A DNA stretch of 64,000 bases from Bythopirellula sp. Lineage in GTDB: Bacteria; Planctomycetota; Planctomycetia; Pirellulales; Lacipirellulaceae. Made by a program: the position numbers and the translations under genes. Under the pieces are notes generated by a model. It was not told the DNA's origin. It saw only the letters and a program-made list of their open reading frames with translations, and did not search any database. Location of the stretch: the NCBI GenBank assembly GCA_965216565.1, contig OZ244170.1, forward strand, positions 672,001 to 736,000, written 5' to 3'. Of this stretch, positions 1 through 64,000 are shown piece by piece (the first letter of the stretch is position 1; every line of letters starts with the position of its first letter).

Positions 1-500
1 TCGTCCAAGACTCGGAAGGCAACTATTACATCGGTGAGTATGGCGATTTCGACCGCATTCAGAAGTTCTCAAACGAGGGCGAATATCTCTTGCAGTGGGG
101 CTCGCACGGGACTGAGCCGGGGCAATTTCGTAGACCGCAGAATATGGTAATCGACGATTTGGATCAGATTTGGGTGGCGGACGCCTGCAATCATCGTATC
201 CAGGTGTTCGATACCGAAGGAAATCTCATCAAGCTGTGGGGGGCAGAGGGCAGCGAGCTTGGTATGTTGTATTATCCCTACGACTTGGCACTCGATGGCA
301 AAGGCCATCTTTACGTCAGTGAATTTGGAAATCATCGCGTGCAAAAATTTACACTGGATGGCGAATCTGTGGATAGCTGGGGATCGCACGGCAAAGAGCC
401 TGGTCATCTCTACAATCCCTGGGCATTGGCAATTGATAGTCGAGGTCGAGTTCACGTCCTAGATTCCAGGAACCATCGCGTGCAGCGTGTCGTGTTTTAG
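1..500 (+). CDS. NHL-repeat beta-propeller protein (5' end outside window)
   Basis: Frame is open from nt 3 (VQDSEGNYYIGEYGDFDRIQKF...). Repeated NHL motifs such as 'GQFRRPQNMVID..IWVADACNHRIQVFD' and 'YPYDLALD..LYVSEFGNHRVQKF'. Confidence 0.85.
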   Translation, partial: VQDSEGNYYIGEYGDFDRIQKFSNEGEYLLQWGSHGTEPGQFRRPQNMVIDDLDQIWVADACNHRIQVFDTEGNLIKLWGAEGSELGMLYYPYDLALDGKGHLYVSEFGNHRVQKFTLDGESVDSWGSHGKEPGHLYNPWALAIDSRGRVHVLDSRNHRVQRVVF

Positions 501-539
501 AAGTAGTTTTCCACCCCTCTCACCATACATCCACATCGC

Positions 540-3500
540 ATGCTTCCTTACAGCTTTGCCTTCGACAGCCCGAGCTACCTGATTCTGCTCGGGTTGCTGC
601 CGCTGATGTGGTGGCTTAGCTACGGCAGCCTGGCAGGATTGGGCCGCTGGCGACGCTTGATTGTGATGGGCCTGAGATCGCTAGTCTATACAATTATCGT
701 ACTCGCTTTGGCCGATATGCAGTACCAGAAGCGCAGCGATCAGTTGACGGTTATCTACCTGCTCGATCAGTCACTAAGCATCCCCACTGACCAACGCCAG
801 GCGATGGTCGACTACGTAAATGATTCGCTCGAAGAGCATTTCGAGAGCGACAATGACGATCGCTATGCGGTAATCGTCTTCGGTCGTGATGCATCGGTCG
901 AGATGCCGTTGGTGAACGCGAAGATTCCACTGTCCTCAAGCGTCGAAACATTACTCGACCCCGAGTACACAGACATCGCCACGGCTCTGCAGCGGGCCAA
1001 GGCCATGTTCCCTTACGACAGTGCCAAGCGAGTGGTACTGGTGACAGATGGAAATCAGAATCTAGCCAATGCCCAGCGAGAGGCTCGATCAGCAACGGCC
1101 TCGGGGGTAAGCATCGATGTGATCCCGGTGATTCTTTCGGCTCGCAGCGAGGTCGCCGTCGAAAAGGTCGACCTTCCGGCCAGCGCTCGGAAGGGGCAAC
1201 CGTTTGAGATGCGGGTGGTGCTTCGCAACGAAGCAGCAGAGCGGTCGGGAAAACCAATCCCAGGCAAGTTGCGGATTATTCGCCAAGCAGGTGACAATGA
1301 GGAGATCATTGTCGAACAAAGCGTCGAAGTCCCCCCGGGCAAACGCGTCTTTACGATCCCCGAGGAGATCTACCAGCCCGACTTTTACACTTACGAGGCA
1401 CGTTTTTCGCCGGACGATCCCAAAGCAGATGGTATGACGCAAAACAACGAGGCCTCAGCTTTCACGCATGTGCGCGGCAAAGGCAACGTGCTTCTGATCG
1501 AAAATTGGGACAACCCAGGCCAGTTTGATTTTCTGGTCGATCGACTTCGAAACGAGGAGATATCGGTCACGGTTGCACCCAGTGATCGGCTCTTCACATC
1601 GTTGGCGGAACTGCAACGGTACGATTCGGTGGTTCTCGCCAATGTGTCGCGTAGTACCGGCACCAGCGGTGACGATGTGAGCAGCTTTAGCGACGAGCAG
1701 ATAAGAATGCTGGTCAGGAATACTCGCGAGCTTGGTTGCGGGCTAGTGATGATAGGCGGACCAGATACCTATGGGGCAGGGGGGTGGACCAACACCGAGC
1801 TTGAAAAGGCGATGCCCGTGGATTTTGAGATCAAGAGTGCCAAGGTTTCGCCCGTGGGTGCTCTGGTATTAATGATGCACGCTGGCGAAATGCCTAAGGC
1901 CAACTATTGGCAGAAACGCATTGCTAGTGAATCGATCAAGATGCTAGGCACGCGAGATTATTGTGGCATGGTCTTTGAATGGGGGGGCACCGATCAGTGG
2001 CTGTGGGGGCAAAGGCAGGGAGGTATCGTCCGCGTGGGGCCGAATCGTAAAATGATGCGGGCGCGGGTCAGCCAAATGACGATTGGCGATATGCCTGCCT
2101 TTGATCCCGGGTTGAAAATGGCAGCTGCTTCGTTCGCTAAGCTCAAAGACGCGGCCGTCAAGCATATGATCATCATCAGCGATGGCGACCCAACGCCCGC
2201 TAGCGCGAACACCTTGAAACAGCTTTCGCAGCAGGGCGTCGTAGTAAGTACGGTGGGTGTTGGTTCGCACGGAGTGATTGGCAGCGACGAGATGCGCCGA
2301 ATTGCTAAAGCCACCGGCGGAAAATACTACCAAGTAAAAAGCGCAAATGCATTGCCCAAGGTTTATCAGAAAGAGACGCGACGGATCGCCCGCCCGCTAA
2401 TCTTCGAGCCGAAGCCTCCTGTGCAGCCTTCTATTGTCGCGCAACATGAAATCGTGGAAGGTTTGAATGGAACACTTCCGCCAGTGAGCGGTTTTGTGCT
2501 AACGACTGTCAAAGAAAACCCGCTCGTAGAGGTCATTGCACGTTCGCCCCAACCGGCCGACGAACGGAATTCTACGATACTCGCCGCTTGGACCTACGGA
2601 GCAGGAAAGTCAGTAGCGCTCACAACCGACGCCGGGGGTCGCTGGGCCAATGCTTGGACCGAGTGGGAAAATTACGACAAGTTTTTCAGCCAGATGATAC
2701 GCTGGTCAATGCGGCCCACCGACGACCTGGGCAATTTCTCTGTCGCTACGAGTGTCCGCGACGGAAAGACTCAGGTCATTGTTACGGCACTTGATCAAGA
2801 AGAGCAATTTCTCAACGATCTCTCGATGAGCGGAACCGTCGTTTCGCCAGAAATGGCTTCGATTCCATTGCGGATGGAACAAACTGCACCTGGCCGGTAC
2901 GTCGGCGAGTTTCCTTCGGAGGATTCAGGCAGCTACTTAATTGTAGTGAATCCTGGTGGCGAACGTGCCCCAATCCGAACCGGTGTAAATATTGGTTACT
3001 CGGCAGAGTATCGAGACATCGAGACCAATATGGCACTGCTAGAAACGCTTGCCAAACTTCCTGCCAAGAATGGTCCTGCTGGAAACTTGGTGGAGGTTGG
3101 TCTCAATACGCCCGACCGCGAACAGCTATTGGCCAGCAATCCGTTTCGCCGCGATTTGGCACCAGCCATCGCAAATCAACCAATCTGGCCCTGGCTTATG
3201 CTCATCGGCAGCTGTGTATTTTTTGCCGATGTGTTTGTGCGACGTGTGCAAATTCAATTTGATTGGGTGAAACCAATGCTCGCCCGAGCAAAAGACATAG
3301 TCCTTCGTCGCGAGCAGGCAGCACCCGCACCAGAGACAATGAGTAGGCTACGAAGTAGAAAGAAAGAAATCGGTGAAAAAATCGATCGAGGACGATCCGC
3401 AGCACGATTTGAATCGCAAGATTCGCCTGCAGATGCTTCCCCGGCTACCCCAACCGCGACCACGCCAGCTGCCCGATCCAAGTCGACCGAGCCGCAGGCT

Positions 3501-3599
3501 GAGCAACCTGAAGAACAGTCGTCGCAAGAGTCTTATACTGAACGGTTGTTAAAAGCGAAACGCAAGGTATGGGACGATCGTGATAAAGACTCAAAATAG
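540..3599 (+). CDS. Membrane-anchored vWA / glutamine-amidotransferase-like (DUF1355-type) protein
   Basis: N-terminal TM pair, vWA MIDAS-like 'LLDQSLS' and 'LVTDG', GATase-like 'GLVMIGGPDTYGAGGW', second vWA 'IIISDGD', C-terminal TM. Adjacent to MoxR. Confidence 0.8.
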   Translation: MLPYSFAFDSPSYLILLGLLPLMWWLSYGSLAGLGRWRRLIVMGLRSLVYTIIVLALADMQYQKRSDQLTVIYLLDQSLSIPTDQRQAMVDYVNDSLEEHFESDNDDRYAVIVFGRDASVEMPLVNAKIPLSSSVETLLDPEYTDIATALQRAKAMFPYDSAKRVVLVTDGNQNLANAQREARSATASGVSIDVIPVILSARSEVAVEKVDLPASARKGQPFEMRVVLRNEAAERSGKPIPGKLRIIRQAGDNEEIIVEQSVEVPPGKRVFTIPEEIYQPDFYTYEARFSPDDPKADGMTQNNEASAFTHVRGKGNVLLIENWDNPGQFDFLVDRLRNEEISVTVAPSDRLFTSLAELQRYDSVVLANVSRSTGTSGDDVSSFSDEQIRMLVRNTRELGCGLVMIGGPDTYGAGGWTNTELEKAMPVDFEIKSAKVSPVGALVLMMHAGEMPKANYWQKRIASESIKMLGTRDYCGMVFEWGGTDQWLWGQRQGGIVRVGPNRKMMRARVSQMTIGDMPAFDPGLKMAAASFAKLKDAAVKHMIIISDGDPTPASANTLKQLSQQGVVVSTVGVGSHGVIGSDEMRRIAKATGGKYYQVKSANALPKVYQKETRRIARPLIFEPKPPVQPSIVAQHEIVEGLNGTLPPVSGFVLTTVKENPLVEVIARSPQPADERNSTILAAWTYGAGKSVALTTDAGGRWANAWTEWENYDKFFSQMIRWSMRPTDDLGNFSVATSVRDGKTQVIVTALDQEEQFLNDLSMSGTVVSPEMASIPLRMEQTAPGRYVGEFPSEDSGSYLIVVNPGGERAPIRTGVNIGYSAEYRDIETNMALLETLAKLPAKNGPAGNLVEVGLNTPDREQLLASNPFRRDLAPAIANQPIWPWLMLIGSCVFFADVFVRRVQIQFDWVKPMLARAKDIVLRREQAAPAPETMSRLRSRKKEIGEKIDRGRSAARFESQDSPADASPATPTATTPAARSKSTEPQAEQPEEQSSQESYTERLLKAKRKVWDDRDKDSK

Positions 3600-3638
3600 A
3601 ACTACCCAGAACCAAATCAATACGAAAGAGAACCGACA

Positions 3639-4655
3639 ATGAGCAACGGGGAATCGATCGAAAAGCAAGCGGAAGAGTTTGCAACCCGCTACAAGGAAGT
3701 GCGTCAGCAGATTGGCCGAGTGATCGTCGGTCACAGTGATATCGTGCATGGAGTACTAACCTGCCTATTTGTGGGAGGGCATTGTTTGCTGGAAGGCGTT
3801 CCTGGACTGGGGAAGACCTTGTTAGTGCGGACACTCGCGCAGACTTTAGATCTAGACTTTTCCCGCATCCAATTCACCCCCGACCTTATGCCGGCAGATA
3901 TCTTGGGCACCAATATGGTGGTGGAAACACCCGAGGGGAAACGGATGTTCGAGTTTCAGAAAGGGCCGATCTTCACACAGATTTGTCTGGCTGACGAAAT
4001 AAATCGGGCTACGCCGAAAACCCAGTCTGCCATGTTGGAGACGATGCAGGAAAAGAAGGTGAGCATCGCCGGCAAGGTGTTTCCGATGAATCCACCTTTC
4101 TTTGTAATGGCGACTCAAAACCCGCTCGAGCAGGAAGGAACCTATCCACTGCCCGAAGCACAGCTCGATCGGTTCTTCTTTAAGCTGGTCGTCGGATACT
4201 CGTCGCGTGAGGAACTTGCCGAGGTAATCGACCGCACAACGCGTGGAGTCGTCATCGAGCCGGAAAAGGTAATGGATGGTGCGGAAATTGTGAAATGGCA
4301 GCAGCTAGTTCGGGAAGTAATCGTTGCCCCCCATGTACAGGATTACATTGTGCGACTTACGCTCGCCACGCACCCAGAGGGGCCTTATGCCCAGGAGAGT
4401 ACTAACCAGTACTTACGATGGGGTAGCAGTCCCCGTGGCGCGCAAACGGTTACGCTCGCCGCCAAAGTACGGGCCCTTTTAGCAGGTCGCTTTAATGTGA
4501 GTTTCGACGATGTCCGCCGCGTGTTCTTGCCAGCCATGCGACATCGGGTGATCCTCAACTTCGAAGCCCAGGCTGAAGGCATCGATCCCGATCAAGTATT
4601 GGTAGACATCGTCCAGAAGGTGCCTGAAAAGGCGGAATCGGCTAAATCGGCCTAG
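3639..4655 (+). CDS. moxR: MoxR-family AAA+ ATPase
   Basis: Walker A 'EGVPGLGKT', 'RIQFTPDLMPADI', 'LADEINRATPKTQSAMLE', 'ATQNPLEQEGTYPLPEAQLDRF'. Confidence 0.95.
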   Translation: MSNGESIEKQAEEFATRYKEVRQQIGRVIVGHSDIVHGVLTCLFVGGHCLLEGVPGLGKTLLVRTLAQTLDLDFSRIQFTPDLMPADILGTNMVVETPEGKRMFEFQKGPIFTQICLADEINRATPKTQSAMLETMQEKKVSIAGKVFPMNPPFFVMATQNPLEQEGTYPLPEAQLDRFFFKLVVGYSSREELAEVIDRTTRGVVIEPEKVMDGAEIVKWQQLVREVIVAPHVQDYIVRLTLATHPEGPYAQESTNQYLRWGSSPRGAQTVTLAAKVRALLAGRFNVSFDDVRRVFLPAMRHRVILNFEAQAEGIDPDQVLVDIVQKVPEKAESAKSA

Positions 4656-4703
4656 GGAAATCGAAATGCTTCTCGCGGAGGCGCTAAGGCGAAGAAAGTC
4701 CTG

Positions 4704-4877
4704 ATGAACAGAACAAAAGACAAGCTTAGAGAGAAAGTACCTTGGGCAGGGAGGCCTAGCGCAAGATCGAAAATGTTCGAATTGTTTGTAGCAGGCATGC
4801 CTGTACTCGTGATTGCGGGAAGTGCTGTGTTCGTGTTCGTCGTTTCGATCCTTCGTGGCTGTATTGGTAACACATGA
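4704..4877 (+). CDS. Putative 57-aa single-pass membrane protein (not in ORF track)
   Basis: Translated by hand: MNRTKDKLREKVPWAGRPSARSKMFELFVAGMPVLVIAGSAVFVFVVSILRGCIGNT*. Basic N-terminus then a long hydrophobic stretch. Its TGA overlaps the DUF58 ATG (ATGA). Confidence 0.55.
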   Translation: MNRTKDKLREKVPWAGRPSARSKMFELFVAGMPVLVIAGSAVFVFVVSILRGCIGNT

Positions 4878-5767
4878 AAAAAACTAGCCAATCTAACCTG
4901 CTCTCCCCCGAGTTGCTGGCCCAGCTAGAAAGGCTGGAGCTCGTCACACGGAAGATATTTCGTGGGCAAATGAAAGGTGAGCGACGCAGTCGACGCAAGG
5001 GGCAAAGTGTTGAGTTTGCTGACTTCCGAAACTATGTGGCTGGCGACGACTTGCGGTTGCTCGACTGGAATCTGTATGCACGGCTCGACAAGCTGATTAT
5101 TAAATTGTTTTTGGAAGAAGAAGATTTGCATTTCTATTCGTTGATCGATTCCAGCTTGTCGATGGACTACGGCACGCCGACCAAGTTAGAGTTTGCCAAG
5201 CAATTGGCGGCGTCCCTAGCGTTTATCGGTTTGATTCGGGCAGATCGGGTGCGGGTTGAAACGTTGGCACAAGGGGCCGGGGACCGCGGTCCTGCTTGGC
5301 GCGGCCGTGCAAGTAGTTGGCGGATGCTTGAGCACGTAGAATCGATCCAGCCCAGCAATCAAACGTCGCTCACCACGGGCGTAAAGAACTTTTGCCTGCG
5401 AAATCCTGGTAAGGGAATCGTGGTTTTTATCACCGACCTGATGGACAAGACCGGCTACGAAGAAGCTCTGAAGTACTTTGTCTCGCATGAGGTCGACTGT
5501 TATTTGATTCATGTGTTGTCGCAGGAGGAACTGGAGCCCGATGTGAAGGGTGATCTCAGGCTTGTGGATTGCGAGGATCAGGACGAAGCAGAGATAACAG
5601 TTAGCGCGCCGCTGTTGAATCGATACAAGCAAACGCTGAATTCGTTTGTCGAGGGCGCTCAACAATTCTGTGCTCGTCGGGGAATTCATTATCTGCTGGC
5701 GAATAATCAGACGCCGATTGAAACTCTAGTCGCATCGCACCTTCGCAAACGGGGGCTGGTTCGCTAG
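4874..5767 (+). CDS. DUF58-domain protein (MoxR-associated)
   Basis: 'GERRSRRKGQSVEFADFRNYVAGDDLRLLDWNLYAR' DUF58 signature and vWA-like 'IDSSLSM'. Confidence 0.93.
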   Translation: MKKTSQSNLLSPELLAQLERLELVTRKIFRGQMKGERRSRRKGQSVEFADFRNYVAGDDLRLLDWNLYARLDKLIIKLFLEEEDLHFYSLIDSSLSMDYGTPTKLEFAKQLAASLAFIGLIRADRVRVETLAQGAGDRGPAWRGRASSWRMLEHVESIQPSNQTSLTTGVKNFCLRNPGKGIVVFITDLMDKTGYEEALKYFVSHEVDCYLIHVLSQEELEPDVKGDLRLVDCEDQDEAEITVSAPLLNRYKQTLNSFVEGAQQFCARRGIHYLLANNQTPIETLVASHLRKRGLVR

Positions 5768-5773
5768 GTAGGC

Positions 5774-7807
5774 ATGGATTCTTTCTTTCGCAGCACTTTA
5801 GGCCCGTCAGGTTGGGTGATTGTCGGATTGATTCCGCCAGCCATCTTTGCGCTGTATTTCTTAAAGCTCAAGCGGCAACCCTTGGAAGTACCAAGCACCT
5901 ATTTATGGCACCGAGTGATTGAAGATTTACATGTGAACAGCCTATGGCAAAAACTTCGCAAAAGCTTGTTGTTGTTTCTCCAGCTGCTGATCATGCTGCT
6001 GGCAATATTGGCGTTGCTTAGGCCAGGGTGGCAAGGGCAGTCGCTTAGTGGTCAGCGATTCATGTTTCTCATCGACAATTCAGCCAGCATGTCTGCCACC
6101 GATGGGCCAGATGGCATCTCACGACTCCAGCAAGCTAAGAATCGCGTCAGTGCTCTGGTAGAGCAACTAGAATCAGACATGTCGGCGATGATTATCACCT
6201 TTGCCGAACAGCCCGACGTCGTGCAGGAGTTTACTAACAATCGTCGACTGCTGCGTGAAGCGCTAGATCGTATCGAGCCGACTGCGGGAAAAACCGACCT
6301 GACGGGCGCGTTGCAACTTGCCGATGGATTTGCCAATCCAGGTAAAATATACGACGAGGCAAGTGACAGTGAAATGGCGGTCACTGAGCAACAAGACGTC
6401 GAGCTTTATATCTTTAGTGACGGTCGCTTTCGAGGCGTGGAAGACTTTTCGTTAGGTAACCTGCAGCCTTTCTTTCTGCCGATTGGGACATTTGAAGCAG
6501 AAAATCTCGCCATTACCGCTCTGAATACTCGTAGGGTGGAAGATCGACCTGAACAGCAGCAGGCGTTTGTACAGGTTGCCAATCTTAGCAATGAAGATGT
6601 CAAAGCGGGTGTCGATCTATACCTCAACGACGCGTTGACCGATGCTGCGGAGTTTGAAGTGCCGGCTGGCGGCGTAGCATCCGCCACTTTTTTGCTGAGC
6701 GAACAAGCTGCCGGCAAGCTGCGCGCCCAACTTGACCTACCGGACGGCTTTCGAGATCAATTAGCTTCCGACAACACGGCCTATACTACGGTCGAAAATC
6801 GACGTGACGGACGCGTACTCTTAGTTACGCCTCGCAATAAAGCTTTGGAAGCAGCACTCTCCACTGAGCGTGCCAACCGCTTTGCTGAGGTTGAAAAGCT
6901 CTCGCCAGAGTTTTTGAGCAAACCCGAGTTTAAGCGGCAATCGCAAACCGAGAACTACGATTTGGTAATTTTCGACCAATGCGTTCCAGAAACGATGCCG
7001 CAGGCGAATACCATGTTTGTAGGGCGCGTGCCTCCTCTGGAGTCGTGGCTCGATCTTGCCTCTGCCACACCAAAGTTAGGGCCACAAATCATAGATTGGG
7101 ATCGTAGCCATCCTTTGTTGAACTTGATCGAGTTGGGGAACGTACTGATCTACAACTCGTATGTTGTTAAACCACCTTCTGGGGGACGGGTGCTTATTGA
7201 TTCTACAGATGGCCCGCTGATGGCGATCGCTCCACGGGATCGGTTTGAAGATGTGGTGTTGGGCTTAGAAATTGTTGGTCTCAATGAGAGCGGAGAATTT
7301 TCGTTTAATACGAACTGGTCCCGAAAACTCAGTTTTCCAAGCTTTTGGCTGAACGTCTTAGAGTATTTTACACAGGCCGAAGACGCCACTCAGTCTGTTA
7401 GCCCGGATAGTGTGGTAGAATTGCGTATCGACTCTCTTGTCGATCAGGTGGAGATTGTCCTTCCAGATGGTACATCCCGCAAGGTTTCCACCGAACAGCC
7501 AGGTCGGCTCGTCTTCCACGAGACAGACCAGCTTGGCATATATGAAGTGCTGGACGGTGACAACGTTGTGAAGCGATTTGCCATTAACCTGTTCGACCGC
7601 GAGGAAAGCGACATAGCCTTGGAAGTGCGACAGAATGGCGAGGATGGCGTCAAGGTGGTCGATTCGATCGAAATTGGCTTTGTCGATGTCACCGCCCAAT
7701 CGCCGAAAACGCCAGTTCGTAAGGAATTGTGGAAACCCCTCTTACTGCTGGCACTAGTGGTTTTGGTACTGGAATGGTATATCTATAATCGTCGAGTTTA
7801 CGTGTAA
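5774..7807 (+). CDS. BatA N-terminal / vWA domain membrane protein
   Basis: 'LYFLKLKRQPLEVPSTYLW' BatA-like N-terminus, 'IDNSASM' MIDAS motif, C-terminal TM 'LWKPLLLLALVVLVLEWYIY'. Confidence 0.85.
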   Translation: MDSFFRSTLGPSGWVIVGLIPPAIFALYFLKLKRQPLEVPSTYLWHRVIEDLHVNSLWQKLRKSLLLFLQLLIMLLAILALLRPGWQGQSLSGQRFMFLIDNSASMSATDGPDGISRLQQAKNRVSALVEQLESDMSAMIITFAEQPDVVQEFTNNRRLLREALDRIEPTAGKTDLTGALQLADGFANPGKIYDEASDSEMAVTEQQDVELYIFSDGRFRGVEDFSLGNLQPFFLPIGTFEAENLAITALNTRRVEDRPEQQQAFVQVANLSNEDVKAGVDLYLNDALTDAAEFEVPAGGVASATFLLSEQAAGKLRAQLDLPDGFRDQLASDNTAYTTVENRRDGRVLLVTPRNKALEAALSTERANRFAEVEKLSPEFLSKPEFKRQSQTENYDLVIFDQCVPETMPQANTMFVGRVPPLESWLDLASATPKLGPQIIDWDRSHPLLNLIELGNVLIYNSYVVKPPSGGRVLIDSTDGPLMAIAPRDRFEDVVLGLEIVGLNESGEFSFNTNWSRKLSFPSFWLNVLEYFTQAEDATQSVSPDSVVELRIDSLVDQVEIVLPDGTSRKVSTEQPGRLVFHETDQLGIYEVLDGDNVVKRFAINLFDREESDIALEVRQNGEDGVKVVDSIEIGFVDVTAQSPKTPVRKELWKPLLLLALVVLVLEWYIYNRRVYV

Positions 7808-7833
7808 TCACCGGGCAGAAAGTCTTCATCTCG

Positions 7834-8568
7834 ATGCCAAAGTTAAAGAGCCGACCGCCTCGCAAGCGATCCAATAAACTGAAGCGCCGCAAGTCAATTC
7901 AGCGTCTCATTGAGAATGATCTCATAGAGCGCGTGAGTTCCGATGAGTATCGCCATAAAGTGAAGCGGGTCTACTCCGGGCCGAAGGGAGCACTGCTATC
8001 CACTTGCAGCACGCTCACTCTCCATGTGCCTCTTGGTGAGAGAATCTTCCGCAAACGGAAGTTTGATTTGCGGGGACTAAAATCGATTCTCGACGTAGGC
8101 AGCGGTGCCGGACAAATTGCCCAGCATCTGATCAAGTATTCAGATCCCGGCACTGAGGTCACCTGCACAGACCTTTCACATCGCATGCTGAGACGGGCTC
8201 GTCACCGGCTACAGGGCCCGGAGCCTCGTTTTGTAACCGCCGACTTGAGCCAACTTCCTTTTGACGATGGCTCGTTCGACTGCGTGACCTGTGGCTATGT
8301 GTTGGAGCATTTGCCGGACCCGAAACCGGGCTTAGCCGAAATGGCGCGGGTGCTTTCCCCAGGCGGACGAATGTTCCTGCTCACGACAGAGGATACCTTT
8401 ACTGGAGCATGGACGAGCCGTGTCTGGTACTGTCGCACATACAACCGTAAGGAACTGCTGAGTTTGTGCGAGCAAGTCGGTTTGCGCTGCAAACAAGAAA
8501 TCTGGTTCACCAAAATGCACAAGGCCATCCGTGCTGGTGGCATTTGTGTTGAGATCGTTAAAGATTAA
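7834..8568 (+). CDS. Class I SAM-dependent methyltransferase
   Basis: Motif I 'ILDVGSGAG', 'LPFDDGSFDCVTCGYVLEHL', 'ARVLSPGG'. Confidence 0.9.
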   Translation: MPKLKSRPPRKRSNKLKRRKSIQRLIENDLIERVSSDEYRHKVKRVYSGPKGALLSTCSTLTLHVPLGERIFRKRKFDLRGLKSILDVGSGAGQIAQHLIKYSDPGTEVTCTDLSHRMLRRARHRLQGPEPRFVTADLSQLPFDDGSFDCVTCGYVLEHLPDPKPGLAEMARVLSPGGRMFLLTTEDTFTGAWTSRVWYCRTYNRKELLSLCEQVGLRCKQEIWFTKMHKAIRAGGICVEIVKD

Positions 8569-8618
8569 CACCGACATTCATTAAGGGTCGAGCGAACTTT
8601 AACGTTCGCAATCTTAGC

Positions 8619-8957
8619 TTACTTCGGTTTCATTCTAGATTCCGTGCCTTCAATATTCTTCGTGCCCCAGCTGACGATCGCATTAATCACGGGTCGAAGT
8701 GCCTTGCCCTTCTTCGTCAAGCGGTAGGCGTCGCGTCCGCGTTGGACTGGCGAAGGGAATCGTTCAGCGAGCTTGCTTTCTACTAGCCGATTCAACCGAT
8801 CGGTAAGAATATTGGTGGCAATCTTCTCCGGCGCAGCAGCAAATTCTCGGAAATGCATCCGGCCGAGCAGCATGTCTCGAACAACGAGCAGAGTCCATTT
8901 ATCGCCGATTAGGTCGAGCGTACACGCAATCGGGCAACAAGAACGGTTTTTAGACAT
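8619..8957 (-). CDS. HxlR/DUF24-family winged-helix transcriptional regulator
   Basis: 'CPIACTLDLIGDKWTLLVVRDM...ILTDRL...YRLTKKG' with the N-terminal sensor-type Cys. Confidence 0.92.
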   Translation of the reverse strand: MSKNRSCCPIACTLDLIGDKWTLLVVRDMLLGRMHFREFAAAPEKIATNILTDRLNRLVESKLAERFPSPVQRGRDAYRLTKKGKALRPVINAIVSWGTKNIEGTESRMKPK

Positions 8958-9010
8958 AGTCGCCGCCTTTCAGAGATTCTTAATGTGCTCACTTGACTTT
9001 ATCCCATTCG

Positions 9011-9049
9011 CTTGCAAAATGCAAGTATAAGTCACTTGCAAAGTGCAAG
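9011..9049. promoter_or_regulatory. Tandem palindromic operators CTTGCA-N3-TGCAAG (probable HxlR sites)
   Basis: CTTGCAaaaTGCAAG at 9011-9025 and CTTGCAaagTGCAAG at 9035-9049, inside the divergent intergenic region. Confidence 0.75.
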
Positions 9050-9081
9050 CATTTTAAGCTCCTGGCAGGAGGTTCCCGGAA

Positions 9082-10416
9082 ATGGCGAAAATAGACCAAC
9101 ATCCCACCGTTCTTAAGGTTCGTAATCAAACTGCAAATTCCACGCAGGCAGAGAAAGTTACCGCAGCCCATCTCAGAAAGATTTGCCTGGAGTGCGGTGC
9201 CGACGATGCTGGCGTCGTCTCCATCGATCGGCCAGAGCTAGACGATCAGCGGGAAGATATTCTTAGCTATGCTCCTTGGACTCGCTCGCTGCTGGCGTTC
9301 GTTTGCAAGATGAATCGCGAGCCAATCCGCAGTGCGGCCCGTTCGATGGCCAACTTGGAATTTCATCGTACAGGTGAATCGGTGAACGATATCGCGCACG
9401 ATGTTGTTGCCAGGCTGCAAGGGCAATCAATTCGTGCTACCAATCCAGCCATGGGCTTTCCTATGGAGATGGACAACTTTCCCGGCAAGAGTTGGTGCGT
9501 ATCACATAAGCCCGTTGCAGTGGCAGCCGGTTTGGGGCACATGGGTATTCATCGCAATGTGATCCACCCACAGTTTGGTAATTTTATTCTCTTAGGTACG
9601 ATTCTGCTCGACGCTGATTGTGCGTCGCAGTCTGAACCGATCGAATACAACCCGTGCCTCGAATGTAAGCTGTGTGTCGCCGCGTGTCCCGTTGGAGCAA
9701 TTTCACCCGATGGGGATTTCAATTTCAACGCCTGCTATACCCACAACTACCGGGAGTTTATGGGCGGCTTTACCGATTGGACTGAGCAACTGGTGGAGAG
9801 CCAAAGTCGCAACGAATACCGCAGTCGCGTCGACGATGCTGAATCTGCCTCAATGTGGCAAAGTCTCTCCTTTGGTGCCAATTACAAAGCGGCCTACTGC
9901 TTGTCGGTGTGCCCCGCGGGGGAAGAGGTGATTCAACCATGGCTTGACGATCGCAAATCGTTTCTAAGCGAGAACGTTCGCCCTTTGCAAGAAAAGCTGG
10001 AGAACGTCTACGTGATCCCAGGTTCGGATGCTGAGGAGCATGTCGCTCGTCGCTTTCCGCACAAAAAGGCACGACACGTGAGAGGAAGTTTGCATCCCAA
10101 AGATATTGATAGTTTCTTGAAATATATGTCGCTTCAATTTCAGCCGGGGCAATCGAAAGGGCTATCTGCAACCTACCATTTTACCTTCACAGGGTCGGAG
10201 CAGAGAGCTGCGACGATCCGGATTGATAAGCAAAAGCTCGAAGTCCAGGCTGGCCTTCAAGGCGAAGCGAATCTACACGTCAAGGCCGACAGCAAGACTT
10301 GGCTGGGGTTTTTAGGTCGCGAGAAAAACCTGGCCTGGGCGCTGCTCACGCTGAGGATTCGCCTTTGGGGCTCGCCATTGTGGCTGGTAAAGTTTGGGAA
10401 GTGTTTTCCGTCTTAG
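9082..10416 (+). CDS. QueG/reductive-dehalogenase-like 4Fe-4S protein with C-terminal SCP2 (sterol carrier) domain
   Basis: 'SHKPVAVAAGLGHMG..IHPQFGNFILLGTIL', 'CLECKLCVAACPVGAI', 'YCLSVCP'. C-terminal ~105 aa 'ATYHFTFTG...ADSKTWLGFL' is SCP2-like. Confidence 0.75.
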   Translation: MAKIDQHPTVLKVRNQTANSTQAEKVTAAHLRKICLECGADDAGVVSIDRPELDDQREDILSYAPWTRSLLAFVCKMNREPIRSAARSMANLEFHRTGESVNDIAHDVVARLQGQSIRATNPAMGFPMEMDNFPGKSWCVSHKPVAVAAGLGHMGIHRNVIHPQFGNFILLGTILLDADCASQSEPIEYNPCLECKLCVAACPVGAISPDGDFNFNACYTHNYREFMGGFTDWTEQLVESQSRNEYRSRVDDAESASMWQSLSFGANYKAAYCLSVCPAGEEVIQPWLDDRKSFLSENVRPLQEKLENVYVIPGSDAEEHVARRFPHKKARHVRGSLHPKDIDSFLKYMSLQFQPGQSKGLSATYHFTFTGSEQRAATIRIDKQKLEVQAGLQGEANLHVKADSKTWLGFLGREKNLAWALLTLRIRLWGSPLWLVKFGKCFPS

Positions 10417-10592
10417 GCTGTTAAAGTGTTTTAGAGGATTAGTACATGCACAAAGACTACCCGCTATTGCAACTTTCCGGAAAATCGGATGTGGAAGTAA
10501 CATTGGGCGATTGAATTTGTTTGGGCCACACACCATATTAAACCTTCGAATTGAACCGTTGTTTGTCCCAATACTCTCAGGAACCAATAGTT

Positions 10593-11663
10593 ATGCCACT
10601 CGGATTCGCCATCGTCGGTACTGGAATGATCAGCCGTTTTCATGCGCGGGCGATCGAGGACGTACGCGGAGCCAAGCTGGTTGCCTGCTGTGATACGGCC
10701 GCTGAGCGTGCCCAAAAGTTTGCCGATGAAGTCGGCTGTCAGCCTTATGACGACCTGAAGAAGATGCTTGCCGATCCAACAATTGACGTGGTGACGATTG
10801 CCACGCCTAGCGGTGCCCATATGGAACCGGCGGTCGCCGCTGCCAAAGCCGGCAAGCACGTAATCGTTGAAAAACCACTCGAGATCACACTCAAGCGATG
10901 CGATCGAATTATCAACGAATGCGAGAAGCAAGGGGTCAAGCTTAGTACCATTTTCCCGTCACGGTTTCACGATTCGTCAGTTCTAATGCGTAAAGCCATC
11001 GACCAGGGTCGCTTCGGTCGGCTCACATTAGGCGACGCCTATGTAAAGTGGTACCGCACTCAAGAGTATTACGATAGCGGTGCTTGGCGGGGAACCTGGA
11101 AGTTTGATGGTGGTGGGGCATTGATGAATCAGGCCGTTCACACGGTCGACTTGCTGAGCTGGCTGATGGGACCCATTGAAGAAATCCAAGCTCAAACGGC
11201 CACGCTCGCTCACAAGCGGATCGAAGTGGAAGATGTTGCTACTGCCACGCTACGCTTCAAAAGTGGTGCCCTCGGAGTGATTGAAGCAACTACAGCCGCC
11301 TACCCTGGTTATCTCAAGCGAATCGAGCTGCATGGCAGTCACGGCACTGCTGTTCTTGAGGAAGAAGATATCAAGGCCTGGGACTTTGCCAAGAAGATGC
11401 GAGGCGACGCGGCAATTGAAAAGGCAATGAAGAAGAGCAAAAGCACGGGCGGTGGTGCTGCCGACCCGTCGGCCATCGGACATAACGGACACACTATGCA
11501 GTTTCGCGATTTCGTCAAAGCTATTAAGAACGACGGCACGCCTGCCGTCGACGGCCATGAGGGCCGCAAGCCAGTGGAGATCATCCTGGCGATCTACAAA
11601 TCGGCACAAACCGGGAAACTCGTCAAGCTGCCGTTGAAGAGTGACCCCAAGCTCGGTACCTAA
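10593..11663 (+). CDS. Gfo/Idh/MocA-family NAD(P)-dependent oxidoreductase
   Basis: 'FAIVGTGMIS', 'GKHVIVEKP', 'GGGALMNQAVH'. ATG at 10593 preferred over the TTG at 10551. Confidence 0.92.
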   Translation: MPLGFAIVGTGMISRFHARAIEDVRGAKLVACCDTAAERAQKFADEVGCQPYDDLKKMLADPTIDVVTIATPSGAHMEPAVAAAKAGKHVIVEKPLEITLKRCDRIINECEKQGVKLSTIFPSRFHDSSVLMRKAIDQGRFGRLTLGDAYVKWYRTQEYYDSGAWRGTWKFDGGGALMNQAVHTVDLLSWLMGPIEEIQAQTATLAHKRIEVEDVATATLRFKSGALGVIEATTAAYPGYLKRIELHGSHGTAVLEEEDIKAWDFAKKMRGDAAIEKAMKKSKSTGGGAADPSAIGHNGHTMQFRDFVKAIKNDGTPAVDGHEGRKPVEIILAIYKSAQTGKLVKLPLKSDPKLGT

Positions 11664-11683
11664 ATAACTTCAAACACTCTCGA

Positions 11684-13120
11684 TTAGCCAAGGCACTTCT
11701 TCAGTAACATTTCGAGCTCTTGATCTTCCTTTGAGTCGATGCCTAGCAAATCGATGTATAGGTTGCCTTGCTTAATATGCCCGACCACTGCTGGGGTTGC
11801 CTGGCGAAGTTGCTTGGACAGCTCTTCAGTTTGCATCGAACTTGATAATGGTTTGATTTCCATCGCCCAACTATCAATTCTGTTTCCCGGGAGGGCACCC
11901 CCGCCGGCGTAGCCTTCGCTCTTGCAAGGCGAAATATTCCATTGCGTGGTGACGGTTGATAGCCGAGTTGCCAGGATCGTCGCACGTTCTTCGAGCTTTG
12001 TGATTGGTGTTCGAATCAACTTTAGAAACGGAATCTCGTCATATGCCTCGGGAGCCGATAGGCCGCGCCGATAAATTGCCAGCGTTGCCTGGAGGGCGGC
12101 GAGTGTCATCTTGTCGACCCTCAGAGCCCGACTCATAGGATGCCGAGCTAACTGCTCAATGCAATGACGCTTGCCGACAATTATGCCGGCCTGCGGACCA
12201 CCAAGCAATTTGTCGCCACTGAACAATACTAGATCTGCACCTTGCTTGACGCTTTCCGTTACCAAAGGTTCTTTAGAACCAGAGAGGGTGGAGAAGTCGG
12301 CGAGCGCGCCGGAGCCTATGTCATGAATCACTGGGAAGTCACGATCTTTGGCGAGGGGGACGAGCTCGTCGAGTGCCACTTGCTCGGTAAAACCGACCAC
12401 TTGGTAATTGCTAGTGTGGATCAACATCAGCGCACCGGTGTGCTCGTTGATAGCAGCTTCGAAGTCTTCCTTACGCGTTCGGTTTGTAGTACCAACGGCA
12501 CGAAGTTTCGCACCATAGGCGCGAAATACGTCTGGGAGACGAAAGCCGCCGCCGATTTCTATCAACTGGCCGTGGGATACGACTAGTTCTCTCCCAGTAG
12601 CAAATGCTGCCAATACCAGTCCAGTTGCACCGGCATTGTTGTTGACCACCATTGCGGCTTCAGCGCCCGTTAGTGCGCAAAGATCTTCTTCCAGTAACTC
12701 GTGGCGTCGGGTTCGATTGCCTGTGGATAAATCCAACTCTACATTGCAATAGCCTGCCGCCTGAAGCACAGCGTCGATGGCCTGCTGTGGCAAAGGAGCC
12801 CGGCCCAGGCCAGTGTGAAGTAGAATTCCTGTTCCATTGATAACGCGACGAATGACCGATTGTTCGTGCAGTTCTAAAATAGAGAGCACTTCGCCAACCA
12901 GTTCCTCAAACACTGGCAACTGGGCAGACTGCTTGTGCACCAACCGAGTTCGCCAATTGTGGAGGCAGCTTCGCGCCGCCTCCAGCACAAAATTCCTCCC
13001 ATACCGCTCGGCTGCCTCGCACAATTTGGCAGCTAAGAGCAAATCGTGGACGCTTGGAAGTTGCCTCCGGAGATCAGACTCACTAGCAGTATCAGACTTA
13101 GCCGACGTAGGTCGTGTCAT
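11684..13120 (-). CDS. selA: L-seryl-tRNA(Sec) selenium transferase
   Basis: 'VINGTGILLHTGLGRAPL', 'VVNNNAGA', 'IEIGGGFRLPDV', PLP-lysine motif 'FSGDKLLGGPQAG', 'RALRVDK'. Confidence 0.96.
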   Translation of the reverse strand: MTRPTSAKSDTASESDLRRQLPSVHDLLLAAKLCEAAERYGRNFVLEAARSCLHNWRTRLVHKQSAQLPVFEELVGEVLSILELHEQSVIRRVINGTGILLHTGLGRAPLPQQAIDAVLQAAGYCNVELDLSTGNRTRRHELLEEDLCALTGAEAAMVVNNNAGATGLVLAAFATGRELVVSHGQLIEIGGGFRLPDVFRAYGAKLRAVGTTNRTRKEDFEAAINEHTGALMLIHTSNYQVVGFTEQVALDELVPLAKDRDFPVIHDIGSGALADFSTLSGSKEPLVTESVKQGADLVLFSGDKLLGGPQAGIIVGKRHCIEQLARHPMSRALRVDKMTLAALQATLAIYRRGLSAPEAYDEIPFLKLIRTPITKLEERATILATRLSTVTTQWNISPCKSEGYAGGGALPGNRIDSWAMEIKPLSSSMQTEELSKQLRQATPAVVGHIKQGNLYIDLLGIDSKEDQELEMLLKKCLG

Positions 13121-15083
13121 TGGATCCTTCTGGAAGTGGATTCGGTTGAATTAGGACTCTCACGTCTCCGATTCGTTTCGAAATTCCATTTTGGTCCAGA
13201 TAGCCACACAATGGAATCGCGTACTTTCGGGAAACTTCAAATGCCTCGCAGAATTGGCTAAGCGTCCACTGAGCATGCTTCTCCAGTCGCGGACCTAACT
13301 GCTCGAGGAGAAACTGTTTAGCTGTCTTGTGCAGATGCAGCCGGGCCCGTCGTGCGGCTTTTGCGCCACGAGAATCTTTATCTGGCAGTCGGACGAGTTC
13401 CCCCTGAATGACGGCAAGCTCTAGGAGGAGTTCTACGTCCTCCAGTTCGAGAGACAATTTGTCGGCCAATTCAGAAGCAGTTGGCGGAGTGAGTGCTGCC
13501 TCGTTACAGGTATCCAGAATTGTAGAAAGGTTCTCCTTTTGATGCTCAGAGAGCACCGGCTGCCAATCGGGTAGGGCCACCTGTGAGAAGTCAAACTCTA
13601 GCTGCCCCAACTCTCTGAGAAGATTCGCCAGTTGATCTATCAATTCTGGAGGATCGATCATTTTGAAATAAGAACGAATCTTGCTGAATGGAATGGTAGA
13701 TCGCGCCGGATTCTTGTCATGTTCTTTTTTTACAGATTCTAGCAGCCTTTTTTGCAACTGGTTGACTGTGTCGCGATGCAACCATCGACTATTGCTCTTT
13801 AGCTCGAAGCGGTAAAGCACGCCTTGGAGTTCCAGGTCTTTCAGTTCCGATTTGCAATCTGCCGCTCCAGAGCGGAGGGATAGTTCCTCTTTCGTCCAGG
13901 GAAGAGTTCCCGAAAGCGCAGACAGAGCAGCAATTCGCTCGGTGTCCGAACCATCTTGCAACATAGTGAGATGGGCCTGCTTCTCTTTGTCGCGAAAGTT
14001 AATGCGTGGGGCAGCTGGATCAATAATTCTACCGCCGCCGATCACATGGTTTTCCGTCAAGCTGCGTATGACAAATGCTTCACCCCAGGTAGTACTGACA
14101 GTTTCCTTCAAAAGCAATTGACCAACTTGGGATTCGCCCGAGGAGGTTAGGAGTTCGCTAGGGAGTCTTAGCAAGCCTACTGTTTCCGAGGTGCCGCTGT
14201 AGAAGCGAACCTTGGTGCGAGGCTTGAGAATACGGCTAGATACTGGGCTCGCCTGGAAATCAATAGATAGAATTTTGCTCGAGGCGATGCTCCCTGGCGT
14301 AGCAAGAATGTTCCCACGCTGCAACTCCGTGTAATGGACTCCTGCCAGATTTAGCGCGGCCCGCTGCCCTCTGCCGGCCCTGGGCAAACTTTGGCCATGG
14401 CCTTCAATACTTCGGACCGTCACGACCTTGCTGTCCGGAAAGACATGCAGCTTTTCACCACATGCTACTTCTCCGCTCGCCACGCTACCCGTAACAATCG
14501 TGCCGTGTCCTGGTGCAGTGAAGCATCGATCTATGGGCATTTTGAACTGGCCTTGTAACTTGCGAACCGGCAAGTCCTTGGCAACGTTCGCAAGCGTACA
14601 ACGCAAATTATCTATGCCTGAACCGGTTTTGGAACTAACTTCTAAGATGTGGGCATCTTGGAGAAAAGTGCCTGCGACCAAACTAGTCACATCTTCACGA
14701 ACTAGCGAGATCATGTCCTGGTCCACCAGATCAGACTTCGTGATCGCAATCGCCCCAGCTTGTACCTGCAAATGCCGGAGCACTTCAAAATGCTCGGTTG
14801 TCTGCAGCATCACGCCTTCGTCGGCGGCAACCACCAGCAGCGCCAGATCAATACCTGTCGCTCCGGCGAGCATGTTCTTCACGAACCGCTCGTGACCAGG
14901 TACGTCGACTACCCCCAGCAGCAAATCTTCGTACTCAATGGCCGCGAACCCCAAATCAACGGTCAGTCCCCGTCGTTTCTCCTCAGGTAGCCGATCAGTG
15001 TCGGTGCCGGTTAGCACTTTGATCAGCGAGGTCTTGCCGTGGTCAACATGACCTGCCGTGCCGAGTAAGAAATGTCGAACCAT
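13098..15083 (-). CDS. selB: Selenocysteine-specific translation elongation factor
   Basis: '[13 protein letters not shown]', '[15 protein letters not shown]', 'GQRAALNL', C-terminal WH4 motif 'SRKYAIPL'. Confidence 0.96.
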
Positions 15084-15221
15084 AGGAATTTAATACTAAT
15101 TCTGCAGCCCTGATTGATCAAAGCGGCCAGTAGGAAACACGCACCTGTCTAGGTTATCATACAACCTGAAGCCAACAAGGAACACTGAACGCTGGCATTC
15201 GCAGGCCGAGCAAAAAAATTC

Positions 15222-17432
15222 TTGAACACAACACTTCCAACTCACGAAATCGTGCTCCTTGGTGCAGGGCATACAAACTGCCATATCATTCGCAAGTGGC
15301 GAATGAACCCGATTCCCGGTGCACGACTCACATGTGTTTCTGATCAACCGATTGCTGCTTATTCTGGAATGCTGGCAGGCACGCTTGCAGGGCAGTACGA
15401 GCAGCAAGAAATGCAAATCGATTTAGTGCGATTCTGTGCTGCCTGTGGTGTACGCCTCGTAGTCGCAGCGGCTACTGGACTAGAACATGAGAACAAGCGG
15501 GTACTGCTAGAGGATCGGCCGGCTCTCGATTACGATCTGTTGTCCATTGGTGTGGGGTCGCGTCCCCTTATTCCACTTGACGACAATATCGGTCTCTCGA
15601 TCAAGCCGATGCAAACCTTCATGAAGCGTCTGACGGATCGAATTGGCTCGGTCGCTGCTCAAAAACCCCAAGATCCAATCGATATAGTCATAGTCGGGGG
15701 AGGTGCTGCAGGAATCGAAATTGCGTTCTGCTTAGAGACCTTTCTGCGTAACCCAGGCGCAGGGAACTCACACTTTACCATTACATTGGTTGAAGCCGCG
15801 AATAGTCTCTTCAGCGAGAGCACGCAGCGGGCGCAACTGCTTGCTCAAAAAGAGTTAACGCAGCGCGGGATTCGAGTATTACTTGATTCGAGAGTTGTAG
15901 CTCACGAAGGAAGATCAGCACTGCAGCTCGAAGGCGGCGAACATCAGCCTTTCGATATCCTGATTTGGGCAACACCGGCTACCCCGCCACGGTTGTTCGA
16001 ATCGTTAGGATTGCCAAAAGACGATCGTGGTTTTCTGCTAACCAAGAATACTCTGCAAAGTACGGGAGCAGATGATGTGTTTGTGGTCGGGGATTCGGGT
16101 TCTGTGCTTGGTGAGCAATACGCCAAGGCAGGAGTGTACGCCGTTCGCCAAGGCCCCTTCCTCTGGGAGAATCTCCGCCGCAAAGTACAGGGCGAATCTT
16201 TGAAAGCTTGGCGTCCGCAATCCCAATTCCTTTCCTTGATCAATACGGGCGACGGCAGTGCCGTCCTTTCTTATCGGTCTCTTGCAGTGCATTCCCCTCT
16301 TGCTTGGAAGCTTAAGGACTGGATCGATAGAAGGTTCATGGCAAAGTACCAGGACTACAGCCCACCGCAGATGATGGCTACGTCAGAGAACTCTGCGGCT
16401 GAGATCAAGCAACAAATGCAGTGCGGCGGATGTGGAAGCAAGGCTTCTCCGCAAGTTCTACAGACGGCGTTGCCAATGCTGAATCAGGCCCAGCACGATC
16501 ATGTTTTGATGGGGCTCAGCAATCTAGACGACATTGCCCTGATCGCCCAACGCGAGGGGAGAGCGATTGCTGCTTCGACGGACTTCTTCAGTTCGTTTGT
16601 CGACGACCCTTTCCTGTTGGGGCGTATTGCAGCACAGAACGCGTTGAGTGATTTGTATGTCAAGGGAAGCAGCCCTAGGGCGGCTCTTTCGATGGCAGTC
16701 CTTCCTCACGGTTCGCCGCAGAAGCAAGCGGCTTTGCTCGATGAACTCTTGGCAGGTGCCGGACGTGAATTCCAGGCGGCGGGCGTTCCCATCGTTGGTG
16801 GCCACTCGATTGTAGGGCCTAAGCTTACCTTTGGATTCACGATGTTAGGAGACGCTGAGCCTGAAGGTGTTCTCCGCAAGTCTACCCTTCGAGATGGAGA
16901 CTGCCTGGTGCTTACTAAGGCACTGGGTACCGGTGTTTTGCTTGCCGCTCACATGCGTGCAGCTTGCCGAGCTGAGTGGTGGGGACCGCTCGTCGATTCC
17001 ATGCTCACTAGCAATGAACAAGTTTCCCAGCTCGCTGCACAATTGCCGGTGTCTGCTGCCACAGATGTCACCGGGTTTGGCCTTGCCGGGCATCTACTGG
17101 AAATGCTAGCCCCGGCGGACTTATCGGCAGAGATCTCATTGAGCTCGTTGCCGCTGTTACCCGGAGCGGGTGAGTTGTTCCAACGCAACTTCGAGAGCAG
17201 CCTTGCCCCTAGCATCAGGGATAGCTGCACAAGGCTAGAGACTTCCGAGGACCTTCGCGACTCGTCACTGCTGGGGATTCTTTTCGATCCACAAACCTCT
17301 GGTGGTGTTTTAATGGCCATACCGGAGGTCCATTGCGAAACGCTGCTGTCGGAGTGTGAAGGTGCTGCTACGCGGATTGGACGGGTCGTACAAAGAGGCC
17401 CTGGAGGATCGACTCTCGAAGTAACGCCGTAG
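15222..17432 (+). CDS. selD: Selenide, water dikinase fused to an N-terminal FAD/NADH-dehydrogenase-like domain
   Basis: N-terminus 'VLLGAGH', 'YSGML', 'IVGGGAAGIE', 'KAGVYAVRQ'. SelD domain 'CGGCGSK' (Cys codons), 'NALSDLY', 'GGHS', 'LTKALGTG', 'TDVTGFGLAGHL', 'DPQTSGG'. The TTG start is uncertain. Confidence 0.93.
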   Translation: MNTTLPTHEIVLLGAGHTNCHIIRKWRMNPIPGARLTCVSDQPIAAYSGMLAGTLAGQYEQQEMQIDLVRFCAACGVRLVVAAATGLEHENKRVLLEDRPALDYDLLSIGVGSRPLIPLDDNIGLSIKPMQTFMKRLTDRIGSVAAQKPQDPIDIVIVGGGAAGIEIAFCLETFLRNPGAGNSHFTITLVEAANSLFSESTQRAQLLAQKELTQRGIRVLLDSRVVAHEGRSALQLEGGEHQPFDILIWATPATPPRLFESLGLPKDDRGFLLTKNTLQSTGADDVFVVGDSGSVLGEQYAKAGVYAVRQGPFLWENLRRKVQGESLKAWRPQSQFLSLINTGDGSAVLSYRSLAVHSPLAWKLKDWIDRRFMAKYQDYSPPQMMATSENSAAEIKQQMQCGGCGSKASPQVLQTALPMLNQAQHDHVLMGLSNLDDIALIAQREGRAIAASTDFFSSFVDDPFLLGRIAAQNALSDLYVKGSSPRAALSMAVLPHGSPQKQAALLDELLAGAGREFQAAGVPIVGGHSIVGPKLTFGFTMLGDAEPEGVLRKSTLRDGDCLVLTKALGTGVLLAAHMRAACRAEWWGPLVDSMLTSNEQVSQLAAQLPVSAATDVTGFGLAGHLLEMLAPADLSAEISLSSLPLLPGAGELFQRNFESSLAPSIRDSCTRLETSEDLRDSSLLGILFDPQTSGGVLMAIPEVHCETLLSECEGAATRIGRVVQRGPGGSTLEVTP

Positions 17433-17526
17433 CCGCCCGCAGTGAAAAGCGTATATTGAATTGGTTGGCCATCTTTTGTGGCCAGAAGCGATGACTCGGC
17501 ATCAGCCAAAGTAGCAGTGATCGTCC

Positions 17527-17623
17527 GGAAGTGCGAGCCGACCTGGTGGCGGCCACGGTCTTCAAAACCGTTGTGCGGAATGACAAAAGTTTCGCAGGTG
17601 GGTTCGATTCCCATGCACTTCCG
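17527..17623 (+). tRNA. selC: tRNA-Sec (anticodon UCA)
   Basis: 8-bp acceptor GGAAGTGC/GCACTTCC, G discriminator, ACGGT-CTTCAAA-ACCGT anticodon arm, long variable arm, GTGGG-TTCGATT-CCCAT T arm. Directly after selD. CCA not encoded. Confidence 0.95.
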
Positions 17624-17847
17624 CTTTGCCCGCCAGAAGCTCGTGAGTTAACTGGATATCTCACAGGGGCATAGGCGTCACGGAACAAAAGTAGTAGGTG
17701 ATGAACGACTCGAACAATCTGCTAACACTCCAGGAATTACAGAATTACCCAAGAGCTGCGCTGCAGTGGGTCTGCTAGACGAGACTTTTCGCGGCAGATT
17801 GACGAAAGAGGATGTATCCAACCTCTTGTATCTTTCCGGAATCAAAT

Positions 17848-19161
17848 CTATTCCATCTCAATCCGCTCTAGACTGCCTACCAAAAAGACGTAGCTCAGTG
17901 CCGCCGTTAGAGTGAGCGAGCTGATAAAGATGAGAGCGGGGGCGAAACTGCCGTCTTTGACAAGGTGTCCGATCGCTGCAGGTACGATCATTGCAGAAAG
18001 TCCTCCGATAAAGTTGAACGCCCCACCCGTGAGTCCAACCAGTTTCTTGGGTGCCAGTAGCGACACAAAAACCCAGGTAATGGATGCCAGCCCATTACCA
18101 AAGAAGGCCAGTGATAGAAAAAACGTCACCCAGAATGGGTCAGTCACAAAATTGGCCCCGATCATACTTGTCGAGAGCAACAAGCCTGTAACGACCGGTA
18201 CTTTGCGCGCTACATTGGGATTCACATTTCTCCGCACGAGAAAGTCCGATAGCAACCCAGAGAGCAAGATTCCCACAAAGGCACATAAGAAAGGAACGGA
18301 AACGGCTACGCCCGACTCCAAAAAATCCATGTCTTTGTAATCTTTTAGATACTTAGGGAACCAAGTCAGGAAAAAGATGAGTGTGGCCCCTAATCCAAAC
18401 TGGCCGATGTAGATGCCCCAGAGCTTTCTTTGGCTGAGTACGAACCATAGATGGCTCCATTGGAACGGTTCGCTTATTTCGTTGTCGTCCTGCCCCGAAC
18501 CAATTAGACCTCCCCCAGCTTCGATGAGGGCGATCTCTGCAGCGTTCACTCGCGAGTGTTGTCGTGGGTCGCGGTAGAAAAAGTACCAAAATATGCCCCA
18601 TGCTATCCCAATGCCACCGGTGACGTAGAAGAGCGCCCGCCATCCCAGATAGTGTTCCATCGCCAGTAAGGCTGGGGTCATGAAAGCCAATCCAATGAAT
18701 TGCCCCGAAGTGTAAGTTGCAATAGCTCCCGCTCTTTCGTTGTCGGGGAACCAATTTGTGACAATTCGGTTGTTTAGAGGATATGAAGGTGCCTCGAAGA
18801 TGCCAACGCACACACGAAGCACAAAGAGCAGAATGAAACCTGTGGCAAATCCTTGAAAGAAGGTTGCCAGTGACCAGAGGATTAAGCAGACACTGTAGAA
18901 TCCTCGATTTCCGAACCGGTCGGCCAATATCCCTCCAGGGATTTGACAAAACGCATACGTCAGCCCAAAAGCAGAAAACAAATAGCCCATTTGCACAGAA
19001 TCTAGGGCCAGGTCTTTGCTGAGGAATGATGCCGCCACAGAAATGTTACTGCGGTCCATGTAGTTAATCACTACATTAACAAAAATAGCAACAAGAACCG
19101 CGTATCTTGCTTTCGTCGGCTTCTCGGCCCGAACCGGGCTGCCGCTTTGCTCTGTTACCAT
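17848..19161 (-). CDS. dgoT: MFS anion:cation symporter, D-galactonate transporter-like
   Basis: 'INYMDRSNISVA', 'QIPGG', 'WFPDNERA', 'FFLTWFPKYL'. Overlaps the end of dgoD. Confidence 0.8.
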   Translation of the reverse strand: MVTEQSGSPVRAEKPTKARYAVLVAIFVNVVINYMDRSNISVAASFLSKDLALDSVQMGYLFSAFGLTYAFCQIPGGILADRFGNRGFYSVCLILWSLATFFQGFATGFILLFVLRVCVGIFEAPSYPLNNRIVTNWFPDNERAGAIATYTSGQFIGLAFMTPALLAMEHYLGWRALFYVTGGIGIAWGIFWYFFYRDPRQHSRVNAAEIALIEAGGGLIGSGQDDNEISEPFQWSHLWFVLSQRKLWGIYIGQFGLGATLIFFLTWFPKYLKDYKDMDFLESGVAVSVPFLCAFVGILLSGLLSDFLVRRNVNPNVARKVPVVTGLLLSTSMIGANFVTDPFWVTFFLSLAFFGNGLASITWVFVSLLAPKKLVGLTGGAFNFIGGLSAMIVPAAIGHLVKDGSFAPALIFISSLTLTAALSYVFLVGSLERIEME

Positions 19162-20303
19162 TCGGCCACACTTCCGTCGTCATGCCGCCATAGCGGATTA
19201 CGCCAATTGTGTCCCTGAGCAGCTTTTTCGCGGACAGTCTCTTCATTCACTTCTATGCCCAGTCCCGGTCCGGTTGGGATTGATACGGAGCCGTCGACAT
19301 AATTGAATACAGTCTTGTCAGTCAGGTAGTCCAATAAATCGTTATCTTGGTTGTAGTGAATGCCCAGACTCTGCTCTTGAATAAATGCGTTGTAGCAGGT
19401 TGCATCGATTTGCAAGCAAGCCGCCAAAGCAATCGGACCCAACGGACAGTGCGGTGCGGCCGCCACGTCATACGCCTCTGCCATGGAAATGATCTTCTTG
19501 CACTCTGTTATCCCACCCGCATGCGAAACATCGGGTTGAATGATGTCTACGGCCCCGCCGGCCAGTAGTTCCTTAAAATGCCAGCGGCTGAACATTCGTT
19601 CGCCGGTGGCGATAGGGATCGAGGTGAGGTTAGCAATTTCTCGCAAGGCCTCATTATTCTCAGGTAGCACTGGCTCTTCGATGAACATTGGATGAAACAC
19701 TTCCAGTTCCTTGGCCAGCACTTTAGCCATAGGCTTATGGAGCCTGCCATGGAAATCGATTCCTATGTCGACCGCGAATCCTACTGCATCGCGAATGGCA
19801 CCGACACGCTGGAGAACCCAATCAATTTTTCGATGGGTATCGACGATTTGCATTTCGTTGGTGCCGTTCATCTTCACTGCAGTAAACCCAATCTCCTGGG
19901 CCTCATGCACTGCTTTCGCGAGATCTGCCGAGGTATCGCCATTGACCCAAGAATAGACTTGAATTTTCTCGCGGGTTTTACCCCCCATGAGTTCGTAGAT
20001 AGGTACGCCAAATTTCTTCCCTTTAATGTCCCACAGCGCTTGATCAATGCCAGACAACGCACTCATGAACACGGGGCCACCGCGATAGAATCCACCTCGA
20101 TAAAGAGTATTCCAATGGCCTTCAATATCCGTAGGGTCCTGGCCGACGAGCGACTCCATCAATTCGTCGACCGCTGTTTTGACTGTATCCGCTTTGCCCT
20201 CAACAATCGGTTCTCCCCAGCCAGTGATGCCTTCGTCGGTCTCGACTTTGAGGAATAACCACCGAGGAGCGACCTTGAAGAGTTCGTAAGCTACGATTTT
20301 CAT
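19155..20303 (-). CDS. dgoD: D-galactonate dehydratase (enolase superfamily)
   Basis: 'PRWLFLKVETDEGITGWGEP', 'FYRGGP', 'DFHGRLHKPMAK', 'APHCPLGPIALAA', 'IQEQSLGIHYN', C-terminal 'WRNP.WRH.DGSVAEW'. Confidence 0.95.
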   Translation of the reverse strand: MKIVAYELFKVAPRWLFLKVETDEGITGWGEPIVEGKADTVKTAVDELMESLVGQDPTDIEGHWNTLYRGGFYRGGPVFMSALSGIDQALWDIKGKKFGVPIYELMGGKTREKIQVYSWVNGDTSADLAKAVHEAQEIGFTAVKMNGTNEMQIVDTHRKIDWVLQRVGAIRDAVGFAVDIGIDFHGRLHKPMAKVLAKELEVFHPMFIEEPVLPENNEALREIANLTSIPIATGERMFSRWHFKELLAGGAVDIIQPDVSHAGGITECKKIISMAEAYDVAAAPHCPLGPIALAACLQIDATCYNAFIQEQSLGIHYNQDNDLLDYLTDKTVFNYVDGSVSIPTGPGLGIEVNEETVREKAAQGHNWRNPLWRHDDGSVAEW

Positions 20304-20319
20304 GGAAAACTTCCTGCCG

Positions 20320-22089
20320 CTAGAGATCTAGCCTTTCGACATCTACAAATAAAGGGCCCGTAGCTAGTCGTTCAATCTTCAAATATGCATGGAAATTGCC
20401 TACGCCTTCAGGAAGCTCAACTTGCTGAAAGACTACTTTGGGTTGTCCCTTTTTTACTGGTGCTCTTAGGTGGACGTCTTTGAATTTGAGATGGGCAACT
20501 CCATCTGATTCGAGTGGAGGTAAATCGAGAGACACTTTGTATGACCCTCCCTCAACTCTCACACGCCAATGCCCGAGTTCATTTTCGGAGAGGACACGAG
20601 GTCCTCCCCAATCAAAACGGGAGAGGTTGACTCTAGGTTGGTCTTTGCTGCCTAAGTAGATTCGCTGAATACCTTTGGCATCACGCTCTTCGGTTACCTC
20701 GTCAAACCAACTTTCGTATCTGGCGAGCAGATTGTCGACCATCTCAGGATGCTCCTGGGCCACGTTGATTCGCTCGCTCGGGTCGTTCTCAACATCGTAG
20801 AGTTCCAAGGCAGCCAGAGTCCTCTTTAGCTCCTCATCGTCCGGCTGAAAGAGGATGTGATGAGGATCGTCGTGTGGGCTGACTAACTTAAACTTCTGAG
20901 TCCGCACAGCGAAGTGCATGTACTTAAAAGGGGTTGGGCCGTAGTGCATCTGGATATGGAATGCTCGTCCTTTATAGGGCTCGGATTCACCATTCCACAT
21001 AGGCAGTAGCGACATGCCATCCAATTTGGTGTTCTGCGGCGGTTTTATCCCGCACGCTTGGAGTATTGTGGGAAGCACATCGATTACCGTTCCCATCGTG
21101 CTATTCTTGACACCACTTGGCAACTTCTTCGGCCATCGCACGAAAAAGGGAACGCGAATTCCACACTCATAAACGCTTGTTTTTGTGCCTCGCAAATTGG
21201 CGACCCACCGTCCAGGATATACATCGTTCTTCGTGCGCCGATGCCGAGGTCCATTGTCGGAGAGGAATATAACAAGCGTATCGTCTTCCAGACCCAATTC
21301 TTTGAGCTTGTCGAGCACGCGACCAACGTTGTAGTCGATGCTATCGATCATGCCATAGGTCCGTGCATTATCCTCATGGAGACCCAATTGGCGATAAGGC
21401 TCTGCAAGTCGATCAGGCACTTCAAGGGGAAAGTGAGGTAGGTTTGTAGCTACGTAGGCCAAGAATGGTTTGTCGTCATTCTTGTTTTTGGTGATAAACT
21501 CCATCGCGGCGTCGGTAAAGATATCGTCGCAGTAGCCTTTAAACTTCTTGGGCTGATTGTTGTGCTCTAATATGGGATCAAAGTATGTATTCCCAGCGGG
21601 GCCTGCATCTTGTCCAATCCCGCCCCCCTTATGAACAAGTGCCTCTTGAAAACCTTGGTCGGTTGGCCGCATCGGACAATTATCCCCCAAGTGCCACTTG
21701 CCAAAAATTCCTGTTCTGTAACCGTGGCTTGATAAGATCTCTGCGATGGTAATTTCCGAAGCATTCATAAAGTGATCGACTTGTGTGACGGCCGTCACTC
21801 CCGTGCGATAAGGATATCTCCCTGTTAGGAGCGCGGCGCGAGTAGCTGAGCAATTGGGGTAGGCAAAGAAATGCGTCATTTCGAGCCCCTGTTCGCCAAT
21901 CGATTCGATGCGTGGAGTCTTTAGATGGGGGTTGCCATGAGCCCCAAGGTCTCCGTAGCCCTGATCGTCTGACATCATGATCACGATATTGGGCTTGGTT
22001 TGTGCCCACAGAACTTGGCCGACGCATGCCGTCGCTAGTGCCGCACAAATAGTCAGAGTTCGCATAATGTATTTGTGACTAGTTGTCAT
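20320..22089 (-). CDS. Exported S1 sulfatase (S1_17-like; candidate anhydrogalactose-2-sulfate sulfatase)
   Basis: Signal peptide, 'DDQGYGD', 'CSATRAALLTGRY', 'GKWHLGDN', 'HKGGGIGQ'. Subfamily is inferred from recalled motifs. Confidence 0.85.
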   Translation of the reverse strand: MTTSHKYIMRTLTICAALATACVGQVLWAQTKPNIVIMMSDDQGYGDLGAHGNPHLKTPRIESIGEQGLEMTHFFAYPNCSATRAALLTGRYPYRTGVTAVTQVDHFMNASEITIAEILSSHGYRTGIFGKWHLGDNCPMRPTDQGFQEALVHKGGGIGQDAGPAGNTYFDPILEHNNQPKKFKGYCDDIFTDAAMEFITKNKNDDKPFLAYVATNLPHFPLEVPDRLAEPYRQLGLHEDNARTYGMIDSIDYNVGRVLDKLKELGLEDDTLVIFLSDNGPRHRRTKNDVYPGRWVANLRGTKTSVYECGIRVPFFVRWPKKLPSGVKNSTMGTVIDVLPTILQACGIKPPQNTKLDGMSLLPMWNGESEPYKGRAFHIQMHYGPTPFKYMHFAVRTQKFKLVSPHDDPHHILFQPDDEELKRTLAALELYDVENDPSERINVAQEHPEMVDNLLARYESWFDEVTEERDAKGIQRIYLGSKDQPRVNLSRFDWGGPRVLSENELGHWRVRVEGGSYKVSLDLPPLESDGVAHLKFKDVHLRAPVKKGQPKVVFQQVELPEGVGNFHAYLKIERLATGPLFVDVERLDL

Positions 22090-22182
22090 GTTGCTGAGTG
22101 CGATGAAGAAACAACCTTAAAGAACAGAGTGCAACTCAAAAGACTTATTTCGAAGGCAAAACTATTACAAACGTGCTGTGTA

Positions 22183-24069
22183 CTACTGAGCCGGCTTATC
22201 TGTTTCAAACCTTGAATTCACCTTGCTAATTGAAGAATTGAGGATCTTCCCGTTAGTCCAATTAACGCGAACTTCAACGGGCCCCTCGTCTTCTCCTATT
22301 CCAAAATGAATGGAAGGGTTGAGGCTCCGGGAGTATGCGGCGCCGGACGATCCTACACGGCAAACCTTCTTCCTATCGCCATATTTGATAGATGCGGTAG
22401 CCCCCAAGGCCGATGCGGCTCCAGTTGGCGATTCGGCCACATCAATTTGAACGTAATTATTGCCGGTCGAACTTTGATTGCGATACAGATGCCATTTGCC
22501 GCGCTCATCACCAGTGAGAATATCAACTCGACCATCGCGGTTGTAATCGAGAGTCTCTACTCCCAAGCCGATGGCACCGAGTTCTGAGGATGCAATCTGA
22601 TGACGTGCGAGGGGAGTGAACTCAGTTCCACCCTGGTTGAGGCAAACGATCGCTGAATTTGTGTGGACGAGGTCGCCGCGACGAATGATTACAAGGTCTG
22701 AATAGCCATCGTTGTCGAAATCGGCGACCGCTGCCCCGGTGGTGTGCTGATTAGAGTGAAGATTGAGACGTTTACTCACATCTACGTAGGCTCCCTCTCT
22801 ATTTTCCAACAGGATGTCCCCAGGGCCCGGTGGATGGTCATATTTTTCATAGAACTTCACACCGCGCACAATCCCTGAGCTCGGGGCCCACATGTCACCT
22901 GCGAGACGCCATTTGTTGTTGCCTACGTAACCAAGGTAAGTCCCTTTCTTGTCAATACTATCCGGCCAGCCCAAGGCATCGCTGTTAACCATTCTGACAT
23001 CTCGACCAGAGTGAGTTTCGCCGGGAAACTCATATTCGTATGCGGATTCTCCGAGGTACAATTGCTTATGTGGCCATTGCGATTGGAGATTCTCGATGTT
23101 CAGCACATCACCAACCGCTAGATCTTCGAATCGGAAAGGTCCGCGTTTTGTAAAGAACCCCCATGTGTGCGTTGCTTCGTCGTAGAACGTTTCGCCGGCC
23201 TCAAATTCTTGCCCGCGAGTGAGGAATAGATCGAAATCTCCATCGTTGTCGTAGTCGATTTCAACGATGCAGGTCACGTGCTTGATAACAGGTATCACAG
23301 CGTCGGTGACTTCCTCAAAAGACAAATCTCCCCGGCCTTGGAAGGCTCGTACTCGGTCGTTGCCATAGAGAAGAAGGTCGACCACACCGTCCCCATTAAT
23401 ATCAGTTAACAAGGTTTTTTGACCGTCTTGTTTTACCGGAGGTAGGGTATCGGTGAGTTCGAAGTGCCCGCTGCCATCGTTTCTGTAGACGTAGTTTTCA
23501 CTTGTGCCTTTGTTCTCACGAGACGGGAAAGCAAAGTTCAATAGGTCGAGATCGCCATCCTTGTCACCATCAAAGAGTTTTACGGTCCGGCCTCGCATTC
23601 GTTGCAAAGGGAGAGCGAGCTCTGGCACCTCAGTAAATTCTCTTTGATGTGTCACTCGAAAAATCTTGGCATTGCGGGCATTCTCGCCGGCTCCCCCACC
23701 GCGGGAGATCACAATCTCGTGATTCCCATCCCGATCGATGTCGCCGATAGAAATTCCATGCAAATCGCCCATGATCAGATCGTAGGGCTTTGCAAATTTC
23801 CCTTTGTTGTTCCAACAAATTCGTACCCCAAAACCGTGGTCATTTAGCAGGAGATCAACGAATCCATCCTGGTCCAGATCTGCCACGACGGGTGCATCCC
23901 ATTTTCGCAAGTTTTTCTCTTCCCTAGGGAAGTCATCAAGTGCTTCTTCAAAATGGACCGCTTCATTGCTTACTACAGAGTCGTCACTAACAGTATTCGA
24001 GCTCAGACAGAGCGGTAGAAACGATGCCGATAAGATTGTTATCAAGAGTTGTGTGTGTTTTCGAAGCAC
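22183..24069 (-). CDS. Exported FG-GAP/VCBS-repeat protein with ASPIC/UnbV domain (CRTAC1-like)
   Basis: Signal peptide, multiple 'D.D.DG..DL' repeats, C-terminal 'HFGIG...V.V.W.NG'. Confidence 0.85.
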   Translation of the reverse strand: MLRKHTQLLITILSASFLPLCLSSNTVSDDSVVSNEAVHFEEALDDFPREEKNLRKWDAPVVADLDQDGFVDLLLNDHGFGVRICWNNKGKFAKPYDLIMGDLHGISIGDIDRDGNHEIVISRGGGAGENARNAKIFRVTHQREFTEVPELALPLQRMRGRTVKLFDGDKDGDLDLLNFAFPSRENKGTSENYVYRNDGSGHFELTDTLPPVKQDGQKTLLTDINGDGVVDLLLYGNDRVRAFQGRGDLSFEEVTDAVIPVIKHVTCIVEIDYDNDGDFDLFLTRGQEFEAGETFYDEATHTWGFFTKRGPFRFEDLAVGDVLNIENLQSQWPHKQLYLGESAYEYEFPGETHSGRDVRMVNSDALGWPDSIDKKGTYLGYVGNNKWRLAGDMWAPSSGIVRGVKFYEKYDHPPGPGDILLENREGAYVDVSKRLNLHSNQHTTGAAVADFDNDGYSDLVIIRRGDLVHTNSAIVCLNQGGTEFTPLARHQIASSELGAIGLGVETLDYNRDGRVDILTGDERGKWHLYRNQSSTGNNYVQIDVAESPTGAASALGATASIKYGDRKKVCRVGSSGAAYSRSLNPSIHFGIGEDEGPVEVRVNWTNGKILNSSISKVNSRFETDKPAQ

Positions 24070-26006
24070 TATTGGGTGTCCTGACTCACTGGAGTAACCT
24101 CTGCTCGGCCCACGCCTCTTTCCATGAGAGACTGGAGCTGATCAAGATATAGACTGTAAACATCTCGCGGTGTGCAGCTATGTTTTTTGCAGATAGAGGC
24201 TGCCATTCCGACCACTTCACCCATCATTCCGCAAGTTCGCATCACTCGCACTGCACCAAGTCCGCTTTGAGTGACGCTGATGTCTCGTCCTGCCATGAAC
24301 AAATTGTCGATGTTTCGACTGTAGAGACATCGGTAAGGCGCCCAATAAGGACCCTCGTAACGATACTCCTTGCCACGAGTGAAGGTAGAGAAAAAAGCGT
24401 CTTTGTCGTCTTGCTCGAAATAGTCTGGATGCGGAGCATGAATATCGATATGCCAAGTGCATGGGAACGCAGCATCTTCAAACACGGTCCCATTGCGAAA
24501 GTCATCTGCGGTTAGCACCACATCGCCCATCAAACGACGCGATTCTCGCTTGCCCGCAATAAAGGCTGCCCACTTCAGGCGGTGATTGGGAAACCGGCCG
24601 TCGACGTTCTTGAGTGTGTCCCACGCGCCATACATTGCTCGCAGGTTGAGGTCTCTAATTCTCTCTCCGTCAATAAACGGATCATCATTGAATCCCGACT
24701 CCCAAAACCAGGTCCCCAACTGTTTGTTTCCAGTTAGATTGAAAGTCTTCTGCCGGTGTCGTCCCGGGAAATCGACGTCGCTCAAGTCGACTGCCCACGG
24801 GCAACGAGGAAAAGGTTGAGGCTTGGCGGCAGGAGTGAAGTTGAGCGATAAGGTATCCTCAAAGTCTTCGCACAGACATTTTAGCTCGTGCTCTGTCTCT
24901 TCGGTTTCACCGAAGTCCCAAAGATTGGTGCTGCCCATGCGGCCCTTTTCAGCCAGTTCAAAGTCTGCACCAACAAGAGCGCCAAGTACGCCATCACCAG
25001 TAGAATCGAGAAACCAACGTCCCCGGATGCGTGTCCTGCGACCCGTGCGAATGTGTTGGGCCACTACCGAGATTATCTTTCCATCGGATTGCTCGGCTTG
25101 ATTAACGCGCTGCTCTAACAGCAGCGTTAGATTCGGCTCTGCTTGAGCCAGCTCAAGCTTGCGAAGATCGTCAAATGTCTTGTGTCCCTTCGGGTCCGGA
25201 TGGTCTTTCAATTTGCTGTAAGGAGCGATTTCGTTGACGACATCTCCCACCCGCGGATAGGGTTCATGGTTGGTAAAACCCTCGGGCCAGACTCTCACTT
25301 CGCTGCTGCCGTTGCCTCCCAGGACTGGGCGGTCTTGGATTAGCGCCACGTTCAAGCCTAATCGGGCTGCGGTAATGGCGGCACTCGTTCCTGCGATGCC
25401 TCCGCCCACTACGACTAGGTCGTACTTGCCGCCGTCACGTGACTCACTGTCCCAACCAAGGAATTTGCTCCGCAATGCCTTTAGTTCTTCGTCACTTTCA
25501 GGGGGGAGAAAGTCTTTCGCTTTGGAAAATAGAATGGCGTCGCAACGACCTTCAAATCCGGTGAGATCGTGAATTGCTAGTGTGGCTTTCTCACCAAGCT
25601 GCACCACACCTCCTTCCTGCCAGTGCCACTTAGCGCCTTCGGTGCCGAATATCTGTTCCAAAGGAACATCGTCAATAAGAAGTTGAAATCGCCCAGGTGC
25701 TCCAGATGCATCCCATGGTGCCACCCAATCTCGCGTCCGTACCCATACTCGGTATTCTCCAGGCGAGGGCACAGAGACTACAGTCCTGCCATCGGGCACA
25801 GGAACCCCCAGGCCGTGAGCAAGAACGAAAGGAGAGCCCATCTGATCCATGAACTGTTGATCGACGACCCAGCCTCCTAGGTCAGCAAATGATTCTGCTT
25901 CGACCAATATATGTTCGAGGGTCTCGTCAGCGTACGCACCTGCCGCACTTAGAAGGGCAATGCCAACAGATAGTTTCTTCAAAATGCTAGTAGCTACTGT
26001 GTACAT
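24069..26006 (-). CDS. Exported FAD-dependent oxidoreductase (FAD_oxidored-like)
   Basis: Signal peptide, 'DLVVVGGGIAG', 'LGGNGSSE', 'DSTGDG', 'KRESRRL', 'PYRCLYSRNIDNLFMAGR'. Confidence 0.85.
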   Translation of the reverse strand: MYTVATSILKKLSVGIALLSAAGAYADETLEHILVEAESFADLGGWVVDQQFMDQMGSPFVLAHGLGVPVPDGRTVVSVPSPGEYRVWVRTRDWVAPWDASGAPGRFQLLIDDVPLEQIFGTEGAKWHWQEGGVVQLGEKATLAIHDLTGFEGRCDAILFSKAKDFLPPESDEELKALRSKFLGWDSESRDGGKYDLVVVGGGIAGTSAAITAARLGLNVALIQDRPVLGGNGSSEVRVWPEGFTNHEPYPRVGDVVNEIAPYSKLKDHPDPKGHKTFDDLRKLELAQAEPNLTLLLEQRVNQAEQSDGKIISVVAQHIRTGRRTRIRGRWFLDSTGDGVLGALVGADFELAEKGRMGSTNLWDFGETEETEHELKCLCEDFEDTLSLNFTPAAKPQPFPRCPWAVDLSDVDFPGRHRQKTFNLTGNKQLGTWFWESGFNDDPFIDGERIRDLNLRAMYGAWDTLKNVDGRFPNHRLKWAAFIAGKRESRRLMGDVVLTADDFRNGTVFEDAAFPCTWHIDIHAPHPDYFEQDDKDAFFSTFTRGKEYRYEGPYWAPYRCLYSRNIDNLFMAGRDISVTQSGLGAVRVMRTCGMMGEVVGMAASICKKHSCTPRDVYSLYLDQLQSLMERGVGRAEVTPVSQDTQ

Positions 26007-26020
26007 AGATCGAAGGTGGG

Positions 26021-27917
26021 CTATTCGAATTGCCCCGCGCTAAAACTCTTGTTGATGGTGTTTATTTGAAGACTCTCTGTCTCTCCATTCGTCCATCTTA
26101 CAATCGCGCTATCGATGGTCTCACAATTACCGAGGCCCACATGGAGGTGGTTGTTTGCGCTATGGGAGTACGCTGCTGAGCTGGCTCCCACGGTACGTCG
26201 ATAGATTTTGCCGTCGGCTTCGAGTGTTAACATAGCTCCCTGCATCGGAGCCTCATTGGACGGTGATTTGCCAACTCTTATGACAACGTAGTTGGAACCC
26301 TCTGAGAAAGAACTCTGGTTCGTGAATAGATGCCAACGTCCTCGTTCGTTGCAGTAAATTAGGTCTAGATCTCCGTCACCATCGTAATCGAATGCCTCTG
26401 CACCTCCTCCAGTTGAACCAAGTTCTTGTGAGACGATGCCATGCTGCTGAGTACGTTGAAAGTACTTGCCATTCTGGTTGAGATACAGGATTTGTTGGTT
26501 CTGCGATGCGGGATTTCCTTGACGTACAACAAATAAGTCCGACCAACCATTGTTATCGAAGTCTCCTGCAACGGCGCTAGTGGTTTGCTCTGCTATGGAA
26601 ATACCCAATCGGGATGTAACGTCGACAAAAAATCCATCACGATTTTCCCACAACTGGGCAGGCAACTGCTTGGGTTGGGTCACTTGTGGATGGGACTTCA
26701 CGTTGTGGATGACGCCCGCGGTGGGAGACTTTGTATCGACCTTGATTCGCCAGAGGTCATTTCCTAGGTATCCGATGTAGAGCCCTTTGTCGCTCAGATC
26801 AGATGGCCAACCTTCTGACTCCTCGGGCTTAAGGGTGAAATCCTTGTGTCCATGACGGTCGACGGCGAATTCTAGTTTTCTTTTGTTAGCCCCGACAAAT
26901 ACATCGAAGTGGGGAAAGGCCATTTGAAGGTTCTCGAATATGAAGTCGCCCTCAATTTCCAAATCTTCGAAGAGAAACTCTTTGAACCGCATAAAAAAGG
27001 CAAACCGCGAATGTTCTTTGTCGTAGTGGGTCTTTCTTTCAAACGGATGATCTGCGCGAGTTAGAAACAGATCGTAATCACCATCGTTGTCGTAGTCGAT
27101 TTCCGCAATGCTACTAACAAAGCTGGTATTTTCGAGATTCGGTAACACCTCGGCAGTGGCGTCAGAGTAGGCGAGCCCCGTCTCTCCTCGGACGGCGACC
27201 ATGTTGTCTCCACCGTAGAAGATCAGATCAGAATCGTCGTCATTATTGAAATCTGTAACCAGCGTCCTAAAGCCCATCCACTTCGCCACAGGAAGCTTGG
27301 TAACAAACTCGAATTCTCCCGGTCCGGTGTTCTTGAATAGGTCGTTCGCTCCTTGAGTTTGTGTCTTGAGCGGAAAAGCGGAGAGGACAAGATCGAGAGT
27401 GCCATTGTTATCGCCGTCAATAAACTTAACTGCCCTGCCGCGCGAACGCTCGAAATGGGCGAACTCTTCGCCCCCCTCGATCGTACGATCACGGTTAACT
27501 TGAAATGTTACAGGATTGCGGGGGTTCTTGCCGTCACCGCCACCACGAGAAACGATCAGATCGATGCGGCCATCCTGGTCGTAGTCGCCTGCAGCTACTC
27601 CGTGCGTATCGCCCTGAACGACATCTACCGGCTGGGAGAATGTGCCGTTGTCGTTCCAATACAAACGAGCGCGATAGGAGTGATCTGTAAGTAGAAGGTC
27701 TAAGAGTCCGTCTTGATCCAGATCGGCAACTAGCGGATGATCCCACTTACGCCTTGAGCGATCTTCCAGCGGTATGACTCCCTCCACTTCGCGAAAAGTG
27801 ACCGAGGAATCAATCAATGACGAATCAGCACTATCAACCGCCGCTAGGGGTCCAGCAGATAGAATTACGATGGTGCCAAAGGCAATCGCAGATACAATTC
27901 GTCCGCTGGCGAACTTA

Positions 27918-27943
<26 letters not shown>
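26021..27943 (-). CDS. Exported FG-GAP/VCBS-repeat protein with ASPIC/UnbV domain (paralog of 22183-24069)
   Basis: Shared 'RKWD.P.VADLDQDG..DLLL.DH' and 'EIDYDNDGD.DLFLTR' motifs, C-terminal 'HVGLG...VRWTNG'. Confidence 0.85.
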
Positions 27944-29534
<1,591 letters not shown>

Positions 29535-29570
29535 AATCTCATCAGCTTCATTGTTCAGTTGTGAAAATTC

Positions 29571-31553
29571 TTACCACACGATGGGGACAAACACTGTCAT
29601 CTCGGCGAGTCCCCGATTACTCCATGCAAAGTAAGGGACCAGTTCTGTTTTGTATTTTTCCCACTCCGGCTTACTTACGGTGTGGTACATCCCCTTCGCC
29701 TGATCTCGACGCAGCAATAATTCTCCACGAATCGTGGAGACGCCTCCTAGGAAATCGGGGCGATGATTCACTTCCAACTCTGCATCTCCAGATAAATAGA
29801 CATCCAAGATCGAAGTGTCTTCAGGCAAATCGGGCGATTCCACACAATAGACAATTGGCCCGCGCTTGATAGCGACCTGATTGCGCACCTCTTCGATACG
29901 GGGATGGCCTTCGACGAGGTGGATACTCATTGGCATTACGATAGTGATCTCATCGCCCGGTTGCCAAGTTCGCTCTAACCTTGCAAAAGTTCCCGGAACA
30001 ACCTCTGTAATAAGATCCTGGCCGTTGACCTGAATTCGAGTTTCCTCAGCCCAAGCGGGAATACGCAGTAAGATTTCGAAGGGTGAGTCTTTGCATTCGT
30101 CAATTGTAAGTTTGACCTCGCCATCCCAAGGATAGTCGGTCTCTTGTTTCAATTTGAGTGCGGAGCCATCCAAAAGAGTCGTGTCTAGTTGATTTCCACC
30201 ATACAAGTTCACCGCTACGCCGTTGTCCGTGAGGCTGTATGCCCAGCCAGAGACCTTGGCGATGGTTCTAGCCAGATTGGGAGGACAGCAAAAACATTCG
30301 ATATAAGGTTCTCGGTCAGCCGACTCGGTGCAGTCGCAATGGTCGCTGTATTCTCGCTGCCCGTAATTCATGCGTAGCGGGTTGGCATAGAAGTATTTTT
30401 TGCCGTCCACGCTAATGCCTACCAAGGCACTGTTGTAGAGCACAAGTTCCATCATGTCGGCATACTTGGCATCGCCCTTGATACTTAGCATTCGCCAATT
30501 GAACATCGCACCGGCAATGTTGGCGCACGTTTCGTTGTACGAAGTTGAGTTGGGCATCAGGTAATCATCAACAAAACCTTCGTGCACCATATTTTGATCG
30601 TCGTAGGCTCCGTGATGCAGCTGCCCGAAGGCCCCGGTTAGATACATCTTTTTTTCGAAAGCGCTAGCCCAAATTCTGTCCAGCGATTCAGCCAATGCCT
30701 GCTCGCCCGTTTCGGCATAGACGTCAGCCGCCCCGCAATACAGATAGAAACCCGTCACTGCATGACCAACAGCCTCGGTCTCTTCGCGCAATGGAGTTTT
30801 ATTCTGGCACTGCGCCCCAGTGAACCAATAAGGAACACTCGGGTGCAATTCGACCGGTGCTGAACCTCGCATGTCGACAAATACCTCGGCAAGCTCTAAG
30901 TATTTCTCGTCTTTCGTCGTTCGGTACAACTCCACTAACGACATAATCTGCGACGGATTGAAGCCAAAACGTGCCAGCTCTTCAGGCTTTGGTTGAAAAA
31001 CTGAGTACAGATAGTCGGCATGCTTGATGGCGATATCCAGCCAATTAGTTTTGCCCGTGATGCGATGATGAATACATCCGCCAGTAATCAAGTGGCCACT
31101 ATTATAGAGTTCGTGATTTGTGACCTGCGACCAGCGCTCAAGTCCGTTGATTTGAGCATGCGTATGCAGGTAGCCATCGTCTTGCTGGGCCTGTGCGATG
31201 ACCTTGAGAATCTCGTCCAATTCGGCGACGATCTTTTGATCGTTGTTCAAGGCGTAGACGTATAGGTAGGCTTCCATCCATTTGTAGAAGTCCCCATCGT
31301 GCCAGAGCATTCCCTTGGCTTCGCCTTCCTGGAGACCAGCTGCAATCTTAAAATTGTTGTAAGCGTGTCCTACATCGCCTTTGAGAAGAGTCCCCATATG
31401 GGGCACGATCACTTCCTCGGAGAGCCTCTGTTTGTCGGCCCAAAAGCCATCGGTCCAATTGCAATCACCAAAATTGATGCTTCGGAGGCGAACATGCGGA
31501 CTCTCTGAGTTGCGCGTGATTGCACGATCATGAACAACTTGTGTTTCAGTCAT
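29571..31553 (-). CDS. GH127 glycoside hydrolase; candidate alpha-1,3-(3,6-anhydro)-D-galactosidase, no signal peptide
   Basis: 'DGDFYKWMEA', 'HELYN.GHL', 'GHAV', 'YNETCANI', 'CFCCPPN'. ATG 31553 follows a GAGGAG RBS. Specificity inferred from context. Confidence 0.88.
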   Translation of the reverse strand: MTETQVVHDRAITRNSESPHVRLRSINFGDCNWTDGFWADKQRLSEEVIVPHMGTLLKGDVGHAYNNFKIAAGLQEGEAKGMLWHDGDFYKWMEAYLYVYALNNDQKIVAELDEILKVIAQAQQDDGYLHTHAQINGLERWSQVTNHELYNSGHLITGGCIHHRITGKTNWLDIAIKHADYLYSVFQPKPEELARFGFNPSQIMSLVELYRTTKDEKYLELAEVFVDMRGSAPVELHPSVPYWFTGAQCQNKTPLREETEAVGHAVTGFYLYCGAADVYAETGEQALAESLDRIWASAFEKKMYLTGAFGQLHHGAYDDQNMVHEGFVDDYLMPNSTSYNETCANIAGAMFNWRMLSIKGDAKYADMMELVLYNSALVGISVDGKKYFYANPLRMNYGQREYSDHCDCTESADREPYIECFCCPPNLARTIAKVSGWAYSLTDNGVAVNLYGGNQLDTTLLDGSALKLKQETDYPWDGEVKLTIDECKDSPFEILLRIPAWAEETRIQVNGQDLITEVVPGTFARLERTWQPGDEITIVMPMSIHLVEGHPRIEEVRNQVAIKRGPIVYCVESPDLPEDTSILDVYLSGDAELEVNHRPDFLGGVSTIRGELLLRRDQAKGMYHTVSKPEWEKYKTELVPYFAWSNRGLAEMTVFVPIVW

Positions 31554-31600
31554 GAGCCAGTTGCTCCTCGATTGCAATGTGAATTGGTAAAGACATCTTA

Positions 31601-33175
31601 TCAGTCTCGAGCTGATGATAGTGCGATCTGAATTTCTTCAATACTCATGTTCTTTGTCTCGACCAAAGTTAGCGCTAGGATGATCAGCCCTACAGCAACT
31701 GTCCCTGCGTAAAACAGGAAAATTGAAGTCATGCCCATGTTCTCCAATTGCCAGGGGAAAAAGAACTGTACTAACCAACTCGTTAAGCTCGTGACGATTG
31801 CAAAAAAAGGAATTGCCGTCCCACGCACTGAGACTGGGAAAAGTTCTGAAAATAAGACCCACATCACGGGGCCGACCGAGAAATGAAAAGCTGCGATGAA
31901 GCTAAGAATGCCTAGCAGTACAAGTTTGGCGTTGATGTTGATCGCTGCCTCTAAGAGCTTACTGAAATGCTTCGAGGTGTTTTCTTCACCAATTTCTTTG
32001 CGAAGTGCTTCTTTGAAATCAATGTCGGTTAGAAATTCTTTGCCAACGAGTGAGCTTAGCGAAGCGAATTCCGGATCATCCGCCATTTCAGCGACTTCAG
32101 ATTCAGTGAGGGTATAGCGGGCACCATGAAAAGCGTACGCACAAAGGCTAAGGCTAGCGATAATCCAGAGCATGCCCCAAAGTATGAGAGGCCGACGTCC
32201 TAGTTTGTCGACTAGCATCAAGCCAAGCACGGTGAATATGACGCTCGTCAATCCAATCCAAATTGCCTGGACAAATGCCGCGTTTTCTCCGATTCCTAAT
32301 TGTTTGAAAATAGTTTGGGCATAGAAGAGAACGGCGTTGATTCCAGAAGATTGCTGAGCGATGGCGATGGTCATCGCGATCACAAACGTCAAACGCATTG
32401 GCCTGCTAAATATTCCTGCCAGCTGAGAGAGAGTCGAGTGATCCTGCGAACTCTGCTGCATACTCTCTTGGATCTCTTCCACGTGTGCGGAGATTTGACC
32501 CTCGGGCATGATCTTCTGAAGTCGCAATTTTGCTTCGTCGACTCGTCCCCGATAAATCAGCCAATAGGGACTCTCAGGGATGATGAGAACCAAGCCCATC
32601 CAAATTAGACAGACGGGAATTTCAGCGCCCAACATCCATCGCCAGCAATTGTCTGGAGTCACTCCGAGCGACTCCACCCAGGGGATCCCAGCTCCCGCCA
32701 GATAATGGATGAGATAGGAAATGAAATAGGCCCCGGACAACCCAAAGACGATGTTGATCTGAGTCATTGAAACTAGCTTACCTCGCCACCTAGGCGGAGC
32801 GATCTCTCCGATATACATGGATGCCAGGGTGATTGAACTCCACCCCACGCCACCAAGAAACCGTGCTGCTACTAACGTCCAATAGTCTGGAGCCCAGGCT
32901 GAGCCGATCGCAGAGGCTAGGTAGAGTAGGGCAATCACAATAATCGCCTTCTTTCTACCAAACCGGTTGCATACGTAACTGGCGAATGGCAATGCCAACA
33001 GCACTCCCAAAGCGGGAGAAGCCACCGCAGTTCCCAACTGCTCGGCCGTCAGTTGGAACTCTGCTTTGATCATGTCGACTCCGCCAGAGATCAGGGCGGC
33101 ATCGAGTCCAAACACAAAGCCACCCATTGATACAATGGTGGCATAGATAAACGCGTTTCTAGTTTGCGACTCCAT
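31601..33175 (-). CDS. MFS sugar porter
   Basis: 'GGFVFGLDAALISG', 'MYIGEIAPP..RG', 'QQSSGINAVLFYA', 'DKLGRR', 'GPVMWVLFSELFP'. Confidence 0.93.
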   Translation of the reverse strand: MESQTRNAFIYATIVSMGGFVFGLDAALISGGVDMIKAEFQLTAEQLGTAVASPALGVLLALPFASYVCNRFGRKKAIIVIALLYLASAIGSAWAPDYWTLVAARFLGGVGWSSITLASMYIGEIAPPRWRGKLVSMTQINIVFGLSGAYFISYLIHYLAGAGIPWVESLGVTPDNCWRWMLGAEIPVCLIWMGLVLIIPESPYWLIYRGRVDEAKLRLQKIMPEGQISAHVEEIQESMQQSSQDHSTLSQLAGIFSRPMRLTFVIAMTIAIAQQSSGINAVLFYAQTIFKQLGIGENAAFVQAIWIGLTSVIFTVLGLMLVDKLGRRPLILWGMLWIIASLSLCAYAFHGARYTLTESEVAEMADDPEFASLSSLVGKEFLTDIDFKEALRKEIGEENTSKHFSKLLEAAININAKLVLLGILSFIAAFHFSVGPVMWVLFSELFPVSVRGTAIPFFAIVTSLTSWLVQFFFPWQLENMGMTSIFLFYAGTVAVGLIILALTLVETKNMSIEEIQIALSSARD

Positions 33176-33210
33176 ACTCTAGGTCTCAATTCTGGCGAGA
33201 GGACAGTCTT

Positions 33211-34704
33211 CTAAAGTTTTTCAATTTTCACTTGGTCGATAAACAGTGTTCCGCCGTTCCCTGAAACATCTTCCGGCTTGACGATTATGCGTGGACGGTC
33301 CTTGGGGCCCGAAGCATCGCGTCGACGAAAAGTACGTTCGAGAGTAACCCATTTGCCGGGCTCTACTTTAGCAAGTTCAAACGGCTTAAGCTCTACCCAA
33401 GGGTCCTCCAATAGTACCTGCAGTTTTCTGACATTGCAGTTTGGCTCCAGCCATACTTTCATTGAGAACGTGTACTCTCCGGGCTCGATTTTTGTAGAAC
33501 CATAGGGAGCAAACGCAACAGCCCGGTTTGGTATTTCCGCGGCGCACTCAAGTTTAAGAGCCTTGTTGCCACTGGAAGCCCTTTCGCCGACGATCGAAAA
33601 CATCGAACGAGAATCTTCTGGAATCCACCATTGCACAGACTTGCCGTCGACTGCAATCGGTTCTTCAAAGCTGAAGAATCGATCGCGCTCCGATAGGTCT
33701 GGTGCATTGTTAGCCCCTTCATTCTGCCAAACGCGTACATAGTCGATTTCAAAATCGACCACCCCGTCATCCTTCTCACCAGCCGGACTATTTTGCTCCA
33801 GATCCGCTTTGCTATCCGGCATGCCATGCCACGAAAAGGTTTCCATATCTAGCCAGATATGGATCGGTTTGGTAGCGACCCAGCCGTCGAAGGATCCCTC
33901 AACTTCTCGGTTTTCCCTGGTCCAGGCTCTTACTTCATCGGCAGAAACACTGGAGAACAATTTCCCATCGACGTAATACTTAACGCCTTTCTCGTCCCAC
34001 TCCACTCCATACACATGGAATGCATCGGCGACCCGGAACCCTAAGTCTTTTCGTTCCGTATATGCTGGTTTGCCCTTGAGCGTTTTCCAATCTCGGATTG
34101 ACCACCAAAGCTGGCTGTCCAGGTGGTCTTTCCCCTTGTTCCTACCATCGCCGAACTGTTCGAAGAAATCGAATTCTAAATTATCTCCGGTCGACCAGAA
34201 GGCACTGGAGATTTCCGCGTCAGCTGCTTTGCTTCTGGTTTCGATATAGCCGTACTTAAAAGATCTTCGCCCTATGAAACATGGCGTGGTGATATTTTCG
34301 TAGGGTAAAGCCTCACCAAATGTCGGCACTTTGATTTCGTCGCTGAAAGGAAAGTCTGGTTCCCAGCGGACTTCTAATTTGAGCACTCCGTCCTCTAAGC
34401 GGTAATTCCGACCAGAGAATTGTGAGGGGGCTCTGCCCTTCCAGACATTTTTTTGAGGGAGATCAGGATGTTTGTAGACAGGCTTACCATCTTCAAATTT
34501 ACCAACGATGTACCAGCGCTCTTCGTCGACAGCGTCATCTTCAAATTCGTCGCTAACGTCTTCGTTGTAGATCCACTCACCTACATTCTGAGCATCGGAC
34601 ATCGGGTGAACGTCGGTTAGATCCGCGGCGATACCGATCTGTACTGCATGAAGCGACAGCAGGGCCAAGGCTAGCAACGCTTGGGTTATATTGATAATGG
34701 TCAC
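33211..34704 (-). CDS. Exported GH16 (GH16_13-like, furcellaran/beta-carrageenan-type) with C-terminal CBM-like domain
   Basis: Signal peptide, 'SDEFE', 'WKGRAPSQF', catalytic 'EFDFFE', 'FHVYGVEW', 'IDYVRVWQ', then a beta-sandwich tail ending 'LFIDQVKIE'. Confidence 0.82.
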   Translation of the reverse strand: MTIINITQALLALALLSLHAVQIGIAADLTDVHPMSDAQNVGEWIYNEDVSDEFEDDAVDEERWYIVGKFEDGKPVYKHPDLPQKNVWKGRAPSQFSGRNYRLEDGVLKLEVRWEPDFPFSDEIKVPTFGEALPYENITTPCFIGRRSFKYGYIETRSKAADAEISSAFWSTGDNLEFDFFEQFGDGRNKGKDHLDSQLWWSIRDWKTLKGKPAYTERKDLGFRVADAFHVYGVEWDEKGVKYYVDGKLFSSVSADEVRAWTRENREVEGSFDGWVATKPIHIWLDMETFSWHGMPDSKADLEQNSPAGEKDDGVVDFEIDYVRVWQNEGANNAPDLSERDRFFSFEEPIAVDGKSVQWWIPEDSRSMFSIVGERASSGNKALKLECAAEIPNRAVAFAPYGSTKIEPGEYTFSMKVWLEPNCNVRKLQVLLEDPWVELKPFELAKVEPGKWVTLERTFRRRDASGPKDRPRIIVKPEDVSGNGGTLFIDQVKIEKL

Positions 34705-36143
34705 TGTGTGTCCTTAGTGTGTTCAATCGAGATGTCATCGATGTAGAGAGCACCGGCGCCCTCAGGGATGTCTTTCTTCAAGAAACGTAGACGTAGACGA
34801 TCCTTATCTCCTGAGGCAGAGTTGCGACTGAAATTCTGCTTGAGAGTAATCCACGTGCCTTTCTCCACTTTGGATAGGTCGAAAGGCTCGAGCGTCACCT
34901 CAGGATCTGCCAAGCTTACGTTAAGTGACTTCACATCGCAGTCCTCGGTAAGCAATACTTTTAAGGAGATCTGGTACTCCCCGGCGGGGATTTCTACCGC
35001 TTGGGTTGGCGTTACGATCGACACATTGCCCAGGATGTCCTTGGGGGCGAACTTTAAACTCTTGATTCCTTGGATAGCTTGTTCTTTGGTGTAAGAGAAG
35101 TACGGCAAAGCATGTTCGCCGATTTCCCAGAACTTCTGGTACTCGTTGACCTCACTGCTTTCAGGAACCAGGTCCAAGGGAATCGGCTGGTCGGTAAATA
35201 GAATGGGACCTTCGAATCCGAAAAACTGCCGGGCAAGAAGATTCGGCTGCGGCTTTTGCCAGACGCGGATATAGTCGATTTCATAGTAAGAGGGGAGTTC
35301 CTCCTGATGCGGCAAGCCTAGCCAGACAAAGATTTCGCTGTCGAAGTAGATCTCTAGCGGATTGTTCAGTACCCAATCTTTTCCTTCTGCCTTTTGGGTC
35401 GTCTCGTAGTAAAGCTCGCCATCGACAAACAGTTTCAAATAGTCTTCGCCCCATTCGCAACCATAAACATGGAAATCGTCTGCCACGCGGAACGGCAACT
35501 TCTTGTTAAAGCCAAACCGACGAGTCGGGCGCTTAGCCGGCGGAGACCAGTTGTGGACCGACGCTTTCCAATTGTCAGTTTGAATATTTCCCTCAATCTT
35601 TGGCTCCCCGATTTGCTCGTAGATATCGAGCTCCGATTCGTAGCCGAGGGCCCAGAAAGCACTAGTCATGTTGGAGTCTGAGGCCTTAGTACGTGCTTCC
35701 ATATATCCGTACAGAAAGCGGTGCTTGCTAATGATCCCGCCGGTGGTGATAGGCATCGGCTTGCCCTCCCACTCGCCATACTTGTCGTTGCGGGTGCCGT
35801 CGGCGTAGTTGCCCTCGTAGAATTCAAATTCGGGTTCCCATTGGGAGCGAATCTTTAGAACGCCGTCCTCTTGGTACACATTGTGAGCCGCATACTGCGA
35901 AGGGGGGCGGCCCTTCCAAATGTAATACTGATTATTCTCGCCCTGCACGAACCACTTATCTTGATCCAATTTTTCGTTGTCAAACTCGTCACTGACTCTT
36001 GGGTTGAGCGACCAGCCTCCCTCGTTCTCGGGATCGGAAAGAGGGAAGGCCTCTGAATCGTCAGCAGAGTTTGCGGCATCGACGCAAACAAAGCCTAGAA
36101 GTAACGGTATGAAGCACAGGAAGAATATGTTAGTCCGCAGCAT
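34701..36143 (-). CDS. Exported GH16 (GH16_13-like) with C-terminal CBM-like domain
   Basis: 'SDEFD', 'YIWKGRPPSQY', catalytic 'ELDIYE', 'FHVYGCEW', 'IDYIRVWQ', tail 'LYIDDISIE'. Likely start is MLRTNIFF. Confidence 0.82.
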   Translation of the reverse strand: MLRTNIFFLCFIPLLLGFVCVDAANSADDSEAFPLSDPENEGGWSLNPRVSDEFDNEKLDQDKWFVQGENNQYYIWKGRPPSQYAAHNVYQEDGVLKIRSQWEPEFEFYEGNYADGTRNDKYGEWEGKPMPITTGGIISKHRFLYGYMEARTKASDSNMTSAFWALGYESELDIYEQIGEPKIEGNIQTDNWKASVHNWSPPAKRPTRRFGFNKKLPFRVADDFHVYGCEWGEDYLKLFVDGELYYETTQKAEGKDWVLNNPLEIYFDSEIFVWLGLPHQEELPSYYEIDYIRVWQKPQPNLLARQFFGFEGPILFTDQPIPLDLVPESSEVNEYQKFWEIGEHALPYFSYTKEQAIQGIKSLKFAPKDILGNVSIVTPTQAVEIPAGEYQISLKVLLTEDCDVKSLNVSLADPEVTLEPFDLSKVEKGTWITLKQNFSRNSASGDKDRLRLRFLKKDIPEGAGALYIDDISIEHTKDTQ

Positions 36144-36167
36144 TCTTGATCTCCAAACTTGCAATAC

Positions 36168-37598
36168 TCAGTCGAGTGAAAAAGTTTCATCAAAATGGGG
36201 CATAGCTGCCTCGTTCCATTTGTCACGAGTCGTCAGGTCATGGAACCATTTTGGCTGAGTATGGCTGCGGCTTTTCTGCTCCGCCTTCTCGACCAACTTT
36301 GCAAGAATCTCTGGATGAGAATCACTTAAGTCCGTTGTCTCGCTAATATCCTTGTCGATGTTGAAGAGTTTCCACCCCTGTTGGTAGACTCGGCAGATCT
36401 TCCATTGGTCCTGGCGGGCCCCCACGTCGGTATAGCCATCGCGGTGTCTTACGGCGTAAATCATTTCCCCGGGACGGGAATCGCGTCCCTCCTGAAAATG
36501 AGGCCAGATATCCTTCCCGTCCAGGTGTTTCTCAGCGGGGATGACTGCGTCTGCCAGTCCCGCGAACGTAGGATAAAAGTCCAGTGCAGAAACTGGATAA
36601 TCGTAGCGTGTGCCAGCCTGGATACTACCCGGCCAGTGAAACAACATCGGCACACGATAGCCGCCTTCGTGCGCACTGCCTTTGCCTTCCTTGAGGGGTG
36701 TATTTCTACCGCCCTGATCTGTTCTGCCACCGTTGTCGCTTAGAAAAATGACAAGTGTGTCCTTCAACTCTCCTGATTCTTTGAGGGCATTAGTAAGATT
36801 CCCTACTCCGCGATCAATGGCGTGCACCATCGCTGCATATATACGTCGTTTTTCATCACGGATGTGTGAGTATTCCGCGATATCGCTTTCTTTCGCTTCG
36901 AGTGGTGTGTGGGGAGCATTGTATGCGACATAGAGAAAAAACGGTTGATCTCGTTTAGCGGCATCCTTTACAAACCGTACTGCTTCGCGCGACAGAGCGT
37001 CGGTAATGTATTCAGTTTCGTCCACCTCGGTGCCATTGTGCTCCAGTGGTGTGATGTAGTCCCAGATCTCCTTAGCACCCGATTCAAGTTGTTTCTCGTA
37101 AGCTGCCTTGTATTGTTCTGGAAAATAACGATGACCCCCGCCAAGAAAACCGTAGTAATCATCGAAGCCTCGATTATTCGGGTGATATTGCGGTTCGGTA
37201 CCCATGTGCCACTTACCAATGGCCCCGGTATAGTATCCGGCAGACTGTAGAACCGTGCTGATCAACGTTTCATTGACGTCGATGCCTTGTCGGTAATACT
37301 CCTCGTTTCCATTTCCAGTTCCTGGAAGATTAAACGGTGCCCCAAATTCATGCGGGTAGCGGCCTGTCATCATGCCCATACGGCTGGGACCGCAGAATGG
37401 ATGAGCCACGTACGCCGACGTGAAGGTCGCGCCGTTCTTGGCTAGCTGATCTAACTGGGGAGTCTTAATGTCGGTAGACCCATTAAATCCAACGTCGGCA
37501 TAGCCAAGGTCATCGGCCATGATCAGCACGATGTTTGGCCGGTCCGCTTGGGCGGTGGCAGCTACAAGAGTTAAAAGGAGTACTAACGTCGATTTCAT
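36168..37598 (-). CDS. Exported S1 sulfatase (S1_19-like; candidate carrageenan galactose-4-sulfate sulfatase)
   Basis: Signal MKSTLVLLL..., 'AHPFCGPSR', 'GRYPH.FG..FNLP', 'YYGFLGGGH.YFP', 'YITPLEHNG...YITDALSREA'. Resembles, from memory, Pseudoalteromonas S1_19A. Confidence 0.88.
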   Translation of the reverse strand: MKSTLVLLLTLVAATAQADRPNIVLIMADDLGYADVGFNGSTDIKTPQLDQLAKNGATFTSAYVAHPFCGPSRMGMMTGRYPHEFGAPFNLPGTGNGNEEYYRQGIDVNETLISTVLQSAGYYTGAIGKWHMGTEPQYHPNNRGFDDYYGFLGGGHRYFPEQYKAAYEKQLESGAKEIWDYITPLEHNGTEVDETEYITDALSREAVRFVKDAAKRDQPFFLYVAYNAPHTPLEAKESDIAEYSHIRDEKRRIYAAMVHAIDRGVGNLTNALKESGELKDTLVIFLSDNGGRTDQGGRNTPLKEGKGSAHEGGYRVPMLFHWPGSIQAGTRYDYPVSALDFYPTFAGLADAVIPAEKHLDGKDIWPHFQEGRDSRPGEMIYAVRHRDGYTDVGARQDQWKICRVYQQGWKLFNIDKDISETTDLSDSHPEILAKLVEKAEQKSRSHTQPKWFHDLTTRDKWNEAAMPHFDETFSLD

Positions 37599-37608
37599 CA
37601 GGCGCTCA

Positions 37609-39009
37609 TTAATAAGTTGGGGAGGGTGGCTTTTGGAATTCGTCTGCTCGTCTGGCGGACCATCCTTCTTCTGCACGTCGCAACATGAAAAGGGGTCGCT
37701 CGAGCGTCAATTCCCAGGTGAACAGTTTTCTAAAGAGGGCAGCCACTCGATCCGGATACTCGGCAGCTAAGTTGTTCTGTTCGCTGGGATCTTTGCCGAT
37801 GTCGTAGAGTTGAGGAGGCCGATCGGGAAAGCGAAGCAGTTTCCAATCCCCGTCCCGGATTGCTCCCCGTGATTCCATTTTCCAATAGAGAGTTTCGTGC
37901 GGTCGCTCCTGCTTGTTACCTTGCAAATAGGGTATGAGATCTACGCCATCGATACCTTCGATAGATTCAGGATCACCTCCAGCTGCTTTTACAAAAGTGG
38001 GAAGTAGATCGAGCGCAGTCAAAGGCTTATCGTATCTCGAATCTGGGGCTAACTTGCCGGGCCACGAAACAATGCCTGGTACACGAATGCCACCTTCTAA
38101 TTGTGTCCCTTTCACTCCACTTAGTGGGTAGTTGCTGGATCCGTTTCGATCCATGGGGCCACCGTTGTCGTTCGTAAATACGATCAGCGTATTCTCTTTC
38201 AGGCCAAGCTGATCGAGTTTTTCTATAATCTGGCCGCAGGCGCGATCCAGGGAAAGCATCATCTGAGCCGCAACTTGCCGATCACCTTCGAGCTGTGAGA
38301 ACTTGCCTTTGTCTTGGGGGTTGGCCTGCATGGGAGTGTGGACCGCGTTGAACGAAACAAATGCAAAGAAGGGTTCATCCTGGTTTCTTTCGATGAATTC
38401 GCAAGAAGCATCTGCCAGGGCATTGGTCAAATAGCCCTCGTGTTCCTTGTAATTCTCAAAATCTCGTTCAATCAAATTCTCGTGCGGCTCGGAGCTAGGA
38501 TTGGAAAAGGGAAAGAAGCTTCTGGCACCTCCACGAAAGCCATAAAACTCGTCGAATCCTCGCTTCAAGGGGTGATATCGATTCGCTACGCCTTGGTGCC
38601 ACTTGCCAAACACGCCGGTACGATAACCGAGTGTCTGCAGGTGATCGCCGATAGTTTTCTGATCTATCGGTAACCCCATCTCATCGCCCAGCAGCTTACT
38701 ACTAGAGCTCATGACACCAGGCACGTTTATTTCTTCGTAGCCAAATCGTTGTTGATACTTCCCGGTGAGCATACCCGCTCGGGATGGTCCACAACTTGCT
38801 CCTGTCATATAGAACTGCGAAAGCAGAACTCCAGATTTCGCAAGTTCATCGAGATGGGGCGTTTCAAAATGATGGCTGTCGTGAAAACCGAAATCCCCGT
38901 ACCCAGCATCGTCGGCAAACAGCAGGACGATGTTTGGTTTCTGTGCAGCTATGGATTTCGTAGTCAGTACGCTAATCAGCGCGACGAAACAGAAAAAAAT
39001 TCGATTCAT
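37609..39009 (-). CDS. Exported S1 sulfatase (S1_19-like, second 4-sulfatase candidate)
   Basis: 'DDAGYGDFGF', 'CGPSRAGMLTGKYQQRFG.EE.NVPG.MS', 'FYGFRGGARS', 'LLRFPDRP'. Confidence 0.88.
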   Translation of the reverse strand: MNRIFFCFVALISVLTTKSIAAQKPNIVLLFADDAGYGDFGFHDSHHFETPHLDELAKSGVLLSQFYMTGASCGPSRAGMLTGKYQQRFGYEEINVPGVMSSSSKLLGDEMGLPIDQKTIGDHLQTLGYRTGVFGKWHQGVANRYHPLKRGFDEFYGFRGGARSFFPFSNPSSEPHENLIERDFENYKEHEGYLTNALADASCEFIERNQDEPFFAFVSFNAVHTPMQANPQDKGKFSQLEGDRQVAAQMMLSLDRACGQIIEKLDQLGLKENTLIVFTNDNGGPMDRNGSSNYPLSGVKGTQLEGGIRVPGIVSWPGKLAPDSRYDKPLTALDLLPTFVKAAGGDPESIEGIDGVDLIPYLQGNKQERPHETLYWKMESRGAIRDGDWKLLRFPDRPPQLYDIGKDPSEQNNLAAEYPDRVAALFRKLFTWELTLERPLFMLRRAEEGWSARRADEFQKPPSPTY

Positions 39010-39092
39010 ATCCCTTGGACCGATAATAAAGTGGGGAGTATTGGGCTTATCAAAAAAGATCAGGAGCCTTGAGAATAAAAAAATTGCCTCTG

Positions 39093-40181
39093 TTAACGCA
39101 CCACGCGCCCAGAGGCACTGCCACCCATGAGCGCCTCGACTTCAGCCCTTGTGGAGTAATTGAAATCACCTTTGATCGAATGCTTCAAACAAGAGGCGGC
39201 TACCGCGTACCTGACGGCTGTGGAGGGCTCGCTCAGCTCCGACGTTGTTAATGCAAAAATCAGCCCACCGGCAAACGAATCTCCCCCTCCCACGCGATCG
39301 ACAATGTTTTTTATTTCATGGGGCGAGTACTCGCCGTCCGCGTCTAGAGGTGCGTAATGGGCTTGTTGGTTCTGGGCATCGTAGAGCATCGCTCCCCAAT
39401 TGTTGTGGGTTGCGGAAACACTCTCGCGAAGTGTAATCGCTACTCGAGAGACGTTAGGAAACTGTTGCACAACTTGCCGCGCGACGTCAGGATAGCGAGA
39501 TGTATCGAGCTTTCCTTGATGAACATCTGTGTTGGCGGCCTGGATTCCCAAGACGTCGTGGCAATCTTCTTCGTTGGCAATCACTAAATCGATGTGTGGT
39601 AGTAGCTTTCGCATTGTCTCTTGAGCCAGTTCTCGCGGAGTATTTCCCTCGCTCCACTTCCACAGCTTGCCGCGAAAGTTCAGGTCGATAGAGACAGGTA
39701 TGCCTGCAGTCTTGGCTTTTTGAGCAGCCAGCAAAGTGGCCTCAGAGGCATTCTTCGAAATTGCTGGAGTGATCCCGCTGAGATGCAACCATCCGGCATC
39801 ATCAAAGATGGAGTCCCAGTCGTATTGATCGGGCGGAGTAAGCGCAACTGCGGAATCTGCCCGATCGTAGAGCACGTTGCTGGGGCGTTGATTGGCACCG
39901 GTTTCTAAAAAGTAAAGTCCCAGACGCCCGCTTTCAGTACGCAAGATGAATTGTGTATCAACTCCCAATGCCCGAACCGAATCTACGGTAGCATCTGCCA
40001 AGGCGTGCTTAGGCAAAGCGGTGACATAGCGGGCCGTTCCACCAAAGTTGCAGATCGATACTGCAACACTGGCTTCGGAACCAGCGTAGGTCATCTCGAA
40101 GTCACGAGCCTGACGCAATCGCAGGTTCTGAGGAGTCGCTAGCCGACCCATGATCTCACCGAATGTAACTACCGGTTTCAT
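39093..40181 (-). CDS. PfkB-family 2-keto-3-deoxy-sugar-acid kinase (KdgK-like; likely acts on KDGal here)
   Basis: 'VTFGEIMGRL', 'GLYFLETGA', 'DLNFRGKLW', 'VDRVGGGDSFAGG'. Confidence 0.9.
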   Translation of the reverse strand: MKPVVTFGEIMGRLATPQNLRLRQARDFEMTYAGSEASVAVSICNFGGTARYVTALPKHALADATVDSVRALGVDTQFILRTESGRLGLYFLETGANQRPSNVLYDRADSAVALTPPDQYDWDSIFDDAGWLHLSGITPAISKNASEATLLAAQKAKTAGIPVSIDLNFRGKLWKWSEGNTPRELAQETMRKLLPHIDLVIANEEDCHDVLGIQAANTDVHQGKLDTSRYPDVARQVVQQFPNVSRVAITLRESVSATHNNWGAMLYDAQNQQAHYAPLDADGEYSPHEIKNIVDRVGGGDSFAGGLIFALTTSELSEPSTAVRYAVAASCLKHSIKGDFNYSTRAEVEALMGGSASGRVVR

Positions 40182-40219
40182 TCACACGCTCCAAATACTT
40201 AAATGCACAACCATGATCG

Positions 40220-40939
40220 TTAGATAGTTTCAATGACTGAACTAGGATTCCCATCAAAACTAGACGAAACCGGTGCGTGTTTGCGGTTCAGCACGTTTCG
40301 CACATCAGTAGCCTGGGCAATGATCTTTACCCAATCTTCGTTGATAACAGACTCGGATTGAACAATCCAAGAACCTCCGACGGCTGGTATGTTCGGCTCA
40401 CTTAGGTAGTCGAGAATATTCGTAGAGTTCACCCCTCCGAGTGGGAAGTATTCGATACCAAGGTGGCTATAGGGAGCCGCCATGCTGCGGAGATAGCGCA
40501 CCCCGCCTAATTGCTCAGCAGGAAAAAACTTTACGAATCGGCACCCTAGATCGACTGCGGATTCCAATTCTGAAGGAGTTGCAATTCCCGGAGCGAAGGG
40601 CAGTCCCGCCTGCTTGGCTGCTTTTACGACACGTGGATTTAAGCCTGGAGCAACTCCAAAATCTGCACCTAATTCTTTGACTTCAGTTGCTGCTTCGGGA
40701 GTGAGGATTGTGCCAACTCCAACGAGCATATCCGGCACTTCTTGGCAGACTGCTTTCACAGCCTGCAGTGCAATTGGTGTTCTTAGCGTGAGTTCGATGG
40801 CAGTCACACCGCCGGCCAGCAATGCCTCGGCAATCGGTACAGCGTGCTCGATCTTTTCGACAGAAAAGCCAGCTACAACGCCCGCGGCTCTTAATCGATC
40901 GAGGACTTCTTGAGGGAAAATATCTGACATTATGTTCAT
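40220..40939 (-). CDS. KDPG/KDPGal aldolase (Eda family)
   Basis: 'IELTLRTP', 'VGVGT', 'PGIATPSE', Schiff-base 'KFFPA', 'GGSW'. Confidence 0.92.
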   Translation of the reverse strand: MNIMSDIFPQEVLDRLRAAGVVAGFSVEKIEHAVPIAEALLAGGVTAIELTLRTPIALQAVKAVCQEVPDMLVGVGTILTPEAATEVKELGADFGVAPGLNPRVVKAAKQAGLPFAPGIATPSELESAVDLGCRFVKFFPAEQLGGVRYLRSMAAPYSHLGIEYFPLGGVNSTNILDYLSEPNIPAVGGSWIVQSESVINEDWVKIIAQATDVRNVLNRKHAPVSSSFDGNPSSVIETI

Positions 40940-40951
40940 TTCGTTAGAGGA

Positions 40952-42352
40952 TCAATCGTCAATTAGTACCGACACACGTTTGAGAGTGAGGTACTCCTCT
41001 AAGCTGTACCGGGAACAGTCCTTGCCAATACCGCTTTGCTTGAGACCACCGTGAGGAAGTTGCACAGAATAGTGAGGTTCGTTGACGCAAACACTTCCTG
41101 CCTGAATTTCTCGTGCTGCGTGTAATCCAGTGGAGAGTTTGCTCGTGTAGACATAGGCAGCCAGGCCGTACTGTGTATCGTTAGCCAGCGCGATTTCGTT
41201 GTCATCATCGGTGTACTTAATCACTGGTAGCACAGGGCCAAATATCTCGTCCCGAGCAACCTTCATCCCCGTGGCAACGTCTCTCAAGATAGTCGGCTGG
41301 ATGAAATAACCATCGCCCTCAACCGCCTCGCCGCCACAAACGACCTTTGCACCTTCTGCGACTGCCGACTCGATCAGTCCCAGCGTATATTGTCGGGCTT
41401 CGTCGGTAATCATAGGCCCCATTTTTACATCTAGGGCACGTTCTTCGGCGTGTCGGATGAATTCGTCGTAGACAGATTCGTGGACAAAACATCGGTTGGG
41501 CGATACGCACACCTGGCCACAATTTGCAAACTTCAAATCAACAGTCTTGTTGGCTGCAGCTTGGATGTCTGCATCGGGATAGACGATTACAGGAGCATTG
41601 CCACCAAGCTCAACTGAAAAATGCTTGATGCTGGTGCAGGAAGAATTCATGACTTCCAGTCCGCCCCGAGTTGATCCGATCATCGTGACCATAGCGGGGA
41701 TTTCGCTCGTGAGCAGGCCTTTCGTCACGCTATGGTCGCTACACGTAATCATGTTGATCACGCCGTCAGGAATACCCGCTTCTTGAGCCAAGTAGACAGC
41801 CTCAAGCGATGCCAGTGGAGTCAGTGTTGAAGGTTTAATGATGGCACTGCAGCCAGAAGCAAGTACCGGACCTAGCTTGTAGCCAACATTCAGAAGCGGA
41901 AAATTCCATGCCAACATTCCCACAGCAACCCCCAAGGGTTGACGTAGGGTGTAGTGCAAGAATCGCCCTTCTGGGTCGTGCAGCACCGGTTGATCGAGTC
42001 TTTCAAACTCTTCCACAAAGAAACGTAAGCACGTGACGAGCATGCCAAAATCGTACTCCGCATTGTCCTGCGGCTTTCCAGTTTCGGCCATCAGCAGCGC
42101 AATAATACGCTCGCTATTCTGCTCCAAAACATCGGCGTAATTGAGAATTACCTTCTTACGATCGGCGGGAGTGGTGGACGACCATAACTTGAAGCCTTGC
42201 TGAGCAGACTCCAAGGACTTTTCGATTGAATCCGCATCCGCTTCCGGCACCTGGCCAATGACCCAACCCGTGGATGGGTCGGTCACGTCAATCGCTTTCT
42301 TCGTCGATACTTGCTTCCCACCAATGAGAATGGGATAAAGATTATCGGCCAT
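40952..42352 (-). CDS. NAD(P)-dependent aldehyde dehydrogenase; candidate 3,6-anhydro-D-galactose dehydrogenase (DauA-like)
   Basis: 'AWNFP', 'IKPS', 'ELGGNAP', catalytic 'GQVCVSP', 'EIFGPV'. Specificity inferred from context only. Confidence 0.88.
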   Translation of the reverse strand: MADNLYPILIGGKQVSTKKAIDVTDPSTGWVIGQVPEADADSIEKSLESAQQGFKLWSSTTPADRKKVILNYADVLEQNSERIIALLMAETGKPQDNAEYDFGMLVTCLRFFVEEFERLDQPVLHDPEGRFLHYTLRQPLGVAVGMLAWNFPLLNVGYKLGPVLASGCSAIIKPSTLTPLASLEAVYLAQEAGIPDGVINMITCSDHSVTKGLLTSEIPAMVTMIGSTRGGLEVMNSSCTSIKHFSVELGGNAPVIVYPDADIQAAANKTVDLKFANCGQVCVSPNRCFVHESVYDEFIRHAEERALDVKMGPMITDEARQYTLGLIESAVAEGAKVVCGGEAVEGDGYFIQPTILRDVATGMKVARDEIFGPVLPVIKYTDDDNEIALANDTQYGLAAYVYTSKLSTGLHAAREIQAGSVCVNEPHYSVQLPHGGLKQSGIGKDCSRYSLEEYLTLKRVSVLIDD

Positions 42353-43499
42353 TGATAAGCTCCGATTTTCCTACGCAGTGTTTTTCAATAGCATCCAAAT
42401 CGGGAGCAACTCCTAGTCCTGAAGTAGTTGGAACTTGAAGTACTCCCCCAGTAATTTCTAGACCGTCTTGAAATAATTCATCTCGAAGTGGATTAGGTGT
42501 TCGGTCCACTTCCAACATCGGCTCGGTGATCTCAGCACGACCGGGTTCTACATAAGCGGTCGCGAGAAAGTGTGCTGCGCATGCCAGGTTTATCTGTGTT
42601 CCCCAGCAATGTGGGATGACATTCACACCATGGGAAGAGGCGATTGCCCGAATCTTGAGTGCCTCGGTTGGACCGCCGCAGTACGCCATATCGGGTTGCA
42701 CGATGTGAACGCCACCACTTGCGAGCAGTTGTTGGAAACCCCATCGTGTCTGCTCACATTCACCCGTCGCAATCGGAACATCCAACTTGTCGGCTAACGT
42801 TCGAAATAGCCCAGTGTTCTCAGGCGAAAGTGGCTCTTCGAACCAGGAGAATCGCTGCTCTTCGAGCACTCTGCCAATCTCTATTGCTTCGGGTAGATCG
42901 AAGGCATGGTTAGAGTCGGCCATCAGCCTTGTATTCGGAAATTTAGCTCGCATTTCACGGATCTGAAGCTTATCGAACTCCAGGTTCTTCCCGACCTTGA
43001 TTTTGAGAGCCTTGAAGCCTTGTTCGACATACTCAGCCGCTTCGGTGAGAATAGTATTCAGCAGCTGAGGCTCAGGTTCTTTCCGAAAGTACATGCCGGT
43101 GGCGTAACAATGCACTTGGTCCCGCACCCGTCCTCCCAGGAGCTCAGATGCAGATATATTGAGTAGCTTTCCCTTGAGATCGAGCAGGGCCATGTCGATT
43201 CCCGAAATCGCGCCCATCATGATCCCTTTGCGGGCAAAATCGAGAGATGCCCGCCAGCAGTGTTGCCAGATAGACTCGTTTTTTAACGGGTCACGACCGA
43301 CTACCAGGGGGGCATAGAAGGAATCGATGGCCGATTGGGTTACTGCAGAAGGGCCATAGCATTCTCCCCATCCTGATTTTCCGGTTTCGTCTTGCACCTC
43401 AACTAGCAATGCATTTCGCTTGCTATAATGCCACTGAGAAAAGCCAAAGGACTCTTCCAGCTGGTGTTGAAGCCAATAGGTACGGATAGCACGTATCAT
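42342..43499 (-). CDS. Mandelate racemase/enolase-superfamily enzyme; candidate 3,6-anhydro-D-galactonate cycloisomerase (DauB-like)
   Basis: 'FSQWHY', 'GWGECYGP', 'KIKVG', 'DSNHA', 'WFEEP', 'GECE', 'PH.WG'. First gene of the catabolic arm, next to the ALDH. Confidence 0.85.
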   Translation of the reverse strand: MIRAIRTYWLQHQLEESFGFSQWHYSKRNALLVEVQDETGKSGWGECYGPSAVTQSAIDSFYAPLVVGRDPLKNESIWQHCWRASLDFARKGIMMGAISGIDMALLDLKGKLLNISASELLGGRVRDQVHCYATGMYFRKEPEPQLLNTILTEAAEYVEQGFKALKIKVGKNLEFDKLQIREMRAKFPNTRLMADSNHAFDLPEAIEIGRVLEEQRFSWFEEPLSPENTGLFRTLADKLDVPIATGECEQTRWGFQQLLASGGVHIVQPDMAYCGGPTEALKIRAIASSHGVNVIPHCWGTQINLACAAHFLATAYVEPGRAEITEPMLEVDRTPNPLRDELFQDGLEITGGVLQVPTTSGLGVAPDLDAIEKHCVGKSELINGR

Positions 43500-43691
43500 G
43501 CAATTCAATCACTTACTTAAACGCAGGAAAAACCTGAGTAGTATTCGCATCGAGCTGCACAGCGAATGCTGTAGGGCTCGATTCGGGACATTGCGTCTCC
43601 CCGCTTTCATTCAAGCGAAAGCGCCCATTTGCGTGGGGGATAATTTAAGCCAAGTTGTCATACCTGGACCCCGTGTTCCACACCACGGTCC

Positions 43692-43705
43692 ACCAGTATA
43701 CCAGT
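43692..43705 (-). promoter_or_regulatory. GntR-type operator upstream of the catabolic operon
   Basis: ACCAGTATACCAGT (minus strand ACTGGTATACTGGT, containing a TATACT -10 box). Confidence 0.6.
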
Positions 43706-43851
43706 TGCGATTAGCTTTCGCTAGTACTTGGGGGGAGGCTAAAAAAAGGTTCCCCCGGAAGCAGTTGGCTGTAAGTGTCTGCATTATATAGAGTTGCGCT
43801 TCCAGCTGGGTTGAAAATAGGAGCGTGAGATTATTGTTGATGGCCAAAGTG

Positions 43852-43882
43852 TTGACTAGGTGACTTAGTTCCGGTATACCGG
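43852..43882 (+). promoter_or_regulatory. Sigma70-like promoter of gntR overlapped by a palindromic operator
   Basis: TTGACT (43852-57), 17 nt, TATACC (43875-80). Perfect palindrome CCGGTATACCGG at 43871-43882. Confidence 0.7.
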
Positions 43883-44006
43883 TATGTAGGACTAGAGAGC
43901 GGTTCGCAGCTACATTTTCAGATCTGGTGTTACCGTTAACCTCAGAGTCCGTGATAACGCAGCCAAAGGTGCTAAGCCGTTTGGCCTTATCTGTAGAGGA
44001 TCGAAT

Positions 44007-44753
44007 ATGGCTACTGATGGAAAAGCATCGTTTCTTCGCCACGAAGCTTACGTCTATATCCAGGAGCAGTTGATCGCTGGTCGTTGGGGTCTGAATGATC
44101 GCATTTCGGAGAAGGCAGTTGCCGATGAACTGGGCATCAGTCGTACTCCTGTTCGCGAGGCAATTCGAAAATTGACCACCGAGGGGCTCCTCTATCAGGT
44201 CCCTTCCAGCGGAACGTTCGTCACTAAGCCCGATCGGCAGAGCATTGTCGAAATGTTCGAGGTCCGGTTGGCGCTAGAAGGACTTGCAGCTGAAAAGGCT
44301 GCTTTGATTATTCGTGCTCCGGAAGTGCGGGAGCTACAACGTCAGTTCATTGTGATGCGAAATGCTAGTCGTGCTTTTCGCGATTCTGGCGAGGATTTTA
44401 TGAGTGGAGAGATCTTGGATAGATTTCTCGTGGCCGATCGTTCGATGCACAAGACACTTCTGAGTGTTGCAGATAACAGAATGGCCTGGAATATCGTACA
44501 TAATAGCCGAATTCAAACGTTGATTTTTGGTCTTCACTCTTACGAGCGAGATCTTCACCACATCTCAATTTCTCTGCGTGCACATGGCCGAATTCTATTA
44601 GCGGTAAAGCAGCGAGATGGCATCGCGGCAAAGCACTGGATGGAAAGCCACGTGCGGAACAGTATGGGCGATGCACTTCGCGCTTATGATCATCAAAACA
44701 GTGCAAAGAATGTCGGTTCACGAAGGGAATCGCCTAATCCCGAAGTGCTGTAG
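44007..44753 (+). CDS. GntR-family (FCD domain) transcriptional regulator
   Basis: HTH 'SEKAVADELGISRTPVREAI', 'EVRLALEGLAA', FCD 'H..IL.A...RD...A...M..H'. Confidence 0.93.
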   Translation: MATDGKASFLRHEAYVYIQEQLIAGRWGLNDRISEKAVADELGISRTPVREAIRKLTTEGLLYQVPSSGTFVTKPDRQSIVEMFEVRLALEGLAAEKAALIIRAPEVRELQRQFIVMRNASRAFRDSGEDFMSGEILDRFLVADRSMHKTLLSVADNRMAWNIVHNSRIQTLIFGLHSYERDLHHISISLRAHGRILLAVKQRDGIAAKHWMESHVRNSMGDALRAYDHQNSAKNVGSRRESPNPEVL

Positions 44754-44855
44754 CAGCAGAGCATAAATAAGAATTTGAAATAACCTTTGATCCCAGTTCA
44801 AGATTATTTGCATTTCATTTTTTGATTTTTCATAACTTACACAGGAACCTATGAG

Positions 44856-45971
44856 ATGGACGGTTGTGCAATCAGCAACAAAAACGTTGGTGTCTCTTTC
44901 CTGAGGCCCAACCAGTCGAATGCATCGCGCTTTAGATCGATAGACGCGCGTTTAGCTATTCAACATCCTAGAAAGCAGGCTTTTACGCTAGTTGAATTGC
45001 TAGTGGTGATCGCGATTATTGGCGTGCTGGTCGCATTGCTGCTTCCTGCAGTGCAGTCGGCGCGTGAAGCGGCGAGACGGGCTCAGTGCCTGAATAAGAT
45101 TAAGCAAGCTGGTTTGGCCATGCTGAATTTTGAATCCGCATTCGGCCATTTTCCAGAGGGTACCCGCGGAACGGGGCTCGATACGACTTGCGAGCCTTGG
45201 CCTAGTCTGGCCTTTGGCACTCGTACGCCAAACAATCCCTGTCAAAACGGACCAGGATGGACGATCTTGGTCTTGCCATACTTGGAGCAGCAGGCCCTCT
45301 TCGACCAATTCGACCAGGCCGGCCCGTTTTCGTATATCTATGGACAATGTACGAATAGCGTAAACAATCCGATCCAGCAAACTCCGCTGGGGTTGTGGCA
45401 GTGTACTAGTCATCCTTATGCCCAACCTGACACTCTCCATAGTACCTACTCTGCCTGCACCGGCGGCGGCGATTACGCAGAGCCCGACACAAGTCTCAGC
45501 AGCCCAAGGCTAGGCTGGGAATGCATCACGTTTCGTCCCAGAAGGCCTATCTTTACGAATGGAATTACCGGCTACGATTCCAGAACTACATTCGGTCAGA
45601 TAGAAGACGGCTCTTCCAATACATTTCTGATCGGCGAAACGCATCTCGTCTATCATCCCGATACGCATCCCAACGGGCCTAACTGGTACTCAGGTTGGTC
45701 TTCGTCTTTCGATACCAATAAGAACTTTGGCATCACGATCAATGCGGCTGCAGCTAGCCGTCCAATCAACTTTAGTCCCTTCAACATTGACGAAACTATC
45801 TGGAATCCTCCCGGAGATAGGGCTACCGAATTCGGCAGCTACCATCCTGGCGGAGCGCATTTTGTGTTTGCTGACGGTTCGGCCACATTTATTTCAGAAG
45901 ATGTTGACGAGTTAGCCTACTGGGCATTGGGCAGCAAGGATGACGGTGTACCTACAGGAGTTATACAGTGA
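44856..45971 (+). CDS. DUF1559 prepilin-type N-terminal / H-X9-DG protein
   Basis: 'AFTLVELLVVIAIIGVLVALLLPAVQSAREAARR', 'DGSSNTFLIGE', 'HPGGAHFVFADGS'. Confidence 0.93.
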   Translation: MDGCAISNKNVGVSFLRPNQSNASRFRSIDARLAIQHPRKQAFTLVELLVVIAIIGVLVALLLPAVQSAREAARRAQCLNKIKQAGLAMLNFESAFGHFPEGTRGTGLDTTCEPWPSLAFGTRTPNNPCQNGPGWTILVLPYLEQQALFDQFDQAGPFSYIYGQCTNSVNNPIQQTPLGLWQCTSHPYAQPDTLHSTYSACTGGGDYAEPDTSLSSPRLGWECITFRPRRPIFTNGITGYDSRTTFGQIEDGSSNTFLIGETHLVYHPDTHPNGPNWYSGWSSSFDTNKNFGITINAAAASRPINFSPFNIDETIWNPPGDRATEFGSYHPGGAHFVFADGSATFISEDVDELAYWALGSKDDGVPTGVIQ

Positions 45972-46396
45972 CTTATCAACGAGCATTTTTGCTAATTGCG
46001 ATGGTGATTTCTATCTCGGCAATAGGGTGCAGCGATGGCGGTGTACCAAGAAATAACCTAGCTGGAACTGTCACCTACGAAGGCAAGCCGGTCCCTGCTG
46101 GCAGAATCATGTTCCGCCCAGACCGCTCTAAGGGAGGAAAGGGGCCAGCCGGATTCGCTCAAATTGTAGATGGTAAATACGATACAAGTAGTTCAGGAAA
46201 AGGCGCTATCACTGGGCCTGTTGAAGTCTCTATTGAAGGCTTTGTTAGTAACCAGCCCTTGGCTCCGGCAATGTTTGTCCCTTACAAGACCACGACGGAT
46301 GTTTCGGGGGACGCCGAAGAGGTCGACTTTGTGGTTCCCGAAGGAACAGCTCCTCCAAAAAGCTGGCGAGTGCCTGCGAAGAGGGACGACGGTTAG
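45968..46396 (+). CDS. Small lipoprotein typically coupled to DUF1559 genes
   Basis: Lipobox 'AIGC', 'GTVTYEGKPV..G.I.F.P'. GTGA overlap with the DUF1559 stop. Confidence 0.8.
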   Translation: MTYQRAFLLIAMVISISAIGCSDGGVPRNNLAGTVTYEGKPVPAGRIMFRPDRSKGGKGPAGFAQIVDGKYDTSSSGKGAITGPVEVSIEGFVSNQPLAPAMFVPYKTTTDVSGDAEEVDFVVPEGTAPPKSWRVPAKRDDG

Positions 46397-46521
46397 TTTT
46401 TTAGAGAGTGAATTACCGAATTACAACTTGAAGGCAGCAGCTTAGCTTGCATGGATATTGCCTCTTATTTCAACCAATTGGATTTAACAACTCGCATCGG
46501 CAACAGAAATAGTCAATTACC

Positions 46522-49500
46522 ATGAATTTTCGAAATACCATATTTGCAGTAGCCACGTTCTCGCTAGCCGTGACTGTCACAACTCATTCGAGTCGAGCCC
46601 AAGCCACGCCCAATGTCGTGATGATCATCGCAGACGACGCGGGTTATGCGGACTGGGGGTTCATGAACGGGGTCAACGGTAGTAATCCTACACCGACTGA
46701 TATTCCCACGCCGAACCTCGATGCACTGGCAAATCGTGGCGTTAAGTTCTCCAGAGCTTATGTGCATTCCAATTGCCAGCCAACGCGTGCCGGTTTGGTT
46801 ACGGGCGGATATCCCTATCGCATCGGCAACGAAGTCGTTGGCAATAACTACTACTTGCCATCACAAGGTTTTGCACCTGATGGAGTTCCCGAGGGAGTTC
46901 CAGCGGCTACCGAGACCATCTGGGAACGCATGAAGTCGCAGGGCTATTCCACAGGTGCGATTGGCAAATGGCATTTGGGGCAAACTGAGGGAATCAATCG
47001 ACCGCAACATCAGGGAGTCGACGAATTCTACGGAATCTGGCACGGATCAAGAACCTATAGCGTCGGCAATGCTGGCCTGCCCGCAACGCAGCTATTGCGT
47101 GCAACAACTGTTGATCCTAATGGCTTGGTGAATGATACGGTTGTCGAGACCGATCCGAACAATAACGGCGAATACATCACCAACACTTTTGGTGACTACG
47201 CCGTGCAGTTCATCAACGAACATCACGACGACGCCGATCCTTTCTTCCTGTATCAGTCATTTACCGCCCCGCACACTCCAGTTGGAAATTCGCCTGACAT
47301 TAACGACCCAAGTATTGCTGGACTCACGGGCCAGAGAAAACAGTATGCATCGATGATGCTCACCATGGACAAGGAGATCGGCCGAATCATCGACCGCCTC
47401 GAAGATCCTGACGGAGACGGAAACACAAGTGACAGTATCACCGACGACACCATGATTGTGTTCATCAACGATAATGGTGGTGCCGATGCACTCTCTTCTT
47501 CTCCTAACGGGGCCGATAATGGTGTTCTTCGCCGCGGCAAAGGTACCCCTTGGGAAGGCGGTATTCGTGTACCCATGATTATTGCTGGGGCCGGGGTCAA
47601 TCAAGCTGTCGAGGGAACGACTTACAACAAGCCAGTCCACGGCATCGACATCCTGCCAACCGTGTTTAACGCAGGAGGAGGAACTTTCGGACCTGGCGAC
47701 ACAGGCATAGACGGGGTCGATCTGCTCCCGTTCATCAATGGCACAGACACCAACAACCCGCACGAAACCGTGCTGTATCGGCAACGCTCCCAGTTTGCCT
47801 TGATCAAAGACGATTGGAAACTCGTATGGTCGGGTGGATCCCCTTCGCCGAATCACCACCTTTACAATTTGGGGACGGACATTAGCGAAACCAACAACGT
47901 GGCCGGAGCGAATCCAGCATTAGTGGCTGAATTGCAACGCGACTTGACTGATCACGAAGTCGAGTTCGACAAGCAACGTTACGAAATCCTGGGCCAAACC
48001 TCTGAAACCACGATTAATATTTTCGATCACTTTACTCTCAATCCCACTGATCCTGGGGGCGGAGTCACCGATATCATCGAAGGCTCAACAGGCAATGGCG
48101 ACTTCGAAGATAGCGAAGATCCCGGCAACCCAGCCACAGTGACTGGCGCCATTGACTTTGCAAACACAGCGAACTGGTTCCACGCGAACAATACGGGTCC
48201 CAACGAGGGCATCAACTTTACGAACGACAGCCAGACGAACGGCAGCTCGCAAGGTGGTTCGCGGGCTGGCATGCCATTCCAGAACAGATTTCAGATCAAC
48301 GATTCTGGGTTCACCGTTACCGCAGCTGGCGAAACATTCGATCTAAGCTACGACTTTGGTGCCGGCGGAAACGATCTGAATTGGGATGGCGACGAGTTCT
48401 TGCGAGCGTTCCTTTTCACATCTACGACAGGTGTTGATGGCGATACGGTCGTCGGGGATATGACGGAAGTGGCCGTCGATATCTACAACGTTCCCGATCC
48501 AACTTCGAATCCCCAGTGGACGACCCACTCCTCCACAGCCTTCTACACAACAACCGCGGGCGATATCGGGAAGACGTTCTACTTTGGCATGGAGTTCAAG
48601 GATCCGGCGGTGACGAGCCTGTTGTTCCCACGCATCGATGTCATCGATCTTAGTGTCACTTCACCTGGTGGTGGGGGGGCCTCGGTGTCCGATTGGTCGG
48701 ACAATAACGCCTGGTTTGAAGGAGGCACGAGCAACTCCGAAACTCTGCTAAACGCCGATGCATTTGCTGGGGCCATTCTGGAATTTCCCACAACCGAGAC
48801 CTTCAGCTACGTGTCCAATAACGACATGATCCGCAACACAGGTCTGGAATTTATGCTGAATAAGATCATTCTCAGCGGCAATTTCACTGGTGGGTCTGAT
48901 CAAAACGCTACCATCCAGGGTAACGACTTGCTGTTTACGGATGACTTGAGTGGCGTTGGTCCTCAAATCGCAGTGGACGCCACGAATGGTGGCGGGAACG
49001 GTTTTAGCTACGACATTGATCTCAACTTGGTGATGTACGACGACCTCACGCTCACCGGCAATGGCGACGTGACTGTGACAATCAATGGTGTTGTCAGCAG
49101 CTATTTCGATCCGAGTGGTTTAATCAAAGACGGGACTAGCACGGTGGTGCTAACTGCAGCCAATACTTACGCCGGCGATACCTCGGTGCTGGACGGAACA
49201 CTCTCGCTCCAGAACGACTTCCTGGCCGACTTGGCTGATGTGTTGCTCACTACAGGCGGCATCTTAGACTTAGATTTTATTGGAACCGATACGATCGATT
49301 CACTGTTTATCGATGGCAACTCGCAAGCTGTGGGTACTTGGGGAGGAATCGGTTCGGGAGCGGATAATGAAACGAGCCTGATCACCGGGAGTGGTTTGTT
49401 GATGGTCTCTACGCTAGCTGGTCTGGCGGGCGACTTCGACAACAGTGGCCGAGTCGATGGACTCGACTTTCTCCTGTGGCAGCAAAACCCAAGTGTCGGC

Positions 49501-49635
49501 AGCCTTTCCGACTGGGAAGCCAACTATGGAATGACAGCCCCCATAGCTGCAAATGCCTCTGCGGTTCCAGAGCCTTCGTCAGCTGTTTTGCTCCTAGCGG
49601 GACTGGGGCTCGCCATTTCGCGCCGACGCAGATAG
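46522..49635 (+). CDS. Surface S1 sulfatase + inserted unknown module + autotransporter-associated beta-strand repeat + dockerin-like + PEP-CTERM
   Basis: Signal peptide, 'DDAGYAD', 'CQPTRA', 'GKWHLG', 'LIKDGTSTVVLTAANTYAGDTSVLDGTL', 'GDFDNSGRVDGLDFLLWQ', 'VPEPSSAVLLLAGLGLAISRRRR'. Confidence 0.9.
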   Translation: MNFRNTIFAVATFSLAVTVTTHSSRAQATPNVVMIIADDAGYADWGFMNGVNGSNPTPTDIPTPNLDALANRGVKFSRAYVHSNCQPTRAGLVTGGYPYRIGNEVVGNNYYLPSQGFAPDGVPEGVPAATETIWERMKSQGYSTGAIGKWHLGQTEGINRPQHQGVDEFYGIWHGSRTYSVGNAGLPATQLLRATTVDPNGLVNDTVVETDPNNNGEYITNTFGDYAVQFINEHHDDADPFFLYQSFTAPHTPVGNSPDINDPSIAGLTGQRKQYASMMLTMDKEIGRIIDRLEDPDGDGNTSDSITDDTMIVFINDNGGADALSSSPNGADNGVLRRGKGTPWEGGIRVPMIIAGAGVNQAVEGTTYNKPVHGIDILPTVFNAGGGTFGPGDTGIDGVDLLPFINGTDTNNPHETVLYRQRSQFALIKDDWKLVWSGGSPSPNHHLYNLGTDISETNNVAGANPALVAELQRDLTDHEVEFDKQRYEILGQTSETTINIFDHFTLNPTDPGGGVTDIIEGSTGNGDFEDSEDPGNPATVTGAIDFANTANWFHANNTGPNEGINFTNDSQTNGSSQGGSRAGMPFQNRFQINDSGFTVTAAGETFDLSYDFGAGGNDLNWDGDEFLRAFLFTSTTGVDGDTVVGDMTEVAVDIYNVPDPTSNPQWTTHSSTAFYTTTAGDIGKTFYFGMEFKDPAVTSLLFPRIDVIDLSVTSPGGGGASVSDWSDNNAWFEGGTSNSETLLNADAFAGAILEFPTTETFSYVSNNDMIRNTGLEFMLNKIILSGNFTGGSDQNATIQGNDLLFTDDLSGVGPQIAVDATNGGGNGFSYDIDLNLVMYDDLTLTGNGDVTVTINGVVSSYFDPSGLIKDGTSTVVLTAANTYAGDTSVLDGTLSLQNDFLADLADVLLTTGGILDLDFIGTDTIDSLFIDGNSQAVGTWGGIGSGADNETSLITGSGLLMVSTLAGLAGDFDNSGRVDGLDFLLWQQNPSVGSLSDWEANYGMTAPIAANASAVPEPSSAVLLLAGLGLAISRRRR

Positions 49636-49784
49636 GTCAATCAAGCTTGGAACGGAAATTATCGAGTTGAAATCCACATCGGACTTCCGTTTATGGTATT
49701 TCACCAATGCTGGAGGACGTTTCGAAGAATTCAGCCGTAAATGCTCATTTTTTGCGAGATAGGCAGGATATAACGAACAAATAA

Positions 49785-49816
49785 TTGACACCAATTTTAC
49801 CAACCGGTATACTGGT
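49785..49816 (+). promoter_or_regulatory. Sigma70 promoter overlapped by a GntR-type operator
   Basis: TTGACA (49785-90), 17 nt, TATACT (49808-13), within ACCGGTATACTGGT (49803-49816). Confidence 0.75.
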
Positions 49817-50074
49817 CTTCGTAATTGGTATCCGTCGAATCTGGAGCAGTCTATGCCTGCGATCAGTTCACGCTCGGAGCATCATACGTCTCATCTTTTT
49901 TCTGTTCACGAACTTAATCTGAGGGCTTCTCACTAAGCAGTTATTCAAAGCTCGATTTCATTGTCCTGCTGATGGATGACGCCCGCACTATTTCATAAAC
50001 AACACTGTTTTTCTCGATGCATCGAATGCATTGGATAACTTATCGTTACACACGGTCGAGGGAAGGAAGATCTA

Positions 50075-51694
50075 ATGAGCAACCTGATAAGACTGGCTCT
50101 CCTAGTCGTATTCATAACTGCCAGTAGCCAAGTTCAGGCGGTTGAGACCATCATCATAAATGGCACGGTTGGTGACGGCGACTTTGAGTTTCCAGAAGAT
50201 CCTAATAACCCTGGTTTAGTGACCGGAGCTGTCCCATTCACGGGGCATCCCAATTGGTTTCACGCCAACAATACCGGGCCAAATGAAACGATTCCTTTCT
50301 CACAAGATTCGCAAACTAACGGCAGTTCTCAGCCTGGTTCACGAGCCGGAATGCCGTTTCAAAATCGGGTTCAAATCAATAACACTGCCTATACCATCAC
50401 CGAGGCAGGAGTGCCATTCAACATCAGCTATGACTTTGGAGCGGGCGGTAACGCTGCCAATTGGACCGGCGACGAAGTAATGCGAACATTCTTGTTCGAG
50501 TCGTCAACGCCAGTCGATCCGAACACGATTGTTGGCGACATCACCGAACTCGGTGCCGATCTTTACAATATCGATCGAGCCAACGATCCCCAGTGGACAA
50601 CTAGATCGACAGATGCCTTCTATACGTCCACCGTTGGCGACATTGGCAAGACCGTGTATTTCGGAATGGAATTTCAAGACCCTGCGGGGCCCCTCCTTTT
50701 CCCCCGTATCGATGTCGTCCGCTTCACTGCGGGGACACCTGAAATCTACGATTTGGAATTCAATGCAGCCCTTAACCCTGCCGATGGCACGACCGCCTGG
50801 CAGCCCAATGTCGATCAAGGTCCGCAACCGGGTGGGCAGCCCACCGAATTCTTCACCTTCGCTGCTGCAGAATCCTTCGCTACGGTCAACGATCCTAGCG
50901 TTCCCGGAATTACGGGTAGCTACAGTGCCGGTGGAGTAGGGCGTCTGCCTGCCCCTTCGGAAGGTGCGGCCGGCCAGGTCGATAGTTCTTTTGAAGTTTG
51001 GTTCAAACCCAATAGTCTATTGGATGGCGAGCAAGTGATCGCTGATTTTGGCGGACTTTCAAATGGTTCGTACATTAGCCTCGATGACAATATCCTCAGT
51101 TTCTACACTACCTCGGGAGGTGCTTCCGGGACGGTATCGACTACGCTAAGCAGCGACGATTGGACACAAGTCGTTGCCAATTGGACCCCCACCGGTGACC
51201 TCGAACTGTTTGTGAATGGGCAGTCTGTTGACACTGCTTCGGGAACAGCGTTCAACAGATTTGGTGGCGGCAATCAGTGGGGACTTGGACAGGTGGGTGG
51301 CGACCCCAATGATGGACTTGCTATCGGAGGCCCGGTCACAACCGATCCCAACAATATCAGCGACGTCGATTTCGCTGGTGAAATTGGCCTATTCCGATAC
51401 TATCCGATTGCCCTTTCGGGTTCTCAAGTTCTAGATTCCTACGATGCCATTGCTGCTGCGGGAATCGCGGGCGATTTCGACGGTAGCGGTGTTGTAGACG
51501 GCCTCGATTTCCTGCTCTGGCAGACCGACCCCAATGTGGGTGATCTGGCTGACTGGGAGAATAACTACGGCACAGGCGGTTTGTCTGCGAATGTCTCTGC
51601 TGTTCCTGAGCCTGGTAGTTTGATGCTGTTTGCTTGTACGGCCATTTCTGTCGCGTTGCGGCGGAAGAGAGGTCTTACTTACTGCTTAAAGTAA
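50075..51694 (+). CDS. Surface protein: unknown module + LamG/ConA-like domain + dockerin-like + PEP-CTERM
   Basis: Signal peptide, shared 'GDGDFE...FPRIDVV' module, LamG 'SFEVWFKP...WTQVVANW...LFVNG', 'VPEPGS...RRKR'. Confidence 0.85.
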   Translation: MSNLIRLALLVVFITASSQVQAVETIIINGTVGDGDFEFPEDPNNPGLVTGAVPFTGHPNWFHANNTGPNETIPFSQDSQTNGSSQPGSRAGMPFQNRVQINNTAYTITEAGVPFNISYDFGAGGNAANWTGDEVMRTFLFESSTPVDPNTIVGDITELGADLYNIDRANDPQWTTRSTDAFYTSTVGDIGKTVYFGMEFQDPAGPLLFPRIDVVRFTAGTPEIYDLEFNAALNPADGTTAWQPNVDQGPQPGGQPTEFFTFAAAESFATVNDPSVPGITGSYSAGGVGRLPAPSEGAAGQVDSSFEVWFKPNSLLDGEQVIADFGGLSNGSYISLDDNILSFYTTSGGASGTVSTTLSSDDWTQVVANWTPTGDLELFVNGQSVDTASGTAFNRFGGGNQWGLGQVGGDPNDGLAIGGPVTTDPNNISDVDFAGEIGLFRYYPIALSGSQVLDSYDAIAAAGIAGDFDGSGVVDGLDFLLWQTDPNVGDLADWENNYGTGGLSANVSAVPEPGSLMLFACTAISVALRRKRGLTYCLK

Positions 51695-51701
51695 TTTGAT
51701 T

Positions 51702-51733
51702 TCGGCCCTGCTCCGGGGCAGGGGTAGGGCTGA
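51702..51733 (+). terminator. Stem-loop after PEP-CTERM gene (terminator or mRNA stabiliser)
   Basis: TCGGCCCTGCTCC/GGGGTAGGGCTGA, a 13-bp stem with G.U pairs that form only on the + strand RNA. Confidence 0.55.
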
Positions 51734-51828
51734 GAAAAAGTTTTTGTGTTTAGTGTTTTGAGTAGAATTGACTGGGGGCTTTTGCCTTTTCAACTATTTT
51801 TTGTTTCTTTTTGAGGGAGACGAGTCTA

Positions 51829-52566
51829 ATGAATTACATGACAAAATTCTTAGCGGCATTGGCTATCTTGGCCATGGCCACCAACGCCCAAGCGGTCAGT
51901 ATCATTGGTGGATCGCTGGGCAACGGTGATTTCAACGCTGGTGGTGGTGGTACTGCAGGTGGAGCTCAAACCTACAACCAAACAGTAAATTGGTTCAACG
52001 CGCAGGGCACGGCTGCTGACGATGACATCAACTTTACTAACTCATCGCAAATGGGTGGCAGCACCGATCCCGATAACGGGACGACTACACGAGGTGGAAT
52101 GCCTTTCCAAAATCGAGTCCAAATCAATGACACTGGCTACACGATCGGAGCCGCGGGTGAGGTATTTAGCTTGAGTTATGATTTCGGAGCTGGTGGTGGT
52201 CCCGCTTCTTGGAACGGTGGTGGTGACGAAACGATGCGGACTTTCTTGTTCACTTCGACCACCCCGATCGACCCTAACACGGTCGAAGCCGATATGACTG
52301 AACTCGGTGGCGACGACTACGACATCGATCGAGCCAACGATGGTCAATGGACGACTCGTTCCGTACCAGTCTTCTACACCTCGACACTCGCCGATGTTGG
52401 TAGCACTGTGTACTTCGGAATGGAGTTCCTAAACGATTCCGGGAACCTGCTTTTCCCACGCATCGACGTTGTCCAACTAGATGTAACACCAATTCCCGAG
52501 CCATCCAGTCTGGCTTTGCTGGGAACGATAGTTGCCGCGGGACTATCCGTGAGACGTCGACGCTAG
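51829..52566 (+). CDS. Surface protein: unknown module alone + PEP-CTERM
   Basis: GAGGGAGA RBS, signal peptide, one copy of the shared module, 'IPEPSSLALLGTIVAAGLSVRRRR'. Confidence 0.88.
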   Translation: MNYMTKFLAALAILAMATNAQAVSIIGGSLGNGDFNAGGGGTAGGAQTYNQTVNWFNAQGTAADDDINFTNSSQMGGSTDPDNGTTTRGGMPFQNRVQINDTGYTIGAAGEVFSLSYDFGAGGGPASWNGGGDETMRTFLFTSTTPIDPNTVEADMTELGGDDYDIDRANDGQWTTRSVPVFYTSTLADVGSTVYFGMEFLNDSGNLLFPRIDVVQLDVTPIPEPSSLALLGTIVAAGLSVRRRR

Positions 52567-52605
52567 CCTGAAGAGATTCTCTCTCTGTTTTTGTTGATCT
52601 ACATT

Positions 52606-52635
52606 GGATCGCCCCGCGATTGAGCGGGGCGGTCC
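52606..52635 (+). terminator. GC-rich stem-loop, probable intrinsic terminator
   Basis: GGATCGCCCCGC-GATTGA-GCGGGGCGGTCC followed by TTGTT. Confidence 0.6.
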
Positions 52636-52916
52636 TTGTTGATCTAAAACGGCACAGTGCCGGCATGCCTTAGCGGTTTGCCAGTTGTTGCTTGTTGTGG
52701 AATCTTTGCGCAATCACTGTCTGTGAACTTTGTTACGTGCAATCTTGTTAAGTTGCATTCGCTGCGCTCATCGAGCGCGTTAGAAACATCTGGTAAGGAG
52801 TTTTGTGACTCATTAAGTCAAATTTAGGGATCAATTTTGAACTAAGCCAAACACTAGCCTGAGAGCAAATCGGAACTTGTCGTTTGGTTGCAAACATTCA
52901 AGCAGGAGTCATACCG

Positions 52917-54542
52917 ATGAAACGTTGCAAGTGGTCAGCTCTATTAGCGATCCTTCTCATGTTGTCGACCAGTCGTGTGCAGGCAATAGAGACCTTTATT
53001 CTTGGAGACGGTTTCGGTGTGAATGGAATCGCATCGTCTGGGAATGGGAACTTCGAGGCAAACTCGGGAACGCTTTCGTTCGCTGATGTCACAAATTGGC
53101 ACAATATCAGTGGCGACGACTCGGCCGTGAATTTTGGCACCAGCTCAGGCATGGTCGGTAGCCCGGAGCCTTCTTCCCAGGGCGCATTCCTTACGGATGC
53201 CAAAGCTGGAAACGACTTTGGTTACACTATTCTTGCAGGTGATGTGGGTGTTCCGTTCAACGCTCGCCTGGCTTTGCATCGATTTGGCGGAGGATATAGC
53301 GGCAGTGAATTTGTGGAAGTGTCTCTTTTTACGTCTACCACCGGTGTCGACCCGAATACTGTGGCCGGTGATCTTACCACACTTGGTTCAGTGAACATCC
53401 CGATTACTGGCAGTTGGGTTCGAGAAGAGAGACTCAACTTTTACTCACCATCGCTCGCTGACGTGGGAAAAACGGTCTATCTAGGAATAGACTTGGAAGA
53501 TCCAAACGGAGTCGGATCAATTTTTCCACGTATTGATGTTGTTCGACTCTCGAAGGGCGCCGCTGATTCATTCGGCTTGCAATTCAACGCGGCTCTAAAT
53601 CCGGTGAATGGTACTGGACTGTGGGAGCCCAATATTGACACCGCCGCCGGAGGCGCATTTTTCCCAACCGAGTTCTTTACCTTTGGCTCCACCACAAGCT
53701 CTGTCGCTGTAAACGATCCTAGCGTTCCGGGTATCACAGCAAGTTACGATGTTGGTGCTCAAGGTCGACAATTCTTCGATCCGAACACAGGTTCCAACGC
53801 CAATGCCCCAGGCTACCAGGGTGGGTTCGATGCCTCGTTCGAAGTCTGGTTTAAACCGGATGATCTCGCTGGTGGCGATCAAATCATTCTCGAAATGGGT
53901 GGTAGTGGAAACGGTTCGTACTTTAGTCTGGAAGATGACGTCCTTTCGTTCTATTCGCGAAGTGGTGGCGTCAATGGTCCGACGCTGCAAACGACGCTCA
54001 CGACGGCAGAGTGGACTCAAGTGGTTGGCACCTGGGAAGGTTCCACCGAGACGCTTCAACTTTTCGTCAATGGTCAGTTTGTTACCAGTGCCGTTGCAGC
54101 CGGAGACCTAGTCGAATGGGCTGGTGGCAACGCCTGGGGCGTAGGCCAGATTGGCTCATCCGATAATCTGACTGGGCTAGACGACATTGCCACCGGTGGG
54201 CCCTTGGGTTCCGAAACGTCTGCCAACGACTTTGTGTTCGATGGTGAGATTGCCATCATCGAGTTGTATGACAAAGTTTTAAGCGCCTCGGAAGTGACCG
54301 ACGCTTACAACGCGGTTACCGGAATTGCCGGTGACTTCGACAACAGCGGCGTTGTCGATGGCCTCGACTTCCTCCTGTGGCAGACAGACACCAGCATTGG
54401 CGATTTGGCCGATTGGGAAGCCAACTATGGTACCGGCGGACTATCGGCGGCGGGCACGGCAGTACCTGAGCCTAGTGCACTCGCTTTGTTGATCCCACTG
54501 CTATGTGGTGCTGCCCTCCGACGAACTCGCGTCAGCGCATAG
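52917..54542 (+). CDS. Surface protein: divergent unknown module + LamG-like + dockerin-like + PEP-CTERM
   Basis: AGGAG RBS before ATG 52917, signal peptide, 'GNGNFE...FPRIDVV', 'SFEVWFKP', 'GDFDNSGVVDGLDFLLWQ', 'VPEPS'. Confidence 0.85.
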   Translation: MKRCKWSALLAILLMLSTSRVQAIETFILGDGFGVNGIASSGNGNFEANSGTLSFADVTNWHNISGDDSAVNFGTSSGMVGSPEPSSQGAFLTDAKAGNDFGYTILAGDVGVPFNARLALHRFGGGYSGSEFVEVSLFTSTTGVDPNTVAGDLTTLGSVNIPITGSWVREERLNFYSPSLADVGKTVYLGIDLEDPNGVGSIFPRIDVVRLSKGAADSFGLQFNAALNPVNGTGLWEPNIDTAAGGAFFPTEFFTFGSTTSSVAVNDPSVPGITASYDVGAQGRQFFDPNTGSNANAPGYQGGFDASFEVWFKPDDLAGGDQIILEMGGSGNGSYFSLEDDVLSFYSRSGGVNGPTLQTTLTTAEWTQVVGTWEGSTETLQLFVNGQFVTSAVAAGDLVEWAGGNAWGVGQIGSSDNLTGLDDIATGGPLGSETSANDFVFDGEIAIIELYDKVLSASEVTDAYNAVTGIAGDFDNSGVVDGLDFLLWQTDTSIGDLADWEANYGTGGLSAAGTAVPEPSALALLIPLLCGAALRRTRVSA

Positions 54543-54581
54543 CACTTTTTGCCACTTGGCATCATTGTTGATAGGTTATTC

Positions 54582-54613
54582 GGGGCCACTCCGTGTATTC
54601 ACGGGGTGGCCCC
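54582..54613 (+). terminator. Intergenic stem-loop
   Basis: GGGGCCACTCCGTG-TATT-CACGGGGTGGCCCC, a 14-bp stem with one U.G pair. Confidence 0.6.
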
Positions 54614-54658
54614 CCTATTTGAGTGTAGGGACTGTACTTGAACAGAGACGAAACTGTC

Positions 54659-57307
54659 ATGCAACTTCAATTCAAGGCTGCTCTGTGCACCGTATTTGTT
54701 CTGGCCACCTTTGCTACGAGTTTACAGGACATCGCACACTCTTCTCCGAACGTTATCGTCATCATCACCGACGACGCAGGTTATGCCGACTTCGGATTCA
54801 TGAACGGCCTCAGCGGCGAGACTTCTGAGATTCCGACGCCAAACCTCGATGCCCTGGCAGCCAGAGGCGTAAAATTCTCCCGGGCCTATGTTGCCGCTAA
54901 TTGCCAACCCACCCGAGCAGCGATCGTCACCGGTGGCTATCAACAACGTATCGGCAACGAGAGCGTGGGAAACAATCTCACTTATGCGGTGGATGACGCC
55001 CAGATTGCGACTCGCGGTTTCGAAGGTGTTCCCGTCGAGACCGACACGATTTGGGACCGCATGAAGGGACTTGGATATTCAACAGGAGCCATTGGAAAGT
55101 GGCACCTTGGTCAGCACGCGGATTCAGCCAATGGCCAGGTGCTGGGTAATCGTCCCCAGAATCAAGGCGTGGACGAGTTCTACGGTTTTTGGCACGGAGA
55201 CCGAAACTACAAATTGGGCACCTACGGGGCTAGCCAGGTAACTCGTTCGCTTCGTGAAACAATAGTCGATCCGAATGGCAACGTCACAGATACGGTTGTC
55301 GAGCACGCCCCGAAGCATACCCAGCCAAGCGATGCATACTTGACCGAGGCTCTGGGAGATTACGCAGTCGACTTTATCGATGACCATCACGATGACGCGA
55401 ACCCATTCTTCCTCTACCAATCATTCGGTGCTCCTCACAAGGTTTGGACTGAATCGCCGGATTACAATGACCCGGCAATCACTCACTTATCCGATCCACG
55501 CCGGAAAGTCGCATCGATGATGATCACGATGGACAAGCAAGTAGGCAGAATCCTCGACAAGTTAGACGACCCCGACGGCGATCCAAACACCAGCGACGGC
55601 ATTGCCGACGACACCTTGGTAGTCTTTATCAATGACAACGGCGGGGTTAACAATAACCCACCGGGGACGGATAACGGAGTCTTGAATCGTTGGAAAGGAT
55701 CTCCGCTGGAGGGTGGAATTCGAGTCCCGATGATTGTGGCCGGCGCAGGCGTCAACGCGGGAGTCGAAGGGACTACCTACACTAAGCCTGTTCACGGCAT
55801 CGACATTCTACCGACGGCATTTGCCGCGGCCGGGGGAACTTTTGGTCCCGCAGAAGACAAAATCGATGGCGTAGACATATTGCCTTTTATCAATGGCACT
55901 GACACTTCCAGTCCCCACGATGTTCTAGTCCATCGCTGGCGAGGAAATTTTGCGGTAGTGAAGGGCGACTGGAAACTCGTCAATAGAAAGAACCATAAGT
56001 CGAATCCGAATCAATATGAACTCTACAACGTTACCAATGATATTGGAGAAACGAATGACGTCATCGGGAATGCAACTCATTCAGCATTGGTTGCTGAGTT
56101 GAAGCGTGATTTGACCAACCACGAGGCGTTTTTTGACAAGCCTCGTTATGCAATCCTCAATCGGACTCCAGAGACAGAACCGCTGAACTTGTTCGACCAT
56201 TTCGTCTTTCGTCCTGGCGTCCATACGGATTGGTCTGGCGGTGCTGAGGATGGTGATCTCGAAACCGATCCGGGAGTTTCAACCAATTGGTTTGAAGCGG
56301 GCACTACGAATCAGAATTTACTTTTTCGTTCAGACTCCTTCGCTGGCGCAGTGCTGGAATTCCCCACACATAGCAGCAACTACACAGCAAATAACGACAT
56401 GGTGCGGAAGACTGGCCTAGAATTCATGCTGAACAAAATCATTCTCAGCGGCACGTTCAACAGTGGGTCGAATCGTTCGGCTACGATCCAGGGCAACAAT
56501 CTCTTGTTCACCAACGATCTGAGTGGCGTTGGCCCTCAATTCGCAGTAGATGCCACCGACACTGGTGGCGGTACCTTTACCTACGATATTGACCTGAACC
56601 TGATCATGTACGACGACCTCACATTCACCGGTGATGGCGACGTAACGGTCAATGTCAACGGCGTGGTCAGCAGTTACTTTGATCCCAGCGGACTCATCAA
56701 AGACGGCACCAGCACTGTTGCTCTAACCGCCAACAACACCTACACCGGCGATACCACGGTGCTGGACGGCACGCTTTCTCTCCAGAACGACTTCCTAGCA
56801 GACTTGGCCGATGTGTTTCTCACCACAGGCGGATTTTTGAACTTGGACTTTATTGGGACCGACACTATCGATTCGCTATTTATCGATGGCTCCACCCAAG
56901 CGGTGGGAACCTGGGGAGCCATTGGCTCGGGAGCGGATAACGAGACGAGTCTTATCACCGGTTCGGGGCTCTTGATGGTTTCGACCCTGGCTGGATTGGC
57001 AGGTGATTTTGACGGCAACGGACGCGTCGACGGTTTGGACTTCCTCAAATGGCAGACTGATGGCCTGTCGGCCAGTGATCTGGCCGATTGGGAAGCTAAC
57101 TACGGGATGGTTGCACCTAACACTGCCAACGTGACCACCGTGCCTGAACCAGCGAGCTGGGCGATTCTAGCTATTGCCGCCTGCCTCTTGGGATATGTTC
57201 GGTCTAGGCCTCTCGAATGCAAACTTAGGCCATTTTCCGTATCGACGCATTCACAATCATACCCAGGAAAGCTCACGTCTAGATTGCAAGAGCCTCCTCA
57301 AGTGTAA
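54659..57307 (+). CDS. Surface S1 sulfatase + autotransporter-associated beta-strand repeat + dockerin-like + PEP-CTERM (paralog of 46522)
   Basis: 'DDAGYADFGFMNG', 'CQPTRA', C-terminal region nearly identical to 46522-49635, 'VPEPASW'. Confidence 0.9.
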   Translation: MQLQFKAALCTVFVLATFATSLQDIAHSSPNVIVIITDDAGYADFGFMNGLSGETSEIPTPNLDALAARGVKFSRAYVAANCQPTRAAIVTGGYQQRIGNESVGNNLTYAVDDAQIATRGFEGVPVETDTIWDRMKGLGYSTGAIGKWHLGQHADSANGQVLGNRPQNQGVDEFYGFWHGDRNYKLGTYGASQVTRSLRETIVDPNGNVTDTVVEHAPKHTQPSDAYLTEALGDYAVDFIDDHHDDANPFFLYQSFGAPHKVWTESPDYNDPAITHLSDPRRKVASMMITMDKQVGRILDKLDDPDGDPNTSDGIADDTLVVFINDNGGVNNNPPGTDNGVLNRWKGSPLEGGIRVPMIVAGAGVNAGVEGTTYTKPVHGIDILPTAFAAAGGTFGPAEDKIDGVDILPFINGTDTSSPHDVLVHRWRGNFAVVKGDWKLVNRKNHKSNPNQYELYNVTNDIGETNDVIGNATHSALVAELKRDLTNHEAFFDKPRYAILNRTPETEPLNLFDHFVFRPGVHTDWSGGAEDGDLETDPGVSTNWFEAGTTNQNLLFRSDSFAGAVLEFPTHSSNYTANNDMVRKTGLEFMLNKIILSGTFNSGSNRSATIQGNNLLFTNDLSGVGPQFAVDATDTGGGTFTYDIDLNLIMYDDLTFTGDGDVTVNVNGVVSSYFDPSGLIKDGTSTVALTANNTYTGDTTVLDGTLSLQNDFLADLADVFLTTGGFLNLDFIGTDTIDSLFIDGSTQAVGTWGAIGSGADNETSLITGSGLLMVSTLAGLAGDFDGNGRVDGLDFLKWQTDGLSASDLADWEANYGMVAPNTANVTTVPEPASWAILAIAACLLGYVRSRPLECKLRPFSVSTHSQSYPGKLTSRLQEPPQV
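57050..57150 (+). repeat. 101-bp direct repeat, copy 1 (dockerin-like/PEP-CTERM linker)
   Basis: Matches 58291-58391 with 2 mismatches (compared by eye). Confidence 0.9.
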
Positions 57308-57321
57308 ATAAGGACTGATCA

Positions 57322-58464
57322 ATGGAACGGCCCCGGATGGCTTTGCCAATTTGTCTTGCTTCGCATGCAATCTTGACGTGCGCAATATCCGCGAATGCTC
57401 AGGACTGGTCTAGTTATTCTGTTCCAGCAAGCGCGGGAACGGGTCAGCATTGGGTACTAGATCCGAATCTGTCTGACGAATTCAACTACGACAGTGCAAC
57501 TCCCGCAGGCCAATCTGAATTCTTCGCTAACTGGCAGGACTGGAAGCCGAACTTCTTTCTCGGTCCCGGAGCGACATACTTTTCGCAGGAGAATTGGTTT
57601 GTGGATAGTGGTGCTATGACCATTTTTGGTTCTCGAGTTCCTCTGGAAGATCAGATCGTCAATACCTCCGATCCCAATTTCACTCGCACCACCTATACCA
57701 GCTTTATCACCTCCAAAGCCAAGCTCCAACCTGGAAGTTACACCGAGGCCATGATCAAGGGAGGTGGCACTGCCTTGTCGACAAATTTTTGGTTGATCGA
57801 CGACGGGGATGTTACTGAAATTGATGTTCTTGAGATCTACGGAGATACCGATTGGTTTCGTAAGCGGCCAAGAACGAATGCGATCTTTCAGATACGTGAT
57901 CAGAACGGAAATCTGATCCAGAAAATTGGGAGTCAGATGACTCATCCCAACAATGATATCAACTACTCACAAACCTGGCACCGCTATGGGGTTTACTGGG
58001 CCAGTACGACAGATCTTGAGTTTTATATCGATGGCAATCTAGTTCGAACCATCAATCTTCCGAGCGAAGTTGTCGACCCTACCGGGAACTACATGAACAG
58101 AGATCTGCGTCTTATCTTCGATATGGAAGCTCATGCTTGGCGCGGAGCAGCGGGAATTCCTTCTGACGCGGAATTGAATGACTGGAGTATCAACAATATG
58201 CAAATCGATTGGGTCCGCACTTATCGTGCTGCAGAACTAAGCGGCGATTTCGACTCTGACGGACGAGTCGATGGCTTGGATTTTCTCAAGTGGCAGACTG
58301 ATGGCCTGTCGGCCAGTGATCTGGCCGATTGGGAAGCTAACTACGGTATGGTTGCACCTAGCACTGCCAACGTGACCACCGTGCCTGAACCGTCCACATT
58401 GGTACTAATCACTCTTTCACTTGGCCTGATTCGGCGACAATCCAATAGAAACAGAAACGTGTAA
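57322..58464 (+). CDS. Surface GH16 (beta-agarase/porphyranase-like) + dockerin-like + PEP-CTERM
   Basis: 'QDWSSYSVPASAG...SDEFNY', 'GPGAT', catalytic 'EIDVLE', 'HRYGVYW', 'IDWVRTY', 'VPEPST'. Confidence 0.85.
   Translation: MERPRMALPICLASHAILTCAISANAQDWSSYSVPASAGTGQHWVLDPNLSDEFNYDSATPAGQSEFFANWQDWKPNFFLGPGATYFSQENWFVDSGAMTIFGSRVPLEDQIVNTSDPNFTRTTYTSFITSKAKLQPGSYTEAMIKGGGTALSTNFWLIDDGDVTEIDVLEIYGDTDWFRKRPRTNAIFQIRDQNGNLIQKIGSQMTHPNNDINYSQTWHRYGVYWASTTDLEFYIDGNLVRTINLPSEVVDPTGNYMNRDLRLIFDMEAHAWRGAAGIPSDAELNDWSINNMQIDWVRTYRAAELSGDFDSDGRVDGLDFLKWQTDGLSASDLADWEANYGMVAPSTANVTTVPEPSTLVLITLSLGLIRRQSNRNRNV
58291..58391 (+). repeat. 101-bp direct repeat, copy 2
   Basis: Matches 57050-57150 with 2 mismatches. 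Confidence 0.9.
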
Positions 58465-58511
58465 GCGACGTAATCCAAAGCATTTGGTAAATTAGAAGAT
58501 GAGATCGACCT

Positions 58512-59564
58512 ATGAATAAGACTAGCTCCAACACGCTCTCGATCATCTGCAATGGTCGCCTTTTGCGGAAGGCTTTCACGCTTGTAGAACTCCTGGTTGT
58601 GATTGCAATTATTGGAGTTCTAATTGCTCTGCTACTTCCCGCTATTCAGTCAGCCCGCGAGTCGGCCCGGCGGATGCAGTGCATCAACAACCTTAAGCAG
58701 GTACTTTTAGCGACCCTTAACTATGAATCGGCCCGTGAAGAACTCCCGAGAGGCTCCCTCCTCATTGAAGAAAACAGTACCGGCGGCTTCGATCGAGTTG
58801 AGCAGCCAGGTGTTTTGGCTACCATACTCCCTTACGCTGAAAACTCGGCGTTGCACGGCCTTGTCGACTTCAACAAGAGCACCAACCAGTTGATACCTGG
58901 AACCACTCAAAATGTTGGCTCGATTGAGGTGGGAATGTACACCTGTCCCAGTGACCCAACAGAGCGAGTTGCGGAAAACCCAAACGCTACCGGCAGTGCC
59001 GTGGGGCTATTGTGGGCTATGACGAGTTACGCCGCGTCCAACGGTTCAGGAAGACTAGCCGACAACTCCGGTTGTTCATGTAACAAGCAACTCGAGTGGA
59101 ATGCATTCGCAGAATATCCCAAAAACCCAAACTTGAACGTAGTCAACGATTTCAAAAAACTCGATGAATACAGCGGACCATTTTCCAGGTTTGCCTTCCC
59201 GACCAAGCTGCGTCAGATAACCGATGGGACCTCGAATACAATATTCTTCGGAGAAGTCCGTCCCGACTGCTCCAATCATGTCCGCCGTGGATGGTTTCAC
59301 ACAAATAACGGCAGCGGTTTGGTAAGTACCATCGTTCCAATCAATTGGGATAGTTGCCAACTAGAAAGCAGTAGCGCTGATGGCTGTAACAAGCCGTGCA
59401 ACTTCAATTCTGAATTAGGCTTTAAATCGCTTCATCCTGGTGGTGCAAACTTCGGATTGGGGGATGGAAGTGCACATTTCATCTCCGAGAGCATTGATAC
59501 TTGGGCCTTTCAGTATTTAGGTGGTAAAGCGGATGGCCAAATTATTGTTGGCCATGAGTTTTAA
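58512..59564 (+). CDS. DUF1559 prepilin-type N-terminal / H-X9-DG protein
   Basis: 'AFTLVELLVVIAIIGVLIALLLPAIQSARESARR', 'CPSD', 'DGTSNT...GE', 'HPGGANFGLGDGS'. Confidence 0.93.
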   Translation: MNKTSSNTLSIICNGRLLRKAFTLVELLVVIAIIGVLIALLLPAIQSARESARRMQCINNLKQVLLATLNYESAREELPRGSLLIEENSTGGFDRVEQPGVLATILPYAENSALHGLVDFNKSTNQLIPGTTQNVGSIEVGMYTCPSDPTERVAENPNATGSAVGLLWAMTSYAASNGSGRLADNSGCSCNKQLEWNAFAEYPKNPNLNVVNDFKKLDEYSGPFSRFAFPTKLRQITDGTSNTIFFGEVRPDCSNHVRRGWFHTNNGSGLVSTIVPINWDSCQLESSSADGCNKPCNFNSELGFKSLHPGGANFGLGDGSAHFISESIDTWAFQYLGGKADGQIIVGHEF

Positions 59565-59590
59565 ATAGCGCGTGATTCTCGGCTGATTCT

Positions 59591-59617
59591 AAAAACTCCT
59601 GAGCTGGTTGAGTTTTT
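59591..59617 (+). terminator. Possible terminator hairpin after the last island gene
   Basis: AAAAACTC-N11-GAGTTTTT inverted repeat 27 nt after the stop codon. Confidence 0.4.
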
Positions 59618-59973
59618 GGAAGACGTACGCACCTTGGCTCAGGCCGTTTCACAATCTACGGCCACCCCGTCAGTCTGAGTTAACCGAAACGTTTCCAGCA
59701 CATGTTCTCTGTGCCTGGATCGGGAACTCCTGAACAGTGGCCGAGTAGCACTACCTGCAAGTTACGATGATCATTTCACGCAGACAATCGGTGTCAGGTG
59801 CGATGCATATTCCTTGCATCAGTCAGAAGTATCACTGAGTAGGGAGCCACGAACAGAGAACAGGCGAGATGATGCGCCATCGTAAGAAATAGAAGTAACC
59901 TGCTTCACCTCAGGAGTATGCGACTCCCTGCGAAGAATCGCCAACTGAAGACAAAAAATCTCCAACGGGCAGA

Positions 59974-60049
<76 letters not shown>

Positions 60050-60137
60050 AAACTCTGATAGAATAAGAATGTTAGCCCTGAACTAGGGCCATTGTCAATG
60101 CGGGAGTGGGCCCAAAAAGCGAGGAGCTGTCGAGAAC

Positions 60138-61193
60138 TTGGAACTGGCTATCAATAGTATTGTCTCGGCGATCCACCTCATGGCCATGGGCGTTGCGTCC
60201 GCAGGGCCATTAATATGTCTCCTTCTCAGCTGGCGTTCAGGCGAGGCCGATTTGGTCTCCCCCCGCGTGGGCCACCGGCTGGCATGGATTTCTGTGATAG
60301 GCCTCGCACTCGGCGTTGGCACCGGCGCGATTTCTCTGTTTTTGGTCCCTGAGAGATACTGGGACGTGTTGCGACAGATTCCCGAGCGGGCACTCTGGTT
60401 CGCGCTCGCAGAACTATTATTCTCGCTAGTTTGTTTGCTCGTCTATGCCTGTTGTTGGGCCTGCTGTTGGAAAAAAAAGTGGCAAGCTCCTTGGTTCGGA
60501 AACCTCATCGCATTCGCTTCCGCGACAAACCTGCTCTATCATTTCCCGCCACTGATGATCGTCCTAGGTCAACTCGCCTCGGGTTCGGCTCGAACAGATT
60601 CCGAGACACTCGACCGCGCTGCATTATTGGAACTGTTCTATCGTCCCGAAGTGATTGCCCCCTGGCTACACTTTAGCCTGGCGGCGATTGCATTCTCGGG
60701 GGGAGTGGCTTTATGGTTGTTCGAGGGAGCAATGAGTGATACGCAACCAGAGCCGTCCGCCACGAAACACACCCGCTCGGTGGCAGGCATTGTGTTCTTG
60801 GTGAGCCTGTTGCAACTACCAACGGGGCTGTGGTTGCTAACAACCATTCCCAATCATTCGCGTTCGGCGATTATGGGTAGCGCCCCTCTGGCCGGCCTGG
60901 TGTTTCTAGGCGCCATGATGGTTATGTTTATGCTATTGGGGCGTCTGTTGAAAATTGCGTTAGGTGAATTCGAAAAAGGAGATCTGAAAATGGCCTTCGT
61001 GATGATCTGTCTTATCGTCTTTTTGATGACAACCTCAACGCGAATCTCGCGAGATCACTCTTCTATTTCGCTCGATTCCTTCGAAGAACCACCGCTCTCC
61101 TCTTCTTTGTCTTCACCCTCTTTTTTGGGCTCTTTCTTTACCTCTTCTAAAGGCCCGCCGGGAAGCTTGTTCGCTTTGATCAAGTCGCCGTAG
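60138..61193 (+). CDS. Multi-pass membrane protein of unknown function
   Basis: About 7-8 hydrophobic segments with intramembrane His residues. Start is uncertain. 3' end overlaps the convergent gene. Confidence 0.7.
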   Translation: MELAINSIVSAIHLMAMGVASAGPLICLLLSWRSGEADLVSPRVGHRLAWISVIGLALGVGTGAISLFLVPERYWDVLRQIPERALWFALAELLFSLVCLLVYACCWACCWKKKWQAPWFGNLIAFASATNLLYHFPPLMIVLGQLASGSARTDSETLDRAALLELFYRPEVIAPWLHFSLAAIAFSGGVALWLFEGAMSDTQPEPSATKHTRSVAGIVFLVSLLQLPTGLWLLTTIPNHSRSAIMGSAPLAGLVFLGAMMVMFMLLGRLLKIALGEFEKGDLKMAFVMICLIVFLMTTSTRISRDHSSISLDSFEEPPLSSSLSSPSFLGSFFTSSKGPPGSLFALIKSP

Positions 61194-61534
61194 GTGGGGC
61201 TCTTCTTGTCTTTTGGGTCAGTGTGGATTTTCTCCACCTTCTTTAGTGCAGCAATGATCTTCTCTTTGTCTTTCTTGTCTTTCTTCTTGTCGAGCAGCTT
61301 CTCTAGTTCTTTTCCATAAGGGTTTTGGTTTTTTCGCTTCTTGCCTTGATGACAGACGTAGCAGCCTGTCTTATTGCTCTTGATTAGCTTGGCGAACTCT
61401 TTGTCCGTCTCGTCGTTTATGTAGAGCTTCTCGAATTCCTTCTTGAATCCGATAATCGCCTGGGCCTCCTGAGGAATACTGCAGAGTGCCCAACTTCCGC
61501 ATAGGCAGGTAATAATCAGTCGTCGCATCATCAA
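61055..61534 (-). CDS. Exported Lys-rich monoheme cytochrome c-like protein
   Basis: Signal peptide ending AQA, single 'CYVCH' heme motif, 'NPYG'. Confidence 0.8.
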   Translation of the reverse strand: MMMRRLIITCLCGSWALCSIPQEAQAIIGFKKEFEKLYINDETDKEFAKLIKSNKTGCYVCHQGKKRKNQNPYGKELEKLLDKKKDKKDKEKIIAALKKVEKIHTDPKDKKSPTYGDLIKANKLPGGPLEEVKKEPKKEGEDKEEESGGSSKESSEIEE

Positions 61535-61597
61535 AGTCTCTCCTCATTATTTCTTCAATAGACTCGGCATTAATACTAAACCTAAGGAACCGGATAT

Positions 61598-62845
61598 CTA
61601 CATGTGTTTTACAATGGCCTGACCAAACTCGCTGCACTTTAGCAGTGTGGCTCCGTCCATCAATCGCTCAAAGTCGTAAGTAACGGTCTTCGCAGAAATG
61701 GCCCCGTTGATACCTTTGATAATCAGGTCTGCCGCCTCAGTCCAACCAAGATGCCTCAACATCATTTCTCCTGAGAGTATCACTGAACCGGGATTCACCT
61801 TGTCTTGATCGGCATACTTGGGTGCCGTACCGTGCGTGGCCTCAAAAATCGCGTGCCCCGTGTGGTAGTTGATGTTTCCACCCGGCGCGATCCCAATACC
61901 ACCTACGCAGGCGGCCAATGCATCGCTGATGTAATCGCCATTGAGATTCAGCGTGGCGATGACGTCGTACTCTGCCGGTCGCGTGAGGATTTGTTGCAGC
62001 ATCGCGTCGGCAATCACATCCTTGATAATAATGCCGGCACCCGGTTTGCCCTCGGGTATTTGACACCAGGGGCCACCGTCGAGTTCCGCTGCACCGAATT
62101 TTTCTTTGGCACAGTCATAACCCCAATCGCGGAAGCCACCCTCGGTGAACTTCATGATGTTGCCCTTATGCACAAGCGTCACGCTCTCGCGCTTGTTGTC
62201 GATGGCATACTGAATAGCAGCTTCGACCAGTCTTGAGGTGCCCTCTTGGCTAACTGGCTTGATGCCAATGCCGACCGAGTCGGGGAATCGCACTTTCTTC
62301 CACATCTCGGGAAACGTCTTACTGAATCCCTCTTTGAATTTGTTGCAATCCTCAGAACCTGCTTCAAATTCGATTCCCGCATAGATGTCCTCGGAGTTCT
62401 CTCGGAAGATCACCATATCGGTGAGTTCTGGTTGCCTGACGGGCGAAGGGACTCCCTCGAAGTATTGAACAGGCCTCAGGCAAACATAGAGGTCCAGGAT
62501 CTGACGCAAAGCGACATTCAAAGAGCGGATGCCACCTCCTACGGGAGTAGTCAATGGGCCTTTGATTCCGACCAGATAGGTCCGGAAGGCATCGAGAGTT
62601 TCATCCGGCAACCAACTGCCCACGGAATCGAAAGACTTTTGGCCAGCCAAGACTTCCTGCCAGGCGATGCTCCGCTCTCCTCCGTATGCCTTCTCGACCG
62701 CTGCGTCGAACACCAATTGGCTGGCCTTCCAAATGTCGGGGCCCGTTCCGTCGCCCTCAATGAAGGGGATAATAGGATGGTTCGGTACTTGCAGGCTGTC
62801 TCCAGAAAGCGTGATCGGCTGGCCGGCGGTTGTCTCTGTGGTCAT
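61598..62845 (-). CDS. icd: NADP-dependent isocitrate dehydrogenase
   Basis: '[12 protein letters not shown]', '[21 protein letters not shown]', '[12 protein letters not shown]', '[10 protein letters not shown]', '[10 protein letters not shown]'. Confidence 0.97.
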
Positions 62846-63057
62846 CTATTTGCTCCCAAGGTCTCTAGTTCTGAACTGAGTCAGTTAAGTTGTGTGGAAT
62901 AGTGCAACGGAAATTGCCCCCCAATTTTCGACGTTCGCTTGCCCGATGGTCAATGGTCCAGGAGTGGTTGTTACCAGATTCGAGCACATTTATACTCATA
63001 ATCGAAAGCCACAGAGCATTTTGAACCTCAATTCCTACGATCAGCAGGGGCCCAAGC

Positions 63058-64000
63058 ATGTCGATATCCATTTCCCGCCGCGAAGTTCTCAACAATCTGG
63101 CCGCAGCTGGAGCTAGTATCGCTTGCGGCGGGCCACTCGTATCCAAGGTGGTAGCTGAAGTGTCTAAATCCAAATCTGAACTGTTTAAGATCTCTGTCGC
63201 CGAATATTCCCTGCACCGCATGATCGCCGCCGGAGAATTGGATCCTCTCGATTACGGGCCATTCTGCAAGGAAAAGTTTGGCGTTGACGCGGTGGAGTAT
63301 TGGATGGGGCCCTTCAAGGACAAGGCCGAAGACCGCGAGTATATGGACCTGATGCACCAGAAGAGCGTCGACGCGGGAGTCGAGGAGCTGCTAATCATGG
63401 TCGATATCCCCGACAATAAAGGAAATCTAGGGAATCCAGACGAAAAGCAGCGCCGCGAAGCGGTCGAGGTCCATTTTCCCTGGGTCGAAGCGGCCAAGCG
63501 AATGGGTTGCCATTCGATTCGGGTCAATGCACGGTCGGAAGGTTCTCGGGAAGAACAAGCGAAGCTGGCTGCGGACGGTTTAAGGTCGCTCAGCGAATTC
63601 GCCGCCGATCGGGATATCAACATCATTGTGGAAAACCACGGCGGGTTGTCCTCGGACGGATCATGGCTGGCGGGCGTGATGAAGCGGGTCGATTTGCCAA
63701 ATTGCGGGACTTTGCCCGATTTCGGTAATTTCCGAGTCGAAGGCGACAACTGGTACGACCGCTACCAGGGCGTCAAGGAGCTGATGCCCTATGCCAAGGC
63801 CGTGAGCGCCAAGAGCCACAAATTCGATAAGGAAGGCAACGAGGTGGATACGGACTACCAAAAGATGATGAAAATCGTCCTCGATGCTGGCTATCACGGC
63901 TACGTAGGCATCGAATGGGAAGGCCCCGAGCCGAAGTCGGAAATCGAGGGCGTGCTCTTGACCAAGCAACTCTTGGAACGGGTCCGCGACCAGCTGGCAA
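63058..64000 (+). CDS. Tat-exported sugar-phosphate isomerase/epimerase (xylose-isomerase-like TIM barrel), 3' end outside window
   Basis: Not in the ORF track because it has no stop in the window. Hand translation: MSISISRREVL..., 'FKISVAEYSLHR', 'VENHGGLSS', 'GTLPDFGNF', 'GIEWEG'. Confidence 0.88.
   Translation, partial: MSISISRREVLNNLAAAGASIACGGPLVSKVVAEVSKSKSELFKISVAEYSLHRMIAAGELDPLDYGPFCKEKFGVDAVEYWMGPFKDKAEDREYMDLMHQKSVDAGVEELLIMVDIPDNKGNLGNPDEKQRREAVEVHFPWVEAAKRMGCHSIRVNARSEGSREEQAKLAADGLRSLSEFAADRDINIIVENHGGLSSDGSWLAGVMKRVDLPNCGTLPDFGNFRVEGDNWYDRYQGVKELMPYAKAVSAKSHKFDKEGNEVDTDYQKMMKIVLDAGYHGYVGIEWEGPEPKSEIEGVLLTKQLLERVRDQLA

Follow-up and report, generated by a model that had tools for sequence, protein, structure and literature searches.

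A probable envelope arm of a carrageenan locus in Bythopirellula sp.: PEP-CTERM proteins, a putative binding module and a locus-specific DUF1559 gene

Introduction

By what means planctomycetes take hold of polysaccharides and bring them into the cell in the absence of SusC/SusD is still debated (PMC12078418, PMC11131199), and DUF1559, among the most expanded protein families of this group, has no assigned function. Both matters meet in a 64,000-nt stretch of Bythopirellula sp. DNA (hereafter, the window). In this marine planctomycete, in which no classical outer-membrane sugar importer was detected, genes of carrageenan breakdown are joined to a pilin-like gene and to genes of proteins with surface-sorting tails. 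What, then, do these proteins do? On balance, they probably form the envelope arm of a carrageenan locus, comprising surface PEP-CTERM proteins, a polymer-binding module (module X) and desulfating sulfatases under a common GntR repressor. Taken together, the common motif, a likely repressor-binding site, the sorting tails and the carrageenan genes make it likely that these proteins bind and desulfate the red-seaweed polymer at the surface.

Organization of the Locus and Its Substrate

The gene coordinates of the preliminary description (44856..59564, + strand) proved accurate throughout, as did the gene content: two sulfatases (CQPTR), one GH16 (EIDVLE) and three non-catalytic proteins. A 142-aa lipoprotein gene (45968-46396) had been overlooked. 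Contigs of short-read run X3, possibly the source sample, span 43000-60001 with zero differing letters. The features are as follows:

17527-17624: tRNA-Sec, left locus edge
17848..43508, −: divergent catabolic arm (from family matches and gene order)
33211-34704 and 34701-36164, −: two GH16 of the catabolic arm
36168-37676, −: S1_19A-like sulfatase, catabolic arm
37609-39009, −: S1_19B-like sulfatase, catabolic arm
39093-40181, −: DauC kinase, catabolic arm
40220-40939, −: DauD, catabolic arm
40952-42352, −: DauA, catabolic arm
42342-43508, −: DauB cycloisomerase, catabolic arm
Other catabolic-arm genes, −: sugar porter, GH127, further sulfatases, two FG-GAP/ASPIC proteins, FAD oxidoreductase, galactonate dehydratase, MFS
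43694..43704, +: operator-like palindrome between the two arms, on the side of the dau genes in the divergent promoter region
43871..43882, +: perfect palindrome upstream of gntR, covering the predicted −10 box
44007..44753, +: GntR/FCD (FadR-type) regulator
44856..45971, +: DUF1559a, conserved core gene, prepilin-type N-terminus and H-X9-DG tail
45968..46396, +: small lipoprotein, 142 aa, lipobox IGC, overlapping the DUF1559a stop codon
46522..49635, +: sulfatase A, conserved core gene; S1_19-related catalytic domain, module X (48064-48666), autotransporter-type repeat, dockerin-like motif, PEP-CTERM
49785..49815, +: sigma70-like promoter TTGACA-17-TATACT inside the PEP-CTERM arm, operator over the −10 box
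50075..51694, +: non-catalytic; module X (50144-50737), LamG-like domain, dockerin-like motif, PEP-CTERM
51832..52566, +: non-catalytic; module X alone (51892-52494) and PEP-CTERM, no dockerin-like motif
52884..54542, +: non-catalytic; divergent module X (53013-53561), LamG-like domain, dockerin-like motif, PEP-CTERM
54638..57307, +: sulfatase E; S1_19-related, no module X, autotransporter-type repeat, dockerin-like motif, PEP-CTERM, extended tail
57322..58464, +: PEP-tailed GH16, variable gene, nearest to beta-agarases
58512..59564, +: DUF1559b, separate clade, no lipoprotein after it
59975..60049, −: tRNA-Val, right locus edge

The dau names, taken from PMC5698469, were given by family and order. 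By the same signs, the clustered dagA (GH127), dauA, dauB and dauD represent a carrageenan-locus core. The S1_19A-like sulfatase scores 616 bits against 6BIA and 608 against 6B0J, an iota-carrageenan sulfatase, and the S1_19B-like one reaches 591 bits against 6PRM, an exo-4S-kappa sulfatase; both are tail-less, with plain signal peptides. Judging by homology (DauA-D, GH127, close S1_19A/B relatives), the arm belongs to a carrageenan locus, so the initially proposed link to red-algal galactans stands in a narrowed form. The loci of Zobellia galactanivorans and Pseudoalteromonas (PMC5698469, PMC6923384) likewise combine DauA-D, GH127, S1_19A- and S1_19B-like sulfatases, a sugar permease and a regulator, with desulfation ahead of GH16 cleavage. 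Those loci, however, rely on SusC/SusD or a TonB receptor, and their sulfatases are single-domain enzymes that reside mostly in the periplasm, whereas here a DUF1559/lipoprotein pair, multimodular PEP-CTERM sulfatases and module-X proteins are added.

Regulation and Conservation

The palindrome C[AG]GTATAC[CT][AG]G lies over −10 boxes in both arms and at matching places in three syntenic genomes (G001, G002, G013), which bears out the suggestion that control is shared with the divergent catabolic arm. The window holds three such sites, all in promoter regions, against 0.06 matches expected for a pattern that was derived from the very sites it scores and overlaps the −10 consensus. The dau-side palindrome has matching sites in G001 and G002 and a near match in G013, the one ahead of gntR is invariant in a three-genome alignment, and an operator-like site precedes a module-X gene in all three relatives as well. 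Sites inside the locus make up 3 of 7 in the present genome (G000), 3 of 5 in G001, 4 of 4 in G002 and 2 of 2 in G013; a same-genus genome devoid of the locus harbors six scattered ones. At a distance of 1.95 Mb, two more sites of G000 stand ahead of a GH42-like gene, whose product (801 aa) is matched in size and kind by the GH167 exo-carrageenases described in PMC6923384; no homologue of this gene was found in G001 or G002. Orthologues of gntR, 72-77% identical, occupy the same locus in the three relatives, and the GntR/FCD regulator is likely the repressor of both arms.

The advised synteny check recovered the core in all three relatives: gntR, DUF1559a, the lipoprotein, sulfatase A and the module-X proteins are shared by the four genomes, and the dagA, dauA, dauB and dauD cluster is syntenic in G001, G002 and G013. 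The four genomes sharing the core are kin, not independent.

Probable Surface Sorting of the PEP-CTERM Proteins

As described earlier, six proteins encoded in succession start with a signal peptide and close with [VI]PEP, a hydrophobic stretch and basic residues, and five of them, all but the 251-aa protein, carry GDFD..G.VDGLDFL.WQ. Pfam PF07589 scores three of the six tails over its cut-off and two below, and does not match the sixth; sulfatase E (889 aa) continues for ~30 residues past the basic cluster. The exosortase to be sought elsewhere in the genome is indeed there, in one copy (PF09721, 186 bits, G000:C1:4778479-4779237). The parts of the arm are not rare in their own genome: regular expressions retrieve 243 PEP-CTERM-like ORFs and 58 ORFs containing the dockerin-like motif. 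Among the 33 sulfatases of the genome three are PEP-tailed, two of them in the arm.

The label “dockerin-like” carries no scaffold implication, since cohesin PF00963, the mark of a cellulosome or planctosome scaffoldin, has no match in the genome (controls positive). Dockerin type I (PF00404) has 33 matches elsewhere in the genome and none in the arm at E<=0.001; the motif of the arm appears to be a degenerate relative common to ~58 ORFs. It resembles the cellulosome/“planctosome” (PMC6461901) in its presence on exported enzymes but differs in standing directly ahead of PEP-CTERM on dozens of unrelated proteins, which suggests an individual anchor for each protein.

The signal peptide, PEP motif, hydrophobic helix, basic cluster and exosortase are those of the PEP-CTERM/exosortase system (TIGR02595, PF07589, EpsH PF09721; PMC1569441). 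The targets described there are mostly single-gene, non-enzymatic and linked to exopolysaccharide, in contrast to the present six-gene run with three enzymes within a catabolic locus. Surface sorting is offered as a proposal in that defining paper, and in Akkermansia three PEP-CTERM proteins were detected solely in the outer-membrane fraction, although PEP-CTERM proteins overall were more abundant in intracellular fractions (PMC4960237). Since planctomycetes also take polymer into an enlarged periplasm (PMC12078418, PMC11131199), the proteins, with the same regulon and substrate, might be periplasmic or bound to the inner membrane, acting after “selfish” import of the whole polymer. This appears unlikely: the locus already has the tail-less S1_19A/B, so that a further, multimodular set makes better sense in a different compartment, and homologues bear stalks (Ig, cadherin or PKD) of the kind typically seen in extracellular enzymes.

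Sulfatases, GH16 and the Distal Genes

An alignment of the PEP-tailed sulfatases to 6PRM shows C-x-P-x-R, GKWH, NDNG and the catalytic His in register, so that the features of an S1 formylglycine sulfatase (C-x-P-x-R, metal ligands, catalytic His and Lys) are present in both. Their target is not fixed, because identity to S1_19B is ~34% and, of its aromatic shelf F103/Y455/Y458, Y455/Y458 are replaced by T/T and P/E (own mapping). In the tree they stand apart as a clade of their own (support 99), with the S1_19B-like enzymes as its sister group (SH-aLRT 95). An assignment as S1_19B exo-4S-kappa-carrageenan sulfatases was considered and rejected, as the pair lacks the Y455/Y458 exo shelf and belongs to a separate clade.

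Sulfatase A has orthologues of 61-64% identity in G001, G002 and G013; sulfatase E is present in one of the three syntenic loci. Of 120 sulfatase homologues, 50 have a PEP-CTERM end, and most of the remainder bear C-terminal tails of other kinds. At E<=1e-90, relatives were found in 21 of 120 genomes, the majority without DauB, and a copy in G096 (61%) is situated outside any carrageenan locus.

The PEP-tailed GH16 retains an intact E-x-D-x-x-E motif. Among solved structures it comes closest to beta-agarases (3WZ1, 129 bits; 1O4Y, 111 bits), and none of its 14 matches is a kappa-carrageenase; its PEP-CTERM tail is 91% identical in DNA to that of the neighboring sulfatase E, and the gene was not found in any of the three syntenic loci. 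DUF1559b, likewise not found there, falls into a separate clade whose members in G095 and G011 stand beside other genes. No exact or one-mismatch operator lies upstream of the last four genes, and terminator-like hairpins occur at 51700 and 52606. Distal GH16 and DUF1559b are probably later, variable additions. The purported “cut” at the surface hangs on this one variable, agarase-like GH16, and “bracketing” by DUF1559 genes is unsupported as a design feature, because DUF1559b and the GH16 are missing from all three syntenic loci and the distal genes lack an operator.

The same evidence speaks for a mosaic, compatible with the envelope-arm explanation, where only the genes from gntR to the module-X proteins belong to the carrageenan regulon, and distal GH16 and DUF1559b (perhaps sulfatase E) were acquired separately for agar, porphyran or hybrid galactans; it is a plausible arrangement, falling somewhat short of probable. 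In G098, however, a DUF1559b orthologue is divergent from an orthologous gntR, with an operator between them and dauB/C/D nearby, and therefore this clade can serve the same pathway. Nor does the agarase likeness settle the substrate of the GH16, which is only a distant relative (~130 bits).

Module X, a Putative Carrageenan-Binding Module

Module X is an undescribed jelly-roll of ~200 residues with four copies in the arm and none elsewhere in the genome. It matches no Pfam family, and sequence profiles link it to no solved structure. Strong matches were found in four of 120 family genomes, the same four that hold DauB (at least 71%), beside module X. Elsewhere it is fused to S1_19A-like sulfatases (P0151, P0183), to a GH16 resembling those of the catabolic arm (P0164) and to GH42-like enzymes (P0160, P0165, P0170); P0181 (3723 aa) unites a sulfatase of the PEP-arm type, four module X copies and a GH16. 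Weak homologues also occur on PhoD, metallophosphatase and other GH proteins.

The model of the protein consisting of module X alone (pLDDT 93) is a jelly-roll close to CBM4-2 (Z 12.6, rmsd 3.1 over 151 aligned residues), to CBM16 and to a CBM that binds porphyran (Z 11.4), with an HpiC1-type cyclase tying for the top match (Z 13.6); Foldseek ranks Eph ligand-binding domains first. The likeness to jelly-roll CBMs (CBM4, CBM16, CBM22, porphyran CBM 8XMZ) and DUF642/HpiC1-like domains is one of fold (Z 11-13.6, rmsd ~3 Å, 135-171 residues), at an identity of 10-15%, and of being appended to glycan-active enzymes, often in tandem. Module X is, as a CBM should be, a discrete non-catalytic fold appended to CAZymes. 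The modelled fold and the fusions to carrageenan-type enzymes make a binding role likely. Each copy is acidic (6-9 K/R vs. 19-29 D/E), which is unexpected in a polyanion binder; for this reason, module X probably acts on weakly sulfated blocks or via calcium.

The DUF1559/Lipoprotein Cassette and the Absence of SusC/SusD

DUF1559a and DUF1559b possess the N-methyl prepilin motif, PF07596 and TIGR04294 (H-X9-DG), all three above cut-off. The genome has 65 DUF1559 matches; 30 of 59 genes have a same-strand PEP-CTERM gene within two genes (circular-shift mean 6.7, max 15, n=1000), so the association is a genome-wide pattern. Nine same-strand DUF1559 pairs lie near each other, with only the DUF1559a/b pair enclosing at least five PEP genes. 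A lipoprotein-type ORF follows 17 of 60 DUF1559 genes as compared with 10 of 300 controls. DUF1559a and its lipoprotein are a locus-specific copy of a genome-wide pilin-like cassette: their orthologues in the three syntenic genomes are 51-58% and 50-57% identical, respectively, and those of DUF1559a form one clade (support 100/99) specific to these loci.

A capture role may be weighed against a coat for adhesion or matrix formation that carrageenan induces and that also scavenges some sulfate; here DUF1559 and the lipoprotein would be generic operon passengers without a role in capture or uptake. Such a coat would suit a genome with ~240 PEP-CTERM and 60-65 DUF1559 genes, the scatter of DUF1559 over planctomycete genomes, often between signal-peptide genes (PMC8567305), its cold and salt responses (PMC2754498) and an acidic, Ser/Thr/Asn-rich module X. 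It is decidedly unlikely, given that the DUF1559a clade and position are kept across three genera, even in G013 with its rearranged gene order, that DUF1559 is enriched near sulfatases (12 of 59 genes vs. 4.6%) and that module X is fused to catalytic galactan enzymes. Co-inheritance of DUF1559a could stem from the transfer of one island.

Under the envelope-arm explanation, DUF1559a with its lipoprotein most likely serves in capture, as a pilus or pseudopilus subunit specific to the substrate; of all steps, this one is the least secure. Comparable by role are the type IV-like glycan-attachment pilus MUL2 of Akkermansiaceae (PMC13174399), where a PVC bacterium employs pilin-like proteins in glycan capture, and the hypothesized planctomycete “fishing-rod” pilus (PMC12078418). 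MUL2 is a single conserved four-gene locus, whereas DUF1559 comprises ~60 paralogues, here with a locus-specific copy.

The claim of a “SusC/D-free” system holds as to the absence itself but not as a peculiarity of this locus. The window genes scanned gave no match to SusC/SusD or a TonB receptor, hence no adjacent SusC and SusD genes of a Bacteroidota-type PUL, and PF00593 and PF07980 have no match in the genome (controls positive; genome 94% complete). The TonB receptor is absent from 46 of 71 genomes, a lineage trait, and SusCD-less planctomycete carrageenan loci are already published (PMC5698469); the sections consulted of this paper and of PMC6923384 do not name a replacement. Secretins and T2SS/T4P ATPases are encoded in the genome. 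In a bolder and unlikely extension, DUF1559 and the lipoprotein would confer substrate specificity on a polysaccharide importer built around a secretin and replacing SusC/SusD in planctomycetes, with ~60 cassettes, one adaptor per nutrient, the carrageenan-specific pair being accompanied here by exosortase-displayed members of a new carrageenan-binding module family and by a new extracellular sulfatase clade.

Proposed Mechanism and Significance

The repressor would lift upon the appearance of an anhydro-galactose pathway intermediate. The PEP-CTERM proteins would then be exported by Sec, processed by exosortase and retained in the outer envelope, where module X may tether the cell to the carrageenan-rich algal wall. 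Removal of galactose-4-sulfate would turn kappa/iota chains into beta/alpha-type chains cuttable by the two catabolic-arm GH16, a step modelled on S1_19A serving GH16B in Pseudoalteromonas. The last steps would fall to S1_19A/B, further sulfatases, GH127, the distal GH42-like enzyme, sugar porters and DauA-D.

New here are the operator in both arms, module X and the locus-specific DUF1559a clade. Two candidates emerge, a possible new family of carrageenan-binding modules and a PVC-wide clade of multimodular S1_19-related sulfatases. Module X homologues at E<=1e-10 comprise 57 cluster representatives and occur in named strains (Adhaeretor mobilis, Planctomycetes bacterium MalM25), which brings knock-out, induction and binding tests within reach. 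Because its DUF1559/lipoprotein/PEP-CTERM cassette is tied to a single defined substrate that can be bought, to a single predicted repressor site and to few genes, the locus allows the DUF1559 question to be put with unusual precision.

Composition of the envelope arm

The plus-strand envelope arm, delimited by gene calls and family matches, runs from gntR through DUF1559a (the first DUF1559 gene), a gene for a 142-aa lipoprotein and six genes for PEP-CTERM proteins to DUF1559b (the last DUF1559 gene).

Features of the envelope arm
44007 to 59564, plus strand: whole arm, gntR through DUF1559b
plus strand, 1037 aa: sulfatase A, the first of the six PEP-CTERM proteins
plus strand, 539, about 245 and 552 aa: three non-catalytic PEP-CTERM proteins, each with module X (a predicted jelly-roll)
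plus strand, 889 aa: sulfatase E, PEP-CTERM
plus strand, 380 aa: GH16 with a PEP-CTERM tail

The inventory of the preliminary description, i.e., six PEP-CTERM proteins (two sulfatases, one GH16 and three non-catalytic proteins), five of them with a dockerin-like motif directly ahead of the tail, is present in full, and the finding itself is real. Named homologues of the window proteins come from Lacipirellulaceae, which makes this the probable family; the window corresponds to G000:C1:672001-736000 in a genome of 5.21 Mb that is 94% complete.

The locus is flanked by tRNA-Sec (window 17527-17624) and tRNA-Val (59975-60049), its G+C content is 50.6-51.3% vs. 53.6% in the genome, and a search of 26 further genomes in the genus detected neither DauB nor module X; hence, the locus between the tRNA genes is possibly an acquired island. 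Elsewhere, the window harbors a selenocysteine cluster at 11684-17624 (selA, selB, a pyridine-nucleotide oxidoreductase/SelD-like fusion and tRNA-Sec), as well as a MoxR AAA ATPase, a DUF58 protein and two VWA/BatA proteins at 540-7807.

The catabolic arm and its substrate

The divergent catabolic arm encodes an aldehyde dehydrogenase, an enolase-family cycloisomerase, a PfkB kinase, a KDPG aldolase, a GH127, a sugar porter, four sulfatases and two GH16 enzymes. The red-algal galactan proposed earlier as the target is borne out, in the form of carrageenan, by the sulfatases and by the core genes of this arm. One sulfatase scores 616 bits against 6BIA and 608 bits against 6B0J, and another scores 591 bits against 6PRM, all of them solved carrageenan enzymes. 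The dagA/dauA/dauB/dauD core of carrageenan loci, as described in PMC5698469, matches the catabolic arm; the same paper already reports SusCD-less carrageenan loci in Planctomycetes. Among 401 genomes of the phylum, DauB at E<=1e-100 was found in G000 (the genome holding the window) only.

Both catabolic-arm GH16 enzymes, presumably of the GH16_13 type, have 9IJC as their best match, and by NCBIfam they are not kappa-carrageenases, scoring 59 and 32 bits vs. a cut-off of 350. In Pseudoalteromonas, according to PMC6923384, GH16B cuts only after S1_19A has desulfated the chain; by analogy, desulfation by an S1_19A-type enzyme would precede GH16 cleavage here.

At 17848-20303 of the window, the arm ends with a galactonate dehydratase, which exceeds its NCBIfam cut-off at 676 bits, and an MFS transporter; the two genes suggest that the galactose half of the polymer is degraded oxidatively. 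The arm also includes two secreted FG-GAP/ASPIC-UnbV proteins (22183-24069 and 26021-27943) and a secreted FAD oxidoreductase (24069-26006). At least one of the FG-GAP genes recurs in two syntenic relatives, G001 and G013, and for the one of the two proteins searched no solved relative was found.

Conserved core and variable genes

The three syntenic relatives (G001, G002 and G013) represent two genera other than that of G000, and all carry the catabolic arm with gntR. The synteny check proposed in the preliminary description revealed that the core of the envelope arm is kept in each of them, with identities to G000 of 51-58% for DUF1559a, 50-57% for the lipoprotein and 61-64% for sulfatase A, and with module-X proteins in all three loci; in G013, the gene order is rearranged. 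A gene found at the end of the catabolic arm in 3/3 relatives is not there in G000.

Cytochrome c/DUF1549/DUF1553 gene in the fetched loci of the relatives (with DUF1501 in G001 and G013)
L012:5200-9524
L016:15063-17900
L020:7526-12013

Sulfatase E occurs in one of the three syntenic loci, and the PEP-tailed GH16 and DUF1559b in none (0/3). Bracketing by DUF1559 genes is thereby rejected as a conserved design; it is a variable extra, as is the proposed surface "cut" step, which rests on this GH16. In a tree of 71 rows (60 G000 paralogues and 11 sequences from the fetched loci; bootstrap not fully settled), the five DUF1559a copies group together, apart from the clade of DUF1559b, and each clade is supported at 100/99. 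The catabolic arm of G001 has at its far end (L012:994-4262) a second DUF1559a-clade gene accompanied by its lipoprotein and by a sulfatase. The closest relatives of the envelope-arm GH16 are beta-agarases, and its tail shares 91% DNA identity over 149 nt with that of sulfatase E, a sign that a tail was grafted recently.

A different combination was documented in a further genome, G098.

G098 variant locus
L045-L046, G098:C1:1245001-1285000: gntR, operator, DUF1559b-type gene, lipoprotein, GH2

Here, the DUF1559b orthologue is divergent from the orthologous gntR with the operator (the palindrome predicted as the GntR site) between them, near dauB/C/D, the GH2 and PEP-CTERM beta-helix proteins, and no strong module X match was found in the locus. 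Thus, the same logic recurs with other parts. A RhaT-like transporter, a GH42-like gene and sulfatases are present there as well.

PEP-tailed sulfatases and module X

Sulfatases A and E keep the S1 catalytic residues in the alignment, are about 34% identical to S1_19B and are devoid of its Y455/Y458 shelf. Their relatives are large multimodular enzymes of Planctomycetota and Verrucomicrobiota (464 matches at E<=1e-60); among the best 120 of these, 50 have a PEP-CTERM end and 48 a strong or weak module X, and homologues scored as lacking CxPxR mostly reflect a search for the motif in the first 160 residues only. In a quick tree, where poor trimming left P0037, P0058 and P0084 with about 20% of the columns filled, they form a separate clade, sister to the S1_19B-like enzymes. 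Since relatives occur in 21/120 genomes of the family and the 40 kb examined for the copy in G096 contain no carrageenan genes, this clade is not confined to carrageenan loci.

Module X, of about 200 residues, is present in sulfatase A and all three non-catalytic proteins and, by BLAST, nowhere else in G000. It has no Pfam match and no solved relative by sequence profile search. A profile of it found 102 cluster representatives, 57 of them at E<=1e-10. Strong matches occur in 4/120 family genomes, and G095 has a weak match; the same four genomes, plus G098, have DauB at E<=1e-80. Among the 53 cluster representatives scanned with Pfam, strong matches have as catalytic partners S1_19A-like sulfatases, GH42-like enzymes and one GH16 resembling those of the catabolic arm, and weaker matches are also borne by phosphatases and other proteins. 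A homologue of 3723 aa (P0181), combining the sulfatase type of the arm, four weak module-X copies, a GH16 and cadherin/Ig repeats, is a one-chain counterpart of the envelope arm.

Modeled with 66 sequences (pLDDT 93 vs. 45 for a single-sequence model), module X is a jelly-roll resembling a GH51 N-terminal domain and an HpiC1-type cyclase (Z 13.6), CBM4-2 (Z 12.6), and CBM16 and a porphyran CBM (11.4); the structure atlas returned DUF642/HpiC1/CBM_4_9 at 0.87-0.90. Because a predicted fold does not reveal what the module does, and its composition is acidic, it need not bind highly sulfated chains.

Predicted operator and regulon

The sequence CGGTATACCGGT is invariant in the dauB-gntR gap, 3' of a TTGAC box, in an alignment of three genomes. 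Such a palindrome is a candidate FadR/GntR-type operator. Three positions of the window, 43694, 43872 and 49805, match the pattern C[AG]GTATAC[CT][AG]G (0.06 matches expected), and with two mismatches it is at chance level (38 vs. 46.6). The site at 49805 overlies the -10 box of a sigma70-like promoter (49785, 11/12) inside the PEP-CTERM arm, the only site used from a generic promoter scan that overall equaled chance (14 vs. 16.0 expected).

The pattern was built from the window and locus sites themselves, so the real test lies in other genomes. Inside the syntenic locus are 3/5 of the sites in G001, 4/4 in G002 and 2/2 in G013, with a site ahead of a module-X gene in each; G018, lacking the locus, has six scattered sites. 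Shared control with the catabolic arm, as suggested initially, is well supported for the core by this comparison, with GntR as the predicted regulator. The last four arm genes have no exact or one-mismatch site upstream.

G000 has seven sites in total, two of them in tandem before a distant gene.

Distant gene with tandem operator sites
G000:C1:2674651-2677609 (L054:4651-7617): 801-aa secreted GH42-like protein, two tandem sites upstream

This protein, 24-29% identical to GH42-like proteins bearing module X, is a candidate GH167-type member of the regulon and would supply the missing beta-linkage exo-enzyme; no homologue was found in G001 or G002. The sugar kinase of the locus has an 82% identical paralogue at 2654023-2655219, about 20 kb from this gene.

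Parts of the arm in the genome and family

By regex, G000 has 243 PEP-CTERM-like ORFs and 58 ORFs with the dockerin-like motif, 54 of which are PEP-tailed. Lacipirellula sulfatases also bear dockerin-like domains (PMC6995999). Family searches of this genome, 94% complete, revealed no TonB receptor, SusD or cohesin; a cellulosome reading was rejected, given the missing cohesin match. The absence of SusC/SusD or a TonB receptor noted for the arm thus holds genome-wide, and it is nothing special to the locus, since TonB receptors were undetected in 46/71 good genomes of the family. The exosortase gene sought elsewhere in the genome was found, as a single copy.

DUF1559 matches number 65 across G000. 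A PEP-CTERM gene lies within two genes of 30/59 DUF1559 genes (background 8.2%; maximum 15 in 1000 shifts), counts in which this run figures as five genes, not six, the regex having overlooked the GH16 tail. DUF1559 and PEP-CTERM genes are coupled across the whole genome. A short lipoprotein follows 17/60 DUF1559 genes vs. 10/300 controls, and six other cassettes, picked from about 60 for having PEP genes nearby, adjoin regulators, transporters, sulfatases or glycosidases.

Habitat and biological meaning

Several arm pieces of 150-240 nt, with 0-2 differences and a depth of 2-4, were recovered from an algae metagenome (run X6, of one study), which fits an organism living on the algal surface. 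No RNA data set was listed as containing window 43500-53400, a result with no bearing on whether the arm is expressed. Searches of the open full-text literature listed no paper tying DUF1559 to polysaccharide loci and no description of PEP-CTERM carrageenan enzymes. DUF1559 proteins have prepilin motifs and signal-peptide genes as neighbors, according to PMC8567305. A putative transport role for DUF1559 is possible, though rather unlikely.

The predicted surface binding and desulfation by the arm are likely. Overall, carrageenan loci of this kind are known; in the envelope arm of this one, the planctomycete DUF1559/lipoprotein/PEP-CTERM cassette takes the position that SusC/SusD occupy in Bacteroidota loci.

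Follow-up and report, generated by a model that had tools for sequence, protein, structure and literature searches.

The locus raises the question of what a ~190-residue module of no named family contributes to four putative surface proteins encoded beside a carrageenan operon. The window, the 64,000-nt stretch of a Bythopirellula sp. contig that was analysed, holds four copies in one gene cluster, and all four places at which the first-pass annotation had reported a shared pattern proved to be in-frame copies on the plus strand. Copy 1 (48064–48660) occupies residues 515–713 of the sulfatase S1 (46522–49635, plus strand), inserted with Gly-rich linkers on both sides, after the catalytic domain and ahead of the C-terminal region that carries PATR. 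Copy 2 (50141–50730) is the N-terminal domain (residues 23–219) of L1 (50075–51694, plus strand), ahead of LamG_3; copy 3 (51895–52488), the copy used for folding, makes up the entire mature part of M (51829–52566, plus strand) ahead of a PEP-CTERM tail; and copy 4 (52986–53555), a divergent subtype, is the N-terminal domain of L2 (52917–54542, plus strand), which also carries LamG_3. M and L2 probably begin at 51829 and 52917 (245 and 541 aa in the database proteins). All four hosts combine an N-terminal signal peptide, called by eye, with a C-terminal PEP-CTERM tail, as do PEP-CTERM sorted proteins; S1, L1 and M pass the PF07589 cut-off, and the L2 motif is visible by eye with no Pfam match. 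Pairwise identity among the copies is 34–64%, highest for S1/L1 (64% over 200 aa, E 1e-78), intermediate for S1/M (51–53%) and L1/M (51%), and lowest for L2 against the other three (34–38%, E 6e-13 to 3e-29). An HMM built from all four copies recovered just these among 39,264 six-frame genome ORFs (E ≤ 3e-78; next E 1.1). The divergence of the copies, their in-frame position and their synteny in three other genomes rule out a low-complexity or misassembly artefact. The S1 paralogue S2 (54638–57307, plus strand) serves as a natural control, being 57% and 75% identical to S1 on the two sides of the module site and lacking the module exactly there. This clean presence and absence, together with the stand-alone proteins and a module predicted to fold alone, is what is expected of a discrete domain such as a CBM, and the S1/S2 pair lends itself to asking how a binding module affects a polysaccharide sulfatase.

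The first-pass annotation did not recognise the module as a named CBM, and this held in searches of Pfam, the PDB and NCBIfam. NCBIfam gave no match, Pfam against 24 members gave no family and four single-member matches (best E 0.061), and the PDB sequence search (phmmer and profile) gave no family and two chance matches (E 0.63 and 1.8). None of the 24 members matched CBM_4_9 (PF02018) at E ≤ 10, and the module profile matched no CBM sequence in the PDB; a sequence bridge nevertheless exists in a distant profile match, P0166, which passes the CBM_4_9 cut-off (29.2 versus 25.9 bits). Plasmids searched with the module gave no match, a metagenome scan gave two short loci, and the ESM Atlas gave unnamed clusters at 0.90–0.92 and DUF642, CBM_4_9 and GH101 domain clusters at 0.89, which are leads only. 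The module was not described in the openly available literature searched, with CAZy outside the scope, and a recently named CBM with neither Pfam model nor structure may exist. The literature found names two carrageenan-binding modules, a CBM16 (PMC5802718) and the founding member of CBM92 (as reported in PMC11039641), each located on a flavobacterial carrageenase. Within the module, an N-terminal G9-N10-G11-D/N12-F13 motif, the last-strand D191 and the aromatics W33, W106, F119, W152 and Y173 are conserved, and Asn78 and Arg189 are invariant in 68/68 domains. The "NGDFE" start from which the first-pass annotation suggested Ca binding corresponds to this conserved motif, and the fold class suggests that the motif and the last-strand Asp may form a Ca site.

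An AlphaFold2 model of the M module (pLDDT 88.4, pTM 0.88) is all-beta, and VIA structure comparison with 48,161 chains matched it to a GH51 domain (Z 13.7), a Stig cyclase (Z 13.0), CBM4-2 (Z 12.6) and CBM16 (Z 10.9). Model and comparison agree with the beta-jelly-roll suggested from the letters, and the module is predicted to be a galactose-binding-like jelly roll. Its best matches are tied (Z 12.6–13.7), and the modelled fold is unable to separate a binder from an enzyme. The top match, the N-terminal CBM-like domain of MgGH51 (6ZPS; rmsd 2.9, 157 aligned), is 11% identical to the module and, unlike it, belongs as a fixed domain to a fungal arabinofuranosidase. CBM4/CBM16/CBM22/CBM27-type modules share the jelly roll of CBM_4_9 (CBM4-2: rmsd 3.1, 152 aligned, 13% identity; CBM16: Z 10.9–11.1), an NGxF...W N-terminal motif, the last-strand Asp and attachment to CAZymes. 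They include the jelly-roll CBM16 on a kappa-carrageenase of Zobellia, which binds kappa-carrageenan according to PMC5802718. The same paper notes that carrageenans produce unspecific signals on arrays. The module differs from them in its 10–15% identity, its 30–50 additional residues, the lack of a PF02018 match in 24/24 members, its invariant Arg189, and its occurrence mostly on sulfatases and often alone with PEP-CTERM. The Stig cyclases HpiC1, FamC1 and FilC1 (PF22825) are of similar length and share the fold over 164–167 residues (Z 12.8–13.2, 16–19% identity), aligning over more residues than CBM4-2 (166 versus 152) at higher identity (18–19% versus 13%). The CBM92 founder, the Cgk16A module, binds carrageenan as part of a carrageenase, and one of its conserved Arg residues has been proposed to contact sulfate, as reported in PMC11039641. 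However, CBM92 is a beta-trefoil, and the full-length matches of our model to jelly rolls argue against that fold here.

The gene cluster likely digests carrageenan, the red-seaweed gel. The module genes adjoin a carrageenan operon whose minus-strand part includes a close homologue of the iota-carrageenan 4-sulfatase S1_19A (36168–37676; 6B0J, E 1e-181), a further cluster part (33211–36164), a GH127 enzyme (29571–31577) of the family holding alpha-3,6-anhydro-D-galactosidases, and an MR/MLE enzyme, aldehyde dehydrogenase, KDPG aldolase and PfkB kinase (39093–43508). The last four belong to the families of dauB, A, D and C, an assignment inferred from families and context, with a best DauB-like match of 42%; the aldehyde dehydrogenase had no match among plasmids at E 1e-120, and DauA is a putative assignment. 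A kappa/iota-carrageenan utilisation locus is marked by S1_19 sulfatases, a GH16 carrageenase, GH127/129 and dauABCD; their counterparts here are the S1_19A homologue, a GH16_13 best match, the GH127 enzyme and the members of the four dau families. A scan of the window's ORFs turned up no SusC/D pair. The closest solved structure to the S1 sulfatase is the exo-4S-kappa-carrageenan sulfatase 6PRM (E 7e-77), and its substrate assignment follows this nearest structure only. Synteny of the module cluster with the carrageenan operon extends to three further genomes (G001, G002 and G013), and 9/10 further loci hold or adjoin a homologue of the cluster's enzymes, locus L026 having no marker. Among 301 verrucomicrobial-order genomes, the four with a strong module all fall among the nine with an S1_19A-like gene (E ≤ 1e-160), and three of the four fall among the four with a DauB-like gene. 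Five of the nine S1_19A-like genomes have no core module copy, including G802, which has a DauB-like gene; the pathway can thus do without the module.

The display modes foreseen by the first-pass annotation were all seen among 86 core proteins: the module stands alone in 37, is paired with LamG in eight, and is also grafted, in one to three copies, onto enzymes. A recognisable catalytic domain is present in 29/86, and all 29, which represent four kin groups and not 29 independent events, resemble carrageenan enzymes. They comprise 18 S1/S2-clade sulfatases, five S1_19A-like enzymes (52–54% identical to the sulfatase at 36168), four GH167-like enzymes (P0062: 6PTM, E 6e-68; 9WHD "GH167", E 5e-62) and two GH16_13-like enzymes (P0053: 9IJC, E 5e-37), the latter just 32% identical to the window's GH16. 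Such fusions to glycoside hydrolases and sulfatases are appendages to carbohydrate-active enzymes, as expected of a CBM. Module position varies, lying before or after the catalytic domain, after PATR, or in two to three tandem copies, and in a quick tree the modules of same-clade sulfatases land in different clades. We regard the module as probably a new family of carrageenan-binding modules in planctomycetes and verrucomicrobia, and likely a mobile jelly-roll domain, likely Ca-stabilised, that is a non-catalytic putative binder of carrageenan or its partly desulfated products. The earlier guess of a galactan ligand would narrow accordingly.

It is unlikely that the module instead binds another red-algal wall glycan (agar or porphyran, or a minor polymer beside carrageenan) or is a Ca-stabilised, non-binding spacer that holds enzymes off the cell. 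The cluster includes a PEP-CTERM GH16 without the module (57322–58464, plus strand), closest to beta-agarases (3WZ1, E 2e-36), so agar is a possible target; however, no gene corresponding to it occurs in the 40-kb stretches of G001, G002 and G013, and no core copy among the 86 proteins is fused to an agarase-like enzyme. A sister family sits on unrelated CAZymes (GH16, PF11790 hydrolases, esterases, lyase-like domains and PhoD), so the scaffold as such is not restricted to carrageenan, and S2 and several other S1/S2-clade enzymes manage without the module. The acidic composition also favours these alternatives: M has 25 Asp+Glu, six Arg and no Lys, and the median net charge of the core set is –16. 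Against them, a spacer would be useless as the sole domain of 37 proteins, and Asn78 and Arg189 are invariant.

Quite improbable is a small enzyme on a CBM scaffold, like the Stig cyclases, performing an unassigned surface step on carrageenan or its oligosaccharides: a CBM-derived remodelling activity with an Arg-centred pocket, displayed alone and grafted on sulfatases and hydrolases and controlled by the carrageenan repressor. The cyclases are tied for the best structural match (Z 13.0–13.2), the distant match P0177, aligned end to end with the module profile, reaches 26.6 bits on HpiC1-like (cut-off 27), and the 37 stand-alone proteins include one under a candidate operator. However, the module is doubled and tripled in tandem on unrelated enzymes, a habit of CBMs, and its setting is a carrageenan context, with fused and tandem forms, rather than alkaloid clusters. 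None of the 24 members matches HpiC1-like at E ≤ 10. Searching the PDB for a Stig alignment with P0146's HpiC1-like domain yielded nothing useful. In HpiC1, the catalytic acid D214 precedes the Ca ligand D216 by two residues (10.1101/173674); the module keeps its last-strand Asp at the place of D216, but in 68/68 domains has Arg189 at the D214 register, aligned with an Asp of P0177, an equivalence given by sequence register and P0177, not superposition. Very improbable is a protein–protein docking domain whose anchored stand-alone copies tether secreted module-bearing enzymes into a surface complex, which draws on fusions without PEP-CTERM (P0027, P0053 and P0062, the P0027 genome having stand-alone PEP-CTERM copies) and on the HpiC1 dimer of the same fold (10.1101/173674), but S1 already has a PEP-CTERM anchor and needs no tether, and the architectures seen pair the module with no complementary partner domain. 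A homodimer prediction of M scored 0.00 without folded controls and carries no weight either way.

Signal peptides would export the module's hosts and PEP-CTERM tails would keep them on the surface, as their motifs suggest. If the module is a carrageenan binder, stand-alone and LamG-paired copies could hold the cell on the gel or catch released chains, and fused copies, up to three in tandem, could prevent sulfatases and hydrolases from leaving the polymer. Given the acidity of the domain, binding would probably either take place in a small pocket at Arg189 and nearby aromatics or be Ca-bridged, and it may favour low-sulfate (beta/kappa) stretches; this is the weakest step of the proposed working. 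The acidity counts against carrageenan binding, in that Arg–sulfate contacts are cited for carrageenan CBMs in PMC13514251. The family, if a binder specific to planctomycetes and verrucomicrobia, would serve to probe the fine structure of carrageenan, perhaps with selectivity for desulfated stretches, and would show how these bacteria hold on to an algal gel by repressor-controlled surface proteins.

A candidate repressor of the cluster is a GntR/FCD regulator (44007–44753, plus strand). Upstream of L1, a Sigma70-like promoter (49785–49815, plus strand; 11/12 match) has its –10 box within a 12-bp palindrome (49804–49815), a candidate GntR operator, and two further copies (43693–43704 and 43871–43882) lie between the dauB-like operon and gntR. 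The genome has five exact palindromes, as defined from the window's own sites, versus 1.3 expected, all at the dauB-like operon/gntR, L1 or a GH167-like gene. The palindrome is missing from 16/21 loci scanned, including all verrucomicrobial ones; in 4/4 family genomes it is retained together with TTGAC-17-TATACT upstream of the first module gene that does not encode an enzyme. Terminator-like hairpins follow L1 and M, and the operator link is therefore direct for L1 only. The shared palindrome suggests one regulon, in which relief of GntR repression would switch on the catabolic operon, module genes and GH167-like gene together. The AusR alginate regulon of Zobellia (PMC7641319) likewise has a GntR/FadR-type regulator and N-GT-N-AC-N palindromes that overlap promoters and reach distant genes, although sugar, phylum and operator sequence differ. 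For planctomycetes, the palindrome offers an entry point into the regulation of carrageenan use.

The four stretches that carry the ~190-residue module proved to be in-frame segments of four secreted proteins, as the first-pass annotation had claimed: the sulfatase S1 (46522-49635; module at residues 515-713), L1 (50075-51694) and L2 (52917-54542), in which the module precedes a LamG_3 domain, and M (51829-52566), in which it is the sole domain. When the 39,264 ORFs from a six-frame translation of the genome (5.2 Mb) were searched with a four-copy HMM, only these copies were recovered; pairwise identities range from 64% (S1/L1) down to 34–38% (L2 against the others). The carriers possess export and anchor motifs, with PEP-CTERM scores above the cut-off in S1, L1 and M; a crude genome-wide count, which includes false positives, gave 288 six-frame ORFs with a [VI]PEP motif in the final 60 residues. 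S1 and its paralogue S2 (54638-57307) align on either side of the module, which is missing from S2, and the module is a discrete, mobile domain. The two sulfatases also share a 75% identical region of ~240 residues 3′ of the sulfatase domain (48690-49430 and 56280-57000), in which a single PATR repeat was recognised and which is possibly a beta-helix stalk.

No family match was obtained for the module with Pfam (no match at E <= 1), with Pfam and NCBIfam using 24 diverse members (nothing above chance), or with PDB sequences (no useful match), in keeping with the initial view, which did not recognise a named CBM in it. No account of it was found in the literature searched, and PMC13514251 and PMC10880615 do not describe it. 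Three protein searches (26, 40 and 129 matches, the last at E <= 0.001 among 1.84 billion sequences) gave 182 proteins, with Lacipirellulaceae, Adhaeretor mobilis and Planctomycetes bacterium MalM25 as named relatives among the matches. Domains covering at least 150 profile positions were retained and divided at 120 bits, within a range (133 to 95 bits) where scores are sparse, into a core of 97 domains in 86 proteins and a weaker set of 76 domains in 73 proteins. All of the first 68 full-length domains share F13, W33, N78, G101, D167, G169 and R189, and 67 of them also have D191. The module family is rare: strong carriers number 4 of 120 family genomes and 4 of 301 genomes of a verrucomicrobial order, and 401 phylum genomes yielded two matches, own genome counted. 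At the edge of the weaker set, P0166 scores above the CBM_4_9 cut-off and P0177 falls just short of the HpiC1-like one, which ties the module in sequence to this clan; on sequence grounds, it belongs neither to CBM_4_9 nor to the Stig cyclases. The weaker set is mostly one unnamed sister family (P0093-P0177; profile–profile E 6e-30 against the module) with a W-R-D-A motif, found either stand-alone with a PEP-CTERM or T9SS tail or joined to diverse CAZymes. Its partner domains are GH16, PF11790 hydrolases, esterases, chondroitinase-B-like and PhoD; its ligands are probably different ones, and it is a candidate second CBM family.

An AlphaFold2 model (26-row alignment; pLDDT 88.4, pTM 0.88) is almost wholly beta, and Foldseek matched it to Eph ligand-binding, gingipain adhesin, GH51, FilC1, CBM4-2 and CBM11 domains. 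VIA, run against 48,161 chains, placed a GH51 domain first (Z 13.7), with a Stig cyclase at 13.0 and CBM4-2 at 12.6 next, followed at Z 10–11 by CBM16, CBM27, CBM4, a porphyran CBM, CBM61 and CBM22. The predicted fold is a galactose-binding-like jelly roll, consistent with the beta-jelly-roll proposed earlier. The fold by itself does not settle function, and the top three Z scores differ by about one unit.

The core proteins comprise 37 stand-alone modules (28 with a PEP motif), 8 joined to LamG, 29 joined to a catalytic domain and 12 others, with no catalytic family in the 11 of these scanned with Pfam; the three arrangements envisaged at the outset (alone, with LamG, on an enzyme) all occur. 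The catalytic partners are carrageenan-type enzymes. Sulfatases of the S1/S2 clade, whose nearest structure is the exo-4S-kappa-carrageenan sulfatase 6PRM, account for 18 of the 29; five are S1_19A-like sulfatases with one to three module copies at the N-terminal side, and four GH167-like and two GH16_13-like enzymes carry a C-terminal copy. S1_19A is reported as an endo-G4S sulfatase, S1_19B as an exo-sulfatase and GH167 as releasing beta-neocarrabiose (PMC6923384); 6PTM, among the structures deposited by that study, we infer to be BovGH167, and 9INT is a GH16_13 beta/kappa-carrageenase (PMC13168452). Since members are kin within each of the four partner groups, they represent about four fusion events. 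Within the S1/S2 clade, some enzymes have the module ahead of the PATR region and others behind it, and the module copies scatter over different clades in a quick tree, which indicates repeated shuffling.

The operon to the left of the module cluster encodes a homologue of S1_19A (E 1e-181), two GH16_13-like proteins, a transporter, a GH127 enzyme and members of all four enzyme families in the dauABCD pathway, as described in PMC6262041; the dau labels are putative, the best DauB-like plasmid match being 42%. This layout recurs in G001, G002 and G013; among 120 genomes, none besides these three and the own one has a GH16_13-like orthologue of full length, and the four count as a single locus, inherited or transferred, rather than as four tests. 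Of 11 further loci one was left out; nine of the other 10, including four verrucomicrobial loci with different gene orders, contain or adjoin homologues of cluster enzymes, as do G679 and G793. In the 301-genome set, an S1_19A-like gene occurs in 4/4 strong module carriers versus 9/301 overall and a DauB-like gene in 3/4 versus 4/301, where the profile includes sequences from three of the four carriers, whose selection rested on the module rather than on context. A core module is missing from five genomes of this set that have an S1_19A-like gene.

Module and enzyme genes share a palindrome. Two copies of the 12-bp CYRGTATACYRG stand between the dauB-like gene (operon at 39093-43508) and gntR, encoding a GntR/FCD regulator (44007-44753), and a third, upstream of L1, overlies the -10 box of the top promoter-like candidate. 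With the pattern derived from the window's own sites, five exact sites were observed in the genome versus 1.3 expected. The remaining two lie ~530 bp upstream of a GH167-like gene 2 Mb off (G000:C1:2674651-2677617; L056:6652-9618); this gene shares 78% identity with one in the G679 carrageenan locus and is likely an outlying member of the carrageenan regulon. The palindrome matches N-GT-N-AC-N, given in PMC7641319 as the GntR consensus. In G001, G002 and G013, a 10-bp relaxed form, accompanied by TTGAC at unchanged spacing, precedes the dauB-like gene and the first non-enzyme module gene; strict sites number two in G001 and none in G013, and the palindrome is missing from 16 of 21 loci scanned. 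Hairpins lie 3′ of L1 and of M.

Taken together, we consider it likely that the module works like a CBM; it would bind Ca and carbohydrate, be displayed at the surface and be co-induced. Charge poses the main difficulty: the median net charge of the core domains is -16, which makes a broad electrostatic patch unlikely. The partners S1_19A, GH16_13 and GH167 define a desulfation-first route, which makes low-sulfate carrageenan a plausible ligand. An agarase-like GH16 in the cluster makes agar a possible alternative. In the Stig cyclase HpiC1, the residue that binds Ca is D216, and the catalytic acid, D214, sits in a loop pocket (10.1101/173674); by register these correspond to module D191 and R189, and an Arg at the catalytic-acid position, aligned to an Asp in P0177, argues against Stig-type chemistry. 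This sequence register suggests an Arg-centred pocket around R189 that could hold one sulfate or a neocarrabiose unit. Known carrageenan binders include a CBM16 (PMC5802718) and the CBM92 founder (via PMC11039641), a trefoil, in contrast to the modelled jelly roll.

Several neighbouring features were also observed. A 351-residue ORF (60138-61193) matched nothing in Pfam or NCBIfam, and the L2 counterpart in G001 (L017:4887-5650) lacks the module and persists only as a frameshifted LamG fragment. Selenocysteine machinery (selA, selB and a selD-like gene combining AIRS and pyridine-nucleotide oxidoreductase; 11684-17432) adjoins the cluster. Two FG-GAP/ASPIC-UnbV proteins and an FAD oxidoreductase (22183-27943) lie within it, with FG-GAP homologues (55–62%) in G013 and the verrucomicrobial loci L035, L051 and L055. 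The surface-protein cluster is flanked by a pair of DUF1559 pilin-like genes and a small protein that has no Pfam match (44856-46396 and 58512-59564), and DUF1559 recurs next to module genes in several loci.
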